Made by a program: the position numbers and the translations under genes | Assembly: GCF_042231085.1 (NCBI RefSeq) | Contig: NZ_CP102579.1 | DNA length: 64,000 nt | From: Corallococcus interemptor | Lineage (GTDB): Bacteria > Myxococcota > Myxococcia > Myxococcales > Myxococcaceae | Reading direction: 5' to 3' (one strand) | Notes under the pieces: generated by a model | The model's input: only the letters and a program-made list of their open reading frames with translations | Databases searched by the model: none | Told to the model about the DNA's origin: nothing | In this document: in pieces, positions 1 to 64,000 of the stretch | Numbering within the stretch: the stretch's first letter is position 1 | How the letters are laid out: each line of letters opens with the position of its first letter

Positions 1-139
1 CCGGAGTCCTGTGGGTCGGGGGGGCCGTTGCCCATGGGCAGCGCCGGTCAAAGCCGTATCATCAAAGACATACAGTCCGCGTGGACTTCCGTCCAGAGGG
101 CGCCTGTCCGTGGGTGACACTCCGGGCTGGGATGACGTG

Positions 140-2278
140 ATGCGGGAGTTCCTTTTGGAGTCCCGCGAGCACGTGCAGGGCATCGAGGCGACGGTGCTGG
201 AGCTGGAGGCGCAGCCGGGCTCGCAGCCGTTGCTGGCGCAGTTGTTCCGGGCCCTGCACACGGTGAAGGGCACCTGCGGCTTCCTGGGCTTCAGCCGCCT
301 GGAGGCGCTGATGCACGCCGCCGAGGAGATGCTCGGGCTGGCGCGCGACCGGCGCCTGGTGCTGGACCGCGAGCGCGTGTCCACGCTGCTGGCGCTGGCG
401 GACGCGGCGCGCGGGGCGCTGGAGCACATCGAGGCGACGGGGCTGGAGCCCGCGGTGGACCACTCCGCGCTGCTCGCGCGCATGGCGGGCGCGGCGGCGG
501 GCTCCGCGCCGCTGGAGGTGTCCGAGCCCCTGGCGCCTCCGGGCGCCCTGCCCTGGCGCGGCGCCGCGACCGGGGTGGACTCCAAGCTGCGCGTGGACGT
601 GGCGCTGCTGGACCGGTTGATGAACCTGATGGGCGAGCTGGTGCTGGCGCGCAACCGCATCCTCCAGTGCGCGGCCTCGCCCACGCCGGGCGCGGATTTG
701 ACGACCGCGTCGCAGCGGCTGGACGTCGTCACCACGCAGGTGCAGCAGGTGGTGATGAAGACGCGGCTCCAGCCGGTGGGGCAGGTGTGGAACCGCTTCC
801 CCCGGCTGGTGCGCGAGCTGGCGCACGGGTGCGGCAAGCAGGTGCGGCTGCAATTGCAGGGCGCGGACACGGAGCTGGACAAGACGCTGGTGGAGGCGCT
901 GCATGATCCGCTCACCCACCTGCTGCGCAACGCCGTGGACCACGGCGTGGAGACGCCCGAGCAGCGCCGCGCCGCCGGCAAGCCGCCCGTGGGGTGCCTG
1001 ACGCTGAGCGCGTCGCACGAGGGCGGGCTCGTGCACCTGGGCATGTCTGACGATGGCGCGGGCATCGACGTGCAGCGCGTGCGGCAGGTCGCGGTGCAGC
1101 GGGGCCTGCTCACGGCCGACCAGGCGGCGCGGCTGCCGGACGCGGACGCGCTGATGCTCATCTTCATGCCGGGCTTCAGCACCGCGGAGCGCGTCACGTC
1201 GCTGTCCGGCCGGGGCGTGGGCATGGATGTGGTGCGCACGCAGGTGGAGCGCATTGGCGGCACCGTGGAGGTGCACAGCCGGCCCGGCCAGGGCACCACG
1301 TTCACCCTGAAGATTCCCCTCACGCTGGCCATCATCCCGGCGCTGCTCGTCACCTGCCGGGGAGACCGCTACGCGCTGCCGCAGGCCTCCCTGCGGGAGG
1401 TGGTGTTCCTGGAGCCGGCCCAGGCGCGCAGGGACATCACCCGCCTCCAGGGCGCGTGCGTGCTGCGGCTGCGCGGGGAGCTGCTGCCGCTGGTCGTGCT
1501 CGCCGCCGAGCTGGGCGTGGGGCCGGCGATGCCGGACCTGGACGAGGGCGCCACCGTCGTCGTGCTCCAGGCCGGCGAGCGCGCCTTCGGGCTGTGGGTG
1601 GACGCCATCCATGACACGGAGGAGATCGTCGTCAAGCCGCTGTGGAAGCACCTGAAGGGGCTGGCCTGCTACGCGGGCGCGACGGTGCTGGGCGACGGGC
1701 GCGTGGCGCTCATCCTGGACGCCATGGGCCTGGGCCGCCACGTGGGCACCGTCAACGAGGCACAGGCCCAGGTCGTCATCCCGGAGGCCGCCGTGGAGGC
1801 ACCGGCGCCGGAGGAGACGCGCGAGCGGGTGCTGCTGTGCCGCCATGGCGCGGAGGGCCGCGTGGCGATTCCCCTGTCGCGCGTGGCCCGGCTGGAGGAG
1901 CTGCCCGCCTCGGACGTGGAGCGGCTGAGCGGCGGCATGGAGATGGCGCGCTACCACGGGCAACTGCTGCCGCTGGTGCGCGTGGCGTCCGTGCTGGAGG
2001 CGACACCCGGCGCCACGGAGCGGATGGCGCGGCAGCTCCAGGCCGCGCCGGGCGGGTCCCTGTCCGTCGTCGTCACCCAGCACGCGGACGCGCGCGTGGG
2101 GCTGGTGGTGGACGCCATCCTCGACGTCGCGGAGGTGGAGCTCGCGCTCCAGCGGGAGACGCGCCGTCCGGGCGTGCTGGGCTCCATGGTGGTGCAGGCC
2201 CGAGCCACCGAGTTCCTGGACGTGGAGGGCACCGTGCGCGCCGTGCACCCGGAGCTGCTGACAGGCGGTGCGCCATGA
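140..2278 (+). CDS. cheA: Chemotaxis histidine kinase CheA (Hpt-dimerization-HATPase-2x CheW-like)
   Basis: Hpt motif [12 protein letters not shown]; dimerization [17 protein letters not shown]; HATPase N/G boxes ([35 protein letters not shown]); two C-terminal CheW-like regions. Start may be GTG 110 or ATG 140. Confidence 0.9.
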
Positions 2279-2763
2279 GCGGCCTCCGGCAACTGTGCTC
2301 GTTCCAGGTGGGCGAGCACCTGTTCGGCCTGGACATCGAACGCGTGCAGGAGATCCTGCTACCGCCGCCGCTCACGCGAGTCCCCGGCGCGCCGCCGGAG
2401 GTGGCGGGGCTGCTCAACCTGCGCGGGCAGATCGTCCCCGCCATCGACCTGCGCCGCCGCCTGGACCTGCCCGAGGGCACCGCCCCCGCGGACGCGCCCC
2501 ACGTCGTCCTGCGCGGCGACGAGGGCGCGGTGAGCCTTCGCGTGGATGCCATTGGCGACATCCTCCCCTTCGACCAGGCGGACCTGGCGCCGCTGCCGGA
2601 CAACCTGCGCGGGCCGCTGCGCTCGCTGCTGCTGGGGGTCCACGCGCTGCCGGACCGGCTGCTGCTCGTGTTGTCCGCGGACGCGGTGGTGGACGGGCTC
2701 TCGCCCGCGTCCAGCGCTCCCGCCTCCCCTTCCTTCCCCGTGCTTGCCCAGGAGCCCCGCTGA
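2275..2763 (+). CDS. cheW: CheW coupling protein
   Basis: ATG overlaps cheA stop (ATGA). CheW fold motifs [30 protein letters not shown]. Confidence 0.85.
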
Positions 2764-4865
2764 TGGCCCGCCCGACCGCGCCCGCCGTGAAAACCACTCC
2801 CTTCCAGCGCCTGGGCGGCAAGGCCCCCCTGACGGCCGCCGTGCAGAGGCTCTACGCGCGGGTCATGACGGACGCGCTGCTCAAGCCCTACTTCCGCCGC
2901 GAGGACCTGGTCGAGATTCAGCGCCAGATGGTCGCGTTCCTCACCCGGTTCCTGGGCGGAACGGCCGTCTACAAGGGCCCGTCCATGCGCGACCTGCACG
3001 CGCGCCTGAAGCTCAAGCCCCATCACTTCGAGCGCGTCACCGAGCACCTGGCCAGCGTGCTGGATGAGCTGGACGTGCCGGGGCCCGTCGCCCGCGAGGT
3101 GCTGGCGGCCGCGGGCTCGTCGCGGGATGCCGGCGTGGGCAGGCCCGTGGCGAAGGCCACCTCGCGGAGCGCCGCCGTGAAGCGTGCTCCGGCGCGCGCC
3201 TCCCGGACGGAGGGACGCCGGGTCGCCGCGGCGTCCGCGCCCGCGGGCCGGTCCTCGCGCCGCCGCACGGCCACGCCGCTCGAAGGGGCGCTGAGCGAGG
3301 CGGTGCTGGACGCGGCGCGGGTCAACCTGTTCGTCCTGGACGCGGACCTGGCCATCGTCTTCTCGAACGCGTCCGCGTCGGAGGCCATCGAGCGCATCAG
3401 CCAGACGGCCGCCTTCCGCGACGGCGCGGGGGACGGGGGCAGCGACTTCCTCGCCCACTTCGAGCAGCAGTTGCGGCTGGAGGAGGAGCGGCTGAGCGAC
3501 CCGTCGTCGCTGCCGCACGAGACCCACTTCGCGGTGGGCCCCACCCTGCTCAAGGCGCGCATCGACGGCATCGAGGGCCGGGGCGGCGCGCTCACCGGCT
3601 ACGTGGTGACGTGGACGGACATCACGGACCAGCAGCGCGCGGACACGGAGATGGCTCGCCTCAGGGCCATGCTGGAGAACGCGCCCACCTGCGTGATGGT
3701 GGCGGACGTGGACCTGAAGATCGTCTACCTGAACCCCGCCTCGCGCCGGCTGTTGCAGCGCGTGGAGAAGCACCTGCCCGTCACGGCGGACCGGGTGCTG
3801 GGGTCCAGCATCGACATCTTCCACCGCGACTCGACGTACCAGCGGAAGATCCTGTCCAACGACAAGAACCTGCCGGTGCGCGCGAACATCCCCATTGGCC
3901 CGGAGACCGCGGACCTGCTGGTGACGGCGGTGTACGACGGCCAGGGCCGCTACCTGGGCCCCATGGTGACGTGGGAGCTCATCACGGAGAAGCTCGCGGT
4001 GCAGCAGCGCGAGAAGGAGCTGGACGCCACCCTGCGCGGCATCTTCCAGGAGGTGACGCAGCACTCGCAGACGCTCGCCGCGTCGTCGCAGGAGCTGTCC
4101 AGCGTCAGCCAGCAGATGGTGAGCAACGCGCAGGAGACCGCGGCGCAGGCCACCCAGGTGTCCGCCGGCGCCGAACAGGTCAGCCGCAACGTGCAGAGCG
4201 TCGCGTCCGGCATGGAGGAGGTCAACGCGAACATCCGCGAGGTGGCGCGCAACGCGAGCACCGCCGCCAAGGTGGCCGCGTCCGCGGTGAAGCTCGCGGA
4301 CTCCACGTCCAGCGTCGTCGGCAAGCTGGGGACGAGCAGCCAGGAGATTGGCAAGGTCATCAAGGTCATCACCTCCATCGCGCAGCAGACGAACCTGCTG
4401 GCGCTCAACGCGACCATCGAGGCCGCGCGCGCCGGTGAGGCGGGCCGGGGTTTCGCGGTGGTGGCCAACGAGGTGAAGGAGTTGGCGCGCGAGACGGCCC
4501 GCGCCACGGAGGACATCGGCCAGAAGATCGGCAGCATCCAGGGCGACACCGAGGAGGTGGTCAACGCCATCCTGGAGATCGGCGCCACCATCGGCCGCAT
4601 CAACGAGCTGCAGACGTCCATCGCATCCTCCGTGGAGGAGCAGACGGCCACCGCGGGAGAAATCCTGCGCAACGTGGGCGAGGCCGCCAAGGGCAGCCAG
4701 CAGATCTCCGAGAACATGGCCGCCGTGGCGGAGGCCGCGCGCAGCACCACCGAGGGCGCGGGCAGCACGCAGCGCTCGGCGGTGGAGCTGGCCCACATGG
4801 CGCAGTCGCTGCAACGGCTGGTCGTGCAGGTGGACACGACCGACAAGCAGGCGCGGACGAAGTAG
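2763..4865 (+). CDS. Cytoplasmic methyl-accepting chemotaxis protein with N-terminal truncated hemoglobin domain and PAS domains
   Basis: N-term FQRLGG...LYARV...F...[28 protein letters not shown] matches 2/2 (truncated) hemoglobin signature. Two PAS-like blocks. C-terminal MCP signalling domain [30 protein letters not shown]. No TM helices. Start overlaps cheW stop (TGATG). Confidence 0.85.
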
Positions 4866-4899
4866 CGCGGACGGCGTCGCGTCCAGGGAGCCACGGCAC

Positions 4900-6429
4900 A
4901 TGCGAACCGGACTGAAGCGATGGTGGGCGATGGGCCAGGTGGCCCGTGCCTCCACGCGCATGAAGCGGGTGTCCCGGCCCCTGGACGTGGAAGAGGCTCG
5001 GCATGAGCTGGCCCAGCGGCTGTTGGGCCTGCGCGGGCTGCCCCAGAAGGTGGGCCAGGTGCTCACGCTCGCGGAGCTGGGCTCGGAGACACCGGGGTTC
5101 GGTTCGCTCGCGGAGGCGCCCTCCCCGCTCGCGCCGGAGGCCGCGCTGGTGGAGGTGTCCCGCCGGTTGGGCCGTCCGTGGCGGGAGGTGTTCCAGTCTC
5201 TGGAGGGCGTGGGCATCGCCGCGTCCCTGGGCCAGGTGCACCGGGGCGTGCTGCATGACGGCCGCGCCGTGGCCGTGAAGCTGCGGCACCCGGGCATCGC
5301 GGAGGCCGTGCGGGAGGATCTGCGCGCGCTGGGGTGGCTGGCCGCGCCGCTGGGGGGCTGGCGCGGGAAGCTGGACCTTTCCGCCTACCGCCACGAGCTG
5401 GCCCGCATGCTCCAGGGCGAGCTGGACTATCACCACGAAGCCCAGTCCCTGCGGGACGCGGGCACGCGCATGGCGGACGTGCCCGGCGTCGTCATCCCCG
5501 AGCCGGTGGACGCGCTCACGCGGGAAGACCTGCTGGTGATGACCTGGGTGGAGGGCGCGTCGCTGGCGGAGGGCTGGCGCTGGAGCGAAGCGGATCGCCG
5601 CGCGCTGTCCACGACGCTGGTGCGGCTGTTCCTCCACGGCTGCTTCACGTGGGGCGCGCTCCACGCGGATCCTCACCCGGGCAACTACCGAGTGTCGCGC
5701 GGCCCTGACGGCAAGCCCGTGCTGGGGGTGCTCGACTTCGGCTGCGTGAAGCCATTGCCCCCGGAGCTGGCCGTGGGGCTGGGGCGGTTGATTACGCTCC
5801 TCAAGGGTCCGGGCACTCCGCCGCGCCCCGAGCAACTCCTGCCCGCGTGGGTGATGCTGGGCTTCGCGCCGGAGCTGCTGGAGCCCATGGCGGAGGCGCT
5901 GCCCGCCGTCAGCCGTGTGCTGCTGGAGCCCTTCCTCCTGGACCGCCCCTTCCACGCGCGAAGCTGGCGGCTGGGCGCGCGGCTCACCGAGGCGCTGGGG
6001 CCGCACCGCTGGAACTTCCGCGCGGCGGGGCCCGCATCGCTCCTGTTCGTCCTGCGCGCGTTCCACGGGCTGGTCCGCCACCTGGACGTGCTGGATGCGC
6101 CCATCGCCTGGGGGCCGCTGCTGGACGAGGCCCGCGCCCCGTCGCTGCCGCCTCCTCCGTCACCGCCGGAAGTCCGGGCGGAGGGCGCCGCGCGCTACCT
6201 GAAGGTCCAGGTGACGGAGGGAGGGCACACGCGCGTCGCGCTGACCTTCCGCGCGGACGTGACGGCGCACCTGGAGGACCTGCTGCCGGAGGACCTGCCT
6301 CGAAAGCTGGCGGCGCGGGGCCTGGATCCGGTGGCCATGGGGACCGCGGCGGTCGCGGCGGGGCTGCGGCCATCGGAGCTGTTCCACCTGGACGAGGGCC
6401 AGCGGCGTGTCCGGGTCTGGCTCGAATGA
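4900..6429 (+). CDS. ABC1/UbiB-family atypical protein kinase
   Basis: ABC1 motifs AASLGQVHRG, AVKLRHPGI, LHADPHPGN. GGGAG RBS 9 nt upstream. Confidence 0.8.
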   Translation: MRTGLKRWWAMGQVARASTRMKRVSRPLDVEEARHELAQRLLGLRGLPQKVGQVLTLAELGSETPGFGSLAEAPSPLAPEAALVEVSRRLGRPWREVFQSLEGVGIAASLGQVHRGVLHDGRAVAVKLRHPGIAEAVREDLRALGWLAAPLGGWRGKLDLSAYRHELARMLQGELDYHHEAQSLRDAGTRMADVPGVVIPEPVDALTREDLLVMTWVEGASLAEGWRWSEADRRALSTTLVRLFLHGCFTWGALHADPHPGNYRVSRGPDGKPVLGVLDFGCVKPLPPELAVGLGRLITLLKGPGTPPRPEQLLPAWVMLGFAPELLEPMAEALPAVSRVLLEPFLLDRPFHARSWRLGARLTEALGPHRWNFRAAGPASLLFVLRAFHGLVRHLDVLDAPIAWGPLLDEARAPSLPPPPSPPEVRAEGAARYLKVQVTEGGHTRVALTFRADVTAHLEDLLPEDLPRKLAARGLDPVAMGTAAVAAGLRPSELFHLDEGQRRVRVWLE

Positions 6430-6451
6430 CACACGGACAAGGAGGTGACGG

Positions 6452-6787
6452 ATGGTCACCATCGGCATGAACTACGAGGTGCGTGAGGGCAAGGCGGAGG
6501 CCTTCGAGCGGAAGTTCGCGCTCGTGCAGGAGGCGATGCGCGAGCTGCCGGCGCACGTGCACACGGAGCTGTTCAAGAGCGTGGGGGCGCCGGGGCGCTA
6601 CCTCATCGTCTCCGAGTGGCACAGCCGCGAGGGCTTCGACGCCTTCATCGCGTCCGAGGCCTTCCACCGCGTGACGGACTGGGGCGCCAGCGCCATCCTC
6701 GCGAGCCGGCCGCGCCACGAGGTGTATGGCGAGAGGGCCTCCAGCCCCCCCGCGGGCCGCTGCCCGGTCGCGCACGCGGTGCGGTGA
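6452..6787 (+). CDS. Antibiotic biosynthesis monooxygenase (ABM) domain protein
   Basis: ~110 aa ferredoxin-like ABM pattern (YLIVSEWHSREGFDAFIASEAFH). AAGGAGG RBS 7 nt upstream. Confidence 0.7.
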   Translation: MVTIGMNYEVREGKAEAFERKFALVQEAMRELPAHVHTELFKSVGAPGRYLIVSEWHSREGFDAFIASEAFHRVTDWGASAILASRPRHEVYGERASSPPAGRCPVAHAVR

Positions 6788-6798
6788 CGCGGGTGCGA

Positions 6799-7863
6799 AT
6801 GAACGCCATCCGGGTGCTGGTGGTGGACGACGCGGCCGTGGTGCGGCGCCAGGTGTCGCTGCTGCTGGGCGCGGCGCCGGGCCTGGAGGTCGTCGCCACC
6901 GCGCCCAATGGCCGCATCGCCCTGGCGAAGGTGGAGCAGTTCCAACCCGACGTCGTGCTGTTGGACCTGGAGATGCCGGAGCTGGACGGGCTGGAGACGC
7001 TGAAGCTCCTGCGCCAGCGCGCCCCGGAGCTGCCCGTGGTGATGTTCAGCGCGCTCACCGAACGCGCGGGCCTGTTGACCCTGGAGGCGCTCGCGCTGGG
7101 GGCCCGCGACTACGTGACGAAGCCCACGTCCGCGGGCGGAATGAACATCCCCCTGGAGGCCGTGCGGGACGAGCTGGTGCGCAAGCTCAAGGCGCTGAAC
7201 GTGCGCACGCCCTCCGCCGCGTCTCCACCGTTACTGGTGACGCGCGAGCTCCCGCTCCGGCCGAGGATGCCCGCACGGGTGGAGGCCATCGTCGTCGGCG
7301 CGTCCACCGGGGGCCCGGGCGCGCTGGTGCGCCTGGTGTCCGCGCTGCCCGCGGACCTGCCGGTGCCGGTGTTCATCGTGCAGCACATGCCTCCCGTCTT
7401 CACCCGGCTGCTCGCGGAGCGGTTGCAGGGGGTGACGCCGCTCACCGTGCGCGAGGCGGTGCCGGGCGCGGCCGTGAACGCGGGCGAGGTGTGGGTCGCT
7501 CCCGGCGACTTCCACCTGGCCGTGTGCCGGGATGCCGCGGGCGTGCGGCTGCACACGCACCAGGGGCCGGCGGAGAACGCGTGCCGCCCGGCGGTGGACC
7601 TGCTCTTCCGCTCCGCGGCGGAGGTGTACGGCGCGGGGGTGCTGGCGGTGGTGCTCACCGGCATGGGCCAGGACGGGCTGCGCGGCTGCCGGCGCGTCAA
7701 CGAGGCGGGCGGACAGGTGGTGGTGCAGGACCAGGCAAGCTGCGTCGCCGGCAGCATGCCGGGCGCGGTGGAACAGGCGGGGCTCGCGGATGCCGTGGTG
7801 CCCCTGGAGGTGCTGGCCCCGGAGCTGGCGCGGCGCGTGGATGCGCGCGGACGGAGGACCTGA
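6799..7863 (+). CDS. cheB: Chemotaxis response regulator protein-glutamate methylesterase CheB
   Basis: N-terminal receiver (VLVVDDAAVVRR...DVVLLDLEMPELDG) plus CheB methylesterase domain (GASTGGPGAL, IVQHMPPVFT, LTGMGQDG). Confidence 0.9.
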   Translation: MNAIRVLVVDDAAVVRRQVSLLLGAAPGLEVVATAPNGRIALAKVEQFQPDVVLLDLEMPELDGLETLKLLRQRAPELPVVMFSALTERAGLLTLEALALGARDYVTKPTSAGGMNIPLEAVRDELVRKLKALNVRTPSAASPPLLVTRELPLRPRMPARVEAIVVGASTGGPGALVRLVSALPADLPVPVFIVQHMPPVFTRLLAERLQGVTPLTVREAVPGAAVNAGEVWVAPGDFHLAVCRDAAGVRLHTHQGPAENACRPAVDLLFRSAAEVYGAGVLAVVLTGMGQDGLRGCRRVNEAGGQVVVQDQASCVAGSMPGAVEQAGLADAVVPLEVLAPELARRVDARGRRT

Positions 7864-7865
7864 GC

Positions 7866-8756
7866 ATGTCCCTGCTTCCCGACGACTTCGCGTACCTGCG
7901 GCAGCGCGTGCTGCGCCGCTCCGGGCTCGTGCTGGAGCCCGACACGTACGCGCTGGTGGAGACGCGGCTCACGCCCCTCATGCGCGAGGAGCGGCTGCCG
8001 GACCTCTCCGCCCTGGTCGCGCGGCTGCGCACGCAACCGGAGGGAAGTCCGTTGCACCAGCGGCTGGCGGAGGCGCTGGCCAACCACGAGACGGCCTTCT
8101 TCCGCGACGCGCCCGTCTTCGAGGCCCTGCGCGCCACCGTGCTGCCGGGCCTGCTGGCGAAGCGCGTCCGCACGCGGACGCTGCGCGTCTGGTGCGCGGC
8201 GTGCGCCTACGGTCAGGAGCCCTACAGCATCGCGATGACCCTGGCCGAGGCCGGGCTGCTCATCACCGGCTGGACCGTGCGCATCCTCGCCACCGACTTC
8301 AGCACCCGCGCGCTCGTGCGGGCCAGCGAGGCCCGCTACGACGCGAAGGAGATCCACCGGGGCCTGACGCCCGAGCTGCGCCAGCGCTACTTCCGCCAGG
8401 AGCGCGACGGGTGGCGCCTGAACGAGCACGTGCGCAGGCCGGTGGAGTTCCGGCCGCTCAACCTGATGGACGACTTCCCGCTGGAGGCGCCCGTGGACCT
8501 CGTGTTCCTGCGCAACGTGATGATCTACTGGGACGTGCCCACCCGGCGCGCGGTGCTCGCCCGCGTGCGGCGGATGCTCCACGCGGACGGCTACCTGGTG
8601 CTGGGCGCCGCGGAGTCCTCGCCCCTGGTGGAGGACGGCTTCACGCGGCACCTGATTGGCCAGACGAGCTGGTACCGCCCCACGCCCGCCTCGCCCGGCG
8701 TCGGCGCGTCCGTGGCGGACGCGCCGCGAGCGCCCCGCTCCGGCGCTACACCTTGA
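7866..8756 (+). CDS. cheR: Chemotaxis protein methyltransferase CheR
   Basis: CheR N-domain and SAM-binding domain (RVWCAACAYGQEPYSIAMTL, ILATDFS, VFLRNVMIYWD). Start 3 nt after cheB stop. Confidence 0.9.
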   Translation: MSLLPDDFAYLRQRVLRRSGLVLEPDTYALVETRLTPLMREERLPDLSALVARLRTQPEGSPLHQRLAEALANHETAFFRDAPVFEALRATVLPGLLAKRVRTRTLRVWCAACAYGQEPYSIAMTLAEAGLLITGWTVRILATDFSTRALVRASEARYDAKEIHRGLTPELRQRYFRQERDGWRLNEHVRRPVEFRPLNLMDDFPLEAPVDLVFLRNVMIYWDVPTRRAVLARVRRMLHADGYLVLGAAESSPLVEDGFTRHLIGQTSWYRPTPASPGVGASVADAPRAPRSGATP

Positions 8757-9666
8757 GGCGGATGGCGCCCGGCAGGAGCGTCATGGTGCAGGGCAGCCGG
8801 CCCGGCGTCTCGCCGTCCACGTCCAGGAACACGTCGCCCGTCAGCGCCTCGGCGTGGAGCGTGCGGCAGCGCAGCCGCCGCGTGCCCTTCCAGGTGACGT
8901 GGTCGCCGTTGTAGACGCCCTTGGACTTGAGGACGAAGTCGGACAGGCCGTAGTTGGACCAGATGGTGACGTCGAAGAGGCCGTCGTGCGTCACCGCCTC
9001 CGGCGCCACGAACATGCCGCTGCCGAAGTAGCGGCCGTTGGCCACGGCCACCGCGGTGACGCTCACCGTCTCCGGCTCGCCGCCGTCCACCGTGAGGCGC
9101 ACCTGCTGCTCCTGGTACTTCAGCAGCCCCTTCACGGTGCCCCACATGAAGCTCAGGTGGCCGCCCAGCGCCTTGCTGCCCTGGTTCACCTCGCGGGCCA
9201 CCACCGCGCTCACGCCGAACGAGGCGATGTTGGCGAAGAAGCGCGAGGCCGGCTTGCCGTCGTTGTCGGTGAACTCCAGCCGCCCCACGTCGAAGGGCTC
9301 CGTCGTCTCCGTGCGCAGCCGCTCCAGCGCGGACGTCAGCTCCAGGTCCCACCCGAAGGTGCGGCGGAAGTCGCCGCCGGTGCCTCGGGGCAACAGCCCC
9401 AGCGTGGCCCGGGGGTTGATGACCTGCCCGTCGCGGAAGAAGCCGTTGGTGACCTCGTTGAGGGTGCCGTCGCCGCCCACCGCGACGATGCATTCATAAC
9501 CGTCATCGATGGCCTGCCGCGCCAGACGCGCCGCATCCATGCCGCCGCTGGTGAAGCCGTACCCGAAGTCACCGAGCACCTTGCCCACCTGCGCGGAGAT
9601 CTCCACCCATCGCTTCCCCGTCTGCCCGTTGGCGCTGCGCGGGTTGACCACGAGGAACGTCTTCAT
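8746..9666 (-). CDS. Diacylglycerol kinase catalytic domain / YegS-like lipid kinase
   Basis: DAGK_cat motifs IVAVGGDGTLNEV, GLLPRGTGGDF. Convergent with cheR, ends overlap. Confidence 0.8.
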   Translation of the reverse strand: MKTFLVVNPRSANGQTGKRWVEISAQVGKVLGDFGYGFTSGGMDAARLARQAIDDGYECIVAVGGDGTLNEVTNGFFRDGQVINPRATLGLLPRGTGGDFRRTFGWDLELTSALERLRTETTEPFDVGRLEFTDNDGKPASRFFANIASFGVSAVVAREVNQGSKALGGHLSFMWGTVKGLLKYQEQQVRLTVDGGEPETVSVTAVAVANGRYFGSGMFVAPEAVTHDGLFDVTIWSNYGLSDFVLKSKGVYNGDHVTWKGTRRLRCRTLHAEALTGDVFLDVDGETPGRLPCTMTLLPGAIRLKV

Positions 9667-9823
9667 TCAGTGCCTTCTCCCTGCTGCCAGAACGGCCTGT
9701 TTACGCAATTGTGCGCCGGGGCTCCACTCCGTGACCCACGGGAGGGCCACATCGCCCGGGGTGTTTGTCACCCGGCCCCGTCCATGCTGGGCTCCCCGCC
9801 CCCCGTTTTGCCCTGGACCCCGA

Positions 9824-10501
9824 GTGAAAGCCCCGTCCGCCACCGAGCAGCTCGCGCCCCACCGGGAGGCCACGCGCGCCCTGGACTGGGCGCTGCCCGC
9901 GCTCCGGGCGGACCTGGCGGCGGCGGCGCGGCAGCCCTTCCGGGAGACGGGTGCCCAGGAGGACTTCCTGCACCGGCATGACGCACCGGCCCATGAAGTC
10001 CAGGGAACGGCGCGCACGGAGCGCTTCGAGCGGGCCCTGGCCCGGGTGCGGCGGCTCGCGGACGCGGGCGAGCCGCTGACCTTCCCCCGGATGGTGGAGC
10101 TCCAGTCAGAGCTGCTGGGCGGGCCCACGGGCTTCCGCACCGGGGATGCCTTCGCGCGAGGGGGCGCCCACCGCTACGCGCACGGGCCCGGCCTGGAGGC
10201 CGCCTTCCGCGACAAGGTGGAGGCGGACGCGCGGGAGGAGCGCCACCCGGTGGCACATGCCACCCGGTTGTACCTGGACCTGTGTTTCTTCCACCCCTTC
10301 CCGGACGGCAACGCCCGCGCGGCGCGGCTGTGGCTGGAATACATGCTGCGCCGGGGCCGGCTGCCCACGCCGCCGCTGGCGCCCGTGGTGCTGTGGCCCA
10401 AGCGTCCGGGAGACGCGGCGAACTACACGCGGCTGGCGAGGCTGCTGGCCCGGACCATCGCGGGGCCGGACGCCCCGTGCCGCAACGAGGTGCCCGAATG
10501 A
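9824..10501 (+). CDS. Fic/DOC family protein (start uncertain; GTG 9824 or 9761)
   Basis: Canonical Fic motif HPFPDGNARAARL. Stop overlaps next ATG (ATGA). Confidence 0.65.
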   Translation: MKAPSATEQLAPHREATRALDWALPALRADLAAAARQPFRETGAQEDFLHRHDAPAHEVQGTARTERFERALARVRRLADAGEPLTFPRMVELQSELLGGPTGFRTGDAFARGGAHRYAHGPGLEAAFRDKVEADAREERHPVAHATRLYLDLCFFHPFPDGNARAARLWLEYMLRRGRLPTPPLAPVVLWPKRPGDAANYTRLARLLARTIAGPDAPCRNEVPE

Positions 10502-10953
10502 ACAACAACGCGTCGGCCTTCACGTGGCGCCGCATCCGCGACAGCCTGGATGCCTACTCACCGCAATCGCTGGCGTCCCGGCTGAGGGAGGCCCTGGCTC
10601 CCTTGCGGACCGGAAGCATCCACGCCAGCCGGCTCAAGCAGGCGAAGAACGCCGTGCAGGACCTGCTCCAGGCCGAGCTGGGGGCCTGGTACATCGAGAG
10701 CGGCCTGCCCCTGGGCAATGAAGTGCTGGGGGGCTATTGCTGGTGTCACTCGTTCTTCAACCAGAACCCGCCACACCGGACGATGGATGTGGATGAGAAC
10801 ATCCAGCTCATGATGGACGCGCTGGAGCGGATCCGTTCGTTCCTGTACGCGCTGGACGGCGTGTATCAGGCCTCGCGCCGTCAGCTCGACGCGGCGGCCG
10901 GCGACAGGGCCCTCCGGGACGCGGCGGCGCGGGTGGCGGAGGTGGCCGTATGA
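10498..10953 (+). CDS. Hypothetical protein, paralog A (WRRIRDSLD...GYCWCH motif)
   Basis: Coupled to Fic stop (ATGA). Shares a ~110-aa conserved core with the next gene. Confidence 0.6.
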   Translation: MNNNASAFTWRRIRDSLDAYSPQSLASRLREALAPLRTGSIHASRLKQAKNAVQDLLQAELGAWYIESGLPLGNEVLGGYCWCHSFFNQNPPHRTMDVDENIQLMMDALERIRSFLYALDGVYQASRRQLDAAAGDRALRDAAARVAEVAV

Positions 10954-11645
10954 GCAGGCCGGCCCTGGGGCACTGGCGGCGCATCCGCGACAGCCTGGAT
11001 GGGTATGAGCCGGAGAAGCTCCTCCGGATGCTGCGCGAATACCTGACGCCGCGTGTGCCCCCGGGGACGCGCAAGCTCACGGACGAGCAGCACGACACGA
11101 TGGCGAAACACCTCCAGCGGATGCTCCAGCAGGACCTGGGGCCCTGGTACACGGAGACGGGCCTGTCTCTGGGCAATGAGAGCTTCGGCGGCTACTGCTG
11201 GTGCCACCGCTTCTTCAGACAGAAGCCCACCCCGAACATGAGCGTGGAATACAACATCCAGCTCATCCTCGACGCGCTGGAGCGGTCGCGCGAATGGCTG
11301 TTCAAGCTGGATGCCCACTTCCAGGCGCTGAAGCGGGACCTGCCCTCGGGCCCTGACGACAATGACATCCGCACGCTGGCCCTGGCGGATGCAATCGTCA
11401 CCACGATGAACCTCACCATGGACGCCACGGGCTGCGAGGAGTCCTGGTCCACCTTCGCGGACGAGGCGCTGGCCTGGATGTTCGACGCCATCGGGCTGCG
11501 CCCGGGCTATCAGGCCGGGAAGCTGATGCGGAAGCTGTTCGCCTTCGAGTCCTGGCACTCGCCGTCCACCGAGGAGCTGCGCGGTTCGGCGGAGCAGGTG
11601 GCGGCGGCCGTCGTGGAGGACGAGGGCCGCCGGCACACGCATTGA
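10950..11645 (+). CDS. Hypothetical protein, paralog B (WRRIRDSLD...GYCWCH motif) with C-terminal extension
   Basis: ATG overlaps paralog A stop. Conserved blocks WRRIRDSLDxYxP, LGxWYxExGLxLGNExxGGYCWCHxFFxQxP, NIQLxxDALER. Confidence 0.6.
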   Translation: MSRPALGHWRRIRDSLDGYEPEKLLRMLREYLTPRVPPGTRKLTDEQHDTMAKHLQRMLQQDLGPWYTETGLSLGNESFGGYCWCHRFFRQKPTPNMSVEYNIQLILDALERSREWLFKLDAHFQALKRDLPSGPDDNDIRTLALADAIVTTMNLTMDATGCEESWSTFADEALAWMFDAIGLRPGYQAGKLMRKLFAFESWHSPSTEELRGSAEQVAAAVVEDEGRRHTH

Positions 11646-11664
11646 CCCGGAAGGCGCCCCACCC

Positions 11665-12330
11665 TCAGTGGATGGGCTTCCCGCGCGTCAGCCGGCGGGC
11701 CTGCTCGCGCGAGCCTCCCTTCACCTCGATGCGCTTGCCCTGGGGCACCGTCACCGGGAGCTTCAGGGAGATCTCCAGGACGCCGTTCTCGAAGTTCGCA
11801 TGGACCGACTCCGTGTCGATGCCTTCCGGAAGCGGAATGGCGCGGCGGAACAGACCGCTGCTGCGCTCCAGGCTCCAGACGCCTTCGGCCTCCTCTTCCT
11901 CCTCCAGTTCGAAGGTGCGTTCGCCTTCAATGATGAGCAGGTCATTCAGCAGCTCGACGTGGATGTCCTCCAGCTTCATCCCCGGCAGGTCGGCCTTCAC
12001 GATGAGGTTCCCGTTCCGCTCCACCACGTCCATCTGCGGTGACCAGAGGCCCTCGTCCAGCACGTCGCTCCGGGCAGCGAGGCCCCGTCCTCCGAAGCCC
12101 GTGAAGAGCTGGTCCATGTCCTCCATCACCCGGCGCAGCAGCCCGAACGGGCTCAGGGGTGCGGCCTCCCTGCTGATGGCGGGGGCCTGGGACTCGCGGC
12201 GGGCGATGCCAGCGCCCGTCCTGGGGGCCTGTCCCTGAGACGTGGCGCTCGGCGCGTCGGCCTGGGCGTTCTTCACGGCGGGCGAGGAGGACCCCTCCTG
12301 CGCGCCTGCATTCCTGTTGTCCGTTGCCAT
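11665..12330 (-). CDS. Hsp20/alpha-crystallin family small heat shock protein with low-complexity N-terminal extension
   Basis: ACD motifs (PQMDVVERNGNLIVKADLPGMKLEDIHVEL...AIPLPEGIDTESVHANFENGVLEISLKLP). Start taken at internal ATG (MATDNRN). Confidence 0.8.
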   Translation of the reverse strand: MATDNRNAGAQEGSSSPAVKNAQADAPSATSQGQAPRTGAGIARRESQAPAISREAAPLSPFGLLRRVMEDMDQLFTGFGGRGLAARSDVLDEGLWSPQMDVVERNGNLIVKADLPGMKLEDIHVELLNDLLIIEGERTFELEEEEEAEGVWSLERSSGLFRRAIPLPEGIDTESVHANFENGVLEISLKLPVTVPQGKRIEVKGGSREQARRLTRGKPIH

Positions 12331-12494
12331 GACGTCCTCCCCCGGTGGAGCCGGCTGGCGCCCGGCCGCCGGACCGCACCGGTCACTCAAGCGGGGATGG
12401 AAGCATCCCAACCCCAAACGTGGAGGCGCGCGGCGGGGCCATCAAGGGCCGCCAGGCCGCCGGGCCCCGGGGGCCGTCATTCGCGGCGGCCTCG

Positions 12495-13382
12495 CTACGC
12501 GAGCAGCGTGGCGTCCATCACGGTGAGGGCCACGCCGCCGACGCGGGCGCGCTCGATGTGGCCTGGCCGGCCGGTGACCTGGATGTCGATGCGGCCCGGC
12601 TTGCCGAGCGTGTCGCCCTGTTCGATGCGGCTCGACACCGTGCCGCCGTGCTCGGGGAGGCGAAGGCTCCCGTGCTCGGCGAGCCAGGCCGCGAGCGGTC
12701 CCGCGGCGGAGCCCGTCACGGGGTCCTCCAGGATGCCGAAGCCCGGGACGAAGTAGCGCGCCTGGGCCACGCTCCCCTCCTCCTTCGCTTCGCGGGTGAA
12801 GAGGTAGACGCCGCGCAGGCCGTGCGGCATCAGCAGCGCGTTCATCGCCGCGCCTCGCGGCGTCAGGGCCTCCAGGTCCGCGAGCCGCCGGAGGGGCACC
12901 ACCAGCCGGTGGCCCTGGCGGATCACCGGCAGCGACGGATCCACCTGCGCCGCCGTCCCCCCCAGCGTGGCCATCAGCGCCTCCAGCTCCACGGGGTTCG
13001 GCTGCATGGGCGGTGGAGGCGTGGTGATCCACACCCGCGTCCCGTGCGCCCCCCGAGGCTCCAGCTCGATGCCGAACGTCCCGCCGGGGCACTCCAGCGT
13101 GTACATCCCCGGGCCGCGCAGGAGCCCCTTCTCCGCGAGCAGGTGGAAGGTGGCCACCGTGGCGTGGCCGCAGAACGGAATCTCGTCCACGGGCGTGAAG
13201 TAGCGCAGGCGCACGGTGGCGTCGCCGGGCCGGGACAGGAGGAACGCGGTCTCCGACGCGCTCACGGCCGCGGCGGTCCGCTGCATCGTGGGGACATCCA
13301 GCGCCGAGGCGTCGAGCACCACGCCCGCGCGGTTTCCCGCACCCGCGGTGCGGGTGAAGGCATCGATGATGTGGACCTGCAT
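12495..13382 (-). CDS. PhzF-family phenazine biosynthesis-like isomerase
   Basis: MQVHIIDAFT...GNRAGVV...FCGHATVA typical PhzF/DAP-epimerase-like fold. Confidence 0.8.
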   Translation of the reverse strand: MQVHIIDAFTRTAGAGNRAGVVLDASALDVPTMQRTAAAVSASETAFLLSRPGDATVRLRYFTPVDEIPFCGHATVATFHLLAEKGLLRGPGMYTLECPGGTFGIELEPRGAHGTRVWITTPPPPMQPNPVELEALMATLGGTAAQVDPSLPVIRQGHRLVVPLRRLADLEALTPRGAAMNALLMPHGLRGVYLFTREAKEEGSVAQARYFVPGFGILEDPVTGSAAGPLAAWLAEHGSLRLPEHGGTVSSRIEQGDTLGKPGRIDIQVTGRPGHIERARVGGVALTVMDATLLA

Positions 13383-13512
13383 GGGCGCGCTCCGGACAGG
13401 GCAAGGGGCCTGGAAACCCTGCAGGCATGCTCCGCTCCCCCGTTGGCGTCAAGCGCCGGAGGCCCCACAACAGGGTTGAACGGGAGCGCACGAGCAGGCA
13501 CAGCAAGGAGGC

Positions 13513-14289
13513 ATGGATCTCCTGAAGGCAGGCCGGTGGGTGGTGCTGGGGGTGTTGCTCCACGCGAGCGGCGCGGCGGCACAGATCGTCAACGTCCAGG
13601 CGCTCTTCGACGAGAAGGCGGAGCTGGGGCCCGCCGCGGCCATCGAGCTGGGCGGCGACTGGCGCACGGGCAGCACGGAGCTGTTCTCCATCCGCGGCTC
13701 CCTGGTGGGCCAGGTGCGCTCCGAGCGCGACGTCTGGCTGGGCGTCATCCGGGGTGAGTACTCGTTCGCCAGTGGCGAGCGCATCGTCAGCCAGGTGCTG
13801 GAGCACGTGCGCTACCGGCGGCAGTTCTCGGATTGGGTCTCGGGAGAAGTCTTCGCCCAGCACGAATACAACGAGTTCCGCCGGCTCCAGTTCCGGGCCC
13901 TGCTGGGCGCGGGTCCGCGCTTCCTCCTGCTCAACGAGGACAAGCTGGGGCTCACCTTCGGGGTGGCGCTGATGTTCGAGTACGAACGGCTGCGCAACGA
14001 CGGCGAGGTGGACGCGGGAGACCGCTACACGGACCCGCGCGTCTCCAGCTACCTGCTGGGCCGGGTGAAGCTGATGGAGAACATCCACCTCGTGGAGACG
14101 GTCTACTTCCAGCCGCGAGTCACCCGCCCCTCCGACCTGCGCGTGCTCAACGAGACGCTCTTCGCGGTGACGCCCAATCCGCGCGTCACGGTGGGCATCG
14201 GCTTCAACCTCACCTACGACAGCGCGCCGCCCGCGACGGTGCCGCCGCTGGACACGCAACTGCGCACCACGGTGGGTGTGAAGCTTTGA
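13513..14289 (+). CDS. DUF481-family outer membrane beta-barrel protein (signal peptide)
   Basis: Strong AAGGAGG RBS. N-terminal signal peptide. Alternating amphipathic beta-strand pattern. YdiY/DUF481-like. Confidence 0.6.
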   Translation: MDLLKAGRWVVLGVLLHASGAAAQIVNVQALFDEKAELGPAAAIELGGDWRTGSTELFSIRGSLVGQVRSERDVWLGVIRGEYSFASGERIVSQVLEHVRYRRQFSDWVSGEVFAQHEYNEFRRLQFRALLGAGPRFLLLNEDKLGLTFGVALMFEYERLRNDGEVDAGDRYTDPRVSSYLLGRVKLMENIHLVETVYFQPRVTRPSDLRVLNETLFAVTPNPRVTVGIGFNLTYDSAPPATVPPLDTQLRTTVGVKL

Positions 14290-14345
14290 GGTCCGCAGCG
14301 GGCGAGCACGGCCCCGGGCGGCCCGCTTGAGGGTAGGCTTCAGCC

Positions 14346-15197
14346 ATGGCGTCCCATCCCATCCCCGCCCCCGTCGTGCTCCTGGGAGGCGGCAAGATCG
14401 CCGAAGTCCTCATCCTGGGACTGCTGCGCTCTGGCCACGTGCGTCCGTCGGACCTTCGCGTCACGGTGCGCCGGCCCGAGCGCGGAGAGGAGCTGCGCTC
14501 CCGGCATGGCGTGGACGTCCTCCTGGACAACGCGCGGGCGGTGCGGGGCGCCGGGGTGATCCTGCTGGCGGTGCGGCAGGCACAACTGCGGGACCTGATG
14601 GCGGTCATCTCGCCGGCCCTGGAACCGGGGCAGACCGTGGTGTCGCTCTCCGCGGATGTGCGAATCGCTCAGTTGGAAGCGGCGCTGCCCTCCAGCGTCT
14701 CGGTCATCCGCGCCCTGCCCCATACCCCCGTGCGCGTGGGAGCGGGCGTGACGCCCCTGACGGCCGGGACCCGGGCGACGGAGACCGCGAAGCAGGCCGC
14801 CGAGTCCCTCTTCGCGGCGACGGGACGGCCGCTGTGGATGACCGAGGAAGCGCTCACGGTCTGCACGGGCGTGTGCGGCACGGGCCCCGCGTATGTCTTC
14901 CGCTTCGTGGAGACCCTGGCCCAGGCCGCGATGGCGCACGGGATGGACGCGGCGGAAGCGGCGGTGCTCGCGAAGGAGACGCTCATTGGAGCGGCGAAGC
15001 TGCTGGCCGAACCCGGCGCCACCACCCCTCGGCTCATCACGGAGATAGCGACCCCGGGAGGCATCACCGAGGCGGGGCTCACCGCGATGGACACCCAGGG
15101 CCTCCCGCGCGTCGTGGGTGAAGCGGTCTCCGTCGCCATCCAGCGCACCCGTGAGCGCGCGGACGCGAACGCCGCGGCCTACAGCACGCCGAAGTGA
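14346..15197 (+). CDS. proC: Pyrroline-5-carboxylate reductase
   Basis: N-terminal Rossmann motif VLLGGGKIAE; conserved P5CR C-terminal dimerization region (SPGGITEAGL). Confidence 0.85.
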   Translation: MASHPIPAPVVLLGGGKIAEVLILGLLRSGHVRPSDLRVTVRRPERGEELRSRHGVDVLLDNARAVRGAGVILLAVRQAQLRDLMAVISPALEPGQTVVSLSADVRIAQLEAALPSSVSVIRALPHTPVRVGAGVTPLTAGTRATETAKQAAESLFAATGRPLWMTEEALTVCTGVCGTGPAYVFRFVETLAQAAMAHGMDAAEAAVLAKETLIGAAKLLAEPGATTPRLITEIATPGGITEAGLTAMDTQGLPRVVGEAVSVAIQRTRERADANAAAYSTPK

Positions 15198-15862
15198 CGC
15201 TTGAGTCCGCGCTGGCCTCCCGGCGTGACGATGAGGCCGCGAGAGTCGGGCTGACGCTCCACCCACCCCAATGAGAACACCCGGGCGGCGAGCGCCGCGC
15301 CCAGCGCCCCCGCGAGGTGATCGCGTCGCTCGCTCCAGTCCAGGCAACGGTGGGCGAAGTGGCGCCGCTGCTCGCGCACGGGCGCCAGGTCGATGCCGAA
15401 CTCCTGGAACCACGCCTCGCCGCTCGGCGTGAGCGCGAACGCGCGCTTGCGAAGGGCAAGGTGCCCGGCCCGCAGGAGCGCGTCGGTGATGCCCATGCCC
15501 AGCCGGCCCGCCAGGTGGTCGTAGCAGTAGCGCGCGGCCCGCAGGGGTTCCGGAGTCGCTGACGCACGGGGTCCCCGGACCGCCACGGTCATCAGCGCTT
15601 CCACCATCCGCGCCACGGTGGGCGTGGCGATCCGGAACACCTTGTTGCGCCCCTGCCGGGTGGCGCGGACCAGCCGGGCCTGCTCCAACCGCTGGAGGTG
15701 CGCGGTCGCCGTGGCGGGGCTGACGCCCGTGCCGAACGCGAGCTCCTTCGCGACGAGCGCCCGTCCCTCCATGAGCAGCTCCAGCATCCGGATCCGCGTG
15801 GCGTCCCCCACCGCCGTAGCCAGCGTCGTGAGGTCCGGTCCTGCATTCATCGTTCGGTCCAT
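15179..15862 (-). CDS. ArsR-family transcriptional regulator with C-terminal extension
   Basis: wHTH block DATRIRMLELLMEGRALVAKELAFGTGVSPATATAHLQRLEQARLV. Confidence 0.75.
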   Translation of the reverse strand: MDRTMNAGPDLTTLATAVGDATRIRMLELLMEGRALVAKELAFGTGVSPATATAHLQRLEQARLVRATRQGRNKVFRIATPTVARMVEALMTVAVRGPRASATPEPLRAARYCYDHLAGRLGMGITDALLRAGHLALRKRAFALTPSGEAWFQEFGIDLAPVREQRRHFAHRCLDWSERRDHLAGALGAALAARVFSLGWVERQPDSRGLIVTPGGQRGLKRHFGVL

Positions 15863-15925
15863 GACGAACCATTTCCTAGCACGCCGACACGGCAATGACA
15901 GCAGAGTGCCCGGCAGCGAGGACCG

Positions 15926-17047
15926 ATGACACCGCCCACCGACCCCTATCAGGCCGTCACCCACCCCGACCCGTACCCCTATTACGCGACGCTCCGAGCC
16001 CGGGGCGGACTGCACCGCGTCCCCGGCTTCGGGCCATGGATCGCGGCGGACGCGGCCACCGTCCGCGCGGTGCTCACGAGCGAGCACTGCCGGGTCCGGC
16101 CACGGTCGGAGCCGGTGCCGTCGCATCTGGTGGGCACCACCGGAGGCGCGCTCTTTGGACGGCTGGTGCGGATGAACGACGGAGGCCCCTACCCCGCCGT
16201 GAAGCAGACGCTCTCACGCGCGCTGCTGGAGGCGCAGCGGGAGGTCGAAGCGGAGAGCCGCCGCTGGGCGGAGCGGCTGTTCGCGACGCCCTCGCTGTCA
16301 CGGCTGCCGGACGCCGCCCTCCAGTTCCCCGTGTTCGTGCTGGGCACGCTGCTGGGCTTCCCGGAAGACACGCTGGAGGCAACCGTGCGGGACGTGGATG
16401 CCTATGTCCGCTCGGTCGCCGGGCCCCATGCAGGTAGCGAGGGTGTGGCCAGGCTGAACGAACGCGTGGCGGCCTGTTTCCAGTCCACCGCGAGGACCGC
16501 GTTCACGGCCCGGCTCATGGAAGGCCAGGGCCCGGACGAGCTGCGCATCCCCAATGCCGTGGGCCTGCTCACCCAGGCGTATGAAGCGACGGCCGGGCTT
16601 TTGGGCGCGACGCTGCGGGCCTTCGCTCGCATGCCCGAGCTGCGTGAACAGCTTTCACAAGGCGCGTGCACGGTGGGCGACGTGGTGCAGGAGGCGGCCC
16701 GCCATGACGCTCCGGTCCAGAACACGCGACGCTTCACCCACGCCGCGGCGACCGTCGCGGGGCAGCCGCTGGAGGCCGGCGAGACCGTGGTCGTCGTGCT
16801 CGCCGCCGCGAATCGGGATCCGCGCGCGAATCCCCAGCCCGATGCCTTCCTGCCACGGCGCGAGGCGCGTCAGACCTTCACCTTCGGCCTGGGCTCGCAT
16901 GGCTGCCCCGGGTCCTTGCTCGCGACGGCGATGACCACGGCGGCGGCGGAGCGCGTGCTCGCGAGTGGCCTGGACCTGTCACCCCTGGCGGGCCCCGTCA
17001 CCTGGCGTGCTTCGACCAACACCCGCGTCCTGGGAGGACTGGAATGA
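15926..17047 (+). CDS. Cytochrome P450
   Basis: Heme-binding loop FGLGSHGCPG; ETVVVVLAAANRDP (K-helix/meander region). Confidence 0.85.
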   Translation: MTPPTDPYQAVTHPDPYPYYATLRARGGLHRVPGFGPWIAADAATVRAVLTSEHCRVRPRSEPVPSHLVGTTGGALFGRLVRMNDGGPYPAVKQTLSRALLEAQREVEAESRRWAERLFATPSLSRLPDAALQFPVFVLGTLLGFPEDTLEATVRDVDAYVRSVAGPHAGSEGVARLNERVAACFQSTARTAFTARLMEGQGPDELRIPNAVGLLTQAYEATAGLLGATLRAFARMPELREQLSQGACTVGDVVQEAARHDAPVQNTRRFTHAAATVAGQPLEAGETVVVVLAAANRDPRANPQPDAFLPRREARQTFTFGLGSHGCPGSLLATAMTTAAAERVLASGLDLSPLAGPVTWRASTNTRVLGGLE

Positions 17048-17388
17048 TCGCTGTCATCTTCGAGGTCTGGACACACGAGTCGCATCGGCAGCGGTACCTG
17101 GACCTCGCGGCGGAGCTGCGGCCCCTGCTCGCGGACATCGACGGCTTCATCTCCATCGAGCGGTTCCAGAGCCTCAGCGCACCGGGCAAGCTGCTGTCCC
17201 TGTCCTACTGGCGCGACGAGGCAGCGGTGGCGGAGTGGCGGCGCAAGGAGGCCCACCGTGAAGCCCAGCGCGAAGGCCGGGGAGGCGTGTTCAGCGACTA
17301 CCGCCTGCGGGTGGCGCACGTCGTGAGGGACTACGGCCTGGAGGACCGAGCGGCCGTGCCCGCCGACAGTCGCACCGTGCACGGCTGA
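17044..17388 (+). CDS. ABM-domain monooxygenase
   Basis: Start overlaps P450 stop (ATGA). ~114-aa ABM fold (IAVIFEVW...FISIERFQS...LSLSYWRDEAAVAEW). Confidence 0.7.
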   Translation: MIAVIFEVWTHESHRQRYLDLAAELRPLLADIDGFISIERFQSLSAPGKLLSLSYWRDEAAVAEWRRKEAHREAQREGRGGVFSDYRLRVAHVVRDYGLEDRAAVPADSRTVHG

Positions 17389-17471
17389 AACGGCCGGCGC
17401 ACGGTGGCTGTCTTCCGGCCCGTCCCTCCCATGCGGGCCATGACTCCCCCACCTTCTGTGAGGGGTGAACG

Positions 17472-17867
17472 ATGAAGCGAGGCCATTGGAGAGGTGTCTG
17501 GGGGCTGGCTGCCGCGCTGCTCGGGCTTCCAGCGGCGGCGCAACTGGAACCGCTCGAAGGTGCGCCGCAATACTCCTGCTTCGAAGCGGCGCGCCAGGGC
17601 GGCTCGGTGACGGAGACCGTCGCGGCGCAGCTCTGCCAGGGTGCCCGTTCCGACACCCCGGCGCGGTGCTTCCACCGGGTCCAGGAGAAAGCCTTCCTCT
17701 CCGACCCCCAGGCGCTCCAGCTCTGCCAGTACGCACAGCCCGAGGACGATCCCGCGTCCTGCTTCCTCAAGGCGCGGGCCTCGTCGTTCCTGGACGAGAC
17801 ACAGCTCCTGCAACTCTGCCGCCCGCCCATCGCGGAGACGATGCAGTTGTGTCCCTACGGTCCGTGA
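17472..17867 (+). CDS. Small secreted Cys-rich protein with three internal QLCQ...CF...FL repeats
   Basis: Signal peptide (LLGLPAAAQ). Repeated ~35-aa units each with two Cys. Confidence 0.5.
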   Translation: MKRGHWRGVWGLAAALLGLPAAAQLEPLEGAPQYSCFEAARQGGSVTETVAAQLCQGARSDTPARCFHRVQEKAFLSDPQALQLCQYAQPEDDPASCFLKARASSFLDETQLLQLCRPPIAETMQLCPYGP

Positions 17868-17885
17868 GGCTTCAGGCCCGCGGGC

Positions 17886-20558
17886 TCACCGGGCGCGGAG
17901 GAACGCCTTGACGCTCGGGGACTGGAGCTTCTGGGACTCGATGCACAGGCGGATGGACTCCAGGGCCCGGGCGAGCGCGCGCGGCCCCCCTTCAATCCTG
18001 TCCACGCGGGACGCGAAGAACGTCTCCACCTGGGTCAGGTGGATGTCATCGCAGAGGCTCCCCGTCTGGCCAATCAGCCGGCCCAGCTCATCCGAACGCA
18101 GCCGCTGGGTCAGCGCATCGAAGTGCGCCTGATAGAAGTCCCACGCCAGCGACTGCGACTCCGGCGACATCAACGCCATCCGGAGGATGACCTGCGAGTC
18201 CCGCACGTCGAAGTCCGGCGACACCACGAGCCCCAGCGCCCGCCACAGCAGCTCCGAGTTCCGGAAGTACGCCAGGGACGTCAGCAGCCGGGAACGCTCG
18301 GTGCGGTCCTGTTCCTTCTTCGCCGCCTCCAGCAGCGCGTCGAACAGCGCCGCATCGCCGTGCGTCGCCGCGCGGGGCAGCGCGGCACCGAACGCCTCCG
18401 GATCCACCGACTTCCGGTCCGCCAGCCATGCGCGCACCAGGGGCAGCGCCTCCTTCACCAGTCGCGGATCATCCCCCAGACCGCCGGCCAGCCGGAGGAA
18501 CAGGGAGCGTGAGTCCTTCACGGAGTCGTCCTCGCCCGGCTTCGGCACCCAGCCCATGGCCTGGGCGCGCGCCGAGTAGAGCGACGCCACCCACGCGCGG
18601 AAGCGCTGGCGCTCCTCGGGCGTGAGCTGGTCCAGGCGCACGAGCTCCAGCAGCGAAGCGCCACTCTGCACCACGAGCCGGTTCGTCGACTTCGCGGAGG
18701 CAGGCACCGCCTTCAGCGCCTCGCCCAGCGGCAGGTCGCCCCGGACCACCGCCGCGTCCACATCCGCCCAGAGCGCCACCTGCTCCGCGGGAGTGAAGGC
18801 GGCGGCCGGAGTCGCGAGCAGCTTCGTCAACTGCTCGCGGGTGTACCCGCTGCGGTAGTAACCCGCGCCGCCCGCGTTGAGGAGCACCCACGCCGGGCAC
18901 TGCTTCGTGGGCAGCGCGACCTCCGTCGAAGGTCCCTGCACCATCGAGCACACCCGCGACGACTGCGCGCCCGTGCCCACGCGAAGACACACGGGCACCT
19001 GCCATTCCTGCTTCGAGTCCGCCTTGGAGCCCAAGGGGAGGTAGCGCTCCTGCGACAGCGTCACGGACGGAGCGCCGCCCGCCGGGCACGACAGCCGCGC
19101 GGTGATCCGAGGCGCCCCGCTCCGCTCGATGAACCCGCCGAAGGACTGCGCCACCTCCGGCCCCGCCGCCTGGGAGAGGTCCGCGAGGAAGTCCTCCATC
19201 GTCGCGACCTTCCAGGCGTGCTTGCGGACATAGCCCCGGAGGATGTCGCGGAAGCGCTCCGGTCCCAGCCAGGCCTCGTACATGGCGATGACGGACGAGC
19301 CCTTGTCATAGGTCGTCCCGTTGTCGAACGAGCCCACGATGTCGTCATTGCTCTCCACCGGCTTGCGCACGGGCAGCGCCGCCGCCAGCTCATCCGACGC
19401 CAGGGCGGAGCGGGTCGCGGACATGGCGCGCTCCTGCTGGTAGTCCCAGGACGGCTCCAGCCGGTCCACCGTCTGGCGGTCCAGCCACGCGGTGAAGGAC
19501 TCATTCAGCCAGATGTCGTTCCACCAGGAGCAGGTGACGACGTCACCGAACCAGTAGTGACCCAGCTCATGGTTGGCGATGACGGCATACGACTTGCGGC
19601 GGGCCAGCGTCTCCTCACCGGGGGGAATGAGCGTGAGCGGTTGCCCGAGCGCGACGATGCCGGGGTGCTCCATGGTGCCCCAGTACCGGGGCACGACCGC
19701 GACATCGAGCTTCTCGTACGGATACGGCTGGTCGAAGAAGTCCTCCAGACCCTTCACGATGCGAGGCGTGATGCTCGCGGCGTAGCGCGTCTCCGAGCCC
19801 CGGCCCTTGGGGACGACGAAGCGCAGCGGCACGTTCGTGCGTCCCACGGTGCCGGCCTCCACCACGTCGAAGGGCCCCACCATGAAGGCCACGAGGTAGC
19901 TGGGCATCGGCTTGCTTTCCGCGAAGGTGACGCGCTCCAGGCCGTCCGCCAGGGGCTCACGCGACACGACGGGATGATTGGCCAGCGCCACGTGTCCGGC
20001 CTTGACGGTGAAGCGCAGGCGCCACGGAACCTTGAACGTCGGCTCATCGAAGCAAGGGAAGGCGCGACGCGCGTCGATGGGCTCGAAGAACGTGTAGAGG
20101 TACGGCTCACCGCCCTCCTCCACGCCATAGATGCCCTGGCTGCGCTCCCGGTCCACCTTGCCGGTGAAGTCGAGCACGAGCTGGGCCTTCCCAACGGGCA
20201 ACTCCTCCGGCAGGAGCAATCCCAGACGTCCTTCAGGCGCGGTGACAGGCTTCGCGTCAAAAGTGCGGCTCCCCACGGTGACGCGAGCCCGCGTCACCTC
20301 CACGTCCTGAGCATGCAGCCACACCTGGCGAACAGGCGCACGGACCTCCACGTCGATGGTGACGCTGCCCGGATAGACGTCCTCCGAGGGCACGAGCTTC
20401 AGATCCAGCGCGTAGTGCACGGGCCGCACGGTGTCCGGCAACCGCAGCGCGGGAGGCAGGGCCTCCGGCCAGGAGACAGCGGGCGGAGCGGAGGCAGTCG
20501 GCGCGTGGGCACAGCGGACGGTCAACACCACCAACACAAGGAGTGGAAGCAGTCGCAT
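17886..20558 (-). CDS. pepN: M1-family aminopeptidase N (ERAP1-like C-terminal domain), secreted
   Basis: Zinc motif HELGHYWFGD...WLNESFT; GAMEN-like region GTMEHPG; signal peptide MRLLPLLVLVVLTVRCAHA. Confidence 0.9.
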   Translation of the reverse strand: MRLLPLLVLVVLTVRCAHAPTASAPPAVSWPEALPPALRLPDTVRPVHYALDLKLVPSEDVYPGSVTIDVEVRAPVRQVWLHAQDVEVTRARVTVGSRTFDAKPVTAPEGRLGLLLPEELPVGKAQLVLDFTGKVDRERSQGIYGVEEGGEPYLYTFFEPIDARRAFPCFDEPTFKVPWRLRFTVKAGHVALANHPVVSREPLADGLERVTFAESKPMPSYLVAFMVGPFDVVEAGTVGRTNVPLRFVVPKGRGSETRYAASITPRIVKGLEDFFDQPYPYEKLDVAVVPRYWGTMEHPGIVALGQPLTLIPPGEETLARRKSYAVIANHELGHYWFGDVVTCSWWNDIWLNESFTAWLDRQTVDRLEPSWDYQQERAMSATRSALASDELAAALPVRKPVESNDDIVGSFDNGTTYDKGSSVIAMYEAWLGPERFRDILRGYVRKHAWKVATMEDFLADLSQAAGPEVAQSFGGFIERSGAPRITARLSCPAGGAPSVTLSQERYLPLGSKADSKQEWQVPVCLRVGTGAQSSRVCSMVQGPSTEVALPTKQCPAWVLLNAGGAGYYRSGYTREQLTKLLATPAAAFTPAEQVALWADVDAAVVRGDLPLGEALKAVPASAKSTNRLVVQSGASLLELVRLDQLTPEERQRFRAWVASLYSARAQAMGWVPKPGEDDSVKDSRSLFLRLAGGLGDDPRLVKEALPLVRAWLADRKSVDPEAFGAALPRAATHGDAALFDALLEAAKKEQDRTERSRLLTSLAYFRNSELLWRALGLVVSPDFDVRDSQVILRMALMSPESQSLAWDFYQAHFDALTQRLRSDELGRLIGQTGSLCDDIHLTQVETFFASRVDRIEGGPRALARALESIRLCIESQKLQSPSVKAFLRAR

Positions 20559-20705
20559 GAGGGCCGCAGCGTAGACCAAACAACGTCCACTGGCGGTCTT
20601 CGCGACGAAACGCCCATCGCAGTCCCGAAATGTCTCCAGTGCGCTCAGCCCCGGGAGCCGCTACGGTCCTGATTCCCCCGCATCAGCCACAAGCCGAGGA
20701 AAAAC

Positions 20706-21596
20706 ATGTTTCGTCGCAGCAGCGGTCTCCCCACCCTCTTCGTGTCCCTGCTTCTCGTCGTGGGCTTCGCGTCGTCAGCCAATGCTGACACCTACCAGAC
20801 CTATGTGACGCCCACGGTCAATGGCTATCAGATTGGCACCTACCAGCCCAACCAGCCCACTGGGAACTTCAGCAGCGCCGCCGACACGGCCCGCCGCTTC
20901 TGTCAGGACCAGGGCCACAGCGGCGCGCAAAGCTTCACCACCGCCATCCGTGGCTCCGCTTATACGTACATCGTTGGCACGAACGGCGTCGGCCCCTGGA
21001 ACACGACCGGCAACTCCAACGTGACGATGATTGAAAGCATCATCTGCTTCAATTCCAGCTCGGACGTCACGTACACGACGCCCACCGTCAACGGCTACCA
21101 GGTCGGCACCATCCAGCCCAACTACCCGACCGGCAATTACAGCACGCCCGCCGACACCGCCCGCCGCTTCTGCCTGGACCAGGGCCACACCGGCGCTCGC
21201 ACCTTCACCACCGCCATCCGGGGCTCCGCGTACACGTACATCGTCGGCACGAACGGCGTCGGCGCCTGGAACACCACCGGCAACTCCAACGTGACCATGC
21301 TGGAGACCATCACCTGCTTCAACGCGCCGGTCCTCACCTACGCGACGCCGAAGGTGAACGGCTACCAGATCGGCACCATCCAGCCCAACTACCCCACCGG
21401 CAACTTCAGCACCCCGGCGGCGACCGCCCGCCGCTTCTGCCTGGACCAGGGCCACGTCGACGTGAGCAGCTTCACCACCGCCATCCGCGGCACCGCGTAC
21501 ACGTACATCGTGGGCACGAACGGCGTCGGTAGCTGGAACACCACCGGCAACTCCAACGTGACGATGATCGAAACCGTCACCTGCATCACCCAGTAG
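20706..21596 (+). CDS. Secreted protein composed of three ~95-aa tandem repeats (unknown domain)
   Basis: Signal peptide, then 3 near-identical units TYxTPTVNGYQxGTxQPNxPTGNxSxPADTARRFCxDQGHxGAxxFTTAIRGSAYTYIVGTNGVGxWNTTGNSNVTMxExxxCFN. Units are also ~285-bp tandem repeats at DNA level. Confidence 0.7.
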   Translation: MFRRSSGLPTLFVSLLLVVGFASSANADTYQTYVTPTVNGYQIGTYQPNQPTGNFSSAADTARRFCQDQGHSGAQSFTTAIRGSAYTYIVGTNGVGPWNTTGNSNVTMIESIICFNSSSDVTYTTPTVNGYQVGTIQPNYPTGNYSTPADTARRFCLDQGHTGARTFTTAIRGSAYTYIVGTNGVGAWNTTGNSNVTMLETITCFNAPVLTYATPKVNGYQIGTIQPNYPTGNFSTPAATARRFCLDQGHVDVSSFTTAIRGTAYTYIVGTNGVGSWNTTGNSNVTMIETVTCITQ

Positions 21597-21755
21597 CCCC
21601 CGCAGGGACGAGGGGAGCCCACGCGGCTCCTCTCCGTGGGGTACTCACAGACCCGATCGGGTTTGGATAGACACCGCAAACCCTCACAACATGTCTGTCT
21701 TCATCCTCCCGACCTGATAGATCGCACCTTCCACTCATTCCTCCAGGAAGGTGCG

Positions 21756-24101
21756 ATGCGTCGACAAGCCACCCTGTCTCGCGTTCTGCTTTGCGCATTG
21801 ATCAGCGCAGTCATGTCTGTCACGGCCTGCGACACGGGGGGCGAACCGGAGCGGGAGACCGGCAACGTCCGGTTCGTCAGCGCGGTGCCCCAGGCGCTCG
21901 CGGGCGATGAGATCACCCGCGTGACCGTCACCCTGACGGCCTCCGGCGTGCCTTCCGCCACCACCGTGCTCACCCGGGGGACGGATGGGTGGAGCGGCAC
22001 CATGTACCAGGTGCCCGCCGGTCCCCAGCGCACCTTCACCGCGGAGGCCTTCGCCGCGGACGGCGCCCTGCGCTACCGGGGCGTGGCCTCGGACGTCACC
22101 ATCACCGCGGGCACGACCTCCATCGTGGCCATCACCCTCCAGGCGCTGGATGTCCCGGGCCCGTTCGACAACTCGGCCCCGTGCATCGACTCGCTCGTGG
22201 CCTCGGCGAGCACCGTCCTCCCCGGGGGCACGATCTCCCTCCAGGCCACCGCGCATGATCCGGATGCGTCCGACTCCCTCACGTACGCCTGGACGGCGGC
22301 GGATGGCACCTTCGGTTCGCCCACGCTCACGTCGACGACCTGGACCGCGCCCGCGACGCCGGGCGTGTACGCGCTGACGCTGACGGTCACCGACTCGCGC
22401 GGCGCCACGGCGACCATCCGCATCGACATCACCGTCGTCTCCAAGGACGGCGGCACCACGGCCGGCACCGCCGAGGTGTCCGTCACGTTCAACATCTCCC
22501 CCGCGGTCACCCGCGTCACCGCGTCCCGGTCCCCCGTGCCCGTGGGCCAGAGCACCACCGTCACCGCGGACGTGACGGATCCGGACGGCGACGCGCTGAC
22601 CTACCAGTGGGCCGCGTCCTGCGCGGGCACCTGGACGGATGACACCTCCAACATCGCCTCCTTCACCCCGACCGCCATTCCCGCTGGCGACGCGTGCGGC
22701 AACTGCGCGCTCACCGTCACCGTGAAGGACCCGAAGGGCGGCCAGACGCAGGGCACCCTGCGCATCTGCGTGGGTGAAGGCGCGAGCGCCAACGTCCCGC
22801 CGCGCATCGTCCTCGCGCACCAGAGCAGCGCGTCCGTGGTGGGCGACAGCGCCGTGACGTTCCGCGTCCTCGCCGAGGACGGCAACGGCGGCGCCCTCAC
22901 CTTCAACTGGGCCTCGAGCACGGGCACGCTCGCGACGCCCACGTCCGGGTTCACCTCCAGCGAGGTCTCCTGGAAGGCCCCCACCTGCGCGCCCACCGGC
23001 GGGAACGCGACCATCACCGCCACCGTCACCAACGCCCAGGGCTTCTCCGCGCCCCAGGCCTTCACCGTCGCGGTGCAGAACGCCCCGTCGTGCACGCCGC
23101 CCACGACGGTCGCCCGGTGGGACCTCACGGCCAGCCTGACGCAGCGCCGCTTCGGCGCGAGCGTCATCCCCCTGGCCTCCGGGAAGATCCTCGTCTTCGG
23201 CGGGTCGGTGACCTCCAACCCCGTCCTGGGCACGGCGGAGCTCTACGATCCGGCGGCGGGGACCTGGTCTGCCGCTGGAACGCTGGGGACCGCGCGCTAC
23301 AACCCCGCGGTGATCCTGCTGCCTTCTGGCAAGGTCATGGTCACGGGCGGCTTCGCGGCGTACCCGGCCACCACGCCGCTGCGCGCCGTGGAGTTCTACG
23401 ACCCCGCGACCAACACCTGGACGGCCGGCCCGCAGATGGCCTTCGCGCGCGGCGCCCACACCTCGACGCTGCTGCCCAACGGCAAGGTCCTGGTCATCGG
23501 CGGCGTCACCACGGGGGACACCGTCAGCAACCGCGCCACCGAACTCTATGACCCCTCCACGAACACCTGGCTGCCCGTGGCGAGCCCGACCTACGCCCGG
23601 TCCAACCACCGCGCGGTGCTGCTGCCGTCGGGCAAGGTGCTCACCGTGGGCGGCAACCTGCCGTCGGAGTTCTACGATCCGTCCAACAACACCTGGAGCG
23701 TCGCCACCGGCCTGACGACGCGGACCTTCACGGACGCCTTCCTCCAGCCATCCGGCAAGCTCGTGCTGGTGGACGGGACGCTGGTCGCGACATACGACCC
23801 GGTGCTGAACGTCCAGGCCACGCTGGGCCACTTCACCTACGAGCGCGCCAACGCCTCGCTGGTCCAGTTGAACTCCGGGCGGCTGTTGCTCGCGGGGGGC
23901 AACTCCACGGTGGGCCTGACGACGGAGCTCTTCGACCTGGCGACCGGCACGTCCTCGTTCTCCACCAGCATGGCGTCCAACCGCTACCTGATGGCCACCA
24001 CCGTGCTGCCCGACGGCAAGGTGCTCTTCATCGGCGGTTGGGACCGGGACACCCCTGCGAGCGTCAGCGCCGTGCTCGTCTACACGCCCGCGAGCCCCTG
24101 A
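21756..24101 (+). CDS. Lipoprotein with PKD/Ig-like domains and C-terminal Kelch-repeat beta-propeller
   Basis: AGGAAGG RBS. Lipobox SVTAC. Repeated PKD-like units (DPDxDxLTYxW). Kelch-like GKxLVxGG repeats x6. Confidence 0.75.
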   Translation: MRRQATLSRVLLCALISAVMSVTACDTGGEPERETGNVRFVSAVPQALAGDEITRVTVTLTASGVPSATTVLTRGTDGWSGTMYQVPAGPQRTFTAEAFAADGALRYRGVASDVTITAGTTSIVAITLQALDVPGPFDNSAPCIDSLVASASTVLPGGTISLQATAHDPDASDSLTYAWTAADGTFGSPTLTSTTWTAPATPGVYALTLTVTDSRGATATIRIDITVVSKDGGTTAGTAEVSVTFNISPAVTRVTASRSPVPVGQSTTVTADVTDPDGDALTYQWAASCAGTWTDDTSNIASFTPTAIPAGDACGNCALTVTVKDPKGGQTQGTLRICVGEGASANVPPRIVLAHQSSASVVGDSAVTFRVLAEDGNGGALTFNWASSTGTLATPTSGFTSSEVSWKAPTCAPTGGNATITATVTNAQGFSAPQAFTVAVQNAPSCTPPTTVARWDLTASLTQRRFGASVIPLASGKILVFGGSVTSNPVLGTAELYDPAAGTWSAAGTLGTARYNPAVILLPSGKVMVTGGFAAYPATTPLRAVEFYDPATNTWTAGPQMAFARGAHTSTLLPNGKVLVIGGVTTGDTVSNRATELYDPSTNTWLPVASPTYARSNHRAVLLPSGKVLTVGGNLPSEFYDPSNNTWSVATGLTTRTFTDAFLQPSGKLVLVDGTLVATYDPVLNVQATLGHFTYERANASLVQLNSGRLLLAGGNSTVGLTTELFDLATGTSSFSTSMASNRYLMATTVLPDGKVLFIGGWDRDTPASVSAVLVYTPASP

Positions 24102-24197
24102 AGTCCCCCTGAGACTCCGTTGAACAGCGGCCGGATCCACCCGGGTCCGGCCGCACAGGGCATTGCGGCGCCGCGCGATTGAGCGAGGATGCGGCCC

Positions 24198-25019
24198 ATG
24201 TCCAACCTCCAAGGCAAGACCCTCTTCATCACCGGCGCCAGCCGCGGCATCGGCAAGGCCATCGCGCTGCGCGCGGCCCGCGACGGCGCCAACATCGTCA
24301 TCGCCGCGAAGACCACGGACCCGCACCCCAAGCTGCCCGGCACCATCTACTCGGCGGCGAAGGAGATTGAAGAGGCCGGCGGCAAGGCGCTCCCCTGCGT
24401 GGTGGACATCCGCGACGAGGCGCAGATCCACGCCGCCGTCGCCAGGGCCGTGGAGACCTTCGGCGGCATCGACATCCTGGTGAACAACGCCAGCGCCATC
24501 AGCCTCACCGGCACCCTGGACACGCCGCTCAAGCGCTTCGACCTGATGCACGGCATCAACACGCGCGGTACCTTCGCGTGCTCCCAGGCGTGCATCCCGT
24601 ACCTCAAGAAGTCCTCCAACCCGCACATCCTCAACAACTCGCCGCCGCTCAACATGGAGCCTCGCTGGTTCGGCCCCCACGTGGCCTACACCATCGCGAA
24701 GTACGGCATGAGCCTGTGCGCCCTGGGCATGGCGGAGGAGCTCAAGGACGACGGCATCGCCGTCAACACGCTGTGGCCCCGCACCGTCATCGCCACCGCC
24801 GCCGTGCAGAACCTGCTGGGCGGCGACGACACCATCAAGGGCAGCCGCAAGCCGGAGATCATGGCGGACGCCGCGTACGCCATCCTCACCAAGCCCAGCC
24901 GCTCCTTCACCGGGAACTTCTGCATCGACGAGGAAGTCCTGCGCGCCGCCGGCGTCACCAACTTCGACGCGTACCAGTCCGTCCCCGGCGCGGAGCTGCT
25001 GCCCGACTTCTTCCTCTAG
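24198..25019 (+). CDS. Short-chain dehydrogenase/reductase (SDR)
   Basis: TGASRGIG cofactor motif, NNAS, YxxxK (YTIAKYG). Confidence 0.85.
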   Translation: MSNLQGKTLFITGASRGIGKAIALRAARDGANIVIAAKTTDPHPKLPGTIYSAAKEIEEAGGKALPCVVDIRDEAQIHAAVARAVETFGGIDILVNNASAISLTGTLDTPLKRFDLMHGINTRGTFACSQACIPYLKKSSNPHILNNSPPLNMEPRWFGPHVAYTIAKYGMSLCALGMAEELKDDGIAVNTLWPRTVIATAAVQNLLGGDDTIKGSRKPEIMADAAYAILTKPSRSFTGNFCIDEEVLRAAGVTNFDAYQSVPGAELLPDFFL

Positions 25020-25034
25020 CGCGCCTTTGGCCCC

Positions 25035-25955
25035 ATGCCCCCGCGCAAGCTCCAGCGACACCTGGTCTGGCTCGAGTCCTTCACCGCCGCCGTGGAGGCC
25101 GGCAGCATCGAAGCCGCCGCGGAGCACCTGGGCGTCGCCCGCTCCGTCGTGAGCGAGCACATCCGCGCCCTGGAAGAAGCGCTCGCGGATGGCGCCGCCC
25201 TGCTGGAGCGGGGGCCCGGCCGGCGCCTGCAACTGTCCGCGCGAGGAGAGCGCCTCTACGCGGGCACCCAGACGCCGCTGCACCAACTGGACGTGAAGCG
25301 GCTGATGGACCTGGCCCGCGTGGAGCCCACCCTGCGCCTGGGCCTCAACCCCACGCTGTCCATGTCGCTGCTGGGCGGCATCGCGCAGGACGCCGCCGCC
25401 GCCGACCTCAAGCTGGTGGTGGGCTTCGGCGGCTCGCACGAGCTCATGCGGCAGGTGCAGACGCGGCAGCAGGACCTGGCGCTCGACTTCACCCCGCTCC
25501 CCCCTCACGAGGGCGTGGACACCGAATCCCTGCTGCGCATGTCCTTCGTCGTCATCGCGGGCCCGGACTCCGCGCTCGCCCGGACGCACGCCTCGCGCCG
25601 CTCCCTGGACGTGAAGGACCTCCAGGACCAGCGCTTCGTGGACTGGCTGCGGGACGACCCCTACGGCGGCGCCAACAGCGCGCGCTTCGCCGCGCACGGC
25701 GTCTCCGTCACGGAGGTGGGCCGCGTGGAGAGCTTCCTCCACCTCTACGAGCTGCTGCGCGCCTACAAGGCGTGCACCATCGCCCCGGACGTGCGCCCCA
25801 CCCAGCCGTTCCCCTCGGACCTCCACGTCTGGCCCCTGCGCGAACAGGAGCCCCAGGTCGTGGAGGTAGTGGCTGTCTGGCCCTCCGGCGGCCTCAGCCC
25901 CGCCGTCCAATCCATCCTTGACGGGCTGCGTCGCCGCCTGAATAAACGGCGATAA
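25035..25955 (+). CDS. LysR-family transcriptional regulator
   Basis: N-terminal HTH (LQRHLVWLESFTAAVEAGSIEAAAEHLGVARSVVSEHIRALE) plus LysR substrate-binding domain. Confidence 0.8.
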   Translation: MPPRKLQRHLVWLESFTAAVEAGSIEAAAEHLGVARSVVSEHIRALEEALADGAALLERGPGRRLQLSARGERLYAGTQTPLHQLDVKRLMDLARVEPTLRLGLNPTLSMSLLGGIAQDAAAADLKLVVGFGGSHELMRQVQTRQQDLALDFTPLPPHEGVDTESLLRMSFVVIAGPDSALARTHASRRSLDVKDLQDQRFVDWLRDDPYGGANSARFAAHGVSVTEVGRVESFLHLYELLRAYKACTIAPDVRPTQPFPSDLHVWPLREQEPQVVEVVAVWPSGGLSPAVQSILDGLRRRLNKRR

Positions 25956-26048
25956 TCCGACGAAGACGTCGAATTCTGCCGGATTTCCGTCTTGCAGTCC
26001 GGTGCGTATTCTTCAGGGGTCCTGTTTCTCTTGAAGGAGCCGCTCGCG

Positions 26049-27644
26049 ATGACGCCCACGGAGAGGACCATTGCCCGCCTTCCCGCCCACCTGCGCCGCT
26101 ACGTGGTGAGCCAGGACTACGCGGCGTACACGCCCAGGGATCAGGCGGTGTGGCGGCACATCCTGGGGCAGTTGCGCGAGCACCTGAGCGACAAGGCGCA
26201 CCCCGTCTACCTGGAGGGCCTGGAGGCCACGGGCATCGGCGCGGAGGCCATCCCCAGCCTGGACGAGATGAACGAGAAGCTGTCCAAGCTGGGCTGGGCC
26301 TGCGTGGCGGTGCGCGGCTTCATCCCGCCGGCCGTCTTCACGGAGCTGCAGGCGCTGGGCGTGCTGGCCATCGCGGCGGACATCCGCACGCACGAGCACA
26401 TCCAGTACACGCCCGCGCCGGACATCGTCCATGAGAGCGCGGGCCACGCGCCCATCATCGCGAACGCGCGTTACGCGCAGTACCTCAAGGCCGTGGGGCT
26501 GGTGGGCTTCAAGGCCATCGCCAGCGTGGAGGACCAGGCCGTCTTCGAGGCCATCCGCAACCTCTCCGTGGTGAAGGAGGACCCCACGGCGACGGAAGAA
26601 GAAATCGCCCACGCCCAGGCCCGCCTGGAGGCCGCCAACGCCAGCCACCGCTACATCAGCGAGAGCACCCGCGCGAGCCGCCTGTACTGGTGGACCGCGG
26701 AGTACGGGCTGATTGGCGACCTGAAGCACCCGCGCATCTACGGCGCGGGCCTGCTGTCCAGCATCGGCGAGGCCCGGCACTGCCTGACGTCCGCCGTGCA
26801 CAAGCTGCCCCTGGGCGTGGCGTGCGCGGACACGGACTACGACATCACCCGCATGCAGCCGCAGCTCTTCGTGGCGCGCGACTTCGAGCACCTCTTCGAG
26901 GTCCTGGCCGAGTTCGAATCCACGCTCGCGTGGAAGCGCGGCGGGGACCACGGCCTGAACGAGGCCCTGCGCGCGCGCACGGTCAACCACCTGGTGCTCG
27001 CGGATGGCCGCGAGGTGACGGGCAAGGTGGTGGAGCTGCTGCCCGCCGCGAAGGACGTGGCCCCGGGCCTGTCCACCGCGCTGGCCCGGCTGGAGGGCCC
27101 CATCCTCACGTCCGTGAACGGCCACGCCGTGGACAAGCCGTTCAGCGGCGCGGCGCTGGTCGCCTTTGGCCAGGGCGCGCTGCCGGAGCGCGGGAACTTC
27201 CAGCTCGCGCTCGACAGCGGGCTGGTGCTGGAGGGCTTCGCGGTGGGCGGCGGCGAGGTGATTGCCCTGCGCGGGACGCTGGCCGGCCGCGAGCTGACGC
27301 TGCCGTCCATGGCGCGCCTGTACCTGACGGAGCGGCTGCCGTCCGTGGCGGGCGGCCCCGCCGACCCGGGCACGTGGGACGAGTGGTTCGGGGAACTGGA
27401 CGCCTTCACCGCGGGCGACGGCGAGGCCCAGGCGCGCGAACGCAAGGCGCAGGCCCTGCCCCCGTCGCTGGCCGCCCTCTACACGGAGGTGCGCCGCATC
27501 CGCGAGACGGGGCAACTGGCCCCCGAGCGGCTGGAGCAGATCGCCCGGGCGAGCACGGACTTCCCCTCCGACTGGCTCCTGCGCGCGGAGGTCGCGGAGC
27601 TGCGCGGCGAGGTGCCCTCCCGGCGCGAGGCGGCGCACGCGTAG
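26049..27644 (+). CDS. Aromatic amino acid (phenylalanine-4-) hydroxylase family protein with ~230-aa C-terminal extension
   Basis: Biopterin-hydroxylase signature PDIVHESAGHAP; YGAGLLSSIGE; overall colinearity with PAH catalytic domain. GGAG RBS. Confidence 0.75.
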   Translation: MTPTERTIARLPAHLRRYVVSQDYAAYTPRDQAVWRHILGQLREHLSDKAHPVYLEGLEATGIGAEAIPSLDEMNEKLSKLGWACVAVRGFIPPAVFTELQALGVLAIAADIRTHEHIQYTPAPDIVHESAGHAPIIANARYAQYLKAVGLVGFKAIASVEDQAVFEAIRNLSVVKEDPTATEEEIAHAQARLEAANASHRYISESTRASRLYWWTAEYGLIGDLKHPRIYGAGLLSSIGEARHCLTSAVHKLPLGVACADTDYDITRMQPQLFVARDFEHLFEVLAEFESTLAWKRGGDHGLNEALRARTVNHLVLADGREVTGKVVELLPAAKDVAPGLSTALARLEGPILTSVNGHAVDKPFSGAALVAFGQGALPERGNFQLALDSGLVLEGFAVGGGEVIALRGTLAGRELTLPSMARLYLTERLPSVAGGPADPGTWDEWFGELDAFTAGDGEAQARERKAQALPPSLAALYTEVRRIRETGQLAPERLEQIARASTDFPSDWLLRAEVAELRGEVPSRREAAHA

Positions 27645-27749
27645 GGCCCGGCGCTTCGAAGGACAGCCGGCGGACGTGCGACGGCCCGGTCGACCTCTTC
27701 ACGAGGCCGCCGGGCCGGAGCACTTCCAGGGGCTCTTCGCCGCCGGGGA

Positions 27750-29351
27750 CTACTTGTTGATGCGCACCATGGCCACGTCGTAGTGGCGGTCCGTCACGTA
27801 GCCGTTCGCGGCCTTGCCGGGGCGGTACATGTTCCCGGTCTTGTCATCCACGTAGAAGCGGTTGTTCGGGTTCGTGTCCTTGCCCTTGCTGGCGTTGGTC
27901 GTGCCCGGGTCGTGGAACGTGTAGTAGGTGCGGCCCTTGTCGTCCACGCCGCGGCCCGTGATGGTCACGAAGTGGTCCGTGAGGCCGTCCGCGTTGTAGC
28001 TCGCGTCCTTGTGGCTGACGCCCACCACCACCGGCTTGCCCGCGTCCAACTGCTTGTCGATGTAGCTGCGGCCCTCGGCGGCCTTCTTCGAGTCCACCTT
28101 CAGCGCGCCGACGCTGTTCTCGCTCGTGCCCACCTGGATGCGGCGGTCCGGGCCCAGCACCGTGGCGCCGGAGTCGCGCGCCATCGCCGTCGCGGCCTTG
28201 AAGCACGCCGTGTCGCTCGCGGTGTAGCCGTGGCCGTTCTCGAACTGGCTGTAGTACGGCACCTTCACGTGCACGGCCGGCTTGTCCTTGGCCCCGGCCA
28301 CCTGCTGCGTGTCGGTGCGGTCCGCCTCCGTGGTGGGCTTGGACGTGTTCGTGCCCTTGCCCTCCGTGCGGCCCGGCTTCGAGTCGCCGCTCACGGACGG
28401 GGGAACCACGCCCGTGTTGGTGTTGGCCGGCTTCGTCGTGGCGCCCGACTTCTCCTGCTTCAGCATCGCGAGCGCGTCCTTCGCCTCCGACTTGAAGCGG
28501 TTGGCCACGCCCTTCTGCACGTCCTTGGAGCTGCCGGAGAAGTGCACCAGGGTGCCGTTGGCGTTGGTGCGGCCGCGCTCGGCGTAGATGTCCTTGATGA
28601 GCTGCTCGTCGCTCACCTTCGCGGGGTCGCGCCCGGCCAGCGCCTTCTTGAAGATGTCATCCGCCTTGCCCGGGCCGTGCTGCACGGAGGTGGACCAGGC
28701 CACGTCCCGCAGCGCCGCGGAGCGCTGATCCAGGTCGATGCCCGTCGCCTTCTTGATGTTGGCGGCGCCCACGTCGTAGTGCGTGGCCTTGATGTAGTCG
28801 TGCTGCGCCTTGTCGAAGCCCTTCGGGTCCTTCGCCGCGAGCTGCTTCCACGCGGCGGAGAACTCCGCGGTGCCCGGCTTGCTGCCCGACAGCGCCTTGT
28901 GGAACTCCGGGTTCGTCTTCTTCAGCGAGTTGACGAAGGACTGCGCCGAGCCGTTCGCGGAGGCGAACTGGTAGGAGCCATAGGACACGCCGCCCTTGTC
29001 GCCCTTGCCCGTGGACACGGTGCCAGGGCCGCGCGCCTCGTACTTGCGGCTCAGCCCGCCCAGCTCCCCGTTGGTCGCGCTGGTGGAGCCCCCGTTGGTG
29101 GCCGGCGTCGTCTTCCGCGCGCCGCTGGTGGACTGCGCGAAGCTGTCGCCCGACGTCTTCGCCCCGGCGCTCGACTTCGTCGTCCCCTTCGTGTCGAAGC
29201 CGTCCTGCACCTTCAGCGTCTGCCCGGCGAGGATCTTGTTCGGATCCTTGATGTTGTTCGCCTTGGCCAGCGCGTCGACGGTCGTGTTGTAGCGCTTCGC
29301 CAGGCCGGACAGCGTGTCGCCGGAGTTGACGCGGATGTTGGAGACGGTCAC
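27750..29351 (-). CDS. LysM domain protein with central lysozyme/transglycosylase-like region and C-terminal Cys/His (papain-like?) domain; no signal peptide
   Basis: GTG start with AGAGGGG RBS. N-terminal LysM ([37 protein letters not shown]). GVSYGSYQF block. C-terminal Cys (DTACFKAA) ... His (DHFVTITG). Confidence 0.6.
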
Positions 29352-29543
29352 GGAGAAGACCCCTCTATGTCAGGCCGCGAACAAGGCGCCGCGGACGTGC
29401 TTGGATTGCCTCGATTATCGAAAGGCAGTGCGATCAGTTTCGCATTCCCAGTCACAATCGTGTGAAACCAGTGATTCCGGCAACTTCAGTTTCAGCGGAC
29501 TGATCCGCTGAGACTGGAGAGGCCGCCCAGGAGGGCCAATCGG

Positions 29544-30578
29544 ATGTCCAGGTTCCAACCGGAATTCAAAAGTGTGGCGTTGCTGTTTGCCATTTGCGTC
29601 ACGAGCGCGGTCACGGAGGCCTCGGCCCAGGGGTCCGAGGGACTCACGGGGGTCTATTCGAACAAGGGCGGGACGCTCGCCATCGTCGAGGGCAGCAACG
29701 AGACGCTGGTGCACTTCTCGGGTTCCTTCCCGCAGGGCAGCAGCGCGGGCACCTGCGATTGCGCCCTGGTGGTGCGGAAGAAGACAGCAACGAACTGGTC
29801 ACTTCAGCAGGCGGGCGAGGCGGACGCCTGGACGCTGCGCGTCAACCCCAAGCAGTTCGTGCTGGAGTCCGGTCCGTCACCGTCCTGTTGCGGGGCGGGC
29901 TACCCGGGCAGGGACACGTTCGCCCGGAGCACGGTCAAGCCGCTGGGCATCTGCAAGGTGAAGGTGTCCAAGGCGGGCTTCCACGCGTCGGACGCGGCCA
30001 ACACGCCGCGCAAGGCGTTCGTGGTGTCCGGCGACGCGGTGGAGGCGTACGTCGACCCGGTGGAGCCGGACTTCCTCGCCGCGCGCTTCCAGGGGCCCCA
30101 GAAGGCCACGGCGGGGCTGCTCAAGCGCGAGGACCTGGACTGCGCGGCGGAGTCGGCGCCCACGGCCACGAAGGCGCCGGTGTCCGCGGACAAGCTCCAG
30201 CCCTTCGCGGGGACGTGGGTGGAGCTGACGCGGCAGGGCAAGGGCTTCGTGGTGCTCAAGCCCTGCTCGGCCGCGACGCGCAGCTTCACCGTCAAGCCCG
30301 CGACAGGCGAGGTGGAGGTGCAGTTGGGCCAGGAGTCCACGACGCTGAAGGTGACGTCCGTGGAGCCCGGCAAGGGCGCCGGGGCCTGGGTGCTGGGGCT
30401 CACGGCCGCGGACGGCAAGCCGGAGGCGCTCCAGTGGAAGACGGCCAACGCCGCGAAGGGCACCGTGTCCGTGAACAGCCCGGACCTCTTCTCCCAGAGC
30501 CACGACTACGTGCGCCAGGAGAAGCAGTCCGCCTTCCCGTCCAAGCAGGAGACGGGGTGTGACGAGTACGAGCGCTAA
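29544..30578 (+). CDS. Secreted hypothetical protein
   Basis: AGGAGGG RBS; signal peptide (ALLFAICVTSAVTEASAQG); Cys-containing, no recognised domain. Confidence 0.55.
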   Translation: MSRFQPEFKSVALLFAICVTSAVTEASAQGSEGLTGVYSNKGGTLAIVEGSNETLVHFSGSFPQGSSAGTCDCALVVRKKTATNWSLQQAGEADAWTLRVNPKQFVLESGPSPSCCGAGYPGRDTFARSTVKPLGICKVKVSKAGFHASDAANTPRKAFVVSGDAVEAYVDPVEPDFLAARFQGPQKATAGLLKREDLDCAAESAPTATKAPVSADKLQPFAGTWVELTRQGKGFVVLKPCSAATRSFTVKPATGEVEVQLGQESTTLKVTSVEPGKGAGAWVLGLTAADGKPEALQWKTANAAKGTVSVNSPDLFSQSHDYVRQEKQSAFPSKQETGCDEYER

Positions 30579-39680: not shown

Positions 39681-40469
39681 TCATCCGCGAAGGTCATCCG
39701 CCTTGCTCACACGCCCTCGGAAACAGTTCGCCCGGTGCCACGCCAGCGCCGTGCGGTGCAGTGGGTCAATCCGCGTCAACGAGAGTCCGGGATTCAAGCC
39801 CAACCGCTGGGAGTCCTCCGGGGACAGGGCCGAGGAGATGACCATTCGTCCCCCGTCCTCAAAAGTGATGAACCCGCGGTCGAACGCGGCGTCGAGGTGG
39901 ACCGCCAGCAGGATGCCGTTGAACACGTTGAGGCGCTCCTGGTCGCTCTCACACTTCGCCCACGGTCTGATGTGGCTGGCGCGCAGGAGTTCGGGCTCGG
40001 AGAGTCCGGTGACCGCGCAGCGGCCCTCCCAATAGCGCAGAAGTCCCTCCCGGAAGAGGTCCTGCCCCACCCGCTGCACCGTGAGGCGCTCGACTTCGGT
40101 CGTCTGAGGCAGCTCCTTCGTGACGCGCTCGAACAGGTGGAACAGCTCGTCGGGCAACGTGCCCGAGAGTTGGTATGCGCGTCGGACCACGCGGTGAAGC
40201 TGCATGAGGTCCGCGACCCGCCGGGCCGCCGCAGCCCCTGAAGGCAACGCGGCGGAGGTCTCGCCGGTCAACGGAAGCAGTTCGGCCGCGACGGCTGGCT
40301 GTGAAAACGCGACGAGCCACGCATCATCCATGGCGCCCAGCCACAGCCGCAACGGGACCTGGGTACTCGCAAAGGACAGCCACGGGTCCACGGCCGTCTC
40401 CGGGACGTCAAAGCCGTTGTCCTGGGCGACCTTCTCCAGCAGCGACCTTTGGACCAGGGTGAGCGTCAT
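39681..40469 (-). CDS. HNH endonuclease (PF13391-like)
   Basis: RCAVTGLSEPELLRASHIRPWAKCESDQERLNVFNGILLAVHLDAAFDRGFITF. Start overlaps MTase stop by 4 bp. Confidence 0.75.
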   Translation of the reverse strand: MTLTLVQRSLLEKVAQDNGFDVPETAVDPWLSFASTQVPLRLWLGAMDDAWLVAFSQPAVAAELLPLTGETSAALPSGAAAARRVADLMQLHRVVRRAYQLSGTLPDELFHLFERVTKELPQTTEVERLTVQRVGQDLFREGLLRYWEGRCAVTGLSEPELLRASHIRPWAKCESDQERLNVFNGILLAVHLDAAFDRGFITFEDGGRMVISSALSPEDSQRLGLNPGLSLTRIDPLHRTALAWHRANCFRGRVSKADDLRG

Positions 40470-43400
40470 CGGGAACGCGAGGGATGGCGCTGCGAAGCAT
40501 GCGCTGGCGGCGGGACGAGCGGGGATTCGTATGCGCCGGTCCGGCTGGCGGCGGCCAGCGCATCATAGCGCTCGAGGATGAGGCGCTTCGTGCGGTACTC
40601 GCCATGCTTCTTCTCGTCGTTCCGTTTCACGATCGGGAAGGTTTCGAGGACGTAGTCCGTGTCGTCGCGCGAGAGGCCATAGAGGTGGAAGAAGGCGGCG
40701 TCGAGTTCGGCACGCAGGAGCGCACGGCGCTCGGGATCCCAGCGGAACGGCGGCCCCTCGAAGCCCGCGTCAGTCCCGAAGCCTTGAAGGTCCCAGGCCG
40801 TGTAGGTCAGCTCAACAACTCGGGGAAGGATCCACTCCGAGACGCTCTCGCTCATCGACCAACTACACTTCACCCCAAAGACTGCCGGCGGAAACACCGG
40901 AAGTTGCCTCATTGTGAAGTACTTGAGGCTCGTGCCACCCACTTTTTGTCGACAAGCATAGTCGAGGGCGAATGACGCCACGTTTGCGTAGAGAGAGACA
41001 GCCTCTGTTGGCCTGACCCTCGGCAGCATGAGCAAGAACTTGTCGCCCACGGCCGCACGCGGAATCAAACACGGAATTGCAGTGCGCCGATCTGTGCTAC
41101 GGCAGATGTCTCGCCAGCCGATAAACCAGTCCTGGGCCCAAACGCCCTTCATGCGTTCATAGACCTCCGTGGCGGCAACCCAGTAGTACGGGTGCGTGAG
41201 TCGATCTGGTTCGGCGTGCGCCGCGTCATCGAACTCGGGCAGTTTCCCCTGATTCTCCTGTGCCTGAGTCTGCCCCTCATACGTGCCGAACCGATGGTCG
41301 AACTGGTGGACCATCTTGGCCTCCATGAGAGGGAGCCAGATTTCCATCTCCTTCTTGAAGTGGTTGCCGTGCAGCCTGTAGCCAGCAGCCTCAAGACGCT
41401 CGCGAGACCAGAACAGGTCTGAGTCGTTCGCCATATGAATCATGGCCATGAAGCGTAATCCCCAGGGATTGCCGCCCGCCGTGTCATTCTCACGCCACAG
41501 CACGCCTGCGCGCCGATACATGCGCAGATTCAGCTCCGCGTCCCGCTGCGAGCGGAACGTCGGACAGGTCTTCGTGTTCGGATTGAGGAGTTCAAAGTCA
41601 GCGGAGGAAAGCGTGAAGTGCCTTGATGTATCGGCCAATGCCAACACCTGCCGCGCGAAGAACACGAGATCGGCGTTTTCAGTACCACCGCCACGGTCGA
41701 TGGTCAGCAGCGCGAACTTGAATGCGTGGTGGACGCCGGGAAAGACGAACTCCTCGTTCTCGAAGCCGAAGAACGACGCAAGTTCACGTCCGGAGATCAA
41801 CGTACCGAAGTACTCCTTGGTCGTATCGTCAGTGGCAAGCCCCGTGGGCACGATAAAGCCAGCACGCCCATTTCGGGCAGTTACGGTTCGGTTGTGCTCC
41901 GCGAACAGTGCATAGGTATTCACGTCACCCTTGCCGCAAAGAGGGAACCGGCCCGCCTGCCGCACGAAGTGGCTCTGTCCCTCTGCCTCGCGGCTGGCCT
42001 GGCTCCACTCCTCCCACAAGCGGGGGTCTTCCTCCGGCAGCTTCGCGATGAGCTTCTTCCTCACCGCCGCGTTCTCTGCGGACGCAATGGCCGCACTGCG
42101 CGACGCGAAGAACTCCTGCTCCTGCAACTTCACCCGCTCCCAGGGCGGGTTGCCCAACACGACGTCGAAACCGCCACGAGCGAAGACCTGCGGGAACGCG
42201 AGCTGCCAGTGGAAGAAGCCATACCGCCGAGTGAGCCCTCGCACCGTCTCGACCATCAGAGGGGACGGTTCGACCTCCCCGTCCCGCAGCAGCCGCCATC
42301 CATCCTCCGTCGGGGCAACCTCCACCACCTTCGCCGTCGGCGCGGGCTTCGGCCACACGAAGGTCGAGCACCAGGTGTCCGCGACGAGCTTCAGGTGGGC
42401 GAACGCCTTCGACTCCCGCAGGGCCTCCCAGTCCGCCTCCTTCTTCGCCAGGGCCGTGACGTCCAGGTCCTGCGCCGAATCGAGGGCCACCACGGCCTTC
42501 TCCAGCACCAGTGACTCCTCCCGGGCCACCCCAAGCGGCAACGAGGCCTGCTTCTTCGCCACCTTGTTGCGCTTCTTCAGCGCGCTGGCCGTCTTCCGGT
42601 CATCTTCGCCAATAGGCGCCCAGGCCTCGTCGGGGATGCCGCCGTCCATGAGCCCCGGCAGGGTGCCCAGCAGCGCGTTGCCGCACTGGACGTGGGAGTC
42701 CAGGAACGAGAGGGGAAGGCCGGGCTCGACGGCCTCCATCCACAAGCCCACCTTGCAGAGTTCCACCGCGAGAGGGTTCAGGTCGACGCCGAAGATGCAG
42801 CGGCTCACGACCTGGCGCAGGGCATGCTGGTACTGCTTCGGTGATGCGGTGCCCTTCGCTTCGTGTTGGGCCACCCGTGCAGCCAGCCGCCGCGCCGCCG
42901 CGAGCAGGAAGTGACCACTCCCGCACGCGGGATCCACCACCGTCAGCCCCAGCAGCGCCTCTGCCTTCGCGTCCGGACGCGCGGCCTCCGCGCGCTCCAT
43001 GACCGGCGTGAGGGCCGAGTCGAGCAGCACCTGCACGAGGCTGTCCGGCGTGTAGTAGCTCCCCGTCGTCTTCCGGGCGTGCCCCTTGCCCTCCGCGCCC
43101 TCGGCGAAGGTGAACTCACGGCCCCCGTTCACGACGCGCGGGGTGAGTTCGAGCAGGCTCTCGTAGACGCTCCCCAGTTCCTCCGGGCCCATGTCGCGCC
43201 AGTTCACGCGGGCCAGCCCGCCGGCCTCCTGCAGCCAGGACAAACGATAGAGCGCATGAAGGAAGAAGCGGTTCTCGATGCGGCCCGCGTCCAGGTCCCG
43301 GCACCGCGCGGGCGCGAAGATGCCCGCGAGCGCCGGCAGCCCGAGTGCCGGCTGTCCCGTGGCCAGCCCCCGGAAGGAGACCTTCACTGCCTCCCAGGCG

Positions 43401-44467
43401 TCGTGGTGGCGATCATGCGCGCTGCGGCGCACCACCCGCTCCCGCATTCCCTGGAGCGAGTAGCCGCCGGCATAGAGCGCCTTCGCCTCATCCGGGGTGC
43501 CCTCCGGATGCAAGAGCCCACGCTCCTCCACGGTCAACAGGAAGATCAGCCGGTAGACGAGCCGCAGGAGCTGCTGGAAGTAGTCGTGCTCCGTCACCGT
43601 CCCCTGGTCGAGCGCCTGACGCAGCGCCTGGTTGTCACGGTGGGCGAGGAACCCCTGCCCCAGCGACCGCAGCGCCGCCTCGACGCCATCGCGGAGCTGC
43701 TCCCGGGCCCGCGTCCCTTCCTCCCGTCCAAGGGCGCGCCATTGCTCGAGCGGGCATTCCGAAGATGCCTGTCCTGACCGGCCAAAGCGCGTCTGGTGCA
43801 TGAGCAGCCAGAGCGCGGCGAAGTCCGCGAACCGGCCGCCCGTGAAGATGGCCTGCAGGTCCACCTCCAGCCATGCGGGCCGGGTGAGGCTGACATTGTC
43901 GCGGAGCACGCGCAGCGTCAGCCCGTCCGTGACGAGCCCCCACATCGCGCCGTCGTTGGCGTTGAGGAACTCCTGACACAGGCCGAAGGGCGTCCGCCGC
44001 CGGGACTCCTCGCCAAAACTGGCCGAGAGCTTGTCGAGCGCGCTCTCCTTCGCGCCGGGTGGCAGCGGCCCGGCGATGACCACAGGCACTCTTCCATCGA
44101 GCGCCGCCCACCCGAGGGGGTACGAGCGCTCGCCGGAGGTGACGGTGCCCACCTGCTTCAATGACCCGAACCCGAACACCTTGGACAGCAGCCCGGTGAC
44201 GAAGTCCTCGGCGGCGGCCCGCGAGTCACCGCCCGCGGCCCGCGCGGCCACGAAGTCCCGCCACTTCGGCTCCGCGATGCGCCAATACCGGCCAATCTCG
44301 TCGCGGATCTGCAACCCCTTTTCGATGTCGTAGTCCGCGGGCGCCTGCCGGGGCGCCTCGAGCTGCGCCACCTTCGCGAGCCACTCGGGAGACAGGAGGC
44401 CGCCCTCGATGGCGAGCGCATCGAAGGCGAGCCGCGACTCGCGGCGGAGACGTCTCGACGCCATCAC
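40466..44467 (-). CDS. N6-adenine DNA methyltransferase, PglX/DrmMI-like (1333 aa)
   Basis: Catalytic motif IV NPPW (VVLGNPPWERV); SAM motif (VVDPACGSGHFLL); size and N-terminal region typical of BREX PglX / DISARM DrmMI. Confidence 0.8.
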   Translation of the reverse strand: MMASRRLRRESRLAFDALAIEGGLLSPEWLAKVAQLEAPRQAPADYDIEKGLQIRDEIGRYWRIAEPKWRDFVAARAAGGDSRAAAEDFVTGLLSKVFGFGSLKQVGTVTSGERSYPLGWAALDGRVPVVIAGPLPPGAKESALDKLSASFGEESRRRTPFGLCQEFLNANDGAMWGLVTDGLTLRVLRDNVSLTRPAWLEVDLQAIFTGGRFADFAALWLLMHQTRFGRSGQASSECPLEQWRALGREEGTRAREQLRDGVEAALRSLGQGFLAHRDNQALRQALDQGTVTEHDYFQQLLRLVYRLIFLLTVEERGLLHPEGTPDEAKALYAGGYSLQGMRERVVRRSAHDRHHDAWEAVKVSFRGLATGQPALGLPALAGIFAPARCRDLDAGRIENRFFLHALYRLSWLQEAGGLARVNWRDMGPEELGSVYESLLELTPRVVNGGREFTFAEGAEGKGHARKTTGSYYTPDSLVQVLLDSALTPVMERAEAARPDAKAEALLGLTVVDPACGSGHFLLAAARRLAARVAQHEAKGTASPKQYQHALRQVVSRCIFGVDLNPLAVELCKVGLWMEAVEPGLPLSFLDSHVQCGNALLGTLPGLMDGGIPDEAWAPIGEDDRKTASALKKRNKVAKKQASLPLGVAREESLVLEKAVVALDSAQDLDVTALAKKEADWEALRESKAFAHLKLVADTWCSTFVWPKPAPTAKVVEVAPTEDGWRLLRDGEVEPSPLMVETVRGLTRRYGFFHWQLAFPQVFARGGFDVVLGNPPWERVKLQEQEFFASRSAAIASAENAAVRKKLIAKLPEEDPRLWEEWSQASREAEGQSHFVRQAGRFPLCGKGDVNTYALFAEHNRTVTARNGRAGFIVPTGLATDDTTKEYFGTLISGRELASFFGFENEEFVFPGVHHAFKFALLTIDRGGGTENADLVFFARQVLALADTSRHFTLSSADFELLNPNTKTCPTFRSQRDAELNLRMYRRAGVLWRENDTAGGNPWGLRFMAMIHMANDSDLFWSRERLEAAGYRLHGNHFKKEMEIWLPLMEAKMVHQFDHRFGTYEGQTQAQENQGKLPEFDDAAHAEPDRLTHPYYWVAATEVYERMKGVWAQDWFIGWRDICRSTDRRTAIPCLIPRAAVGDKFLLMLPRVRPTEAVSLYANVASFALDYACRQKVGGTSLKYFTMRQLPVFPPAVFGVKCSWSMSESVSEWILPRVVELTYTAWDLQGFGTDAGFEGPPFRWDPERRALLRAELDAAFFHLYGLSRDDTDYVLETFPIVKRNDEKKHGEYRTKRLILERYDALAAASRTGAYESPLVPPPAHASQRHPSRSR

Positions 44468-47247
44468 TTCACCTCCGGGAGCAGCACGAAGACACCGATG
44501 ACATCCACCGGGAGCAGCGCCTTGACCGAGTAGCTTCCCCGGTCGCCTGCCGCCTCCCGGACGCGCCGGTGGTCCGCGAGCAGGGCCTGGGCCCGGCCCT
44601 CCGCCACGGCGGCGAGCTGCTCTCGCGACGACTCCACCAACGCGAGCGCCCGGGTGAGCTCGCGGTCACGCACGTGCGCAGGGGGATCCCCTGCGGGAGG
44701 GAGCGCAAGGAGCGCCAACGCCTCCGCCCCTTCACGAGGCGGGCCGCTCGCGCCCCATGAGACGGCCGTCGACTCCTCGACCAGCAGCGTGTGGGTCCGC
44801 GAGCCCTTCACCGTGGTGAGCTGGTGACGCGGATGCAGGAGCACCACCGTCGTGCGCTCCGTGACGCCGGAGGACTCCCAGCACCCGAGGCGGCCCAGGA
44901 CGGAAGGGTCGGTCGAGGTGCCGTCTCCGGCGGAGGTCAGGGTCCGCTCGAGCAAGGTCTCGGCCAGCACCGCCACGAGGGGATGGGCCCGCTGAACAAG
45001 TCGGCGGTGCTCGCCACCGGGAGGCTCGAAATCCACCAGCAGCGAGCCTGCCAGCCCTTCATTCTCCAGCCGCTCGCGAACCTCGGCCGGAAGCGCGGCG
45101 AGCTGTAGACGCACGCCGCGCTTGAGGCGCTCCGGCGCGGCGCCAAGCCGGGCCATGGCCCGTGAGACGAAGCGCTCGACGTCCTCCCGCCCGCCGATGG
45201 CCTGACGCACGCGCTCGTACTCGGGCAGGACGTCGCCGGGCCGCAGGCGCTTCTGCGCGAAGACGGTGCGGTTCTTCTGGGCCCGTTCGGCCGCGCTCTG
45301 CCACGTGGCCTCGATGGTGGCCGCCGCGTCTCCCCCGAAGTCGAGCATCGCCTGTCTGCCAGGCTTCCGATGCTTCAGCAGCACCGCGCGCATCAGCGTC
45401 TGCGTCAACGAGTGGCCCTCGTCGGGGAGCGGCACCGGCACCCCGAGTTCCCGGCGGATCCGCTCTGCCTTTCGCAGGATGACCTCGAGCACCGCGCCAT
45501 CGACGGGGTTGTTCTGACCGTAGAGGAGCGTCGCCCGGACGACTGGCCGGCTCTGGAGGTAGCGGTCCACGCGGCCTTCCCGCTGCTCATGCCGCATCGG
45601 ATTCCACGAGAGGTCGTAGTGGATGACCGCGTTGAAGGACTCCTGCAGGTTGACGCCCTCGGAGAGGCAATCGGTCGCGATGAGGAGGACCTTGCCTTCC
45701 TCAGCCCGCAGCGCCGCCACGGCCTCCCTGCGCTCGTCCTGCGTCAGCTCGCCCGTCACCACCTTGATCATCACGTCCGGGAACTGCTTCGCGAGGTGGG
45801 CGCCCAGGTAATGCGCCGTGGCGATGTAGCGGCAGAAGACGACGGGCGCGAAGTCCTCCCCGAGCAGCTCCTTCACATGCCCCACGAGGGTCTTGAGCTT
45901 CGGATCTCCCGACTGCCCGCTGAGCTCCTCGGCCTGGGCGATGAGCTTCTGGAGGTCCGCGTCTCCAGTCGCCGCCGGGGGCTCAAGATCATCCTCCGGG
46001 AGGGCGTCGTCGCCTCCGTCGAAGAGCCGCTCCTCCAGCTCCGCTTCAGCCTCTTCTCCTGGCGTCGCGTGGGTCCGCAGGGCCTGCACCGCGGCCCGTG
46101 GGCTCGACGCCACGCAGCGCATGAGGGCCAGCGTGCCCCAGAAATTCAGGCGCTGGCGCCGGGCATCCCCGCTGGCCGACTCGATGACGGTGGCGCAGTA
46201 GTCGAGCACCGCGTCGAAGAAGCGCTCCCAGGCGCCAGAGAGGGTGTACGTCAGCTCCCGGGTCTGCCGGTCCGGGAAGAGTTCTCCCTCTCGCCACTCG
46301 TCGAGATCCGGGCGTCGCCGCTGCACGAAGTGCCGGGCCAGGCGCTCGCGCAATGCGTTGCGCTCGTCCCCCTGCACCACTTCCAGCCGTTGGAACGCAG
46401 GGTCGAGCAAGCCGAGCAGCCGGTAGAAGCCCGCCTCGTCACCGCTGTGGGGCGTGGCCGTCAACAGCACGAGGTGACGGTCCGCGCGCTGCGAGAGGGC
46501 GCGCAGAAGCTCATAGCGCTGATGCCGTCCCTGACCCGTCGCCGCGCAGGTGTGCGCCTCGTCCACGATGACGAAGCCGGGGCAACTGCGGAGGAACTCG
46601 TCCCGGCGGTTCTGGCTCTTGATGTAGTCGAGGCTGACGACGGTGAAGGGATGTACCTCGAAGAGGCTCGTCGTCTGGGGGATTGCCTTTTCCAGGCGCG
46701 ACGCATTGGCCGCCGTGACGGCGACCGCACGCAGGTGGAAGCCCACGTCCAGCTCATGCACCCACTGCTCCACGAGGTGTGGCGGACACAGCACGCTGAA
46801 CCGGTCCACGTCGCCGCGGTCCAGCAGTTCGCGGACGATGAGCGCCGCCTCGATGGTCTTGCCAACACCAACGTCGTCAGCCACCAGCAGGCGCACCGTC
46901 TCCTGCCGCAAGGCCATCATCAGCGGCACGAGCTGGTAGGCGCGGGGCTGGATGGAGATCTGCCCGAAGCCGCGGAAGGGACCCGCGCCCCGTCGCATCG
47001 AGAGCGTGAGCGCGTCACGCAGCAACTGCGCCCCATCCTGGCTCGCGCGCTGGGCCAGCGTCGGCGGGGGGAAGGCGGCGTCCGACACCGGCTCCGCCTC
47101 CAGCGGGAGGTGAATGAGGATGGCGTCGTCCTCGCTGCCAGCCACCGGCCGGACCCGGAGGGTCTCCGCACTGCCGCCGTTGAGGACGATCCACTCCCGG
47201 CCACGAGCCCGTACGAGGCTCCCCGGGCTCCAGGTGATGGTGTTCAT
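44464..47247 (-). CDS. SNF2-family helicase (DrmD-like)
   Basis: Walker A VGVGKT; DEAH box IVDEAH; LLTATP; helicase C motifs ([24 protein letters not shown]). Overlaps MTase start by 4 bp. Confidence 0.8.
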
Positions 47248-47268
47248 GGTGTGGTGGTACCCCGCCGG

Positions 47269-50200
47269 TCAGCCCTTGCCCAGCGCCTTCGACAGCTCGA
47301 CGAAGCGCCCCGCCCACTCTTGCTCCTCATCGCCGAAGACCAGGGACGTCAATGACAGGGCATCAAAGCGCTCCAACAAGGAGGGTGCTGGTGCTCCAAG
47401 ACACACGACGACCCGATCCTGTTTCCATACGAAATCGGCGCCCTCCCAGTCCGTGGCCTCGGGCCGCGGCAGCCCCTTCCTGTCGAGGCGATGCAGGAAC
47501 CGCACGCGGGGGCCCCCGCCGAGGAGTTCGGCGGGCGTGACCGGAATCGGCTCGCGAAGCTCGGTCACGCCACGGGCCAGACGCAGGAGCAGCTCTCGGA
47601 CGGGAACGTCACGGCGGTCGATCTGCTCATGGTCCGGCTGGTTGTAATAGGACATGAGACAGCGATAGCAGGCCGCGACGCAGTGCGTGCCCGCCTTGTC
47701 CTTCAGCTCCGCCGCCGCCGCCGGAACCCCCTGCTCAAGGTCGAAGTGCATGACCTCCAGCGCTCGCCGGGCCACCACTGCGAGCGCCTCGGGCTGGGCG
47801 AGCACCTGCGTCAGCACGCCTGCCCCGCCCTCGGTCGCCTCGTAGAAGAAGATGCCGCGCCGGTCGTCACGGTTTGGCATGGGCTCGCCGAGCACCTCCG
47901 CCTCCTCAAGTTGGAAGTGCGCCTGCAAGCCACGGAGGAGCGCGTACTGGAGCGTCGCCATCGACCGCTCGTCCAGCGCGGCGGCGGGCCGCACGAGCAG
48001 CGCGTTCTTCCGGTCCTGCACCATTGGCACGATGCGCTGGCGGGGGTTGCCGACGTCGTTTCCATCCTTCTCTTCGTCCCCCCCCTTCTCCCAATCACCG
48101 CTCACGGGATCGATGGTGAAGCCGTGCTCGCTGCGCCGAGCACGCCGGCGCAGCCCGAGGTTCAACCGGGTGATGGTGGCGCTGGGGCCGTACGTCAGCC
48201 ACAGCAACCCGCCGGACGCATGCCTGGCCACGCCCTCGCGCACGTCCGGGCGCCCCTCACGGTCGGCCCAGGCGAAGGTGGTCTGCAAATCGAACCCTTG
48301 CCGCTGCCGCTCCTCGTCATTGGCGGTGATGCGTTCAGCGCGCTTCGTACCGACATTGTCGATACGGAAGACCTCGCGCACGTGAAGGGCGTCCCCCAAC
48401 GGCTGACGGCACGCATGGCAGACCGATGGGTCCACGGAGAAGTGCCCTGCCCCACAGCCGCGGCAGAGCCTTACCGACAGCGTGGGCAACCTGGCGTCCG
48501 CACCACCCGTCGGATGGGAGAGCGAGAGCAGCGCCCGCACGACACGATAGGCACGCCCCTCGTGGTAGATGAGGCTGCGGGGACCGAACTCCGACAGCGC
48601 CAGGAAGCGCGGTCTCTGGAGATAGGTCTGCCGGCCCCGCCCATCTTCGGTCGCCGGCACGTACGCCATGAGCGGCAATCGCGGGAAGTTGTACCCGGGA
48701 AGGAAACCCTCCGTCGCGAGGTAGCGGTACGTGTAGAAGTCGCTGCGTCCGGAGTCCGTCCCCTGATCCAACAGGTTGAGCTGGTTGACGGCCTCGCCGT
48801 GTCTTCGTTCGGCGGCCCGCCTCTCTGTCGCCCGGCTGGTATGCGCATCAATGACGCGGCGTGACTCCTCTTTCTGGAGGTGTGCCGCCTCGTAGAGGCC
48901 CCTCCAGCGGCGGAAGGCCTCGTCGAAGCGCTTGAACGCGTTCGACGCCGTGCGCCGGGCCAGCGCTTCGATACCGTCGAACCAGGGCGCTGCTTCGGGG
49001 GTGAGTTCGTCCTCCAGCATGGACAAGAAGCGCGTCATGGCCTCCGCGCTTCGCGCCGTCACTTCGGGCGCGGAGAGGGCCTGGGTCAGGTCGGCCTGGA
49101 GCGGCCACTCCGGGCGCTGTTCGAGCCTCACGAGCTTCGCAATGGAGTCATCAAGCGGACGCGCCGTGTTGGCGAGCCAGATGGCGTGCAGGTGGCTTTC
49201 GACAAGGTCCTGGTTCGCCAGCTCCAGCATCGGGGGCCGCACGACGCCATGCACCATGCCCGGCGGGTCCCGGAAGAAGTACTGGTCATGTGGGCTCTGG
49301 GCCGCACAGTAGGTGAGCACCAGGGCCGCCTGCCCGCTGCGCCCGGCGCGACCGCTGCGTTGGGCGTAATTGGCAGGCGTCGGCGGCACGTTGCGCAGAT
49401 AGACGGTGTTCAACTGCGAGATGTCGACCCCCAGCTCCATCGTCGGGCTGCAGAAGAGGACGGGAAGGAATTCCTTCGGTTCGTCGAGCTGGGCAAGCGT
49501 CACGGCGTCGGCGGCAAGCTCCTGCCGCTCCTTGTCACCGTAACGAAAGCGTTTCTCCCGGATGATCCGCCGGGCGTCCTCGACCTGGGCGGTGTGTTCG
49601 CGCGCTTCGAACCCGAACAGCGGGTGCGAGGGGGATGCGAGCAGCTTCGCCAGGGACCGGTAGAGGTCGCGGAAAAAGCGGTTGATCCGATCAGGCCGTT
49701 CCGGGTCCTCCCCGCTGCCCAGCTTGAAACGCACGTGGGCGTCCTTCAGCCGCCAACCCATGTGCCCATCGAAGGGCGTAGGCTCTTCAATGACCAGGCC
49801 ACGGGCGGCGACGAGCAGTACCTGGATGATCTGCTCCAGGTCGGCGGCGCTCTGCGTGCGGGCACGCGCATCTCCCCCCCAATGCCGGCTCGACCGGAGC
49901 GCCTTTCCCAACGCGCTGCGGCTGCCACCACGTACGACGAGGTCCTCGTCGCGCATGGTCAGCCCTTTGCGGGATGGTGCGGACACCATCAGCCAGCGGG
50001 AGGGCCGCGTCTTCTCGTCGCTCCCGAAGGCCCAGGGAGTCCGGAGCTGGGAGAATGCATTGGCCCGAAGCTGCTCCACCGAGGTGGCGTTCAGCACCGA
50101 CGATTCGACGGCCATCCACTGACGCATGTGATCAAACAGCACACGGTAGACGCCTCGGCGCACGTCGGGCGTGGCCTCGCGGAGCAAGGCCGGCGCATGG

Positions 50201-52527
50201 GCGAAGGCAGACTCGTCCGAGACGATCTCATCCAGGTGCTCGTATTCGACTTCAACCAGGCGGAGCTGCTCGAGGTTGGGATTGGTGTACCGCCAGCCGC
50301 GCCGTTGGTCGAACCACACACGGTAGGCGAGGACCTCGCGCAGGGACTTCTCCGCCGACAGCCGGGCGAAAGGCTTCGCTTCAGGATCCTTCATCCATTC
50401 GCCGCGCAACCCTCTGTCGTCGAGGCGATGGAAGCCCAGCGCGCGCTGCTGCGCCTCCCCGAGTTCCGCGCTCGAGAGGCCCTTTTCGCCTGCGGCTGCG
50501 AGCGCACCGAGAAAGCCCGCGCGCAAGATGCAGACGAAGAGGAAGTCGTTGAAATGGCCTGCCTGTAGCGCGGCGTCCTGCCGGTTATCAGAGAAGCCGA
50601 GCATCTTCCGGGTAAATACATCCAGGCCCGATCCAGCTCCGTGCATCCATCGCAGGGAGCTCAACGTCAACACCGTCGTCGCGGAGCTGCGCCCTTCCGC
50701 TGTCAGCGATGCCAGCCGCGTGCGGTCGCGCGAGGTACCCCCATGGACCTCCTTGCACACGACGCAGAAGCCGAAGCGGCCGGGGAGGAACCACATGGGC
50801 TGCCCTTCGGATCCCGTCTTGCCGGTAGGCGTGACGCGATGGAGTTCAAGCCTCCGATGCCGACGAGAAGCCTTGAGCGCGTTCTTGCCATCCAGCCACG
50901 ACTCTGGATAGGTCTCATCCTTGCCCTTGAAGTCCCACTCGGGGTCTTCCGTCGCATCCCGTGTCAGGAATCCGAACCGCTCTCCTTCTTCATTTTCGGC
51001 GGCGGACGTCTCCTCTTCCTCGTCGTCGTCACGGCCAGGAGGAGCATCATCGATGGAGCGGTCGATGAACTCGAGCGCCAGCCCGTCCGTCTTGAGCTTT
51101 ACCGGGTGATACTCATGGCCGCACTGGCGGCAGAAATGGACCGCATAGAGCCGCTTCTGCTCCGCCCCAGGGAGGAACTTCTGCGCATCGACCGTTACTG
51201 CCCGGGCGCCAGGCGGCTCAAGGGTCGCGTATGCGTTCGAGGCACCTGAGATGAACTGGTGGAGTTTGAAGGCGAAGAAGGGATTCGTCGCCCCCGTCTT
51301 GTCGCCGCGACGATCCTTCTCCGGCTGACTGCTCAGGAGGAGGAAGTGGCGCAGGCGCTCGCGACAGAGGCTCTCCGGGCAGCCTGACTCCTGGGCCAGG
51401 AGCTGGACCGCGGCGCTGACGGAGAGGGGCCTCGCGCGGCGCCATGTCTGGTCGTCGGGGTTGACTGTAATGCCAAGGCGGGTCTCCACCCAGATGGAGA
51501 GCGGATGGGAGGTCAACACCGAGTCACGCACGTCACGCGCGAGTGGCTGCTCGAGCGCCTTCGCGAGTGAGGGCATCAGCGCTGCCACCTGATGGGGGCC
51601 CGTCGTCTGGCGACGCAGCCACTCGGTGATGACGTGCGTCTCCGGCACCTGCGCGCCGAAGAGCTGTGAGGCGACTCGGCTCACGACGGAGCTGGTACTC
51701 CTGCCCTGCTGCAGGGAGTCCGCGCTCGCCATCGTGGCTGACGTACCGATGCACTGAAGCCCTTGCGGAGCGAGGCGTTCCCGAACGCGTCGAACGAGGA
51801 GCGCCACATCCGCCCCCTGGCGTCCACGGTAGGTATGGAGTTCATCGAGGACGAGAAAGCGCAACCCCTCGCAGTTCGCCATCACCTGCCGATCGACGGG
51901 ATCCTGCCGCGTCATCAGCAGCTCAAGCATCATGAAGTTCGTCAGGAGGATATCGGGTGGATTGCGCGCAATGGCTTCCCGCTCCTGTTGCTTTTCCGTG
52001 CCGGTATAGCGAGCGTAGGTGACCGGCGCATCGCCGGACTTGCCCAGATACTTCTCAAGTTCCTCGAGCTGCGAGTTGGCCAGGGCGTTCATCGGGTAGA
52101 TGATGATGGCGCGTGTTCTGCGAGGAGCCCCGGCGTCACGCTCCTTCAGCACGGCGCTGACGATGGGCACGAAGAAGCACAGGGATTTACCTGAGCCTGT
52201 GCCGGTGGTGACGACGTAGCTCGCCCCCGTCGTGGCCAGGATCGCCGCGAGTTCCTGGTGCTTGTGCAGCGGAAGAGGATGGCCCGCAGTCGAGCGGAAC
52301 AGGTCGGGGCACTTCGGGTGCAGGACATCGCCCTTGACCAGTTCAGCCTGCGTGCGGCCTTCCTGGTAGTGCGGGTTCAGCTGGATCAGGGGCTCCGGCC
52401 AGTAGGTCCCTGCCTCATAGAAGGCCTTGAGCTTCGTGCGCAGGTCCGCGGCGCGAATCGTGGTGAATGATGTGGCGAACCGCTCGTACTCGCCGATGAC
52501 GCTGTCCCGCAGCGCGAAAACGTCCAT
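47269..52527 (-). CDS. 1752-aa DEAD/DEAH helicase fused to DUF1998 (DrmA-DrmB fusion-like / DruE-like)
   Basis: Walker A TGTGSGKS; DEAD-like LVLDELHTYRG; TSATM; helicase C (AQRSGRAGRSG). Cys clusters CRQCGH...FCVVCKE, CRGCGAGHF...CHACRQ and C-terminal CVAACYRCLMSYYNQPDHE typical of DUF1998 zinc ribbon. Confidence 0.8.
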   Translation of the reverse strand: MDVFALRDSVIGEYERFATSFTTIRAADLRTKLKAFYEAGTYWPEPLIQLNPHYQEGRTQAELVKGDVLHPKCPDLFRSTAGHPLPLHKHQELAAILATTGASYVVTTGTGSGKSLCFFVPIVSAVLKERDAGAPRRTRAIIIYPMNALANSQLEELEKYLGKSGDAPVTYARYTGTEKQQEREAIARNPPDILLTNFMMLELLMTRQDPVDRQVMANCEGLRFLVLDELHTYRGRQGADVALLVRRVRERLAPQGLQCIGTSATMASADSLQQGRSTSSVVSRVASQLFGAQVPETHVITEWLRRQTTGPHQVAALMPSLAKALEQPLARDVRDSVLTSHPLSIWVETRLGITVNPDDQTWRRARPLSVSAAVQLLAQESGCPESLCRERLRHFLLLSSQPEKDRRGDKTGATNPFFAFKLHQFISGASNAYATLEPPGARAVTVDAQKFLPGAEQKRLYAVHFCRQCGHEYHPVKLKTDGLALEFIDRSIDDAPPGRDDDEEEETSAAENEEGERFGFLTRDATEDPEWDFKGKDETYPESWLDGKNALKASRRHRRLELHRVTPTGKTGSEGQPMWFLPGRFGFCVVCKEVHGGTSRDRTRLASLTAEGRSSATTVLTLSSLRWMHGAGSGLDVFTRKMLGFSDNRQDAALQAGHFNDFLFVCILRAGFLGALAAAGEKGLSSAELGEAQQRALGFHRLDDRGLRGEWMKDPEAKPFARLSAEKSLREVLAYRVWFDQRRGWRYTNPNLEQLRLVEVEYEHLDEIVSDESAFAHAPALLREATPDVRRGVYRVLFDHMRQWMAVESSVLNATSVEQLRANAFSQLRTPWAFGSDEKTRPSRWLMVSAPSRKGLTMRDEDLVVRGGSRSALGKALRSSRHWGGDARARTQSAADLEQIIQVLLVAARGLVIEEPTPFDGHMGWRLKDAHVRFKLGSGEDPERPDRINRFFRDLYRSLAKLLASPSHPLFGFEAREHTAQVEDARRIIREKRFRYGDKERQELAADAVTLAQLDEPKEFLPVLFCSPTMELGVDISQLNTVYLRNVPPTPANYAQRSGRAGRSGQAALVLTYCAAQSPHDQYFFRDPPGMVHGVVRPPMLELANQDLVESHLHAIWLANTARPLDDSIAKLVRLEQRPEWPLQADLTQALSAPEVTARSAEAMTRFLSMLEDELTPEAAPWFDGIEALARRTASNAFKRFDEAFRRWRGLYEAAHLQKEESRRVIDAHTSRATERRAAERRHGEAVNQLNLLDQGTDSGRSDFYTYRYLATEGFLPGYNFPRLPLMAYVPATEDGRGRQTYLQRPRFLALSEFGPRSLIYHEGRAYRVVRALLSLSHPTGGADARLPTLSVRLCRGCGAGHFSVDPSVCHACRQPLGDALHVREVFRIDNVGTKRAERITANDEERQRQGFDLQTTFAWADREGRPDVREGVARHASGGLLWLTYGPSATITRLNLGLRRRARRSEHGFTIDPVSGDWEKGGDEEKDGNDVGNPRQRIVPMVQDRKNALLVRPAAALDERSMATLQYALLRGLQAHFQLEEAEVLGEPMPNRDDRRGIFFYEATEGGAGVLTQVLAQPEALAVVARRALEVMHFDLEQGVPAAAAELKDKAGTHCVAACYRCLMSYYNQPDHEQIDRRDVPVRELLLRLARGVTELREPIPVTPAELLGGGPRVRFLHRLDRKGLPRPEATDWEGADFVWKQDRVVVCLGAPAPSLLERFDALSLTSLVFGDEEQEWAGRFVELSKALGKG

Positions 52528-52740
52528 GCGTCCCAGTCTCCCCTCAAGAGCCCCTGGAGGCTATCGCTCGCCATGAAGGCCGCCCAGCAGTCAAATGCAG
52601 AAGACTGGATTCGAGCCATGGCAGGCCGCACGCTGAGTGTGCCCGACCAGAAGCGTCATCAGCGGAGAAGGGGTATTGCGCGGCTGAATCTGGGTCGGAG
52701 GGCGTCGTGTGCGCCCCCTGTTGAACCGCGAATGCCGCAC

Positions 52741-52766
52741 TGTGCTCCTTCAGGGAAAGGAGCACA
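52741..52766. terminator. Perfect 10-bp stem / 6-nt loop hairpin 18 nt downstream of the 268-aa gene stop (no U-tract)
   Basis: tgtgctcctt-caggga-aaggagcaca. Confidence 0.35.
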
Positions 52767-52783
52767 GGACAAACAGGAGGCGC

Positions 52784-53473
52784 TCAGCCCCGGGCGGCGC
52801 GGGCGTCACGGCCCCGGGCTCGGGCGGCTTTGGAGAGCAGGTCGCTCCCCTTCTCCTCGCCCTTCATCCATTCCTTCATCGCGGGCACCACCTGCTTGCT
52901 CCAGGCGCGGCCGGCGCGCACGGCCAGGAAGTCCTGCACCAGCGCGTCCACGATGGCGGAGAGCTTCTCGGTCAACTCCAGACGCTCGGAGAGCTGATCA
53001 TCCTCTTCCTCCGTCATGAGCGCGGGCAGCTTGGCGGCGCGGATGTCCAGGAACTCCGAATCCAGGGTGACTTCGTACTCGCGCTCGCCGTGCGACAGGC
53101 GCAGCCGCGCCTGCGACACCAGCAGGCCCCGGTCCAGCGAGTGGCGCACGTTCTCCGAATACGGCGCCAGCGTTCCCTTGGCGCTCATCTCCGTGACGTC
53201 GCCCGCCACGCCCCGCAGCACCACCTTGCCCAGGAAGAGGACGACGACACCCGCGCCGTCGTGCTCGACCAGCGGGTCGCCCGACTCCGAGCGCCACAAC
53301 AGCCACGTCATGAACTCGCGGCCCAGGTAGGCCCGGCCGCGCAGGAGCTGTTCGCGCGCCTTGCCCTTTTCGACCTCGGCCTCGTCCTTCTCCTCCTCCG
53401 TGGCGGCGCCGTCCACGCCGACATCGCCCCGCGCGAACGCCGCCTCTTCCCTCGCCTGCTCACGCCTCGCCAT
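52784..53473 (-). CDS. Hypothetical protein (Glu-rich N-terminus; 3' end forms island-flanking repeat)
   Basis: ORF, ATG at 53473; no recognised domain. Confidence 0.5.
   Translation of the reverse strand: MARREQAREEAAFARGDVGVDGAATEEEKDEAEVEKGKAREQLLRGRAYLGREFMTWLLWRSESGDPLVEHDGAGVVVLFLGKVVLRGVAGDVTEMSAKGTLAPYSENVRHSLDRGLLVSQARLRLSHGEREYEVTLDSEFLDIRAAKLPALMTEEEDDQLSERLELTEKLSAIVDALVQDFLAVRAGRAWSKQVVPAMKEWMKGEEKGSDLLSKAARARGRDARAARG
52790..52870. repeat. Direct repeat copy B (inside 3' end of 268-aa gene)
   Basis: See copy A. Encodes C-terminal ...KGEEKGSDLLSKAARARGRDARAARG. Confidence 0.7.
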
Positions 53474-54110
53474 GGGCGCCCTCCACCGAAGCCGTCGCCG
53501 GCAGGTCCATGCCAATGAGCTCCGCCGTGGGGCCCAGGGCCTTCTCGTCGATGCCCGCGCGCTGCGCCATGGACGCGGGAGTGATGCCAATCACCTTCAC
53601 CGCCAGGGCGCCTTCCAGCGCCACGCAGATCTCATCCACCGTCTTGCGCGACGCGGCCCAGACCTGCACCGTGTGCGTCTTCAGGTTCCACGTCACGTCC
53701 AGCGTGCTGGTGCGCGGCACCGCGCGCTGACGCAGGAGCTGCTTGAGCTCCGCGCGCTGCTTGTTCTTCTCCGCGCGCGCGGGCGGCCGGCCGTTCTCCT
53801 TGGCGAAGGCGGCGGACCACTTGTCCAGCTCCGACTTCATCATCGACGCGGGCACCTTCAGCGTGTCGATGCGGAAGGCGAAGAGGGCGTACTCGCCATA
53901 GAAGAGGTTGCCGGTGGCGAACTCGGAGGACTCCGGGTTCTCCAGCTCGACAAACCCCGCGGCGCGCTCCTCCTCGGAGCGGCGGTCGATGGGCTCGAAT
54001 GCATGGGACTTGAGTCCCTTGGTCATCCAGCGCTTGACGTCGGACGGCGCATCCTTGGCCGGCTCGGTCCGGAAGCGCGAAAAGGTCACGGCACCACGTA
54101 GGACAGGCAT
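53460..54110 (-). CDS. Hypothetical protein, weakly RdgC-like N-terminal region
   Basis: MPVLRGAVTFSRFRTE...FEPID resembles RdgC N-terminus; low certainty. Confidence 0.4.
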   Translation of the reverse strand: MPVLRGAVTFSRFRTEPAKDAPSDVKRWMTKGLKSHAFEPIDRRSEEERAAGFVELENPESSEFATGNLFYGEYALFAFRIDTLKVPASMMKSELDKWSAAFAKENGRPPARAEKNKQRAELKQLLRQRAVPRTSTLDVTWNLKTHTVQVWAASRKTVDEICVALEGALAVKVIGITPASMAQRAGIDEKALGPTAELIGMDLPATASVEGAHGEA

Positions 54111-54261
54111 GGGGCGCGGCAGGATGGGGGGCCTGTGACGCCGCGTCAAGGCACTCGGTGTGGCTGGACGCGAAGCACCGGGAATAGGTCGCGCCAGAAG
54201 CCGTTTGCCCGGGCGCCGTCCAACCGTGCACGTCTCCGCCCCACCCCGCTGGCGGGAATCC

Positions 54262-55788
54262 ATGACACTCCCTGGCACGCGACATACGGTGGCCGCCGCC
54301 ATGCGCCGCGCCCTCCTGCCCGCCAGCGTCGTTGCCCTCCTCCTGTCCGCCTGCACCCACACGCCCGCCACGCCGGGCGGCGCCCCGCGCGACACCCTGC
54401 CCGGGGTGACGAAGGCCCTGCTGGAGACCCTGGAGGCGGACGGCGCGCTCGCGGGCGCGTACGTGGTGGACGCGCGCACCGGCGAGCCCCTCTTCACCCA
54501 CCGCGAGAACGTGCGGCTGTTGCCCGCGTCCACCATGAAGGTGGTGTCCACCTCCGCCGCGCTGTCCGCGCTGGGGGCGGACTTCCGCTTCACGACGCCG
54601 GTGTTCCTGGAGGGCTCGCAGACAGGAGGCCTGTTCCTGGGCGACGTGGTGGCGCAGGCGTCCGGGGACCCGTCGCTGGGCTCGTGGCGCTTCCCGGAGA
54701 CGGCGCTCGCGTGCGACCGCATCGCGGAGGCCTTCCAGGCGCGCGGCATCCACCAGTGGCGCGGCAACGTGCGCATCTCCGGCACGGACGGCCTGGACGG
54801 CGGCATGGGGCCGGGCTGGGCCTGGGATGACGCGGCGTACGCCTACAGCGCGCCGCCCACGCCCTTCGTCTTCCGCGAGAACGTGGTGGACCTGGCGCTG
54901 GCGCGCGCCCCCGGCGCCACCTGCGCGGACGCGCCCTCCGTCCAGTGGACCCCCGCCTTCGCCACGCTGTCCGCGGTGGTGAACGTGGACGTCAACGCCG
55001 AGCGCGCGAACCTGGCCTGCGTGCGCGGAGGCGGCGGAGTGCGCTGCACGTGGCGTTCGCCCACGGGCGGGCCCTGCCCCCAGTCCGCCGCCGTGAAGCT
55101 GTCCGTGGACGCGCCGGAGGCCCTCTTCGCCGCGTGCGTGGACGACGCGCTGGCGCGGCACGGAGTCACGCGGCTGCCGCTGTCCCTGGAGGCCCCCACC
55201 CCGCCCCTGCCCCCCATGCCGTCACCGCTGGTGGAGCTGATCAGCCCGCCCCTGTCGGAGCTGGTGCGCGCGACCAACAAGGAGAGCCTCAACCTGTACG
55301 CGGAGCGGCTGGGCATGCGCTTCGCCCGCGAGCGCACCGGCCAGGAGGGCTACACCGCGCTGCGCACGGCCCTGGTGGCGGAGCTGGCGCGCCGGGGCGT
55401 GCCCACCAAGGACCTGCGTCCGGTGGATGGCAGCGGCCTGTCCCGCTACAACCTGGCCACGCCCCGGGGCATGGCGCGCGTGCTGCTCACCAGCCTCCAG
55501 GAGCCGTATGGCGCCGCGCTGGTGGACAGCCTGCCGGTGCTGGGCGTGGACGGGACGCTGGCGGGCCGCAAGACGACGGCGTCCACCTCGGGCCGCCTCC
55601 GCGCGAAGACGGGCACGCTCACGGGCCAGAAGTGCTTCGTGGGCGTGGCGGAGCGGCCGAACGACACGGAGCACCCGCGCGTCGTCTTCGCGTTGATGCT
55701 CGGCAACATGGACGAGGGCACCAGGCCCAACGCCAACGAGACCTTCGACACCTTCTCCACCGCCCTGGTGGAGCTGCCCCTGCGCTGA
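54262..55788 (+). CDS. dacB: D-alanyl-D-alanine carboxypeptidase/endopeptidase (PBP4, S13), lipoprotein
   Basis: SxxK (STMK), SxN, KTG (RAKTGTL). Lipobox LLSAC; start may be ATG 54301. Confidence 0.85.
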   Translation: MTLPGTRHTVAAAMRRALLPASVVALLLSACTHTPATPGGAPRDTLPGVTKALLETLEADGALAGAYVVDARTGEPLFTHRENVRLLPASTMKVVSTSAALSALGADFRFTTPVFLEGSQTGGLFLGDVVAQASGDPSLGSWRFPETALACDRIAEAFQARGIHQWRGNVRISGTDGLDGGMGPGWAWDDAAYAYSAPPTPFVFRENVVDLALARAPGATCADAPSVQWTPAFATLSAVVNVDVNAERANLACVRGGGGVRCTWRSPTGGPCPQSAAVKLSVDAPEALFAACVDDALARHGVTRLPLSLEAPTPPLPPMPSPLVELISPPLSELVRATNKESLNLYAERLGMRFARERTGQEGYTALRTALVAELARRGVPTKDLRPVDGSGLSRYNLATPRGMARVLLTSLQEPYGAALVDSLPVLGVDGTLAGRKTTASTSGRLRAKTGTLTGQKCFVGVAERPNDTEHPRVVFALMLGNMDEGTRPNANETFDTFSTALVELPLR

Positions 55789-55825
55789 GCGTCCCGCAGG
55801 GAACCACCCGCATGCGAGGTGAACC

Positions 55826-58006
55826 ATGAAGTCCAGAATCGCAGTGACGACCGCCGCGCTGCTCTTGCCGCTCGTGTCCGGAGCGGCGGGCAAGGCGCCC
55901 GCGAAGCCCGCCGCCGCGGAGAAGAAGCCCGTGGAGGCCACCTACCACGGCACCACCGTAACGGACCCGTACCAGTGGATGGAGTCCGCGACCGACCCCC
56001 AGGTGCAGCAGTGGACCGACGCGCAGAACGCGTACACGCGCGCGTACCTGGACAAGCTCCCGGGCCGCGAGCCCCTGCGCCAGCGCATCTCGGAGCTCCT
56101 GTCCTGGAAGTCGCCCTCCTACGGCGGCCTGGACGAACAGGGCGGCACGCTCCTGGGGCTGAAGTTCCAGCCGCCCAAGCAGCAGCCCACGCTCATCGTG
56201 GTGGGTTCGCTGGACGACACGTCGAAGGAGCGCGTGCTGGTGGACCCCACGGTCGTGGACACGTCCGGCAAGACGACCATCGACTGGTTCCAGTTGTCGC
56301 ACGACGGCAAGAAGGTCGCCGTGTCCATGTCCAAGGGCGGCACGGAGAGCGGTGACGTGACGGTGTGGGACGTGGCGTCCGCGAAGGCGATGCCCAACGA
56401 GCTGGTCCCTCGCGTCAACGGCGGCACGGCGGGCGGCAGCCTGGCGTGGAACGCGCAGGGCACGGGCTTCTTCTACACGCGCTATCCGCGCGGCGAGGAG
56501 CGCCCGCCGGTGGACCGCGAGGTGTACCAGCAGGTGTACTTCCACGCGCTGGGCACGCCCACGGAGAAGGACACGTACGCGCTGGGCAAGGACTTCCCGC
56601 GCATCGCGATGACGGACCTGGAGTCCAGCGACGACGGTCAGTACACCTTCGCGCGCGTGGCCAACGGCGACGGCGGCGAGTTCGACCTGTACCTGCACGG
56701 CCCCAAGGGCACGTGGACGCAGGTGGCGAAGTACGCGGACAAGGTGGTGGCGGCGCGCTTCGGCAGCGACGGCGCGGCGTACCTGCTCAGCCGCAAGGAC
56801 GCGTCGCGCGGCAAGGTGCTGCGCCTGCCGCTGGCCACGCCCACGCTGGACAAGGCGACCGTGGTCGTCCCCGAGGGCAAGGCGACGGTGCAGGCCGTGG
56901 TGCCGACGAAGAGCCGCCTGTACCTGCTGGAGCAGTTGGGGGGCCCCTCGCAGTTGCGCATGGTGGACCTGACGGGCAAGGAGCTGGGGCTGGTGCCCAC
57001 GCTGCCGGTGTCGGCGGTGGGCGGCCTGGTGCGCCAGGGCGCGGACGACCTGCTCATCGTCAACGGGAGCTTCACCCAGCCGGCCGCGTGGTTCCGCTAC
57101 TCGGCGGCGGACAACAAGCTCACGAAGACGGCGCTGGCGCGCACGGCGCCCATCGACATGAGCGACGTGGAGGTGGTGCGCACGGAGGCCACCTCGAAGG
57201 ACGGCACCCAGGTGCCGCTCACCATCCTGAAGAAGAAGGGCACGAAGCTGAACGGGAACAACCCCACGCTGCTCACCGGCTACGGCGGCTTCAACGTGTC
57301 CATCAACCCGGGCTACAGCCCGCTGACGGGCATGTGGCTGGAGCAGGGCGGCGTGTTCGCGGTGGCGAACCTGCGCGGCGGTTCCGAGTTCGGCGAGGAG
57401 TGGCACAAGGCCGGCTCGCTCACGAACAAGCAGAACGTGTTCGACGACTTCTACGCGTGCGCGAAGCTGCTGGTGGCCCAGAAGTACACGCAGCCGAAGA
57501 AGCTGGCCATCCAGGGCGGCAGCAACGGCGGCCTGCTGATGGGCGCGGCCCTGACGCAGCACCCGGAGCAGTACGGCGCGGTGGTGGCGCGCGTGGGCAT
57601 CTACGACATGCTGCGCACGGAGCTGACGCCCAACGGCCAGTTCAACGTCACGGAGTACGGCTCGGTGAAGGACCCGGAGCAGTTCAAGGCGCTGTATGGC
57701 TATTCGCCGGTGCACCGCGTGAAGGACGGGACGAAGTACCCGCCGGTGCTCTTCACCTCCGGGGCCAATGACCCGCGCGTGGATCCGTTCCACTCGCGCA
57801 AGATGGTGGCCCGGATGCAGGCGGCGTCGGCGTCCCCCAAGCCCATCCTGCTGCGCGCCAACGCGGAGACGGGCCACGGCATGGGCACGCCGCTGTCCGC
57901 GCGCATCGAGGAGGAGGTGGACGTCTACTCCTTCGTCTTCAACGAGCTGGGCATGACGTACAAGCCCAACGCGACGAAGAAGGTCTCCGCGCCCTCGCCG
58001 CAGTAG
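55826..58006 (+). CDS. Prolyl oligopeptidase family S9A serine peptidase (secreted)
   Basis: Signal peptide; beta-propeller N-domain; catalytic GGSNGGLL, Asp/His in C-terminal (ANDPRVDP, ETGHGMG). Confidence 0.85.
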   Translation: MKSRIAVTTAALLLPLVSGAAGKAPAKPAAAEKKPVEATYHGTTVTDPYQWMESATDPQVQQWTDAQNAYTRAYLDKLPGREPLRQRISELLSWKSPSYGGLDEQGGTLLGLKFQPPKQQPTLIVVGSLDDTSKERVLVDPTVVDTSGKTTIDWFQLSHDGKKVAVSMSKGGTESGDVTVWDVASAKAMPNELVPRVNGGTAGGSLAWNAQGTGFFYTRYPRGEERPPVDREVYQQVYFHALGTPTEKDTYALGKDFPRIAMTDLESSDDGQYTFARVANGDGGEFDLYLHGPKGTWTQVAKYADKVVAARFGSDGAAYLLSRKDASRGKVLRLPLATPTLDKATVVVPEGKATVQAVVPTKSRLYLLEQLGGPSQLRMVDLTGKELGLVPTLPVSAVGGLVRQGADDLLIVNGSFTQPAAWFRYSAADNKLTKTALARTAPIDMSDVEVVRTEATSKDGTQVPLTILKKKGTKLNGNNPTLLTGYGGFNVSINPGYSPLTGMWLEQGGVFAVANLRGGSEFGEEWHKAGSLTNKQNVFDDFYACAKLLVAQKYTQPKKLAIQGGSNGGLLMGAALTQHPEQYGAVVARVGIYDMLRTELTPNGQFNVTEYGSVKDPEQFKALYGYSPVHRVKDGTKYPPVLFTSGANDPRVDPFHSRKMVARMQAASASPKPILLRANAETGHGMGTPLSARIEEEVDVYSFVFNELGMTYKPNATKKVSAPSPQ

Positions 58007-58094
58007 CCGTGCTTCTCCTCACGCCCGTCTCCGGAGCCCCGAGGCCTGGAGACGGGCGTTTCTTCTTCCGCGTTTCGTGGCAGCCTGCCGCCCC

Positions 58095-58517
58095 ATGAGC
58101 CCGCTCATCCCCTACTTCGTTCTGTCGCCCATCGTCGCGGGCGGCCTGGTCTGGTGGTCGCTCACCCGCCTTGGCAAGAAGCGGAACGCGCGCGCGAAGG
58201 GCTCGCTGGACGCGGTGGTGACGCGGCTGCGCGGGCAGAAGGCCCCGGGCGCGGTGGACCTCTTCGTCCAGGACGTGTCCTGGTCCGGGGAGACGGAGCT
58301 GTCCCCGCAGAACTGCCGCATCCGCGTGGTGATGGGCGGCCGTGACGCCGCCGGCATCCCCCCTCGCTTCGAGGTGGAGAGCGCGCCGGGAGCGCCCCGC
58401 CCGCCCGCGGACGTGCTCGCGGCGCTGCGCGTGCTGGATGCGCAGGCGACGGAAGCGTTGAAGGGCGGCGGCTGGAGCTGGCAGCGGCCCACGGTGAGCT
58501 TCGAACCGGCGGCGTAG
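58095..58517 (+). CDS. Hypothetical membrane-anchored protein
   Basis: N-terminal TM helix (LIPYFVLSPIVAGGLVWWSL). Confidence 0.45.
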   Translation: MSPLIPYFVLSPIVAGGLVWWSLTRLGKKRNARAKGSLDAVVTRLRGQKAPGAVDLFVQDVSWSGETELSPQNCRIRVVMGGRDAAGIPPRFEVESAPGAPRPPADVLAALRVLDAQATEALKGGGWSWQRPTVSFEPAA

Positions 58518-58573
58518 CCCCGCGAACGCAAGGCCGGCGATTCGGATGACGGGGCGAGGAGCACGGTGCCAGC

Positions 58574-59668
58574 ATGCGCCGCATGTCCTCGCCCCTCTTC
58601 GACTCCCTCGACACGCCCGCCGCCATCGTGGACCTGGACCGCGTGGAGCGGAACCTCCAGCGCGTCGCGTCCTATGCCCGCGAGCACGGCCTGCGCTGGC
58701 GTCCCCACACGAAGACGCACAAGACGGCGGAGCTGGGCGCGATGCAGGTCGCGGCGGGAGCCTCCGGCGTCACGGTGGCCACCCTCCTGGAAGCCGAGGT
58801 CATGGCGTCCGTGTCCGACGACGTGTTGCTCGCGTATCCGCCGGTGGGCGCGCGCAAGCTGGCGCGGCTGATGGCCCTGCCCTCGCGCGTGCGGCTCACC
58901 GTGGCGCTCGACTCCCTTGAAGTGCTGGAGGGGCTGGCGCGCGCGGCGCGGGATGCCGGGCGCACCGTGGGCGTGCTCGTGGAGGTGGACCTGGGCATGC
59001 GCCGCGTGGGGCTGCGCACGCCGGATGAAGCCTTGGCCCTGGCGCGCGCGGCGGCGTCCATGGCTGGGGTTGCGTTTCGCGGGCTGACCTTCTACGCGGG
59101 CCACATCCGCGTCCCGCAGGCGGAGCTGCCCGCCGTGATGCAGGCGCAGTCCGATGCGGTCACGACGTTCGTGGACGCGTTGAAGGCCGCCGGTCTTCCG
59201 CCGGAGGTGGTCAGTGGCGGCTCCACGCCGACGCTCTGGCAATCCCATACGGTGAAGGGCCTCACGGAGATCCGCCCCGGCCTCAACGCGCTGAACGACC
59301 GCAACGCCGCGGTCATCGGCGCGTGTGATTGGACGGAGTGCGCCTACTCCGTGCTGGCCACCGTCGTGAGCACTGCCGTGCCGGGCCAGGTGGTCATCGA
59401 CGCGGGAGCCAAGGCGCTGGTGAAGGAGGAAGGGCTGGCGCCGGGCTATGGCGTCGTGCTGGACCGGCCGGAGGTCGTGGTGAAGAACCTGTCGGAGGAG
59501 CACGGCCTCTTGGACGTGTCCGGCACGACGTGGCGCCCGCGTATCGGCGAGCGGGTGCGCGTGGTACCCAACCATGTCTGTGTTTCCGTCCCCCAGCATC
59601 CTCGGCTGCACGTCGTGCGGGGTGACACGCAGGTGGCGACGTGGGAGGTCACAGCGCGCGGCTGGTGA
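58574..59668 (+). CDS. DSD1-family PLP enzyme (alanine racemase-like N-domain; D-serine deaminase / D-threonine aldolase-like)
   Basis: PLP-lysine motif WRPHTKTHKT; alanine-racemase-like barrel plus C-terminal beta domain. Confidence 0.75.
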   Translation: MRRMSSPLFDSLDTPAAIVDLDRVERNLQRVASYAREHGLRWRPHTKTHKTAELGAMQVAAGASGVTVATLLEAEVMASVSDDVLLAYPPVGARKLARLMALPSRVRLTVALDSLEVLEGLARAARDAGRTVGVLVEVDLGMRRVGLRTPDEALALARAAASMAGVAFRGLTFYAGHIRVPQAELPAVMQAQSDAVTTFVDALKAAGLPPEVVSGGSTPTLWQSHTVKGLTEIRPGLNALNDRNAAVIGACDWTECAYSVLATVVSTAVPGQVVIDAGAKALVKEEGLAPGYGVVLDRPEVVVKNLSEEHGLLDVSGTTWRPRIGERVRVVPNHVCVSVPQHPRLHVVRGDTQVATWEVTARGW

Positions 59669-59805
59669 CAGGCCGTACCGCCCCAGCGTGCCGCCAGGTT
59701 GTCATCCACTGGTCCGCGCGCTGCCACTGGCAGTGGGGATGCCGCTGACGGTGCCGTGTCTAGCATTTCGCCGGTCGCCGGAACGACTTCCGGCGGGGAG
59801 GCGGC

Positions 59806-60975
59806 ATGCATAAGGCAAAGGGCTTTTCTGTCACGGCGGCCATCGGCGCATTGTTCCTGGGAGCACCCGCGGCGCTCGCGTCGGACAGGGAGGCGCTCGA
59901 CGCCCGGTTCCAGCAAGCGAAGCCGGTCGAATGCGACGTCCAGTGTGGCGACGTCATCACCCAGCACACGAAGCTCACGCATGACCTCTCCTGCCCGGGC
60001 ACGGACGAGCCCGCACTCCGCATCGAAGGGGATGGCATCGTCCTCGACCTGGGTGGCCACACCGTGCGCCGCTCGAGTCCGGTCCGGCAAGACACCCTGG
60101 GCATCGTGGTCACCGGCACCAGCATGGTGCGCAACGGCACGATTCGCGGGTTCGCGAGAGGCATCCAGACCGAGGGAGTCGACTCCCTGCGGGTGCACAA
60201 GCTCACGTTCGCCGGCAACGGCACCGCCATCTACAACTTCTTCTCCACCACCTCCTTCCTCGTCACGAATTCGCGCTTCATCGGCAATGACGTCGGGCTC
60301 GGAAGCGAGATCGACGCGTCCCTCGGTTCGTTCGACGTGAGGTCGAGCCACTTCGAGAACAACCGCCTCGGCATCTACCTGGATACCCATTCGGCCGACG
60401 TCCTCGATTCGACCTTCACGGGGAACGAAGTCGGCATCTACTGCTTCGCCGGCAGTGCCCGCGTCCGGTCGAGCGTCTTCGCGCGGAATGACGCCGTCGC
60501 TTCCACGACCGTGCCCATCGGGGGCCGGGATATCTGCGAACGGTTCCGCTTCGAGAACACGCTCATCGCGAACAACGCGTCGTTCGCCCCCACGGAGACG
60601 CCCATCTGGAACGTGGTCCAGCTCGACATGATCAACAACTGGATCGTGGGCAATGACAATGGGCTGACAGCCGGCTCATTCCAGATCTACATCCAGGGCA
60701 ACACCTTCTGGGACAATGCGGGCGGACTGACCCTGGAAGACACGCCCATCGTCAGCCTCCCGCAGACCGGCATCGTCCGCGCCAACCGGTTCCTCCGGAA
60801 CAACGGTGACGGCCTCCGCGTCCTCCCGGCCAGCACGCCCACGGTGCTGGGCAACGTGGCCCTGGGCAACACGGGCTGGGGCATCCACGCGCCTACCGCC
60901 TTCGACGGGGGCGGCAACGTCGCGCGGAACAACGGCGCCGGCAACTGCGAGGGCGTCACCTGCGCCCCCTATTGA
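59806..60975 (+). CDS. Secreted right-handed parallel beta-helix repeat protein
   Basis: Signal peptide; repeated xGNxVG/IY...S.F.xN units typical of PbH1 repeats. Confidence 0.65.
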   Translation: MHKAKGFSVTAAIGALFLGAPAALASDREALDARFQQAKPVECDVQCGDVITQHTKLTHDLSCPGTDEPALRIEGDGIVLDLGGHTVRRSSPVRQDTLGIVVTGTSMVRNGTIRGFARGIQTEGVDSLRVHKLTFAGNGTAIYNFFSTTSFLVTNSRFIGNDVGLGSEIDASLGSFDVRSSHFENNRLGIYLDTHSADVLDSTFTGNEVGIYCFAGSARVRSSVFARNDAVASTTVPIGGRDICERFRFENTLIANNASFAPTETPIWNVVQLDMINNWIVGNDNGLTAGSFQIYIQGNTFWDNAGGLTLEDTPIVSLPQTGIVRANRFLRNNGDGLRVLPASTPTVLGNVALGNTGWGIHAPTAFDGGGNVARNNGAGNCEGVTCAPY

Positions 60976-60988
60976 CCGCGCCACACGC

Positions 60989-61984
60989 TCAGGGGATGCG
61001 CTTCAGCTCCTGCGTGAGCAGCTCCTCCAGGTGCCGGATGTTCCGGTAGACGAGGCACCGGTAGCTGGACACGTCGAAGCGCAATTCCTTCACGTCGCGC
61101 ACCAGCATCAGGGTGGGCTTGCCGCGTCCCCAGGCATAGCCCACCTCCAGATAGACATTGGGGTTCGCCAGCGACAGGTCCGCGATGACGACCTTCGCGG
61201 TGTCGATGCGGTCCCGGATGCGCTGGATGATGGGCCCGTCGAAGACGGCCTGATCCACCCGCTCGCACAGGAGCCCCGCCGCCTTCACGGGGTTCAGGAT
61301 GCCGTAGTGGTAGGTGTCCTCCAGCTCCTGCGCGAAGGGCATCGCCACGAACGCATGGGGCTTCTCTTGGGAGTTCGCGCCCGCGGAAGCCATGGACGGC
61401 GCCTGGACGAAGCGCGACGTCCGCCGCACGCGGAAGCCCGTGGCCCCCATCAGCGGCTCCACGCCCGGCGTGAGCCCCAGCCCCAGCGCCAATGCCTTTC
61501 GCAGGCGCTCCACGCGCTTGGGGTTCAGCTCCACCACCGTGATGCGCTCCAGGTCGCGAGGGCCGCTGCCCCGCTGGAACGCGTCCACGAAGCCACCCAC
61601 CAGGGCCAGCACGGCCTCGTCCTCGTCCAGCCCGTAGTTGGGACCGTGCACCGTGCACGCGAGGTGACGCACCTCATGCCGGGGCTCCAGCAGTTGGAGC
61701 GCGCGCACGGCGAACTGGCGGATCTCGTGGTAGCCGAACTGTCTCAGGCGCACCGTGCCCAGGAAGAGCACCCACGGGGCGCCCAGGGTCCGGCGCGACT
61801 CGATGAAGCGGTGGTCCCCCGGGAGCAGGTCGAAGGCGTCCATGGCCACGCCCGCCGCCTCCAGCCGGCGAGCCACCGCACCATCCGCCCCGTGGAAGCC
61901 CTGCGCGTACTTCAGCAGCACGGCATCCGCGGCCGTCTCTCCCACGTCCCCCAGGTCCACCACGACGTCCAGCGTGTCTCCCAT
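60989..61984 (-). CDS. Two-domain hypothetical protein with C-terminal nucleoside 2-deoxyribosyltransferase-like (NDT/TIR-like Rossmann) domain
   Basis: C-terminus AFVAMPF...IADLSLANPNVYLEVGYAWGRGKPTLML resembles NDT family (FxxxPF...E-GYA-GKP). Confidence 0.5.
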   Translation of the reverse strand: MGDTLDVVVDLGDVGETAADAVLLKYAQGFHGADGAVARRLEAAGVAMDAFDLLPGDHRFIESRRTLGAPWVLFLGTVRLRQFGYHEIRQFAVRALQLLEPRHEVRHLACTVHGPNYGLDEDEAVLALVGGFVDAFQRGSGPRDLERITVVELNPKRVERLRKALALGLGLTPGVEPLMGATGFRVRRTSRFVQAPSMASAGANSQEKPHAFVAMPFAQELEDTYHYGILNPVKAAGLLCERVDQAVFDGPIIQRIRDRIDTAKVVIADLSLANPNVYLEVGYAWGRGKPTLMLVRDVKELRFDVSSYRCLVYRNIRHLEELLTQELKRIP

Positions 61985-62197
61985 GGACCCGGGACTGTAG
62001 GGCGTACCGGTCCGGCCACGCCATCCCCGGCGTCCACCCCACCGTGGCGGGTGGGATGAACACAGACGTGGCGAACGTCCGTCAATCCCTGTTCAATGAC
62101 TCCTCCTGGCCGCCTGGCTGTCTTTCAGGCCGCCTCCACGCCGCCTGTGAAGCGCTTCACAGTTTCCGCGAGGACGGGCCGGTAGCATTCGCGCACC

Positions 62198-63094
62198 ATG
62201 TCCCTGTTCGCGCGCCTGCAGGCCCTGCTGTCCGCCCACCCGTCCGCCCCGGCTCCGGCGGCCGGACAGTCGCCCGCGGCCTCCTCGGCGCACCCGGTGG
62301 CGACCGGCGCCCAGGCGGAGGCGGAAGGCGCCCCCGCGCCGCCGCCTGTCTGCACCCGCTACCTGCCCGCGGGCCAGGTGGTGGTGCGCGAGGGAGACCC
62401 GGGACACTCCATGTTCGTGGTGCTGGAGGGCCGCGTCGCGGTGCTTCGCGGCGGCGAACCCGGCGGCAACACGGAGGTCGGCCGCCTGGGGGCCGGCGAG
62501 TTCTTCGGGGAGCTGGCGCTGCTCACCGGCACGCAGCGCACCGCGACCATCGTGACGGTGGAGGACGCCGTGCTGCTGGAGCTCACCCAGGCCGGCGTCC
62601 GGGAGCTGGGCAAGGACTACGGCGTGAAGGGCGAGCAGATGCAGGTCGCCGCCCGGGAGCGCCTGCTCGCGGACGCGCTGCGCAGCAACCCGCTCATCGC
62701 CGCCCTGCCCCCGGAGGTGCAGCACGAGCTGGGAGACTCGTTCGTCCCCTGCACCGTCCCCGCCGGTGAGACGCTGCTCACCCGCGGCCAGCCGGGGGAC
62801 GCGCTCTACGTCCTCATCCGGGGCCAGTGCGAGGTCTTCCACACGCACAGCGACGGTCGCCAGTCCGCCTATCCCAAGCTGGAGGAAGGCGCCCTGTTCG
62901 GGGAGATCTCCCTGCTGCGCAGCCGGCTGGCCACCGCCACCGTGCGCACCGTGACGCCCTGCACGCTGCTCAAGCTGGAGCGCGAGGTGTTCAGGAAGGC
63001 CTTCCTGGGCCAGCCCGACCTGCGCGGCGCGCTGGTGCGCCTGGGCCTGGAGCGGCTCAAGCACACCATGGAAGTCATGGGCGAAGCGAAGTAG
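62198..63094 (+). CDS. Tandem cyclic-nucleotide-binding domain protein
   Basis: Two CAP-type cNMP motifs (GEFFGELALLTGTQRTATIV and GALFGEISLLRSRLATATVRTV). Confidence 0.8.
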   Translation: MSLFARLQALLSAHPSAPAPAAGQSPAASSAHPVATGAQAEAEGAPAPPPVCTRYLPAGQVVVREGDPGHSMFVVLEGRVAVLRGGEPGGNTEVGRLGAGEFFGELALLTGTQRTATIVTVEDAVLLELTQAGVRELGKDYGVKGEQMQVAARERLLADALRSNPLIAALPPEVQHELGDSFVPCTVPAGETLLTRGQPGDALYVLIRGQCEVFHTHSDGRQSAYPKLEEGALFGEISLLRSRLATATVRTVTPCTLLKLEREVFRKAFLGQPDLRGALVRLGLERLKHTMEVMGEAK

Positions 63095-63121
63095 TCCGCC
63101 GTCCTCCGCGAGCGTCTGTCT

Positions 63122-63469
63122 TTACCGCAACGCCTTCCGGGCACCGGTGGACCAGAGCGCCCAGGCCATCAGCACGGGCTGGAAGAACAGCCGCGCCAGG
63201 CGCTTGCGGTCCGTATCCAGACCGAACGCGGAGAGGCGCTTGTCGTACTGGTGCAGGTTGCCGGGGAAGACCGCCGCGAAGAAGGCCGCCAGTCCCAGCC
63301 CCAGGGGAACCCGGTGGCGCTTGTCGAAGAGCAGCGACAGCCCGAGGCCGATCTCCACCACGCCGGAGAGCAGGACGACGAGGTCCTTGTCCATGGGCAC
63401 CCAGTCCGGCACCTGCGCCTGGAATGGTCCGCGCGCGAAGGAGAGATGCCCCGCGCCGGCCCCGACCAT
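63122..63469 (-). CDS. DoxX-family membrane protein (start may lie further upstream)
   Basis: DoxX-like hydrophobic pattern LVVLLSGVVEIGLGLSLLF...LGLAAFFAAVFPGNL. Confidence 0.6.
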   Translation of the reverse strand: MVGAGAGHLSFARGPFQAQVPDWVPMDKDLVVLLSGVVEIGLGLSLLFDKRHRVPLGLGLAAFFAAVFPGNLHQYDKRLSAFGLDTDRKRLARLFFQPVLMAWALWSTGARKALR

Positions 63470-63648
63470 GAACGAGCCCAACACGCCGCGCCCCACGTTC
63501 TGCAAAGGTGTCGTCCTGGCTTCCTGAAGCACGGTCCGCCTCCGTCCCGGTTCAATCCCAATCACCGAAAGGTGGGGTGGCGAACTGGCGGGTGCAAGAC
63601 AGGGGTGAGGCCGCCTCCACGCCAGGGGGACGGGCGAGAGGGCACGAA

Positions 63649-64000
63649 TCACCTCCGCCGCGCGGCATCCTCCAGGTAGGCGCGCACCACGGGCATGAGC
63701 GGCAGGCGCAGCGCGGTCTCCACGTCGAGCCACCCGGCCCACACCACCTCGCGCTGGTCGAGCACGAGCCGGGGCTCCGCGGCGAACTCCAGCTCGACGA
63801 AGTGGCACAGGTCCCGCTTGAACTCGTCCGTGTGACGCAGCTCGCACACGACGCGCAGACTCGAGGCCGGCACGTGCAGCCCCACCTCCTCGCGCAGCTC
63901 CCGGGCGCCCGTCTCTTCCGGAGACTCGCCGCGGTGCCGGCCGCCGCCCGGCAACGAGAAGGCCTGCTTGTAGGAGTTCTGCAGCAGCAACACTTCACGC
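63649..64000 (-). CDS. NUDIX hydrolase (5' end beyond window)
   Basis: Nudix box GGGRHRGESPEETGARELREEVGL. Confidence 0.75.
   Translation of the reverse strand, partial: REVLLLQNSYKQAFSLPGGGRHRGESPEETGARELREEVGLHVPASSLRVVCELRHTDEFKRDLCHFVELEFAAEPRLVLDQREVVWAGWLDVETALRLPLMPVVRAYLEDAARRR

Follow-up and report, generated by a model that had tools for sequence, protein, structure and literature searches.

The Fic gene of this stretch belongs to a coherent subfamily of Fic proteins, spread over at least three phyla, which has a competent-looking active site and no inhibitory helix and invariably has one unannotated helical domain as its companion. The helical partner, which is encoded beside the Fic gene or fused to its product, may be an obligate subunit, without catalytic function, of a Fic transferase devoid of the inhibitory helix, most likely acting as a regulatory brake, a reading to which we give about an even chance. 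In the window (the whole stretch of 64,000 nucleotides that was analysed), positions 9824 to 11645 form a three-gene operon on the plus strand, where the Fic gene is followed by two paralogous genes for helical proteins, p1 and p2. Its features are the following:

9824 to 10501, plus strand: Fic-family gene, 225 aa, GTG start, of a divergent subfamily with HPFxDGN(A/G/S)RxAR
10133 to 10177, plus strand: FRTGDAFARGGAHRY, a strongly conserved segment, putative beta-hairpin "flap"
10292 to 10327, plus strand: Fic active-site motif HPFPDGNARAAR (translation)
10487 to 10501, plus strand: coupling junction 1, GAGGTG (Shine-Dalgarno-like) and then ATGA, the Fic stop overlapping the ORF1 start
10498 to 10953, plus strand: partner paralogue p1 (ORF1), 151 aa, derived from a 221-aa protein by internal deletion
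10732 to 10749, plus strand: GYCWCH loop of p1 (translation)
10911 to 10918, plus strand: deletion scar, where one copy of CCTCCGGG is left, from DNA alignment with full-length orthologues
10938 to 10953, plus strand: coupling junction 2, GGAGGTG and then ATGA, the p1 stop overlapping the p2 start
10950 to 11645, plus strand: partner paralogue p2 (ORF2), 231 aa, full length
11190 to 11207, plus strand: GYCWCH loop of p2, in a part of the model that is not helical, roughly residues 69-98
11427 to 11450, plus strand: TGCEESWS, local form of T-x-x-x-[D/E]-[A/S]-W-Y, in the turn that joins helices 6 and 7
11538 to 11564, plus strand: FAFESWHSP, local form of F-x-S-W-x-x-P

Both gene junctions are ATGA overlaps with a GAGGTG or GGAGGTG Shine-Dalgarno-like site ahead of each, and the stop-start overlaps that the first-pass annotation had reported, between Fic and ORF1 and between ORF1 and ORF2, are both present. 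The ATGA of junction 1 is common to nearly all Corallococcus loci, and overlaps with Shine-Dalgarno-like sites at both junctions are conserved across the genus. A longer reading of ORF1, 223 aa from a GTG at 10282, was rejected because the orthologues begin at the ATGA junction. The start codon at 9824 is conserved across genera, and the GTG found there is supported by the ATG at the same position in Citreicoccus and JPH2 and by the stop codon just upstream in C. sicarius. A scan of 9400 to 12000 for promoters and terminators returned nothing useful.

The Fic protein belongs to the Fic/Fido superfamily, as its match to the Pfam model PF02661 (Fic) reaches 36.3 bits against a gathering cut-off of 24 (E = 1e-8). 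Its active site follows the canonical HxFx[D/E]GNGRxxR except that Ala stands for the second Gly, and in the subfamily alignment H157, D161, G162, N163, R165 and R168 are invariant. The motif HxFx[D/E]GNGR1xxR2 with these residues is the mark of adenylylation competence (PMC5033356). The window Fic carries the catalytic His, the Asp, the Asn, R1 and R2, and departs from the motif at the second glycine of GNGR, where it reads GNAR. Most members of the subfamily have Ala at this position and some have Gly or Ser, and GNAR predominates in the fused relatives. Going by the active-site residues, the protein is probably an AMP (nucleotide-monophosphate) transferase, and the Gly-to-Ala change could by itself alter nucleotide use. 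The segment FRTGDAFARGGAHRY, whose R105, A109, G114 and Y118 do not vary across the subfamily alignment, corresponds to strands 310-312 and 317-319 in the model of a fused relative and is probably the flap of the Fic fold, the element on which targets dock. Solved Fic structures resemble the window Fic weakly (E about 4e-4). Values of dN/dS are 0.2-0.3 for Fic and 0.3-0.5 for the partners, which speaks for moderate constraint only.

What ties the helical proteins to Fic is their gene neighbourhood. A Fic gene abuts the partner gene, in either order and usually overlapping it, in all 25 of 25 informative loci, comprising 17 syntenic loci of Myxococcaceae and eight with unrelated flanking genes, the latter from metagenomic contigs, one Streptomyces chromosome, one Streptomyces plasmid and one Planctomycetota MAG. 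When the search started reciprocally from members of the Fic subfamily, a verified partner lay next door in three of three cases, and as a negative control, generic Fic loci had a partner within 3 kb in 0 of 36. These 36 loci came from a metagenome scan with the fusion alignment and were reused as the control; the scan had yielded mostly generic Fic genes because the pattern HPFxDGN[AG]R is too general. Partner and Fic are also found in a single chain, in 26 of 150 representatives, with the partner part N-terminal and the Fic motif intact, and one such fused copy resides on a Streptomyces plasmid. The AlphaFold2 model of one natural fusion, P0148, has a pLDDT of 94.7 and a pTM of 0.91; the placement of its domains is therefore confident, and they form one rigid body.

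The Fic linkage on which the first-pass annotation had staked its reading thus holds across genomes, with an abutting Fic gene at every informative locus and about one in six representatives fused, and the opposite picture, of a family living mostly without Fic neighbours, fails. The arrangement itself had been described too narrowly. Two duplicated partners were thought to define it; the usual number is one, and the duplication is restricted to part of Corallococcus. Nor is a place downstream of Fic a fixed trait, as members of the CCxxH subtype are encoded upstream of Fic or are fused N-terminally to it.

The partner family comprises at least 219 clusters at 50% identity, from Myxococcota, Planctomycetota and Streptomyces, on chromosomes as well as plasmids. 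The usual partner is a single-copy, all-helical protein of about 220-240 aa, and this is the ancestral state. The family signature consists of G-x-W, T-x-x-x-[D/E]-[A/S]-W-Y, W, G and F-x-S-W-x-x-P, carried by a scaffold that has about nine helices. In 102 distant members, T-x-x-x-[D/E]-[A/S]-W-Y retains its W in 98%, D/E in 90%, Tyr in 84% and T in 75%, and the corresponding values for F-x-S-W-x-x-P in distant members are 91% for F, 93% for S, 92% for W and 89% for P. Residues C83, W84, C85 and H86 of the p2 loop are invariant within Myxococcaceae. Across the family, about 78% of full-length members have the loop, as CxCH or CCxxH, and about 22% do without it, among them fusions whose Fic motif is intact and the syntenic Hyalangium orthologue; the loop is therefore accessory, and the Cys-x-Cys-His block does not form the core of the family. 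A Cys3-His zinc site, formed by the loop and the cysteine of T-x-C, was also considered and is not supported, since no co-variation links the third Cys to the loop.

As expected, the GYCWCH proteins make up a dedicated family linked to Fic, and Pfam, NCBIfam and PADLOC hold no model for it: the partners gave no usable match in these three collections, an outcome repeated on 58 diverse members (Pfam) and on fusions. A PDB sequence profile search with the partner returned artefactual matches to RecA concatemers only, Pfam detected no HTH or RHH domain in it, and no description of the family was found in the literature. Derivation of the partner from a degenerate Fido domain was rejected (hhalign probability 0.2%).

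Between p1 and p2 the identity is 47% over 137 residues (E = 4e-42), paralogy far above chance, which confirms the first reading of the two GYCWCH ORFs as paralogues; GYCWCH has two copies only within the window. The p2 protein aligns with the family profile over positions 1-232 (E = 1e-115) and shows all the family signatures, and its AlphaFold2 model (pLDDT 87.8, pTM 0.85) has nine helices. In the tree, every single-copy Corallococcus gene falls in the p2 clade. As p2 is found in every genome examined, it is presumably the working partner of Fic.

The gene for p1, which had been described as encoding a small protein of 151 aa, is instead that of a 221-aa paralogue shortened by a 210-bp deletion. 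Orthologues of p1 in other Corallococcus have 221 aa (P0011, P0013), and a DNA alignment of full-length orthologues (C. interemptor, C. exercitus, C. aberystwythensis) places two copies of CCTCCGGG 210 nt apart. In the window p1, and likewise in C. coralloides KYC2213, an in-frame deletion of 210 nt between these repeats has removed 70 codons. What remains comprises the N-terminal helices together with the GYCWCH loop and the long helix; the entire C-terminal half, which includes the most conserved motifs of the family, is lost. The match of p1 to the family profile (hmmsearch) covers positions 1-146 only, and of the family signatures it shows those of the N-terminal part only, namely G-x-W and the Cys/His loop. 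Full-length or shortened copies of p1 are confined to part of Corallococcus, and the gene is absent or degraded in several lineages. In the genome of the window, p2 would be the working partner and p1 a decaying duplicate, the frame of which may still carry ribosomes to p2.

Fic classes I-III are defined by how the active site is controlled, with the inhibitory helix provided in trans or in cis. The motif of this helix, [S/T]xxxE[G/N], is absent from the window Fic, p1 and p2, and it occurs in none of the Fic moieties of the subfamily (0/17). Among diverse partners it appears in 5 of 58, scattered at non-aligned positions, and these are chance matches. The subfamily alignment holds no conserved Glu N-terminal of the Fic core, and the T-E-R-F-E-R of the window Fic was rejected as an in-chain inhibitory helix because its Glu is not conserved across the subfamily. 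The partner motif T-x-x-x-[D/E]-[A/S]-W-Y has a superficial likeness to the inhibitory motif, with Asp more frequent than Glu and Ala/Ser in place of Gly/Asn; in the AlphaFold2 models, however, it sits in a turn between helices and not inside a single helix.

With the inhibitory-helix motif missing from both the Fic chain and the partner, it is therefore most likely the partner that restrains or gates the active site. The 225-aa Fic would be the catalytic half of a two-part enzyme, to which the helical protein of about 230 aa would bind at about 1:1, the two making up one rigid body as in the single-polypeptide relatives. Physical binding between Fic and partner in the split form is thus probable, and the effect of the partner is likely to be inhibitory or regulatory. 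Its role would be analogous to that of the class I antitoxin or the class II in-chain helix, although differently built. The Cys-Cys-His loop, frequent though it can be dispensed with, may contribute a metal or redox input, any role of this loop being a tentative suggestion. Carried further, the same reasoning leads to a fourth mode of Fic control, which we consider doubtful: a large helical subunit, either fused or separate and then in either gene order, would replace the glutamate plug of classes I-III, and the Cys-Cys-His loop would couple AMPylation to a redox or metal signal. Were this true, Myxococcota, Planctomycetota and Streptomyces would possess a stress-switchable protein AMPylase.

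The association, the fusions and the rigid body apply equally to a partner that serves as a specificity or adaptor subunit, which recruits the target or localises the enzyme, and in that case two alternative holoenzymes would arise from the Corallococcus paralogues. We regard this as possible, if on the unlikely side. The fusions put the partner at the N-terminus, where the extra domain of characterised Fic proteins often binds the target, and the N-terminal domains of other multidomain Fic proteins (the TPR of FICD, the LRR of AvrAC) recruit targets and do not inhibit. Sub-functionalisation would also fit the 47% identity of p1 and p2, both of which are under purifying selection where p1 is intact. 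However, the loss or degradation of p1 in several lineages means that no essential second specificity comes from it. The most conserved residues of the partner, moreover, cross phyla, which calls for an equally conserved target unless these residues form the Fic interface, and a Fic protein without a brake is expected to be promiscuous (principle in PMC5033356).

It is unlikely that the locus is a conflict module of the toxin-antitoxin or abortive-infection kind, with Fic as a growth-arresting toxin, the partner as a labile antitoxin or phage sensor, and the fusions as "fused TA" sensors. Type II toxin-antitoxin systems pair a toxin that halts growth with a cognate protein that neutralises it; this antitoxin is short-lived and, as a rule, controls its own expression by means of a DNA-binding domain. 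The patchy spread over three phyla suits such a module, as do the presence on 23 plasmids of Streptomyces, Kitasatospora and Embleya, sometimes beside an IS element, and the HEPN/MNT, HipA or NACHT genes that adjoin some distant copies. The Fic core also has weak PADLOC matches to SoFic, PDC-S04 and PDC-S24, and SoFic-AS1, in which a downstream gene neutralises a defensive Fic, offers a precedent (PMC12249575). Yet the Myxococcaceae locus is syntenic and vertically inherited, lies beside a housekeeping-type lipid kinase and bears no signs of mobile elements, and the partner has neither a PADLOC match nor a DNA-binding domain. No match was obtained in 50,697 phage records, and covalent fusion blocks the release of a toxin through degradation of its antitoxin.

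That the partner is the substrate of Fic, AMPylated on a conserved Tyr, Ser or Thr such as the W-Y Tyr or the F-x-S-W Ser and so forming a self-contained switch, is improbable. The Tyr of [D/E]-A-W-Y (84% of distant members) and the Ser of F-x-S-W (93%) would be candidate sites, and regulatory auto-modification of Fic elements has been discussed (PMC5033356), but packing in the core or at an interface explains the conserved aromatics equally well, the rigid, high-confidence packing of both domains suggests a structural subunit over a transient substrate, and a downstream output domain is not evident. An independent enzyme or metalloprotein merely sharing the Fic operon, with the Cys-x-Cys-His block as its catalytic or metal centre, is scarcely credible, even though C, C and H are invariant in Myxococcaceae and some 78% of full-length members have CxCH or CCxxH.

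A partner that acts as a brake, as we prefer to read it, would mean that AMPylation is regulated on a new principle; an adaptor would point to a conserved bacterial AMPylation target. Hundreds of "hypothetical proteins" gain a family worth naming, the 151-aa gene of Corallococcus coralloides is shown to be a deletion remnant, and the natural fusions make structural and biochemical tests straightforward.

Among the known Fic systems, XopAC/AvrAC provides the best NCBIfam match of the window Fic, NF041381, although its score of 33.1 bits is far below the cut-off of 450 and the Fic core alone aligns, so that the protein falls outside that family. Unlike XopAC/AvrAC, it has no LRR domain, and it is a cytoplasmic, chromosomally encoded protein of a soil bacterium. 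Doc/Phd is likewise a two-gene module of the Fido superfamily. The antitoxin Phd is small, encoded upstream and DNA-binding. Doc carries the motif HxFx[D/N][A/G]NKR and has kinase activity (PMC5033356). The window Fic differs from it in having DGNAR with both arginines.

Another comparable system is SoFic-AS1, in which the gene directly downstream of Fic counteracts Fic toxicity (PMC12249575). AS1 has 47 aa, however, and SoFic possesses a C-terminal domain as well as an inhibitory helix of its own. The window Fic matches the PADLOC model of SoFic weakly and over the core only (E 2.2e-5, 22 bits); the matches to SoFic, PDC-S04 and PDC-S24 are all partial, covering the Fic core at 16-31 bits and never the full length, and the partners have none. 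The class II proteins SoFic, BtFic and FICD/HYPE resemble the fused relatives in that a non-catalytic region precedes the Fic core on one polypeptide, and they number among the best structural matches for the fusion model, yet these matches are weak (E 3e-3 or worse, TM about 0.3) and none comes close to a solved Fic protein. The N-terminal domain of the fusions had no match in Pfam, its TPR and Fic N-terminal models included. The N-terminal [S/T]xxxE[G/N] helix that defines class II is not conserved here, and the subfamily has no in-chain inhibitory helix, N- or C-terminal of the core, that would place it in class II or III.

The subfamily also stands apart from class I, FicT/FicA and VbhT/VbhA, in which a small upstream antitoxin supplies the inhibitory helix. 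FicA and VbhA carry [S/T]xxxE[G/N], whereas the partners here have 151 and 231 aa, are encoded downstream and lack the motif. The partner has no detectable relative in sequence or fold, with none in the solved structures that were searched, and Fic itself is only remotely similar to solved Fic proteins (the E of about 4e-4 given above). In its layout, the locus is nonetheless like class I, a tight bicistronic unit of Fic and a separate, complex-forming protein, and enterobacterial FicTA is vertically inherited and syntenic (PMC5033356), as is the Myxococcaceae locus.

Fic, p1 and p2 (the partner paralogues of 151 and 231 aa encoded downstream of Fic) are three plus-strand genes linked by ATGA stop/start overlaps, in a window of ~70% G+C and a region that shares 98-100% protein identity with Corallococcus coralloides KYC2213. 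Their features are the following:

9824-10501, plus strand: Fic gene, Pfam PF02661, GTG start
10292-10327, plus strand: Fic active-site motif HPFPDGNARAAR, from the translation
10487 and 10938, plus strand: Shine-Dalgarno-like sites GAGGTG / GGAGGTG, ahead of each overlap
10498-10953, plus strand: ORF1 (p1), ATGA overlap with the Fic stop
10950-11645, plus strand: ORF2 (p2), ATGA overlap with the p1 stop

Judged from its sequence, the Fic assignment is solid, the product scoring 36.3 bits against PF02661 (cut-off 24). The GTG start at 9824, chosen in the first-pass annotation, is right: ATG occupies the same codon in Citreicoccus and strain JPH2, a stop codon lies immediately upstream in C. 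sicarius, and the upstream sequence shifts frame between species. The proposed paralogy of p1 and p2 is also borne out (47% identity over 137 residues, E = 4e-42); GYCWCH is present in both, which are the only GYCWCH paralogues in the 64 kb window.

A short element, (T)CCATGCTGGGC (9781-9795, about 30-45 nt 5' of the Fic start), is kept in all Corallococcus loci and appears as the variant GCGATGCTGCGC in Citreicoccus and JPH2, unlike the intergenic sequence around it, which has indels; the element may act as promoter or operator for the operon or for the divergent lipid-kinase gene. This YegS/DAGK-type gene (8746-9666, minus strand) diverges from Fic in all the Myxococcaceae genomes covered (Corallococcus, Citreicoccus, Pyxidicoccus, Hyalangium, JPH2) and is not beside Fic outside this family. 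The neighbourhood is probably plain synteny, and a regulatory region shared by the kinase and the Fic operon is conceivable. Upstream of the module lies what is taken, from translation, to be a CheB/CheR pair (6616-8756, plus strand), with matches confined to Corallococcus and a related Myxococcaceae MAG; convergent with p2 is a gene presumed, again from translation, to be Hsp20/alpha-crystallin-like (11665-12417, minus strand), which adjoins the module only within Corallococcus, in most of its loci.

Although p1 had been described as a small protein of 151 aa, DNA alignment with intact genes reveals that 210 nt are missing from it. Its orthologues elsewhere in Corallococcus, such as COCOR_04891 of C. 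coralloides DSM 2259, are 221 aa long and align with p2 end to end. In the intact genes, the missing 210 nt are flanked by two copies of CCTCCGGG, one of which is left in the window (10911-10918), and the same deletion is found in KYC2213. The family's most conserved motifs were lost with it, and the deletion left p1 in frame and its ATGA overlap with p2 in place. In strain AS-1-6, p1 (P0027, 141 aa) has the same 210-nt deletion and lacks exactly 10 further residues, which map to the window's two ACGCGCTGGA direct repeats (10817-10826 and 10847-10856, 30 nt apart); therefore, the gene seems to be shrinking through successive repeat-mediated in-frame deletions. In Corallococcus sp. RDP092CA, p1 is gone almost exactly: what separates the Fic stop from the p2 start is a 16-nt remnant (locus L003, 5984-6001) that retains the first p1 bases and the terminal Shine-Dalgarno-like GGAGGTGA of p1.

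Only one partner gene is found in C. praedator, C. sicarius, C. llansteffanensis, Citreicoccus, Pyxidicoccus, Hyalangium and JPH2, and every single-copy Corallococcus gene falls inside the p2 clade of a neighbour-joining tree; this marks p2 as the conserved partner and p1 as a dispensable duplicate. Fic, p2 and p1 are under purifying selection of moderate strength only (dN/dS 0.20-0.32, 0.28-0.51 and 0.35-0.63, respectively). Between the window and KYC2213, p1 and p2 (10498-11645 versus L001 5549-6696) each differ by four nonsynonymous and no synonymous changes and Fic by five nonsynonymous and six synonymous ones, counts too small for significance that hint at selection on the partners being relaxed or diversifying.

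A word-indexed search with the partner returned matches in Myxococcaceae only; in a full profile search, 1.84 billion cluster representatives yielded 219 matches at E <= 1e-3 and 66 at <= 1e-10, with two loop subtypes, W-C-x-C-H-S (CxCH, the window type) and W-C-C-x-x-H-S (CCxxH). In 26 of the 150 representatives listed, an N-terminal partner domain is fused to a Fic domain in chains of ~374-550 aa, the Fic part of which carries the same unusual HPFxDGN(A/G/S)RxAR as the window subfamily. Seventeen Myxococcaceae loci share the order lipid kinase (minus), Fic (plus), one or two partners (plus), and the genes downstream vary by genus. At all eight loci with unrelated flanks, the partner abuts or overlaps the Fic gene, one more contig having been left out of the count as too short to judge. 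Fic precedes the partner in the loci of the CxCH subtype (L017/L018, L019, L020, L021), and the order is reversed in the remaining four: the P0052 contig and Streptomyces L022 (CCxxH), L024 (Planctomycetota, with a partner lacking the loop) and L026 (a Streptomyces plasmid). The reciprocal search from the Fic subfamily recovered Myxococcota, Planctomycetota, Streptomyces and Nocardiopsis, with a verified partner adjoining Fic in the three members examined. Split or fused, the module is carried by 23 Streptomyces, Kitasatospora and Embleya plasmids and by none of the phage records searched; as a negative control, 0 of 36 generic metagenome Fic loci had a partner gene within 3 kb. Neighbourhoods, fusions and reciprocal search clearly contradict a family found mostly without Fic neighbours, and the partner-Fic association can be considered real with high confidence.

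Some partners of 504-529 aa (P0072, P0076, P0088, P0094) carry an extra C-terminal ~300 aa with no Pfam match; at both loci examined (L020 424-2013 and L021 298-1836), an overlapping Fic gene still precedes them. Some distant modules stand next to genes of the conflict type, namely a HEPN/nucleotidyltransferase pair, a HipA kinase and a NACHT NTPase, at L020 2094-2820, L024 8345-8666 and L019 4674-5312, an anecdotal three of the eight non-syntenic loci.

The AlphaFold2 model of p2 is confident (pLDDT 87.8, pTM 0.85) and comprises nine helices; a long non-helical segment (residues ~69-98) holds the Cys/His motif. Foldseek found no PDB relative of this model (best E 1.9), a PDB sequence profile search gave nothing real, Pfam models matched none of 58 diverse members, and no PADLOC model matched the partner. 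A degenerate Fido domain was considered and rejected (hhalign probability 0.2%). Family-wide signatures are G-x-W, T-x-x-x-[D/E]-[A/S]-W-Y, a later Trp and Gly, and F-x-S-W-x-x-P. The Cys-x-Cys-His block, described initially as conserved, is present in both window paralogues but is not universal, the loop being absent in 29 of 130 full-length members, among them fusions in which the Fic motif is perfect, and a syntenic orthologue. In the latter, from Hyalangium rubrum (L023 4630-5340; lipid kinase, Fic, partner), GGYVSSYFF replaces GGYCWCHSFF, with both Cys and the His substituted and the remainder of the protein conserved. A third Cys, beside the W-Y motif, shows no co-variation with the loop.

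For the natural fusion P0148 of a Myxococcota MAG, modelled by AlphaFold2 with 39 fusions as alignment, pLDDT was 94.7 and pTM 0.91 over 419 residues; given this pTM for a two-domain chain, the partner and Fic domains are predicted to pack in a single defined arrangement. The model matches solved Fic structures (IbpA Fic2, FICD, BtFic, SoFic) weakly (E 3e-3 or worse, TM ~0.3), in line with how weakly the window Fic matches solved Fic proteins in sequence (E ~4e-4).

Adenylylation-competent Fic proteins carry HxFx[D/E]GNGR1xxR2 and are usually kept inactive by an inhibitory helix, [S/T]xxxE[G/N], whose Glu binds R2 and which comes from an antitoxin, the N-terminus or the C-terminus in classes I, II and III (PMC5033356). 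In the Fic subfamily, His, Asp, Asn, R1 and R2 are invariant, and the second Gly is mostly Ala. The inhibitory motif occurs in the Fic chain of none of 17 subfamily Fic moieties and at no conserved position of the partner, which therefore places the subfamily outside classes I-III as defined. The partner's T-x-x-x-[D/E]-[A/S] resembles the inhibitory motif, but Asp is commoner than Glu, a different residue follows, and in the models the signature sits in an inter-helix turn, so that the likeness is only a lead.

Since the Fic active site looks competent and has no known brake, and since the partner domain is always co-translated with or fused to Fic and the pair is predicted as one body, the partner is the best candidate for a gate on the enzyme, and there is an even chance that it would be an obligate regulatory subunit. 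The N-terminal domains of FICD and AvrAC recruit targets, a general precedent for the unlikely, though not far-fetched, alternative that the partner is a target-recruiting adaptor. A true toxin-antitoxin or abortive-infection module, suggested by the plasmid copies, the patchy phyletic spread, some HEPN/MNT, HipA and NACHT neighbours and the precedent of SoFic-AS1 (PMC12249575), is rather improbable, since the locus is inherited stably and in synteny in Myxococcaceae and since covalent fusions exist. That the partner is a substrate of Fic is very improbable, and an independent Cys/His enzyme is scarcely credible given the members without the loop.

With the partner as candidate regulatory subunit, the module is most similar in role to class I/II Fic systems, in which a Fic enzyme has a cognate polypeptide in trans or in cis; it belongs to neither class, since a test for the inhibitory motif that defines them came back negative. 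It likewise falls outside the cut-offs or definitions of XopAC, SoFic/PDC and Doc/Phd. No description of the partner family was found in the searchable literature, and its members are named "hypothetical protein" in the sources. On these grounds, the module was rated as a Fic subfamily whose dedicated partner domain is of a new type; a coherent Fic family without the inhibitory helix, with a constant partner of a fold that has no PDB relative, is worth testing, and the natural partner-Fic fusions make this easy.

Follow-up and report, generated by a model that had tools for sequence, protein, structure and literature searches.

The four-gene locus on the minus strand of Corallococcus interemptor at 39681-52527 is very probably an ARMADA type I anti-phage defence operon comprising armC, armA, armB and an HNH gene (Table 1), because its helicase is a catalogued ARMADA protein and its partner genes and their order fit the definition of the system. 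The window, the whole stretch of DNA analysed (64,000 nucleotides of NZ_CP102579.1), encodes a helicase identical over 1752/1752 residues to XHF21422.1 (C. interemptor CP102579.1, NR800_13090), a protein that Bell et al. 2025 enter in their Table S1 under the name "ARMADA Type I helicase" (PMC12458937). Three proteins with the same entry in that table, AKQ68205.1, MDC3958545.1 and CAB3794359.1 (PMC12458937), are full-length homologues of the window helicase with 57-59% identity. The name ARMADA dates from 2025, when the system was described as the missing link joining DISARM to Druantia; it consists of a YprA-like helicase closest to Druantia, a BrxHII-like SNF2 protein and a PglX-like methyltransferase (MTase), and is related to DISARM by definition (PMC12458937). 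In type I the genes follow the order helicase, SNF2, MTase (PMC12458937). The same order is found in the window and is kept in 85/85 related loci examined. The type I assignment is based on the published tree, Table S1 and the operon partners, not on pairwise BLAST, in which the window helicase is equally near to E. coli ArmC (type II) and to DruE.

The system is already known, and the helicase of this copy is already catalogued in Table S1 of Bell et al. (PMC12458937). ARMADA II is, as stated in a 2026 paper, among the systems called by DefenseFinder. The initial annotation had described the locus as an uncharacterised variant, a description overtaken by the naming of this gene combination as ARMADA in 2025 and by the Table S1 entry of the window helicase (PMC12458937). 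Its broader proposal of a defence operon related to class 1 DISARM and Druantia agrees with the resemblance of the SNF2 protein to DrmD, of the MTase to DrmMI and of the helicase to DruE.

Layout of the operon and its proteins

Table 1. Genes and domains of the operon, with positions counted from the first letter of the window
Feature	Position	Strand	Size or extent	Description	Source
armC	47269-52527	minus	1752 aa	YprA-like DEAD/DExH helicase with MZB/DUF1998	ORF list, Pfam
Degenerate Vsr/DUF559-like domain	47272-47538	minus	residues ~1664-1752	C-terminus of ArmC	
armA	44464-47247	minus	927 aa	BrxHII/RapA/DrmD-like SNF2 helicase	ORF list, Pfam
armB	40466-44467	minus	1333 aa	PglX/DrmMI-like gamma-class N6-adenine DNA methyltransferase	ORF list, Pfam
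Variable C-terminal half of ArmB	40604-42139	minus	residues ~777-1288	Starts right after NPPW	
HNH nuclease gene	39681-40469	minus	262 aa	PF13391	ORF list, Pfam

All four genes have a GC3 of 0.82-0.88, a bias towards GC at the third codon position that marks them as real genes, and they are translationally coupled. Direct reading of the armC/armA junction reveals a gap of 21 bp (47248-47268). The armA/armB junction reads GTGATG, which gives an overlap of 4 bp if the MTase starts at the GTG at 44467 and of 1 bp if it starts at the ATG at 44464, and armB overlaps the HNH gene by 4 bp (ATGA, 40466-40469). The ORF list and the junctions agree with the earlier description of four tightly coupled minus-strand genes, and Pfam agrees with its domain calls (DEAD plus DUF1998, SNF2, NPPW MTase and PF13391 HNH). 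The catalytic motifs of the ATPases, the methyltransferase and the HNH protein are all intact.

Same-strand overlaps also occur further downstream (39681-39684 and 35757-35760), and a seven-gene operon was considered and ruled out. The gene downstream of the HNH gene has its true start at 39378, preceded by a strong ribosome-binding site (AAGGAG); DNA homology with the operon of the closest relative, Myxococcus sp. RHSTA-1-4, is limited to window positions 39718-52590; and the three genes downstream of the operon form a sitBAI-type toxin cassette. The unit common to the nearest relatives is four genes. It is flanked upstream by RdgC-like and peptidase genes and downstream by the toxin cassette, and neither a tRNA nor an integrase marks the island.

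ArmC comprises the Pfam domains DEAD, Helicase_C and MZB (formerly DUF1998; residues 1526-1624), and its RecA1 domain carries the Walker A motif GTGSGKS (109-115) and DELH (228-231). BrxA-like, MarR-like and coiled-coil HTH insertions are among the traits given for type I helicases (PMC12458937). Another is a set of zinc-binding CxxC modules, which are inserted in RecA2, with a further one in the OB-CON-DUF1998 module (PMC12458937). At the sequence level this CxxC trait is found in the window protein, with CRQC at 466-469, CVVC at 588-591, CRGC at 1355-1358 and CHAC at 1370-1373; a cysteine cluster of MZB occupies residues 1616-1623.

ArmA combines SNF2-rel_dom and Helicase_C in Pfam, contains the motifs GVGKT (127-131) and DEAH (229-232), and shares 26% identity with E. 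coli ArmA. Its top PADLOC match is labelled "DpdE" (PDLC02853, 5e-182), and it also matches DrmD (4.5e-78) and BrxHI/BrxHII (4e-59). A Dpd system was rejected, as no 7-deazaguanine genes (DpdA-C) occur among the genes scanned and the NCBIfam DpdE model reaches 201 bits against a cut-off of 500.

ArmB matches Eco57I and N6_Mtase in Pfam, with motif I DPACGSGHF at 512-520 and motif IV NPPW at 773-776, and is 25-27% identical to E. coli ArmB. No nuclease or helicase domain was detected in its 1333 residues by Pfam, PADLOC, NCBIfam or PDB sequence search, the last of which returned only MmeI as a marginal match (E = 0.0013), and the N-terminal 460 residues have no match in the sequence searches. 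The C-terminal half is variable. DNA homology with the operon of a Myxococcaceae MAG (L007) is broken exactly over window positions 40603-42138, the homology with L006 is weakened there, and the identity to L007 is 60% for ArmB versus 82-86% for the helicases. Over the same part the GC content falls to 0.625-0.64. The variable half is presumed to be the target-recognition region and, together with the insertion-prone interval between armB and the HNH gene described below, it shows how these loci diversify.

The terminal HNH gene and the question of the nuclease

In the published description, the nuclease of type I is a Vsr-type PD-(D/E)xK domain fused at the helicase C-terminus, and Bell et al. 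label this domain "active?" (PMC12458937). A structure model covering residues 1456-1752 of the window ArmC indicates that the Vsr-like fold is kept. The domain retains D1698 (ADFVW), though its FIDGPHH core and the next ~10 residues are replaced or deleted (VCLGAP). Judged from the loss of the DG..HH core, it may be inactive, in spite of the retained D1698.

The HNH protein matches HNH_2 (PF13391) in Pfam with E = 7e-13. It consists of an N-terminal alpha/beta domain (1-120) and a VcaM4I/TagI-type HNH domain (123-251), in which the catalytic residues H166, N184 and H191 are present. A full-length homologue on the same strand lies downstream in 42/54 related genome loci, counted from the SNF2 side, and in the reverse direction ArmB lies upstream in 24 of the 27 HNH-centred metagenome loci. 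In relatives the gene is always the last one and always on the same strand, even where the inserted genes add up to 1-5 kb. Its divergence tracks that of ArmC and ArmA (Spearman 0.84-0.85, n = 40) as well as ArmB does. Within this clade, the HNH gene is conserved as the 3'-terminal gene of ARMADA type I operons. It was present in 35/38 loci with a degenerate Vsr tail versus 7/16 with an intact DUF559-like tail, a correlation confounded by the phylogenetic relatedness of the loci and based on 10-kb flanks, so that in the intact loci, which have longer MTases, the gene may lie beyond the fetched sequence.

Because the Vsr-like domain of ArmC has no conserved DG..HH core, the downstream HNH protein is a candidate for the cutting in this operon, and the chance that it performs this step seems about even. 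Somewhat more tentatively, with the balance slightly against it, the HNH protein could serve a large type I subtype as its effector nuclease and dedicated fourth subunit, having taken over cleavage after the decay of the Vsr-like domain, the armB-HNH interval being a conserved insertion hotspot. In relatives this interval holds Septu PtuAB, an LmuB-like SMC ATPase, and GmrSD-like, AbiL-like and PDC-S02 genes. The paper defining ARMADA mentions neither the subunit role nor the hotspot in its text (PMC12458937). The initial annotation saw the HNH gene as a replacement for the phospholipase D (PLD) nuclease. This has to be revised, as the nuclease of the published system is the Vsr domain of the helicase, degenerate here, and the HNH gene is an additional conserved gene.

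A rather unlikely alternative to the subunit role is that the HNH gene at the 3' end of the operon lies outside the ARMADA machinery and that its product is a type IV restriction endonuclease, dependent on modification and acting autonomously. Such an enzyme would add a second defence, directed at phages whose DNA is modified, in the manner of BrxU and GmrSD in BREX loci. The closest solved relatives of the HNH domain, VcaM4I, TagI and McrA, are modification-dependent type IV enzymes that act alone, and they share the same two-domain layout with a putative DNA-binding domain at the N-terminus. The stand-alone defence genes in the armB-HNH interval of relatives likewise depict the neighbourhood as a sink for defence genes, and the text of Bell et al. 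does not give an HNH protein as an ARMADA component (PMC12458937). However, the N-terminal domain does not belong to the EVE, SRA or PUA readers of modified bases. The tight and reciprocal linkage, the invariable terminal position and orientation despite insertions, the overlap with armB in the window and the divergence in step with ArmC and ArmA also argue against autonomy.

Proposed mode of action

Published experimental tests were found for ARMADA type II only, and the steps proposed for type I follow by analogy with ARMADA type II, DISARM and BREX. The protection that ARMADA II gives E. coli is direct and non-abortive and depends on each of its four genes as well as on the NPPW motif (PMC12458937). 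In the window operon, ArmB would methylate adenine within a strain-specific motif, which its variable C-terminal half would read, and in this way mark the host DNA as self. ArmC, a putative 3'-5' YprA-type translocase with zinc modules, and the SNF2 motor ArmA would engage incoming unmethylated phage DNA, which the nuclease would then destroy without killing the cell.

Type I is the more widely distributed type, and the compact four-gene myxobacterial copy is a reasonable candidate for testing because every catalytic motif is intact. The tight reciprocal linkage of the HNH gene and the lost Vsr core lead to a concrete, testable proposal for the identity of the DNA-cutting protein. The terminal HNH nuclease gene is the only under-described detail of the locus.

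Comparison with known defence systems

The initial annotation regarded the locus as a class 1 DISARM variant in which drmA and drmB are fused, drmD and drmMI are present, and the PLD gene drmC is replaced by an HNH gene. Class 1 DISARM does share a DrmD-like SNF2 protein and a DrmMI-like adenine MTase beside a DUF1998 helicase, and discrimination of self from non-self by methylation is presumed for the window operon as well. ArmA aligns end to end with the NCBIfam model DISARM_DrmD (3e-90), in addition to its PADLOC DrmD match, and the best PADLOC match of ArmB is DrmMI (2e-64, residues 461-778 only), with a type IIG match at 9e-49; ARMADA is moreover DISARM-related by definition (PMC12458937). 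Nevertheless, the curated DISARM profiles are not satisfied, with 304 bits for DrmD against a cut-off of 610 and 14.3 bits for DISARM_DrmAL against 999. PADLOC DrmA reaches 6e-16, over the Helicase_C stretch only, versus 1e-85 for DruE. There is no separate DrmB, since the OB-CON-DUF1998 (MZB) module is fused to the helicase, and no PLD domain of the DrmC kind occurs among the genes scanned in the operon and its flanks. The helicase itself comes from a different YprA branch, placed by the published tree with ARMADA and Druantia and not with DISARM and Dpd (PMC12458937). Membership of DISARM is highly improbable and effectively refuted.

A Druantia system built round a DruE-like helicase is scarcely credible, even though the best PADLOC matches of ArmC are DruE3 and DruE1 (1e-85) and by BLAST its similarity to E. 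coli DruE equals that to E. coli ArmC. The likeness of the fused protein to DruE, suggested at the outset, is retained, and with Druantia type III it shares the DruE-like architecture, a large inter-RecA insertion with CxxC modules, and DUF1998. The partner genes of Druantia are absent, as Pfam and PADLOC found no DruA-D, DruM/F/G or DruH among the adjacent genes. Druantia type III has DruH and PLD domains, whereas the window operon has neither, its helicase C-terminus being predicted to fold like Vsr, and instead contains an MTase and an SNF2 protein beside the HNH gene.

A conventional restriction-modification system (a type IIG or ISP enzyme assisted by helicases) or a form of BREX that uses BrxHII and PglX is most improbable: the MTase matches Eco57I, MmeI and type IIG profiles and the SNF2 protein matches BrxHI/BrxHII models, but the MTase has no detected nuclease domain and an N-terminal region of 460 residues with no match, the weak NCBIfam PglX matches do not exceed 57 bits where the cut-offs lie at 400-900, no PglZ, BrxC, BrxA, BrxB or BrxL occurs among the adjacent genes scanned, and the YprA helicase of 1752 aa, the conserved partner, is absent from both types of system.

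The closest correspondence is with ARMADA type I, with which the operon has in common the same helicase protein, the three core genes in the same order and the CxxC zinc modules. It differs in the 3'-terminal HNH gene, absent from the text of the paper, and in its Vsr-like domain, where the DG..HH core retained by other type I helicases is lost. Experimental validation exists for ARMADA type II (E. coli NCTC 12900, ATCC 8739 and EDL933), and the locus of E. coli ATCC 8739 (L172) was used for comparison. Its gene order is reversed (armA-armB-armC-armD), and its proteins are only 22-36% identical to those of the window. The E. coli ArmC has 2113 aa with extra EEP and Vsr domains. Type II has ArmD, a RelE-GajB-like UvrD helicase, and no HNH gene, whereas Pfam and the ORF list show no UvrD-like gene in the window operon, where the MTase is followed by the HNH gene. 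Type II nevertheless shares with the window operon the SNF2 helicase, the NPPW MTase and a YprA-like helicase with a Vsr-type C-terminus, and the same direct, non-abortive mode of protection is presumed for the operon of C. interemptor.

Identity and gene content of the operon

The operon is a copy of a known defence system, ARMADA type I, described in 2025 by Bell et al. (PMC12458937), and this instance has already been catalogued, since its helicase is identical over 1752/1752 residues to XHF21422.1 (Corallococcus interemptor, CP102579.1 NR800_13090), which Table S1 of that study lists as "ARMADA Type I helicase". The same designation is given there to three homologues from M. hansupus, P. 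jinanense and P. caffeinilytica, which are full-length and share 57-59% identity with the window helicase. The source of the window is thus most likely C. interemptor or a strain nearly identical to it. In type I ARMADA the helicase gene usually stands first (PMC12458937), and the gene set and order in the window are those of this type. The initial annotation had read the operon as an uncharacterised DISARM/Druantia-related variant with an HNH nuclease in place of the phospholipase-D nuclease; the kinship holds, but "uncharacterised" must be dropped, ARMADA having been named and this helicase tabulated, and the idea of a replaced nuclease misreads the architecture. What remains of interest is the association with the HNH gene, the seemingly decayed Vsr-like domain at the C-terminus of ArmC, and the function of type I, the published experimental tests being on type II.

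The ORF lists and the third-position GC bias (GC3 0.82-0.88 in all four genes; overall GC of the window about 70%) agree that the four minus-strand genes are real. By Pfam, the first protein carries DEAD, Helicase_C and MZB (formerly DUF1998), the second SNF2-rel_dom and Helicase_C, the third Eco57I and N6_Mtase, and the fourth HNH_2 (PF13391). The Walker A, DExH, DPACGSG and NPPW motifs are intact, as are the HNH residues H166, N184 and H191. The junctions are as first described: a 21-bp gap between armC and armA, GTGATG between armA and armB (an overlap of 4 bp, or of 1 bp with ATG as the start), and a 4-bp ATGA overlap between armB and the HNH gene.

Features of the ARMADA operon, its surroundings and selected related loci
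Feature	Position	Strand	Remarks
armC, DEAD helicase	47269-52527	minus	1752 aa; ORF list
armA, SNF2 protein	44464-47247	minus	927 aa; ORF list
armB, MTase	40466-44467	minus	1333 aa; ORF list
HNH protein	39681-40469	minus	262 aa; ORF list
ArmC tail, short form	47272-47538		
ArmB residues ~777-1288	40604-42139	minus	begins right after NPPW
Break in DNA homology with relatives	40603-42138		
DNA homology with L006	39718-52590		
SitB-like gene	37936-39378	minus	type I signal peptide
SitA-like gene	35757-37946	minus	lipoprotein, LTAGC lipobox, C-terminal D...ExK-like motif
Candidate immunity gene	34426-35760	minus	4-bp overlap with SitA-like gene
Major vault protein homologue	30575-33187	minus	870 aa
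Upstream ORF	53460-54806	minus	448 aa; partial RdgC (recombination-associated) domain
Upstream ORF	52784-53590	minus	268 aa; no family match
Region of lower GC	33000-53000		GC 0.62-0.70; flanks 0.70-0.74
armB-HNH insert, L008	17808-19790		
armB-HNH insert, L034	16733-18767		
armB-HNH insert, L028	19960-21723		
armB-HNH insert, L013	15438-16742		
armB-HNH insert, L029	17093-18433		
HNH homologue and SNF2 gene, L049	1845-5397		Myxococcota MAG contig

Limits of the inherited unit and neighbouring genes

The inherited unit is the four genes. Two further same-strand overlaps downstream had hinted at a longer operon, which was rejected on three grounds. The next downstream gene, preceded by AAGGAG as ribosome-binding site and encoding a signal peptide, has its true start at 39378, leaving a spacer of about 300 bp after the HNH gene; the DNA homology with the closest relative, Myxococcus sp. 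RHSTA-1-4 (L006), is confined to the four genes plus some 60 bp on their upstream side; and what follows downstream is a separate toxin cassette.

This cassette is of the sitBAI type and comprises three minus-strand genes (34426-39378). Polymorphic toxins of this kind are delivered by myxobacterial outer-membrane exchange. None of the three genes has a Pfam, PADLOC or NCBIfam match. The SitA-like gene and the SitB-like gene upstream of it share exactly 11 bp, and an overlap of this length has been reported for each of the three sitBA pairs of M. xanthus (PMC5562445). Farther along lies a bacterial protein homologous to the major vault protein of eukaryotes, with Pfam matches to Vault repeats 1-4 and MVP_shoulder (E down to 6e-45), and immediately upstream of the operon are two overlapping ORFs, rival candidates for a real gene. 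The low GC over the toxin cassette and the operon would fit an island gained by horizontal transfer, although searches of the window turned up no integrase, transposase or tRNA gene.

The HNH gene and the ArmC tail

With an alignment of six SNF2 proteins (A1) as query, 80 genome loci spread over many phyla were recovered and then searched by tblastn with the four window proteins. The order helicase-SNF2-MTase was kept wherever a locus was of sufficient length for it to be read. Among the 54 loci with at least 4.4 kb beyond the MTase, 42 carry a full-length HNH homologue, including its N-terminal domain, downstream on the same strand; it is directly adjacent to the MTase (<250 bp) in 9 and 0.9-5.5 kb away in the other 33. 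The reverse search, with an HNH alignment (A2) against metagenome contigs, yielded 27 loci whose upstream sequence extends for 6 kb or more, and the ARMADA MTase precedes the HNH gene on the same strand in 24 of them, the SNF2 gene alone in 1 more. Individual locus contexts agree with this linkage, and HNH divergence tracks that of ArmC and ArmA (Spearman 0.84-0.85 over 40 loci) as tightly as ArmB does. The text and searched supplements of Bell et al. (PMC12458937), figures aside, make no mention of an HNH component of ARMADA.

The interval between armB and the HNH gene is an insertion hotspot, holding other defence modules in the relatives (L001-L085). A recurrent insert is a ~660-aa LmuB-like/DUF2326 SMC-type ATPase (about 18 loci); others are Septu PtuA and PtuB, a GmrSD-like protein, an AbiL-like ATPase, PDC-S02 (DUF1016/YhcG) and toxin-antitoxin pairs. 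The HNH gene forms the constant 3' end despite these inserts, and the window holds the compact four-gene form. That the HNH protein is an autonomous type IV enzyme settled at the operon end is the main rival explanation and seems rather unlikely to us; that it is the working nuclease of this operon we regard as roughly an even call. The L049 contig differs in that its HNH homologue is placed just upstream of the SNF2 gene and not downstream of the MTase, which may represent a rearranged operon variant.

The tails of the related helicases show two sequence-level forms of the Vsr-like domain. The intact form preserves "ADFFY...FIDGPHH...VVRF" and scores above threshold with Pfam DUF559, whereas the short form, to which the window belongs ("ADFVWKQDRVVVCLGAPAPS"), has no DG..HH core, is shortened by a deletion of ~10 residues and is matched by no Pfam family. 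The HNH gene is present in 35/38 loci with the degenerate tail vs 7/16 with the intact one (Fisher p = 3e-4), counts to be read with the caveats that the loci are phylogenetically related and that intact-form loci have longer MTases, so that their HNH gene may lie past the fetched flank.

Proposed mechanism and comparison with known defence systems

In ARMADA II, all four genes and the NPPW motif are needed, and protection is direct and non-abortive (PMC12458937). By analogy with ARMADA II, DISARM and BREX, ArmB would methylate adenines in host DNA and so mark it, ArmC and ArmA would be loaded onto unmodified DNA of an invader and move along it, and a nuclease would destroy that DNA. What the sequence itself shows is the identity to a catalogued type I helicase, the intact catalytic motifs in all four proteins and the joint inheritance of the four genes. 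Recognition specificity probably resides in ArmB residues ~777-1288: the DNA homology with relatives breaks exactly there, identity to a Myxococcaceae MAG (L007) is 60% for ArmB vs 82-86% for the helicases, and the GC minimum of the region (0.625-0.64) coincides with the C-terminal half of ArmB. So sharp a divergence from relatives that are otherwise close points to a target-recognition part that has been exchanged or has evolved rapidly.

Profile searches bore out the proposed kinship with DISARM and Druantia, but the curated DISARM cut-offs were not reached: the proteins lie near several defence systems and match no curated definition. In PADLOC the helicase scores 1e-85 with DruE vs 6e-16 with DrmA, and it reaches 14 bits with NCBIfam DrmA (cut-off 999). 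The SNF2 protein aligns over its full length with NCBIfam DISARM_DrmD at 304 bits, below the 610-bit cut-off, and the best PADLOC match of the MTase is DrmMI (2e-64), followed by type IIG models.

The E. coli ATCC 8739 ARMADA II/Druantia III locus (L172) served as the comparison set, to which the window proteins show only a remote relationship: identity is 22-36% for ArmC (across the helicase cores), 26% for ArmA and 25-27% for ArmB. In ARMADA type II the genes run in the reverse order, and the fourth of them, ArmD, encodes a RelE-GajB-like helicase that is absent from the window operon. The window helicase is roughly equally similar to DruE and to type II ArmC, which fits the published picture of two well-separated ARMADA types adjoining Druantia (PMC12458937).

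Follow-up and report, generated by a model that had tools for sequence, protein, structure and literature searches.

Does the 1752-residue protein encoded in a 64,000-nucleotide stretch of a Corallococcus genome (hereafter the window) represent a fusion of the DISARM proteins DrmA and DrmB, a relative of the Druantia helicase DruE, or a member of some other branch of the YprA/MrfA family? A preliminary description of the locus had read it as a DrmA-DrmB fusion-like protein resembling DruE and had held that a natural union of the two parts would support their obligate partnership. Our analysis instead identifies the gene, armC, as coding for the YprA/MrfA-family SF2 helicase of a predicted ARMADA Type I anti-phage operon, a reading to which we give a probability of roughly nine in ten. 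The features on which this reading draws are collected in Table 1.

Table 1. Positions in the window, extent and supporting evidence of the armC operon genes and of the domains of ArmC
Feature	Coordinates	Strand	Product or extent	Motifs or basis
armC	47269..52527	minus	1752 aa, ATG start, stop codon within coordinates	ORF list and translation
armA	44464..47247	minus	927-aa SNF2/BrxHII/DrmD-like ATPase	GVGKT 127, DEAH 229, QREGR 555
armB	40466..44467	minus	1333-aa PglX/DrmMI-like N6-adenine DNA methyltransferase	DPACGSG 512, NPPW 773
Terminal HNH_2 nuclease gene	39681..40469	minus	262 aa	Pfam HNH_2 7.3e-13
ArmC RecA1 lobe	51727..52260	minus	aa 90-267	Pfam DEAD 4.5e-27; motif scan
ArmC central beta-rich zinc-binding module	50737..51144	minus	aa ~462-597	CRQC 466/469 and CVVC 588/591, between the RecA lobes
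ArmC RecA2 lobe	49138..49647	minus	aa ~961-1130, motif VI QRSGRAGR at 1056	Pfam Helicase_C aa 1018-1065, 1.5e-09
ArmC second Cys4 cluster CRGC...CHAC	48409..48465	minus	aa 1355-1373 (CRGC 1355, CHAC 1370)	OB-region zinc insert
ArmC MZB/DUF1998 domain (PF09369)	47656..47952	minus	aa 1526-1624	Pfam 3.4e-10
ArmC Vsr-like domain (PD-(D/E)xK superfamily)	47272..47502	minus	aa ~1676-1752	Fold search

The armC gene and the domains of its product

Read on the plus strand, the armC interval gives a translation riddled with stops, which places the gene on the minus strand; there, every motif string quoted in the preliminary description recurs within a single reading frame, both in the translation and in our motif scan. 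The product is 100% identical to NCBI MBZ4372325.1/WP_223762343.1. The possibility had been raised that so long an ORF might be an assembly or sequencing artefact joining two genes. Against this, the same 1750-1790-aa architecture recurs with 100% query coverage in almost all of the top 120 homologues, which come from many phyla and from independent assemblies with complete genomes among them. Further, relatives are present at 469 public genome loci (near-all of the 80 kept cover query residues 1 to ~1750 at 50-58% identity), a near full-length match occurs in 68 plasmid records, and codon bias is uniform along the ORF (GC3 0.82). The chance of an artificial join is accordingly negligible, and the armC ORF is real.

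The polypeptide comprises, in series, a RecA1 lobe, a central Cys4 module, a helical insert, a RecA2 lobe, a helical region, an OB-CON-MZB (DUF1998) canopy bearing a second Cys4 insert, and a C-terminus with a Vsr fold. The presence of an SF2 helicase core and a DUF1998/MZB domain in one chain is borne out by the Pfam DEAD, Helicase_C and MZB matches, the last of which is the profile-level DUF1998 homology in the C-terminal half on which the preliminary description had staked its domain reading. The RecA1 lobe carries TGTGSGKS at aa 108-115 (with the Walker A GSGKS at 111), DELH at 228 and SAT at 263 in the motif scan, and the RecA2 lobe is the best-conserved block across the family. In the central module the cysteines 466, 469, 588 and 591 are invariant when 119 full-length homologues are aligned (119/119). 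AlphaFold2 modelled this stretch (aa 462-597) as strand-rich at a pLDDT of ~77-86, and the stretch matches the beta-barrel zinc-binding module (ZBM) described by Bell et al. (PMC12458937).

The second cluster, with cysteines 1355, 1358, 1370 and 1373 present in all 119 aligned homologues, had been taken as the Cys4 signature of a terminal DUF1998 module. Its conservation holds, but the Pfam MZB match begins only ~150 residues further on, and the cluster forms a separate zinc module; a single inserted ZBM in the OB region is what Bell et al. (PMC12458937) describe for ARMADA Type I. The DUF1998 coil itself has three cysteines, C1616-x3-C1620-x2-C1623, which the motif scan locates in CVAACYRCLMSYYNQPDHE (aa 1616-1634) and of which all three are kept in 119/119 homologues. 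Nor does the protein end in DUF1998, as had been supposed, since the last residues (aa ~1676-1752) form the further Vsr-like domain.

The AlphaFold2 model of aa 450-1645 is of mediocre quality (pLDDT 67.6, pTM 0.47), with the RecA2 lobe and the MZB coil below a pLDDT of 50, and a Foldseek search of the PDB with it recovered MrfA alone (E 3e-3). A phmmer search of the PDB with just the MZB stretch gave nothing useful. BrxA-like and MarR-like inserted domains have been claimed for the ARMADA family.

Operon context and placement within the YprA family

The start of armA lies 21 nt past the stop of armC, armB overlaps armA by 4 bp, and the HNH gene in turn overlaps armB by 4 bp; with this close or overlapping spacing the four genes are co-transcribed. 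ArmA matches Pfam SNF2-rel_dom and Helicase_C as well as the NCBIfam DrmD model, the latter over its full length at 304 bits, which is under the cut-off of 610. It also matches the PADLOC model labelled "DpdE" (PDLC02853, 5e-182), with the NCBIfam DpdE score at 200 being again under the cut-off of 500. ArmB is recognized by Pfam Eco57I and N6_Mtase and by PADLOC DrmMI (2e-64). Among 80 related loci, the SNF2 gene directly follows armC on its 3' side in 77 and the methyltransferase gene comes next after it in 69, with most of the remaining loci terminating at a contig end. Our motif scan of the four proteins found the ATPase, methyltransferase and HNH motifs intact.

The order in the window of helicase, SNF2 ATPase and methyltransferase, all on the minus strand, corresponds to the usual ARMADA Type I arrangement of a YprA homologue, then a BrxHII-like helicase, then a PglX-like methyltransferase (PMC12458937). 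Table S1 of the same work, a preprint from which the ARMADA classification derives (Bell et al. 2025, PMC12458937), gives MBZ4372325.1 as "ARMADA Type I helicase" from Corallococcus sp. AS-1-6 (K8612_11765). We make the Type I call because the operon order fits and the accession in that table is identical; the placement in the clade is by look-up of the identical sequence rather than by a tree of our own. The Type I representative WP_108720193.1 heads the same series of YprA helicase, BrxHII-like SNF2 and PglX-like methyltransferase genes and shares with our protein the central CxxC-rich zinc module, the single OB zinc insert, DUF1998 and the C-terminal Vsr-like domain. Two departures from it are seen in Corallococcus: the Vsr-like domain has diverged in this lineage, and the operon closes with an HNH_2 gene that receives no mention in those portions of the text of the ARMADA paper (PMC12458937) that were available to us.

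The experimentally studied systems belong to ARMADA Type II, the only type for which defence experiments have been reported. In E. coli NCTC 12900/EDL933, the Type II system ArmABCD has homologous ArmA (SNF2), ArmB (NPPW) and ArmC (YprA, DUF1998, Vsr-type) components in the order armA-armB-armC followed by armD, which codes for a RelE-like domain plus a GajB-like UvrD helicase, whereas the Corallococcus operon runs C-A-B, lacks ArmD and ends with an HNH nuclease. No UvrD or GajB match marking a Type II ArmD was obtained in the next genes, namely the HNH_2 gene and then a sitBAI-like cassette. Type II defence is direct and non-abortive and depends on ATPase and methyltransferase motifs: all genes, the Walker motifs of ArmA and ArmC and the NPPW motif of ArmB are required, and deletion of ArmC raises the phage sensitivity of EHEC.

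The likeness to DruE proposed in the preliminary description is sound at the level of fold and family. The best matches in the defence library are the PADLOC models DruE3 and DruE1 at ~1e-86, and the family profile run against the PDB ranks 9tu7 first (3e-54), followed by 9wae (6e-38), MrfA (2e-28) and then Lhr. Both 9tu7 and 9wae are large helicases and probably DruE, given how big they are, the names under which they were deposited and the Druantia cryo-EM preprints of 2026. No chain of either entry appeared in either of our fold searches; the entries are perhaps newer than the structure libraries. In Bell et al. (PMC12458937), too, the ARMADA helicases have those of Druantia as their closest kin. 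DruE of Type III resembles ArmC in having a MrfA-like core (RecA1, RecA2, OB, CON and zinc module) around which sit further zinc modules and a cap, and by sequence it is probably the structurally solved family closest to ArmC. These similarities might be read as marking a DruE helicase with Druantia partners in a Type III-like system, but several observations leave that reading only a very slight chance. The DruE models match ArmC in just 2-5 separate stretches, and PADLOC 2.0 is older than ARMADA, so that DruE was the nearest label on offer. DruE has DruH as its partner and neither a SNF2 nor a methyltransferase partner; among the flanking genes scanned here we found no DruH or other Druantia partner (the upstream 268-aa gene being without a PADLOC match), and the downstream genes instead match DrmD/DpdE, DrmMI and HNH models, in an arrangement recurrent in related loci as noted above. 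Moreover, where Type III DruE has tandem C-terminal PLD-like domains, which one study found to be non-catalytic and dispensable, the C-terminus of ArmC is Vsr-like with no match to a PLD family. To this is added the entry in Table S1.

The DISARM proposal requires a variant of class 1 with DrmA fused to DrmB and with an HNH nuclease in place of the PLD protein DrmC. In class 1 DISARM (PDB 7s9w) the helicase and DUF1998 are encoded in separate adjacent genes with that for the PLD nuclease DrmC following them, as opposed to the single uninterrupted ORF seen here. DrmA models match only the RecA2 lobe of ArmC (5.8e-16), to which its sequence kinship with DrmA is confined, and the NCBIfam DrmA model reaches 14 bits against a cut-off of 999; DrmA is further distinguished by an N-terminal EVE-like domain and a trigger loop. 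No DrmB model matched, and no PLD domain is found in any gene of the operon, meaning that there is no DrmC. The family profile retrieved no DrmA or DrmB chain from the PDB at E <= 0.01, in contrast to its matches to the DruE-type entry and MrfA. Finally, the published YprA tree sets DISARM/Dpd and ARMADA/Druantia in separate defensive clades; therefore, the fused state is ancestral and no secondary fusion of DrmA to DrmB is involved. On this evidence the DISARM variant is very unlikely. What survives of the fusion-like description is the link to DrmB at the level of fold and family, a likeness already published for ArmC and DruE; the DISARM assignment and the supposed novelty fall away. Indeed, a one-piece helicase with OB-CON-DUF1998 is typical of the YprA family, with MrfA, DruE, DpdJ and ArmC all being fused and DISARM being the only branch in which helicase and DUF1998 are consistently split (Bell et al., PMC12458937).

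Two other members of the family were compared. MrfA/YprA (PDB 6znp) is ~750 aa long, has four closely spaced cysteines in its DUF1998, is devoid of large inserts or a nuclease domain, and acts in repair alongside MrfB, with no operon linking it to a methyltransferase. The Dpd system is recognized by the modification genes DpdA, DpdB and DpdC together with a DpdJ whose DUF1998 lacks the Cys cluster. We rejected this assignment as the DpdJ matches are weak (84 bits against a cut-off of 800) and the MZB cysteines are present in ArmC; models for DpdA, DpdB and DpdC had no match among the flanking genes scanned.

As to the limits of the operon, an overlap of ORFs had suggested that the three past the HNH gene (582, 830 and 444 aa) might be parts of the system. 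Their signal peptide, lipobox and 11-bp overlap make them resemble a sitBAI toxin cassette, and such genes are missing from 79/80 related loci. The upstream 268-aa gene was likewise set aside, being without a family match or a homologue in the related loci. The island has a GC3 of 0.82-0.88 against 0.93-0.98 in its flanks, which is consistent with horizontal acquisition. No tRNA turned up in the window, nor any sigma-70 promoter-like site in 39200-39800 or 52400-52900, the stretches scanned as possible island bounds.

The Vsr-like domain and the terminal HNH protein

It was the fold search that gave the Vsr assignment: when the PDB was searched with an HMMER profile built from the C-terminal domain, and 36 members were scanned singly against Pfam, only chance TIM-barrel matches came up and neither Vsr nor DUF559. 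Whereas the family consensus reads PD-x-EP...VWR-x-HY...GFEV, ArmC in this genome and its two closest relatives have PE-A-TD...VWK-Q-DR...SLTS, such that the family residues D1690, E1692, R1702, H1704, Y1705, G1725 and E1727 are replaced in the Corallococcus lineage by E, T, K, D, R, S and T, respectively. The first of these is probably the counterpart of Vsr Asp51, the two being equated from the Vsr sequence rather than from a structural superposition. The diverged domain may nonetheless retain a function of some kind because it evolves under purifying selection (dN/dS ~0.19). For ARMADA Type I the Vsr-type domain has been predicted to be catalytically active, a prediction that its authors mark "active?" (Bell et al., PMC12458937).

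The C-terminal half of the terminal protein is a VcaM4I-type HNH nuclease domain, related to 6yex_A at 3.3e-21 with the single sequence and at 1.3e-32 with a family profile; its N-terminal domain (aa 1-120) is conserved and has no family match. Where at least 2.9 kb of sequence is available beyond the methyltransferase gene, an HNH homologue occurs in 41 of 50 related loci. One of the relatives is on an Agrobacterium plasmid, where the helicase is 46% identical, the operon order is kept and the HNH homologue is present. In most relatives the VcaM4I-type HNH gene is the last of the operon, and Septu or other cargo is often nested ahead of it. The idea that an HNH gene lying alongside makes up for the divergence of the Vsr-like domain was rejected, as loci with the canonical consensus carry the HNH gene too, adjacent or not.

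Taken jointly, these observations lead us to propose, with odds somewhat short of even, a large ARMADA Type I clade with a four-gene core, a cargo slot between armB and the HNH gene, a non-catalytic Vsr-like domain in Corallococcus and an HNH protein that is the real DNA-cutting effector. Under this proposal, the extra core gene may combine the VcaM4I-type HNH domain with the conserved unclassified N-terminal domain; the armB-HNH gap may hold Septu PtuAB, an SMC-like or DUF2326 ATPase or other nucleases, which may be translationally coupled; and the Corallococcus Vsr-like domain may be non-catalytic yet kept under selection.

Proposed mechanism and implications

By analogy with the studied relatives, ArmB would methylate a motif in the host DNA and thereby mark it as self. 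ArmC might then load on single-stranded or 3'-tailed DNA of the invader and translocate in the 3' to 5' direction, with the strand clamped by the OB-CON-MZB canopy as in MrfA and DruE. Among these relatives, DruE unwinds 3'-tailed duplex DNA and SftH, of the MrfA family, is a 3'-to-5' helicase. The zinc modules of ArmC could aid substrate recognition or assembly, and ArmA might remodel or track along the duplex. The DNA would then be cut, giving a direct, non-abortive defence of the kind seen in E. coli experiments on ARMADA Type II. We infer that cleavage in the Corallococcus system is more likely to be by the terminal HNH protein than by the Vsr-like domain of ArmC, because the latter no longer has the Asp, Glu, His, Tyr and Glu that the family conserves.

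The 2025 ARMADA/YprA literature already contains the architecture, the likeness to a DrmA-DrmB fusion, the relation to DruE and this very accession. Small additions to that picture are a C-terminal Vsr-like fold whose family-conserved polar residues were lost in this lineage, a three-Cys DUF1998 motif distinct from the CRGC...CHAC module, and the HNH gene that ends the operon in most relatives. As the experiments so far concern Type II only, a complete four-gene ARMADA Type I operon with intact enzyme motifs is a reasonable candidate for testing. It comes from a cultured strain of the myxobacteria, some species of which are genetically tractable. Which of the ARMADA proteins cuts DNA is a question that can be approached through the diverged nuclease domain of ArmC, the conserved HNH gene at the end of the operon and the Septu or other cargo nested before it.

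Operon identity and relatives

The 1752-aa helicase encoded in the window is the ArmC protein of an ARMADA Type I operon and is already known, since an exactly identical protein (strain AS-1-6, JAIQDE010000007.1, K8612_11765, MBZ4372325.1) is an entry in Table S1 of Bell et al. 2025 (PMC12458937). ARMADA, a predicted anti-phage system, comprises YprA-family helicase operons whose SNF2 helicase (BrxHII-like) and methyltransferase (PglX-like) are shared with DISARM; its helicases are nearest to DruE, and its Type I loci have the gene order YprA, SNF2, methyltransferase (PMC12458937). In the window, armC ends 21 nt before the SNF2 ATPase gene armA, and the junctions of armA with the methyltransferase gene armB and of armB with a terminal HNH nuclease gene are 4-bp overlaps. 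Among 80 related loci, that is, genome loci encoding ArmC relatives, 77 have the SNF2 gene after the helicase and 69 then have the methyltransferase, with strand and order constant; the exceptions are mostly cut by contig ends. The best PADLOC label for ArmC is DruE (~1e-86, over several separate stretches), and the DrmA models match it in RecA2 only, while the armA product has a full-length NCBIfam DrmD match of 304 bits, under the cut-off of 610.

The armA product is also matched full-length by the PADLOC model PDLC02853 (“DpdE”) at 5e-182, the corresponding NCBIfam DpdE score being 200 bits, far under its cut-off of 500. No match to DpdA, DpdB or DpdC was found among the genes scanned around armA. 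Tools employing PDLC02853 may give ARMADA Type I loci the wrong label, Dpd.

Features of the ARMADA operon and its surroundings in the window
Feature	Coordinates	Strand	Product and evidence
LysM/VgrG3-like protein gene	27750-29351	-	N-terminal LysM; C-terminal T6SS VgrG3-like domain (2.1e-53)
Bacterial homologue of eukaryotic major vault protein	30575-33187	-	MVP_shoulder (5.8e-45) and Vault repeat families
DUF5953 gene	33434-34264	+	2.9e-116; adjoins major vault protein homologue
Putative immunity gene	34426-35760	-	444 aa; 4-bp overlap
Lipoprotein gene	35757-37946	-	729 aa; lipobox LLTAGC; D...ExK-like motif at C-terminus
SitB-like gene	37936 to ~39378	-	type I signal peptide MFMRWSWVIVLLLLPGAGGAQE
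HNH_2 nuclease gene	39681-40469	-	262 aa; downstream of armB
armB	40466-44467	-	1333 aa, N6-adenine methyltransferase; Eco57I, N6_Mtase; PADLOC DrmMI 2e-64
armA	44464-47247	-	927 aa; Pfam SNF2-rel_dom, Helicase_C
armC	47269-52527	-	1752 aa, ATG start (ORF list)

Architecture of ArmC

The armC reading frame is a single genuine ORF rather than an assembly artefact, given an identical NCBI protein (MBZ4372325.1/WP_223762343.1 of Corallococcus sp. AS-1-6, 100% identity) and many full-length relatives in databases and plasmids. Of the best 120 database relatives, nearly all measure 1724-1825 aa, with four exceeding this range (maximum 2183 aa); their coverage of the query is 99-100% and their identity 57-59%, the closest reaching 82%. 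Relatives are encoded at 469 species-representative genome loci, and at the 80 of these retained nearly all cover query residues 1 to ~1750; near full-length matches also occur in 68 plasmid records. Stops are abundant in the plus-strand translation of the region. All motif strings cited in the preliminary description were recovered from the minus-strand translation and a motif scan: GSGKS (aa 111), DELH (228), SAT (263) and QRSGRAGR (1056), along with CRQC (466), CVVC (588), CRGC (1355), CHAC (1370) and a further CVAACYRC...PDHE at aa 1616-1634. Pfam identifies DEAD (aa 90-267, 4.5e-27), Helicase_C (aa 1018-1065, 1.5e-09) and MZB/DUF1998 (aa 1526-1624, 3.4e-10), the last bearing out the claimed DUF1998 homology of the C-terminal part.

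In the YprA family, the OB-CON-DUF1998 region is typically joined to the helicase core, and DISARM is the only branch in which it is consistently a separate gene (PMC12458937); a second preprint likens ArmC and DruE to a DrmAB fusion. Hence, the one-piece build of ArmC is the family norm. The earlier reading of a helicase and DUF1998 in one chain, with a likeness to DruE, stands, but the suggestion that a natural fusion supports the DrmA-DrmB partnership gains nothing from it.

Three cysteine clusters are invariant in an alignment of 119 full-length ArmC homologues. The first (C466/C469/C588/C591) falls within the strand-rich segment separating the RecA lobes (pLDDT ~77-86 in the AF2 model); this segment is the beta-rich zinc module of the ArmC family. 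The second (C1355/C1358/C1370/C1373) had been assigned to the DUF1998 module; however, this Cys4 module lies ~150 residues upstream of the Pfam MZB match and is therefore a separate insert in the OB region. The third (C1616-x3-C1620-x2-C1623) is in the MZB coil (window 47656-47952), which has pLDDT <50 in the AF2 model. Its three cysteines are present in 119/119 homologues, with no further cysteine between aa 1373 and 1616 of ArmC, whereas MrfA has four closely spaced cysteines in its DUF1998 coil.

The C-terminal Vsr-like domain has the family consensus LPxPD-x-EP...LVWR-x-HY...GFEV, with D1690 conserved in 116, E1692 in 85, R1702 in 111, H1704 in 105, Y1705 in 116, G1725 in 116 and E1727 in 97 of the 119 sequences. 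At those sites PE-A-TD...FVWK-Q-DR...SLTS is found instead in the window protein, in its twin from C. interemptor and in the 82%-identical metagenomic relative. In this domain identity to the other homologues is 0.27, against 0.47 among the latter; the resulting ratio of 0.57 compares with 0.73-0.88 in every other ArmC domain. Relative to the 82% homologue, dN/dS is ~0.19 for the domain and 0.09 for the whole of armC, rough figures as dS is near saturation. By the E. coli Vsr pattern (LPGRPD...FTHGCFWH...GWRVLIVWE), D1690 would correspond to the catalytic Asp51 and H1704 to a catalytic histidine. The domain is probably non-catalytic in the Corallococcus lineage, yet still maintained. DruE of E. 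coli offers a precedent: its PLD-like domains reportedly lack catalytic motifs and are dispensable.

Genomic surroundings

Sequence features of the three ORFs directly downstream of the HNH gene (34426-39378, minus strand) suggest a probable myxobacterial sitBAI polymorphic-toxin cassette, and with such traits they were rejected as parts of ARMADA. The SitB-like and lipoprotein genes overlap by exactly 11 bp, the same overlap as in sitB/sitA of M. xanthus (PMC5562445). None of the three proteins has a Pfam, NCBIfam or PADLOC match. In one related locus, of Myxococcus sp. Y35, a 67%-identical SitB-like gene occurs upstream of the helicase. Farther along, the LysM/VgrG3-like protein is possibly a peptidoglycan-targeting effector.

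GC3 is 0.82-0.88 in the ARMADA operon and in two of the three sitBAI-like genes (spans as measured, 35757-38249 and 37936-39693), as against 0.93-0.98 in most flanking genes, and overall GC falls to 0.63-0.66 near 40-42 kb and 49-52 kb. This composition would fit an island gained by horizontal transfer at ~34400-53600. There is no tRNA gene in the 64-kb window, and no integrase was noticed among the genes scanned in it.

The terminal HNH gene and a possible cargo slot

Of the 50 related loci that extend 2.9 kb or more past the methyltransferase, 41 carry an HNH_2 homologue, and one is also found on an Agrobacterium plasmid with a 46%-identical helicase. Four reverse look-ups starting from HNH homologues reached complete ARMADA Type I operons in two cases, a locus with two upstream Eco57I-type methyltransferases in another and a contig too short for a call in the last. 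In its C-terminal half the protein matches VcaM4I, a modification-dependent enzyme, at the latter's HNH domain (6yex; 3.3e-21, or 1.3e-32 by family profile); its conserved N-terminal 120 residues found no match.

Where the HNH gene accompanies a complete methyltransferase gene (43 related loci), the two are adjacent, as in the window, in 7 and 1.8-3.0 kb apart in 31. In the three gapped loci checked (L009, 21978-24005; L016, 22042-24076; the P0189 contig), the gap is filled by the Septu ATPase PtuA (PADLOC 1e-88 to 1e-102) and HNH protein PtuB, nested between methyltransferase and HNH_2 with 4-bp gene overlaps. Other cargo at the same position includes an HNH with a DpdK-like protein (L081), DUF2326 (L083), a YhcG-type nuclease (L084) and an SMC-like ATPase (L085, the Agrobacterium plasmid).

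A motif scan found the enzyme motifs intact in all operon proteins. In ARMADA Type II, all genes, the Walker motifs of ArmA and ArmC and the NPPW motif of ArmB are required, and defence is non-abortive. DruE unwinds 3'-tailed duplex DNA, SftH of the MrfA family is a 3'-to-5' helicase, and for the OB-CON-DUF1998 canopy a clamping action on the DNA strand has been proposed (PMC12458937). By analogy, self DNA would be marked by methylation, and ArmC would load onto exposed single-stranded invader DNA, with the SNF2 ATPase assisting tracking before DNA cleavage. In the Corallococcus lineage, cleavage would most plausibly be performed by the HNH protein.

Neither the HNH gene nor Septu appears in the accessible portions of the ARMADA paper (PMC12458937), main text or supplements. 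What modest novelty remains concerns the HNH gene, the cargo slot preceding it and the diverged Vsr-like domain.
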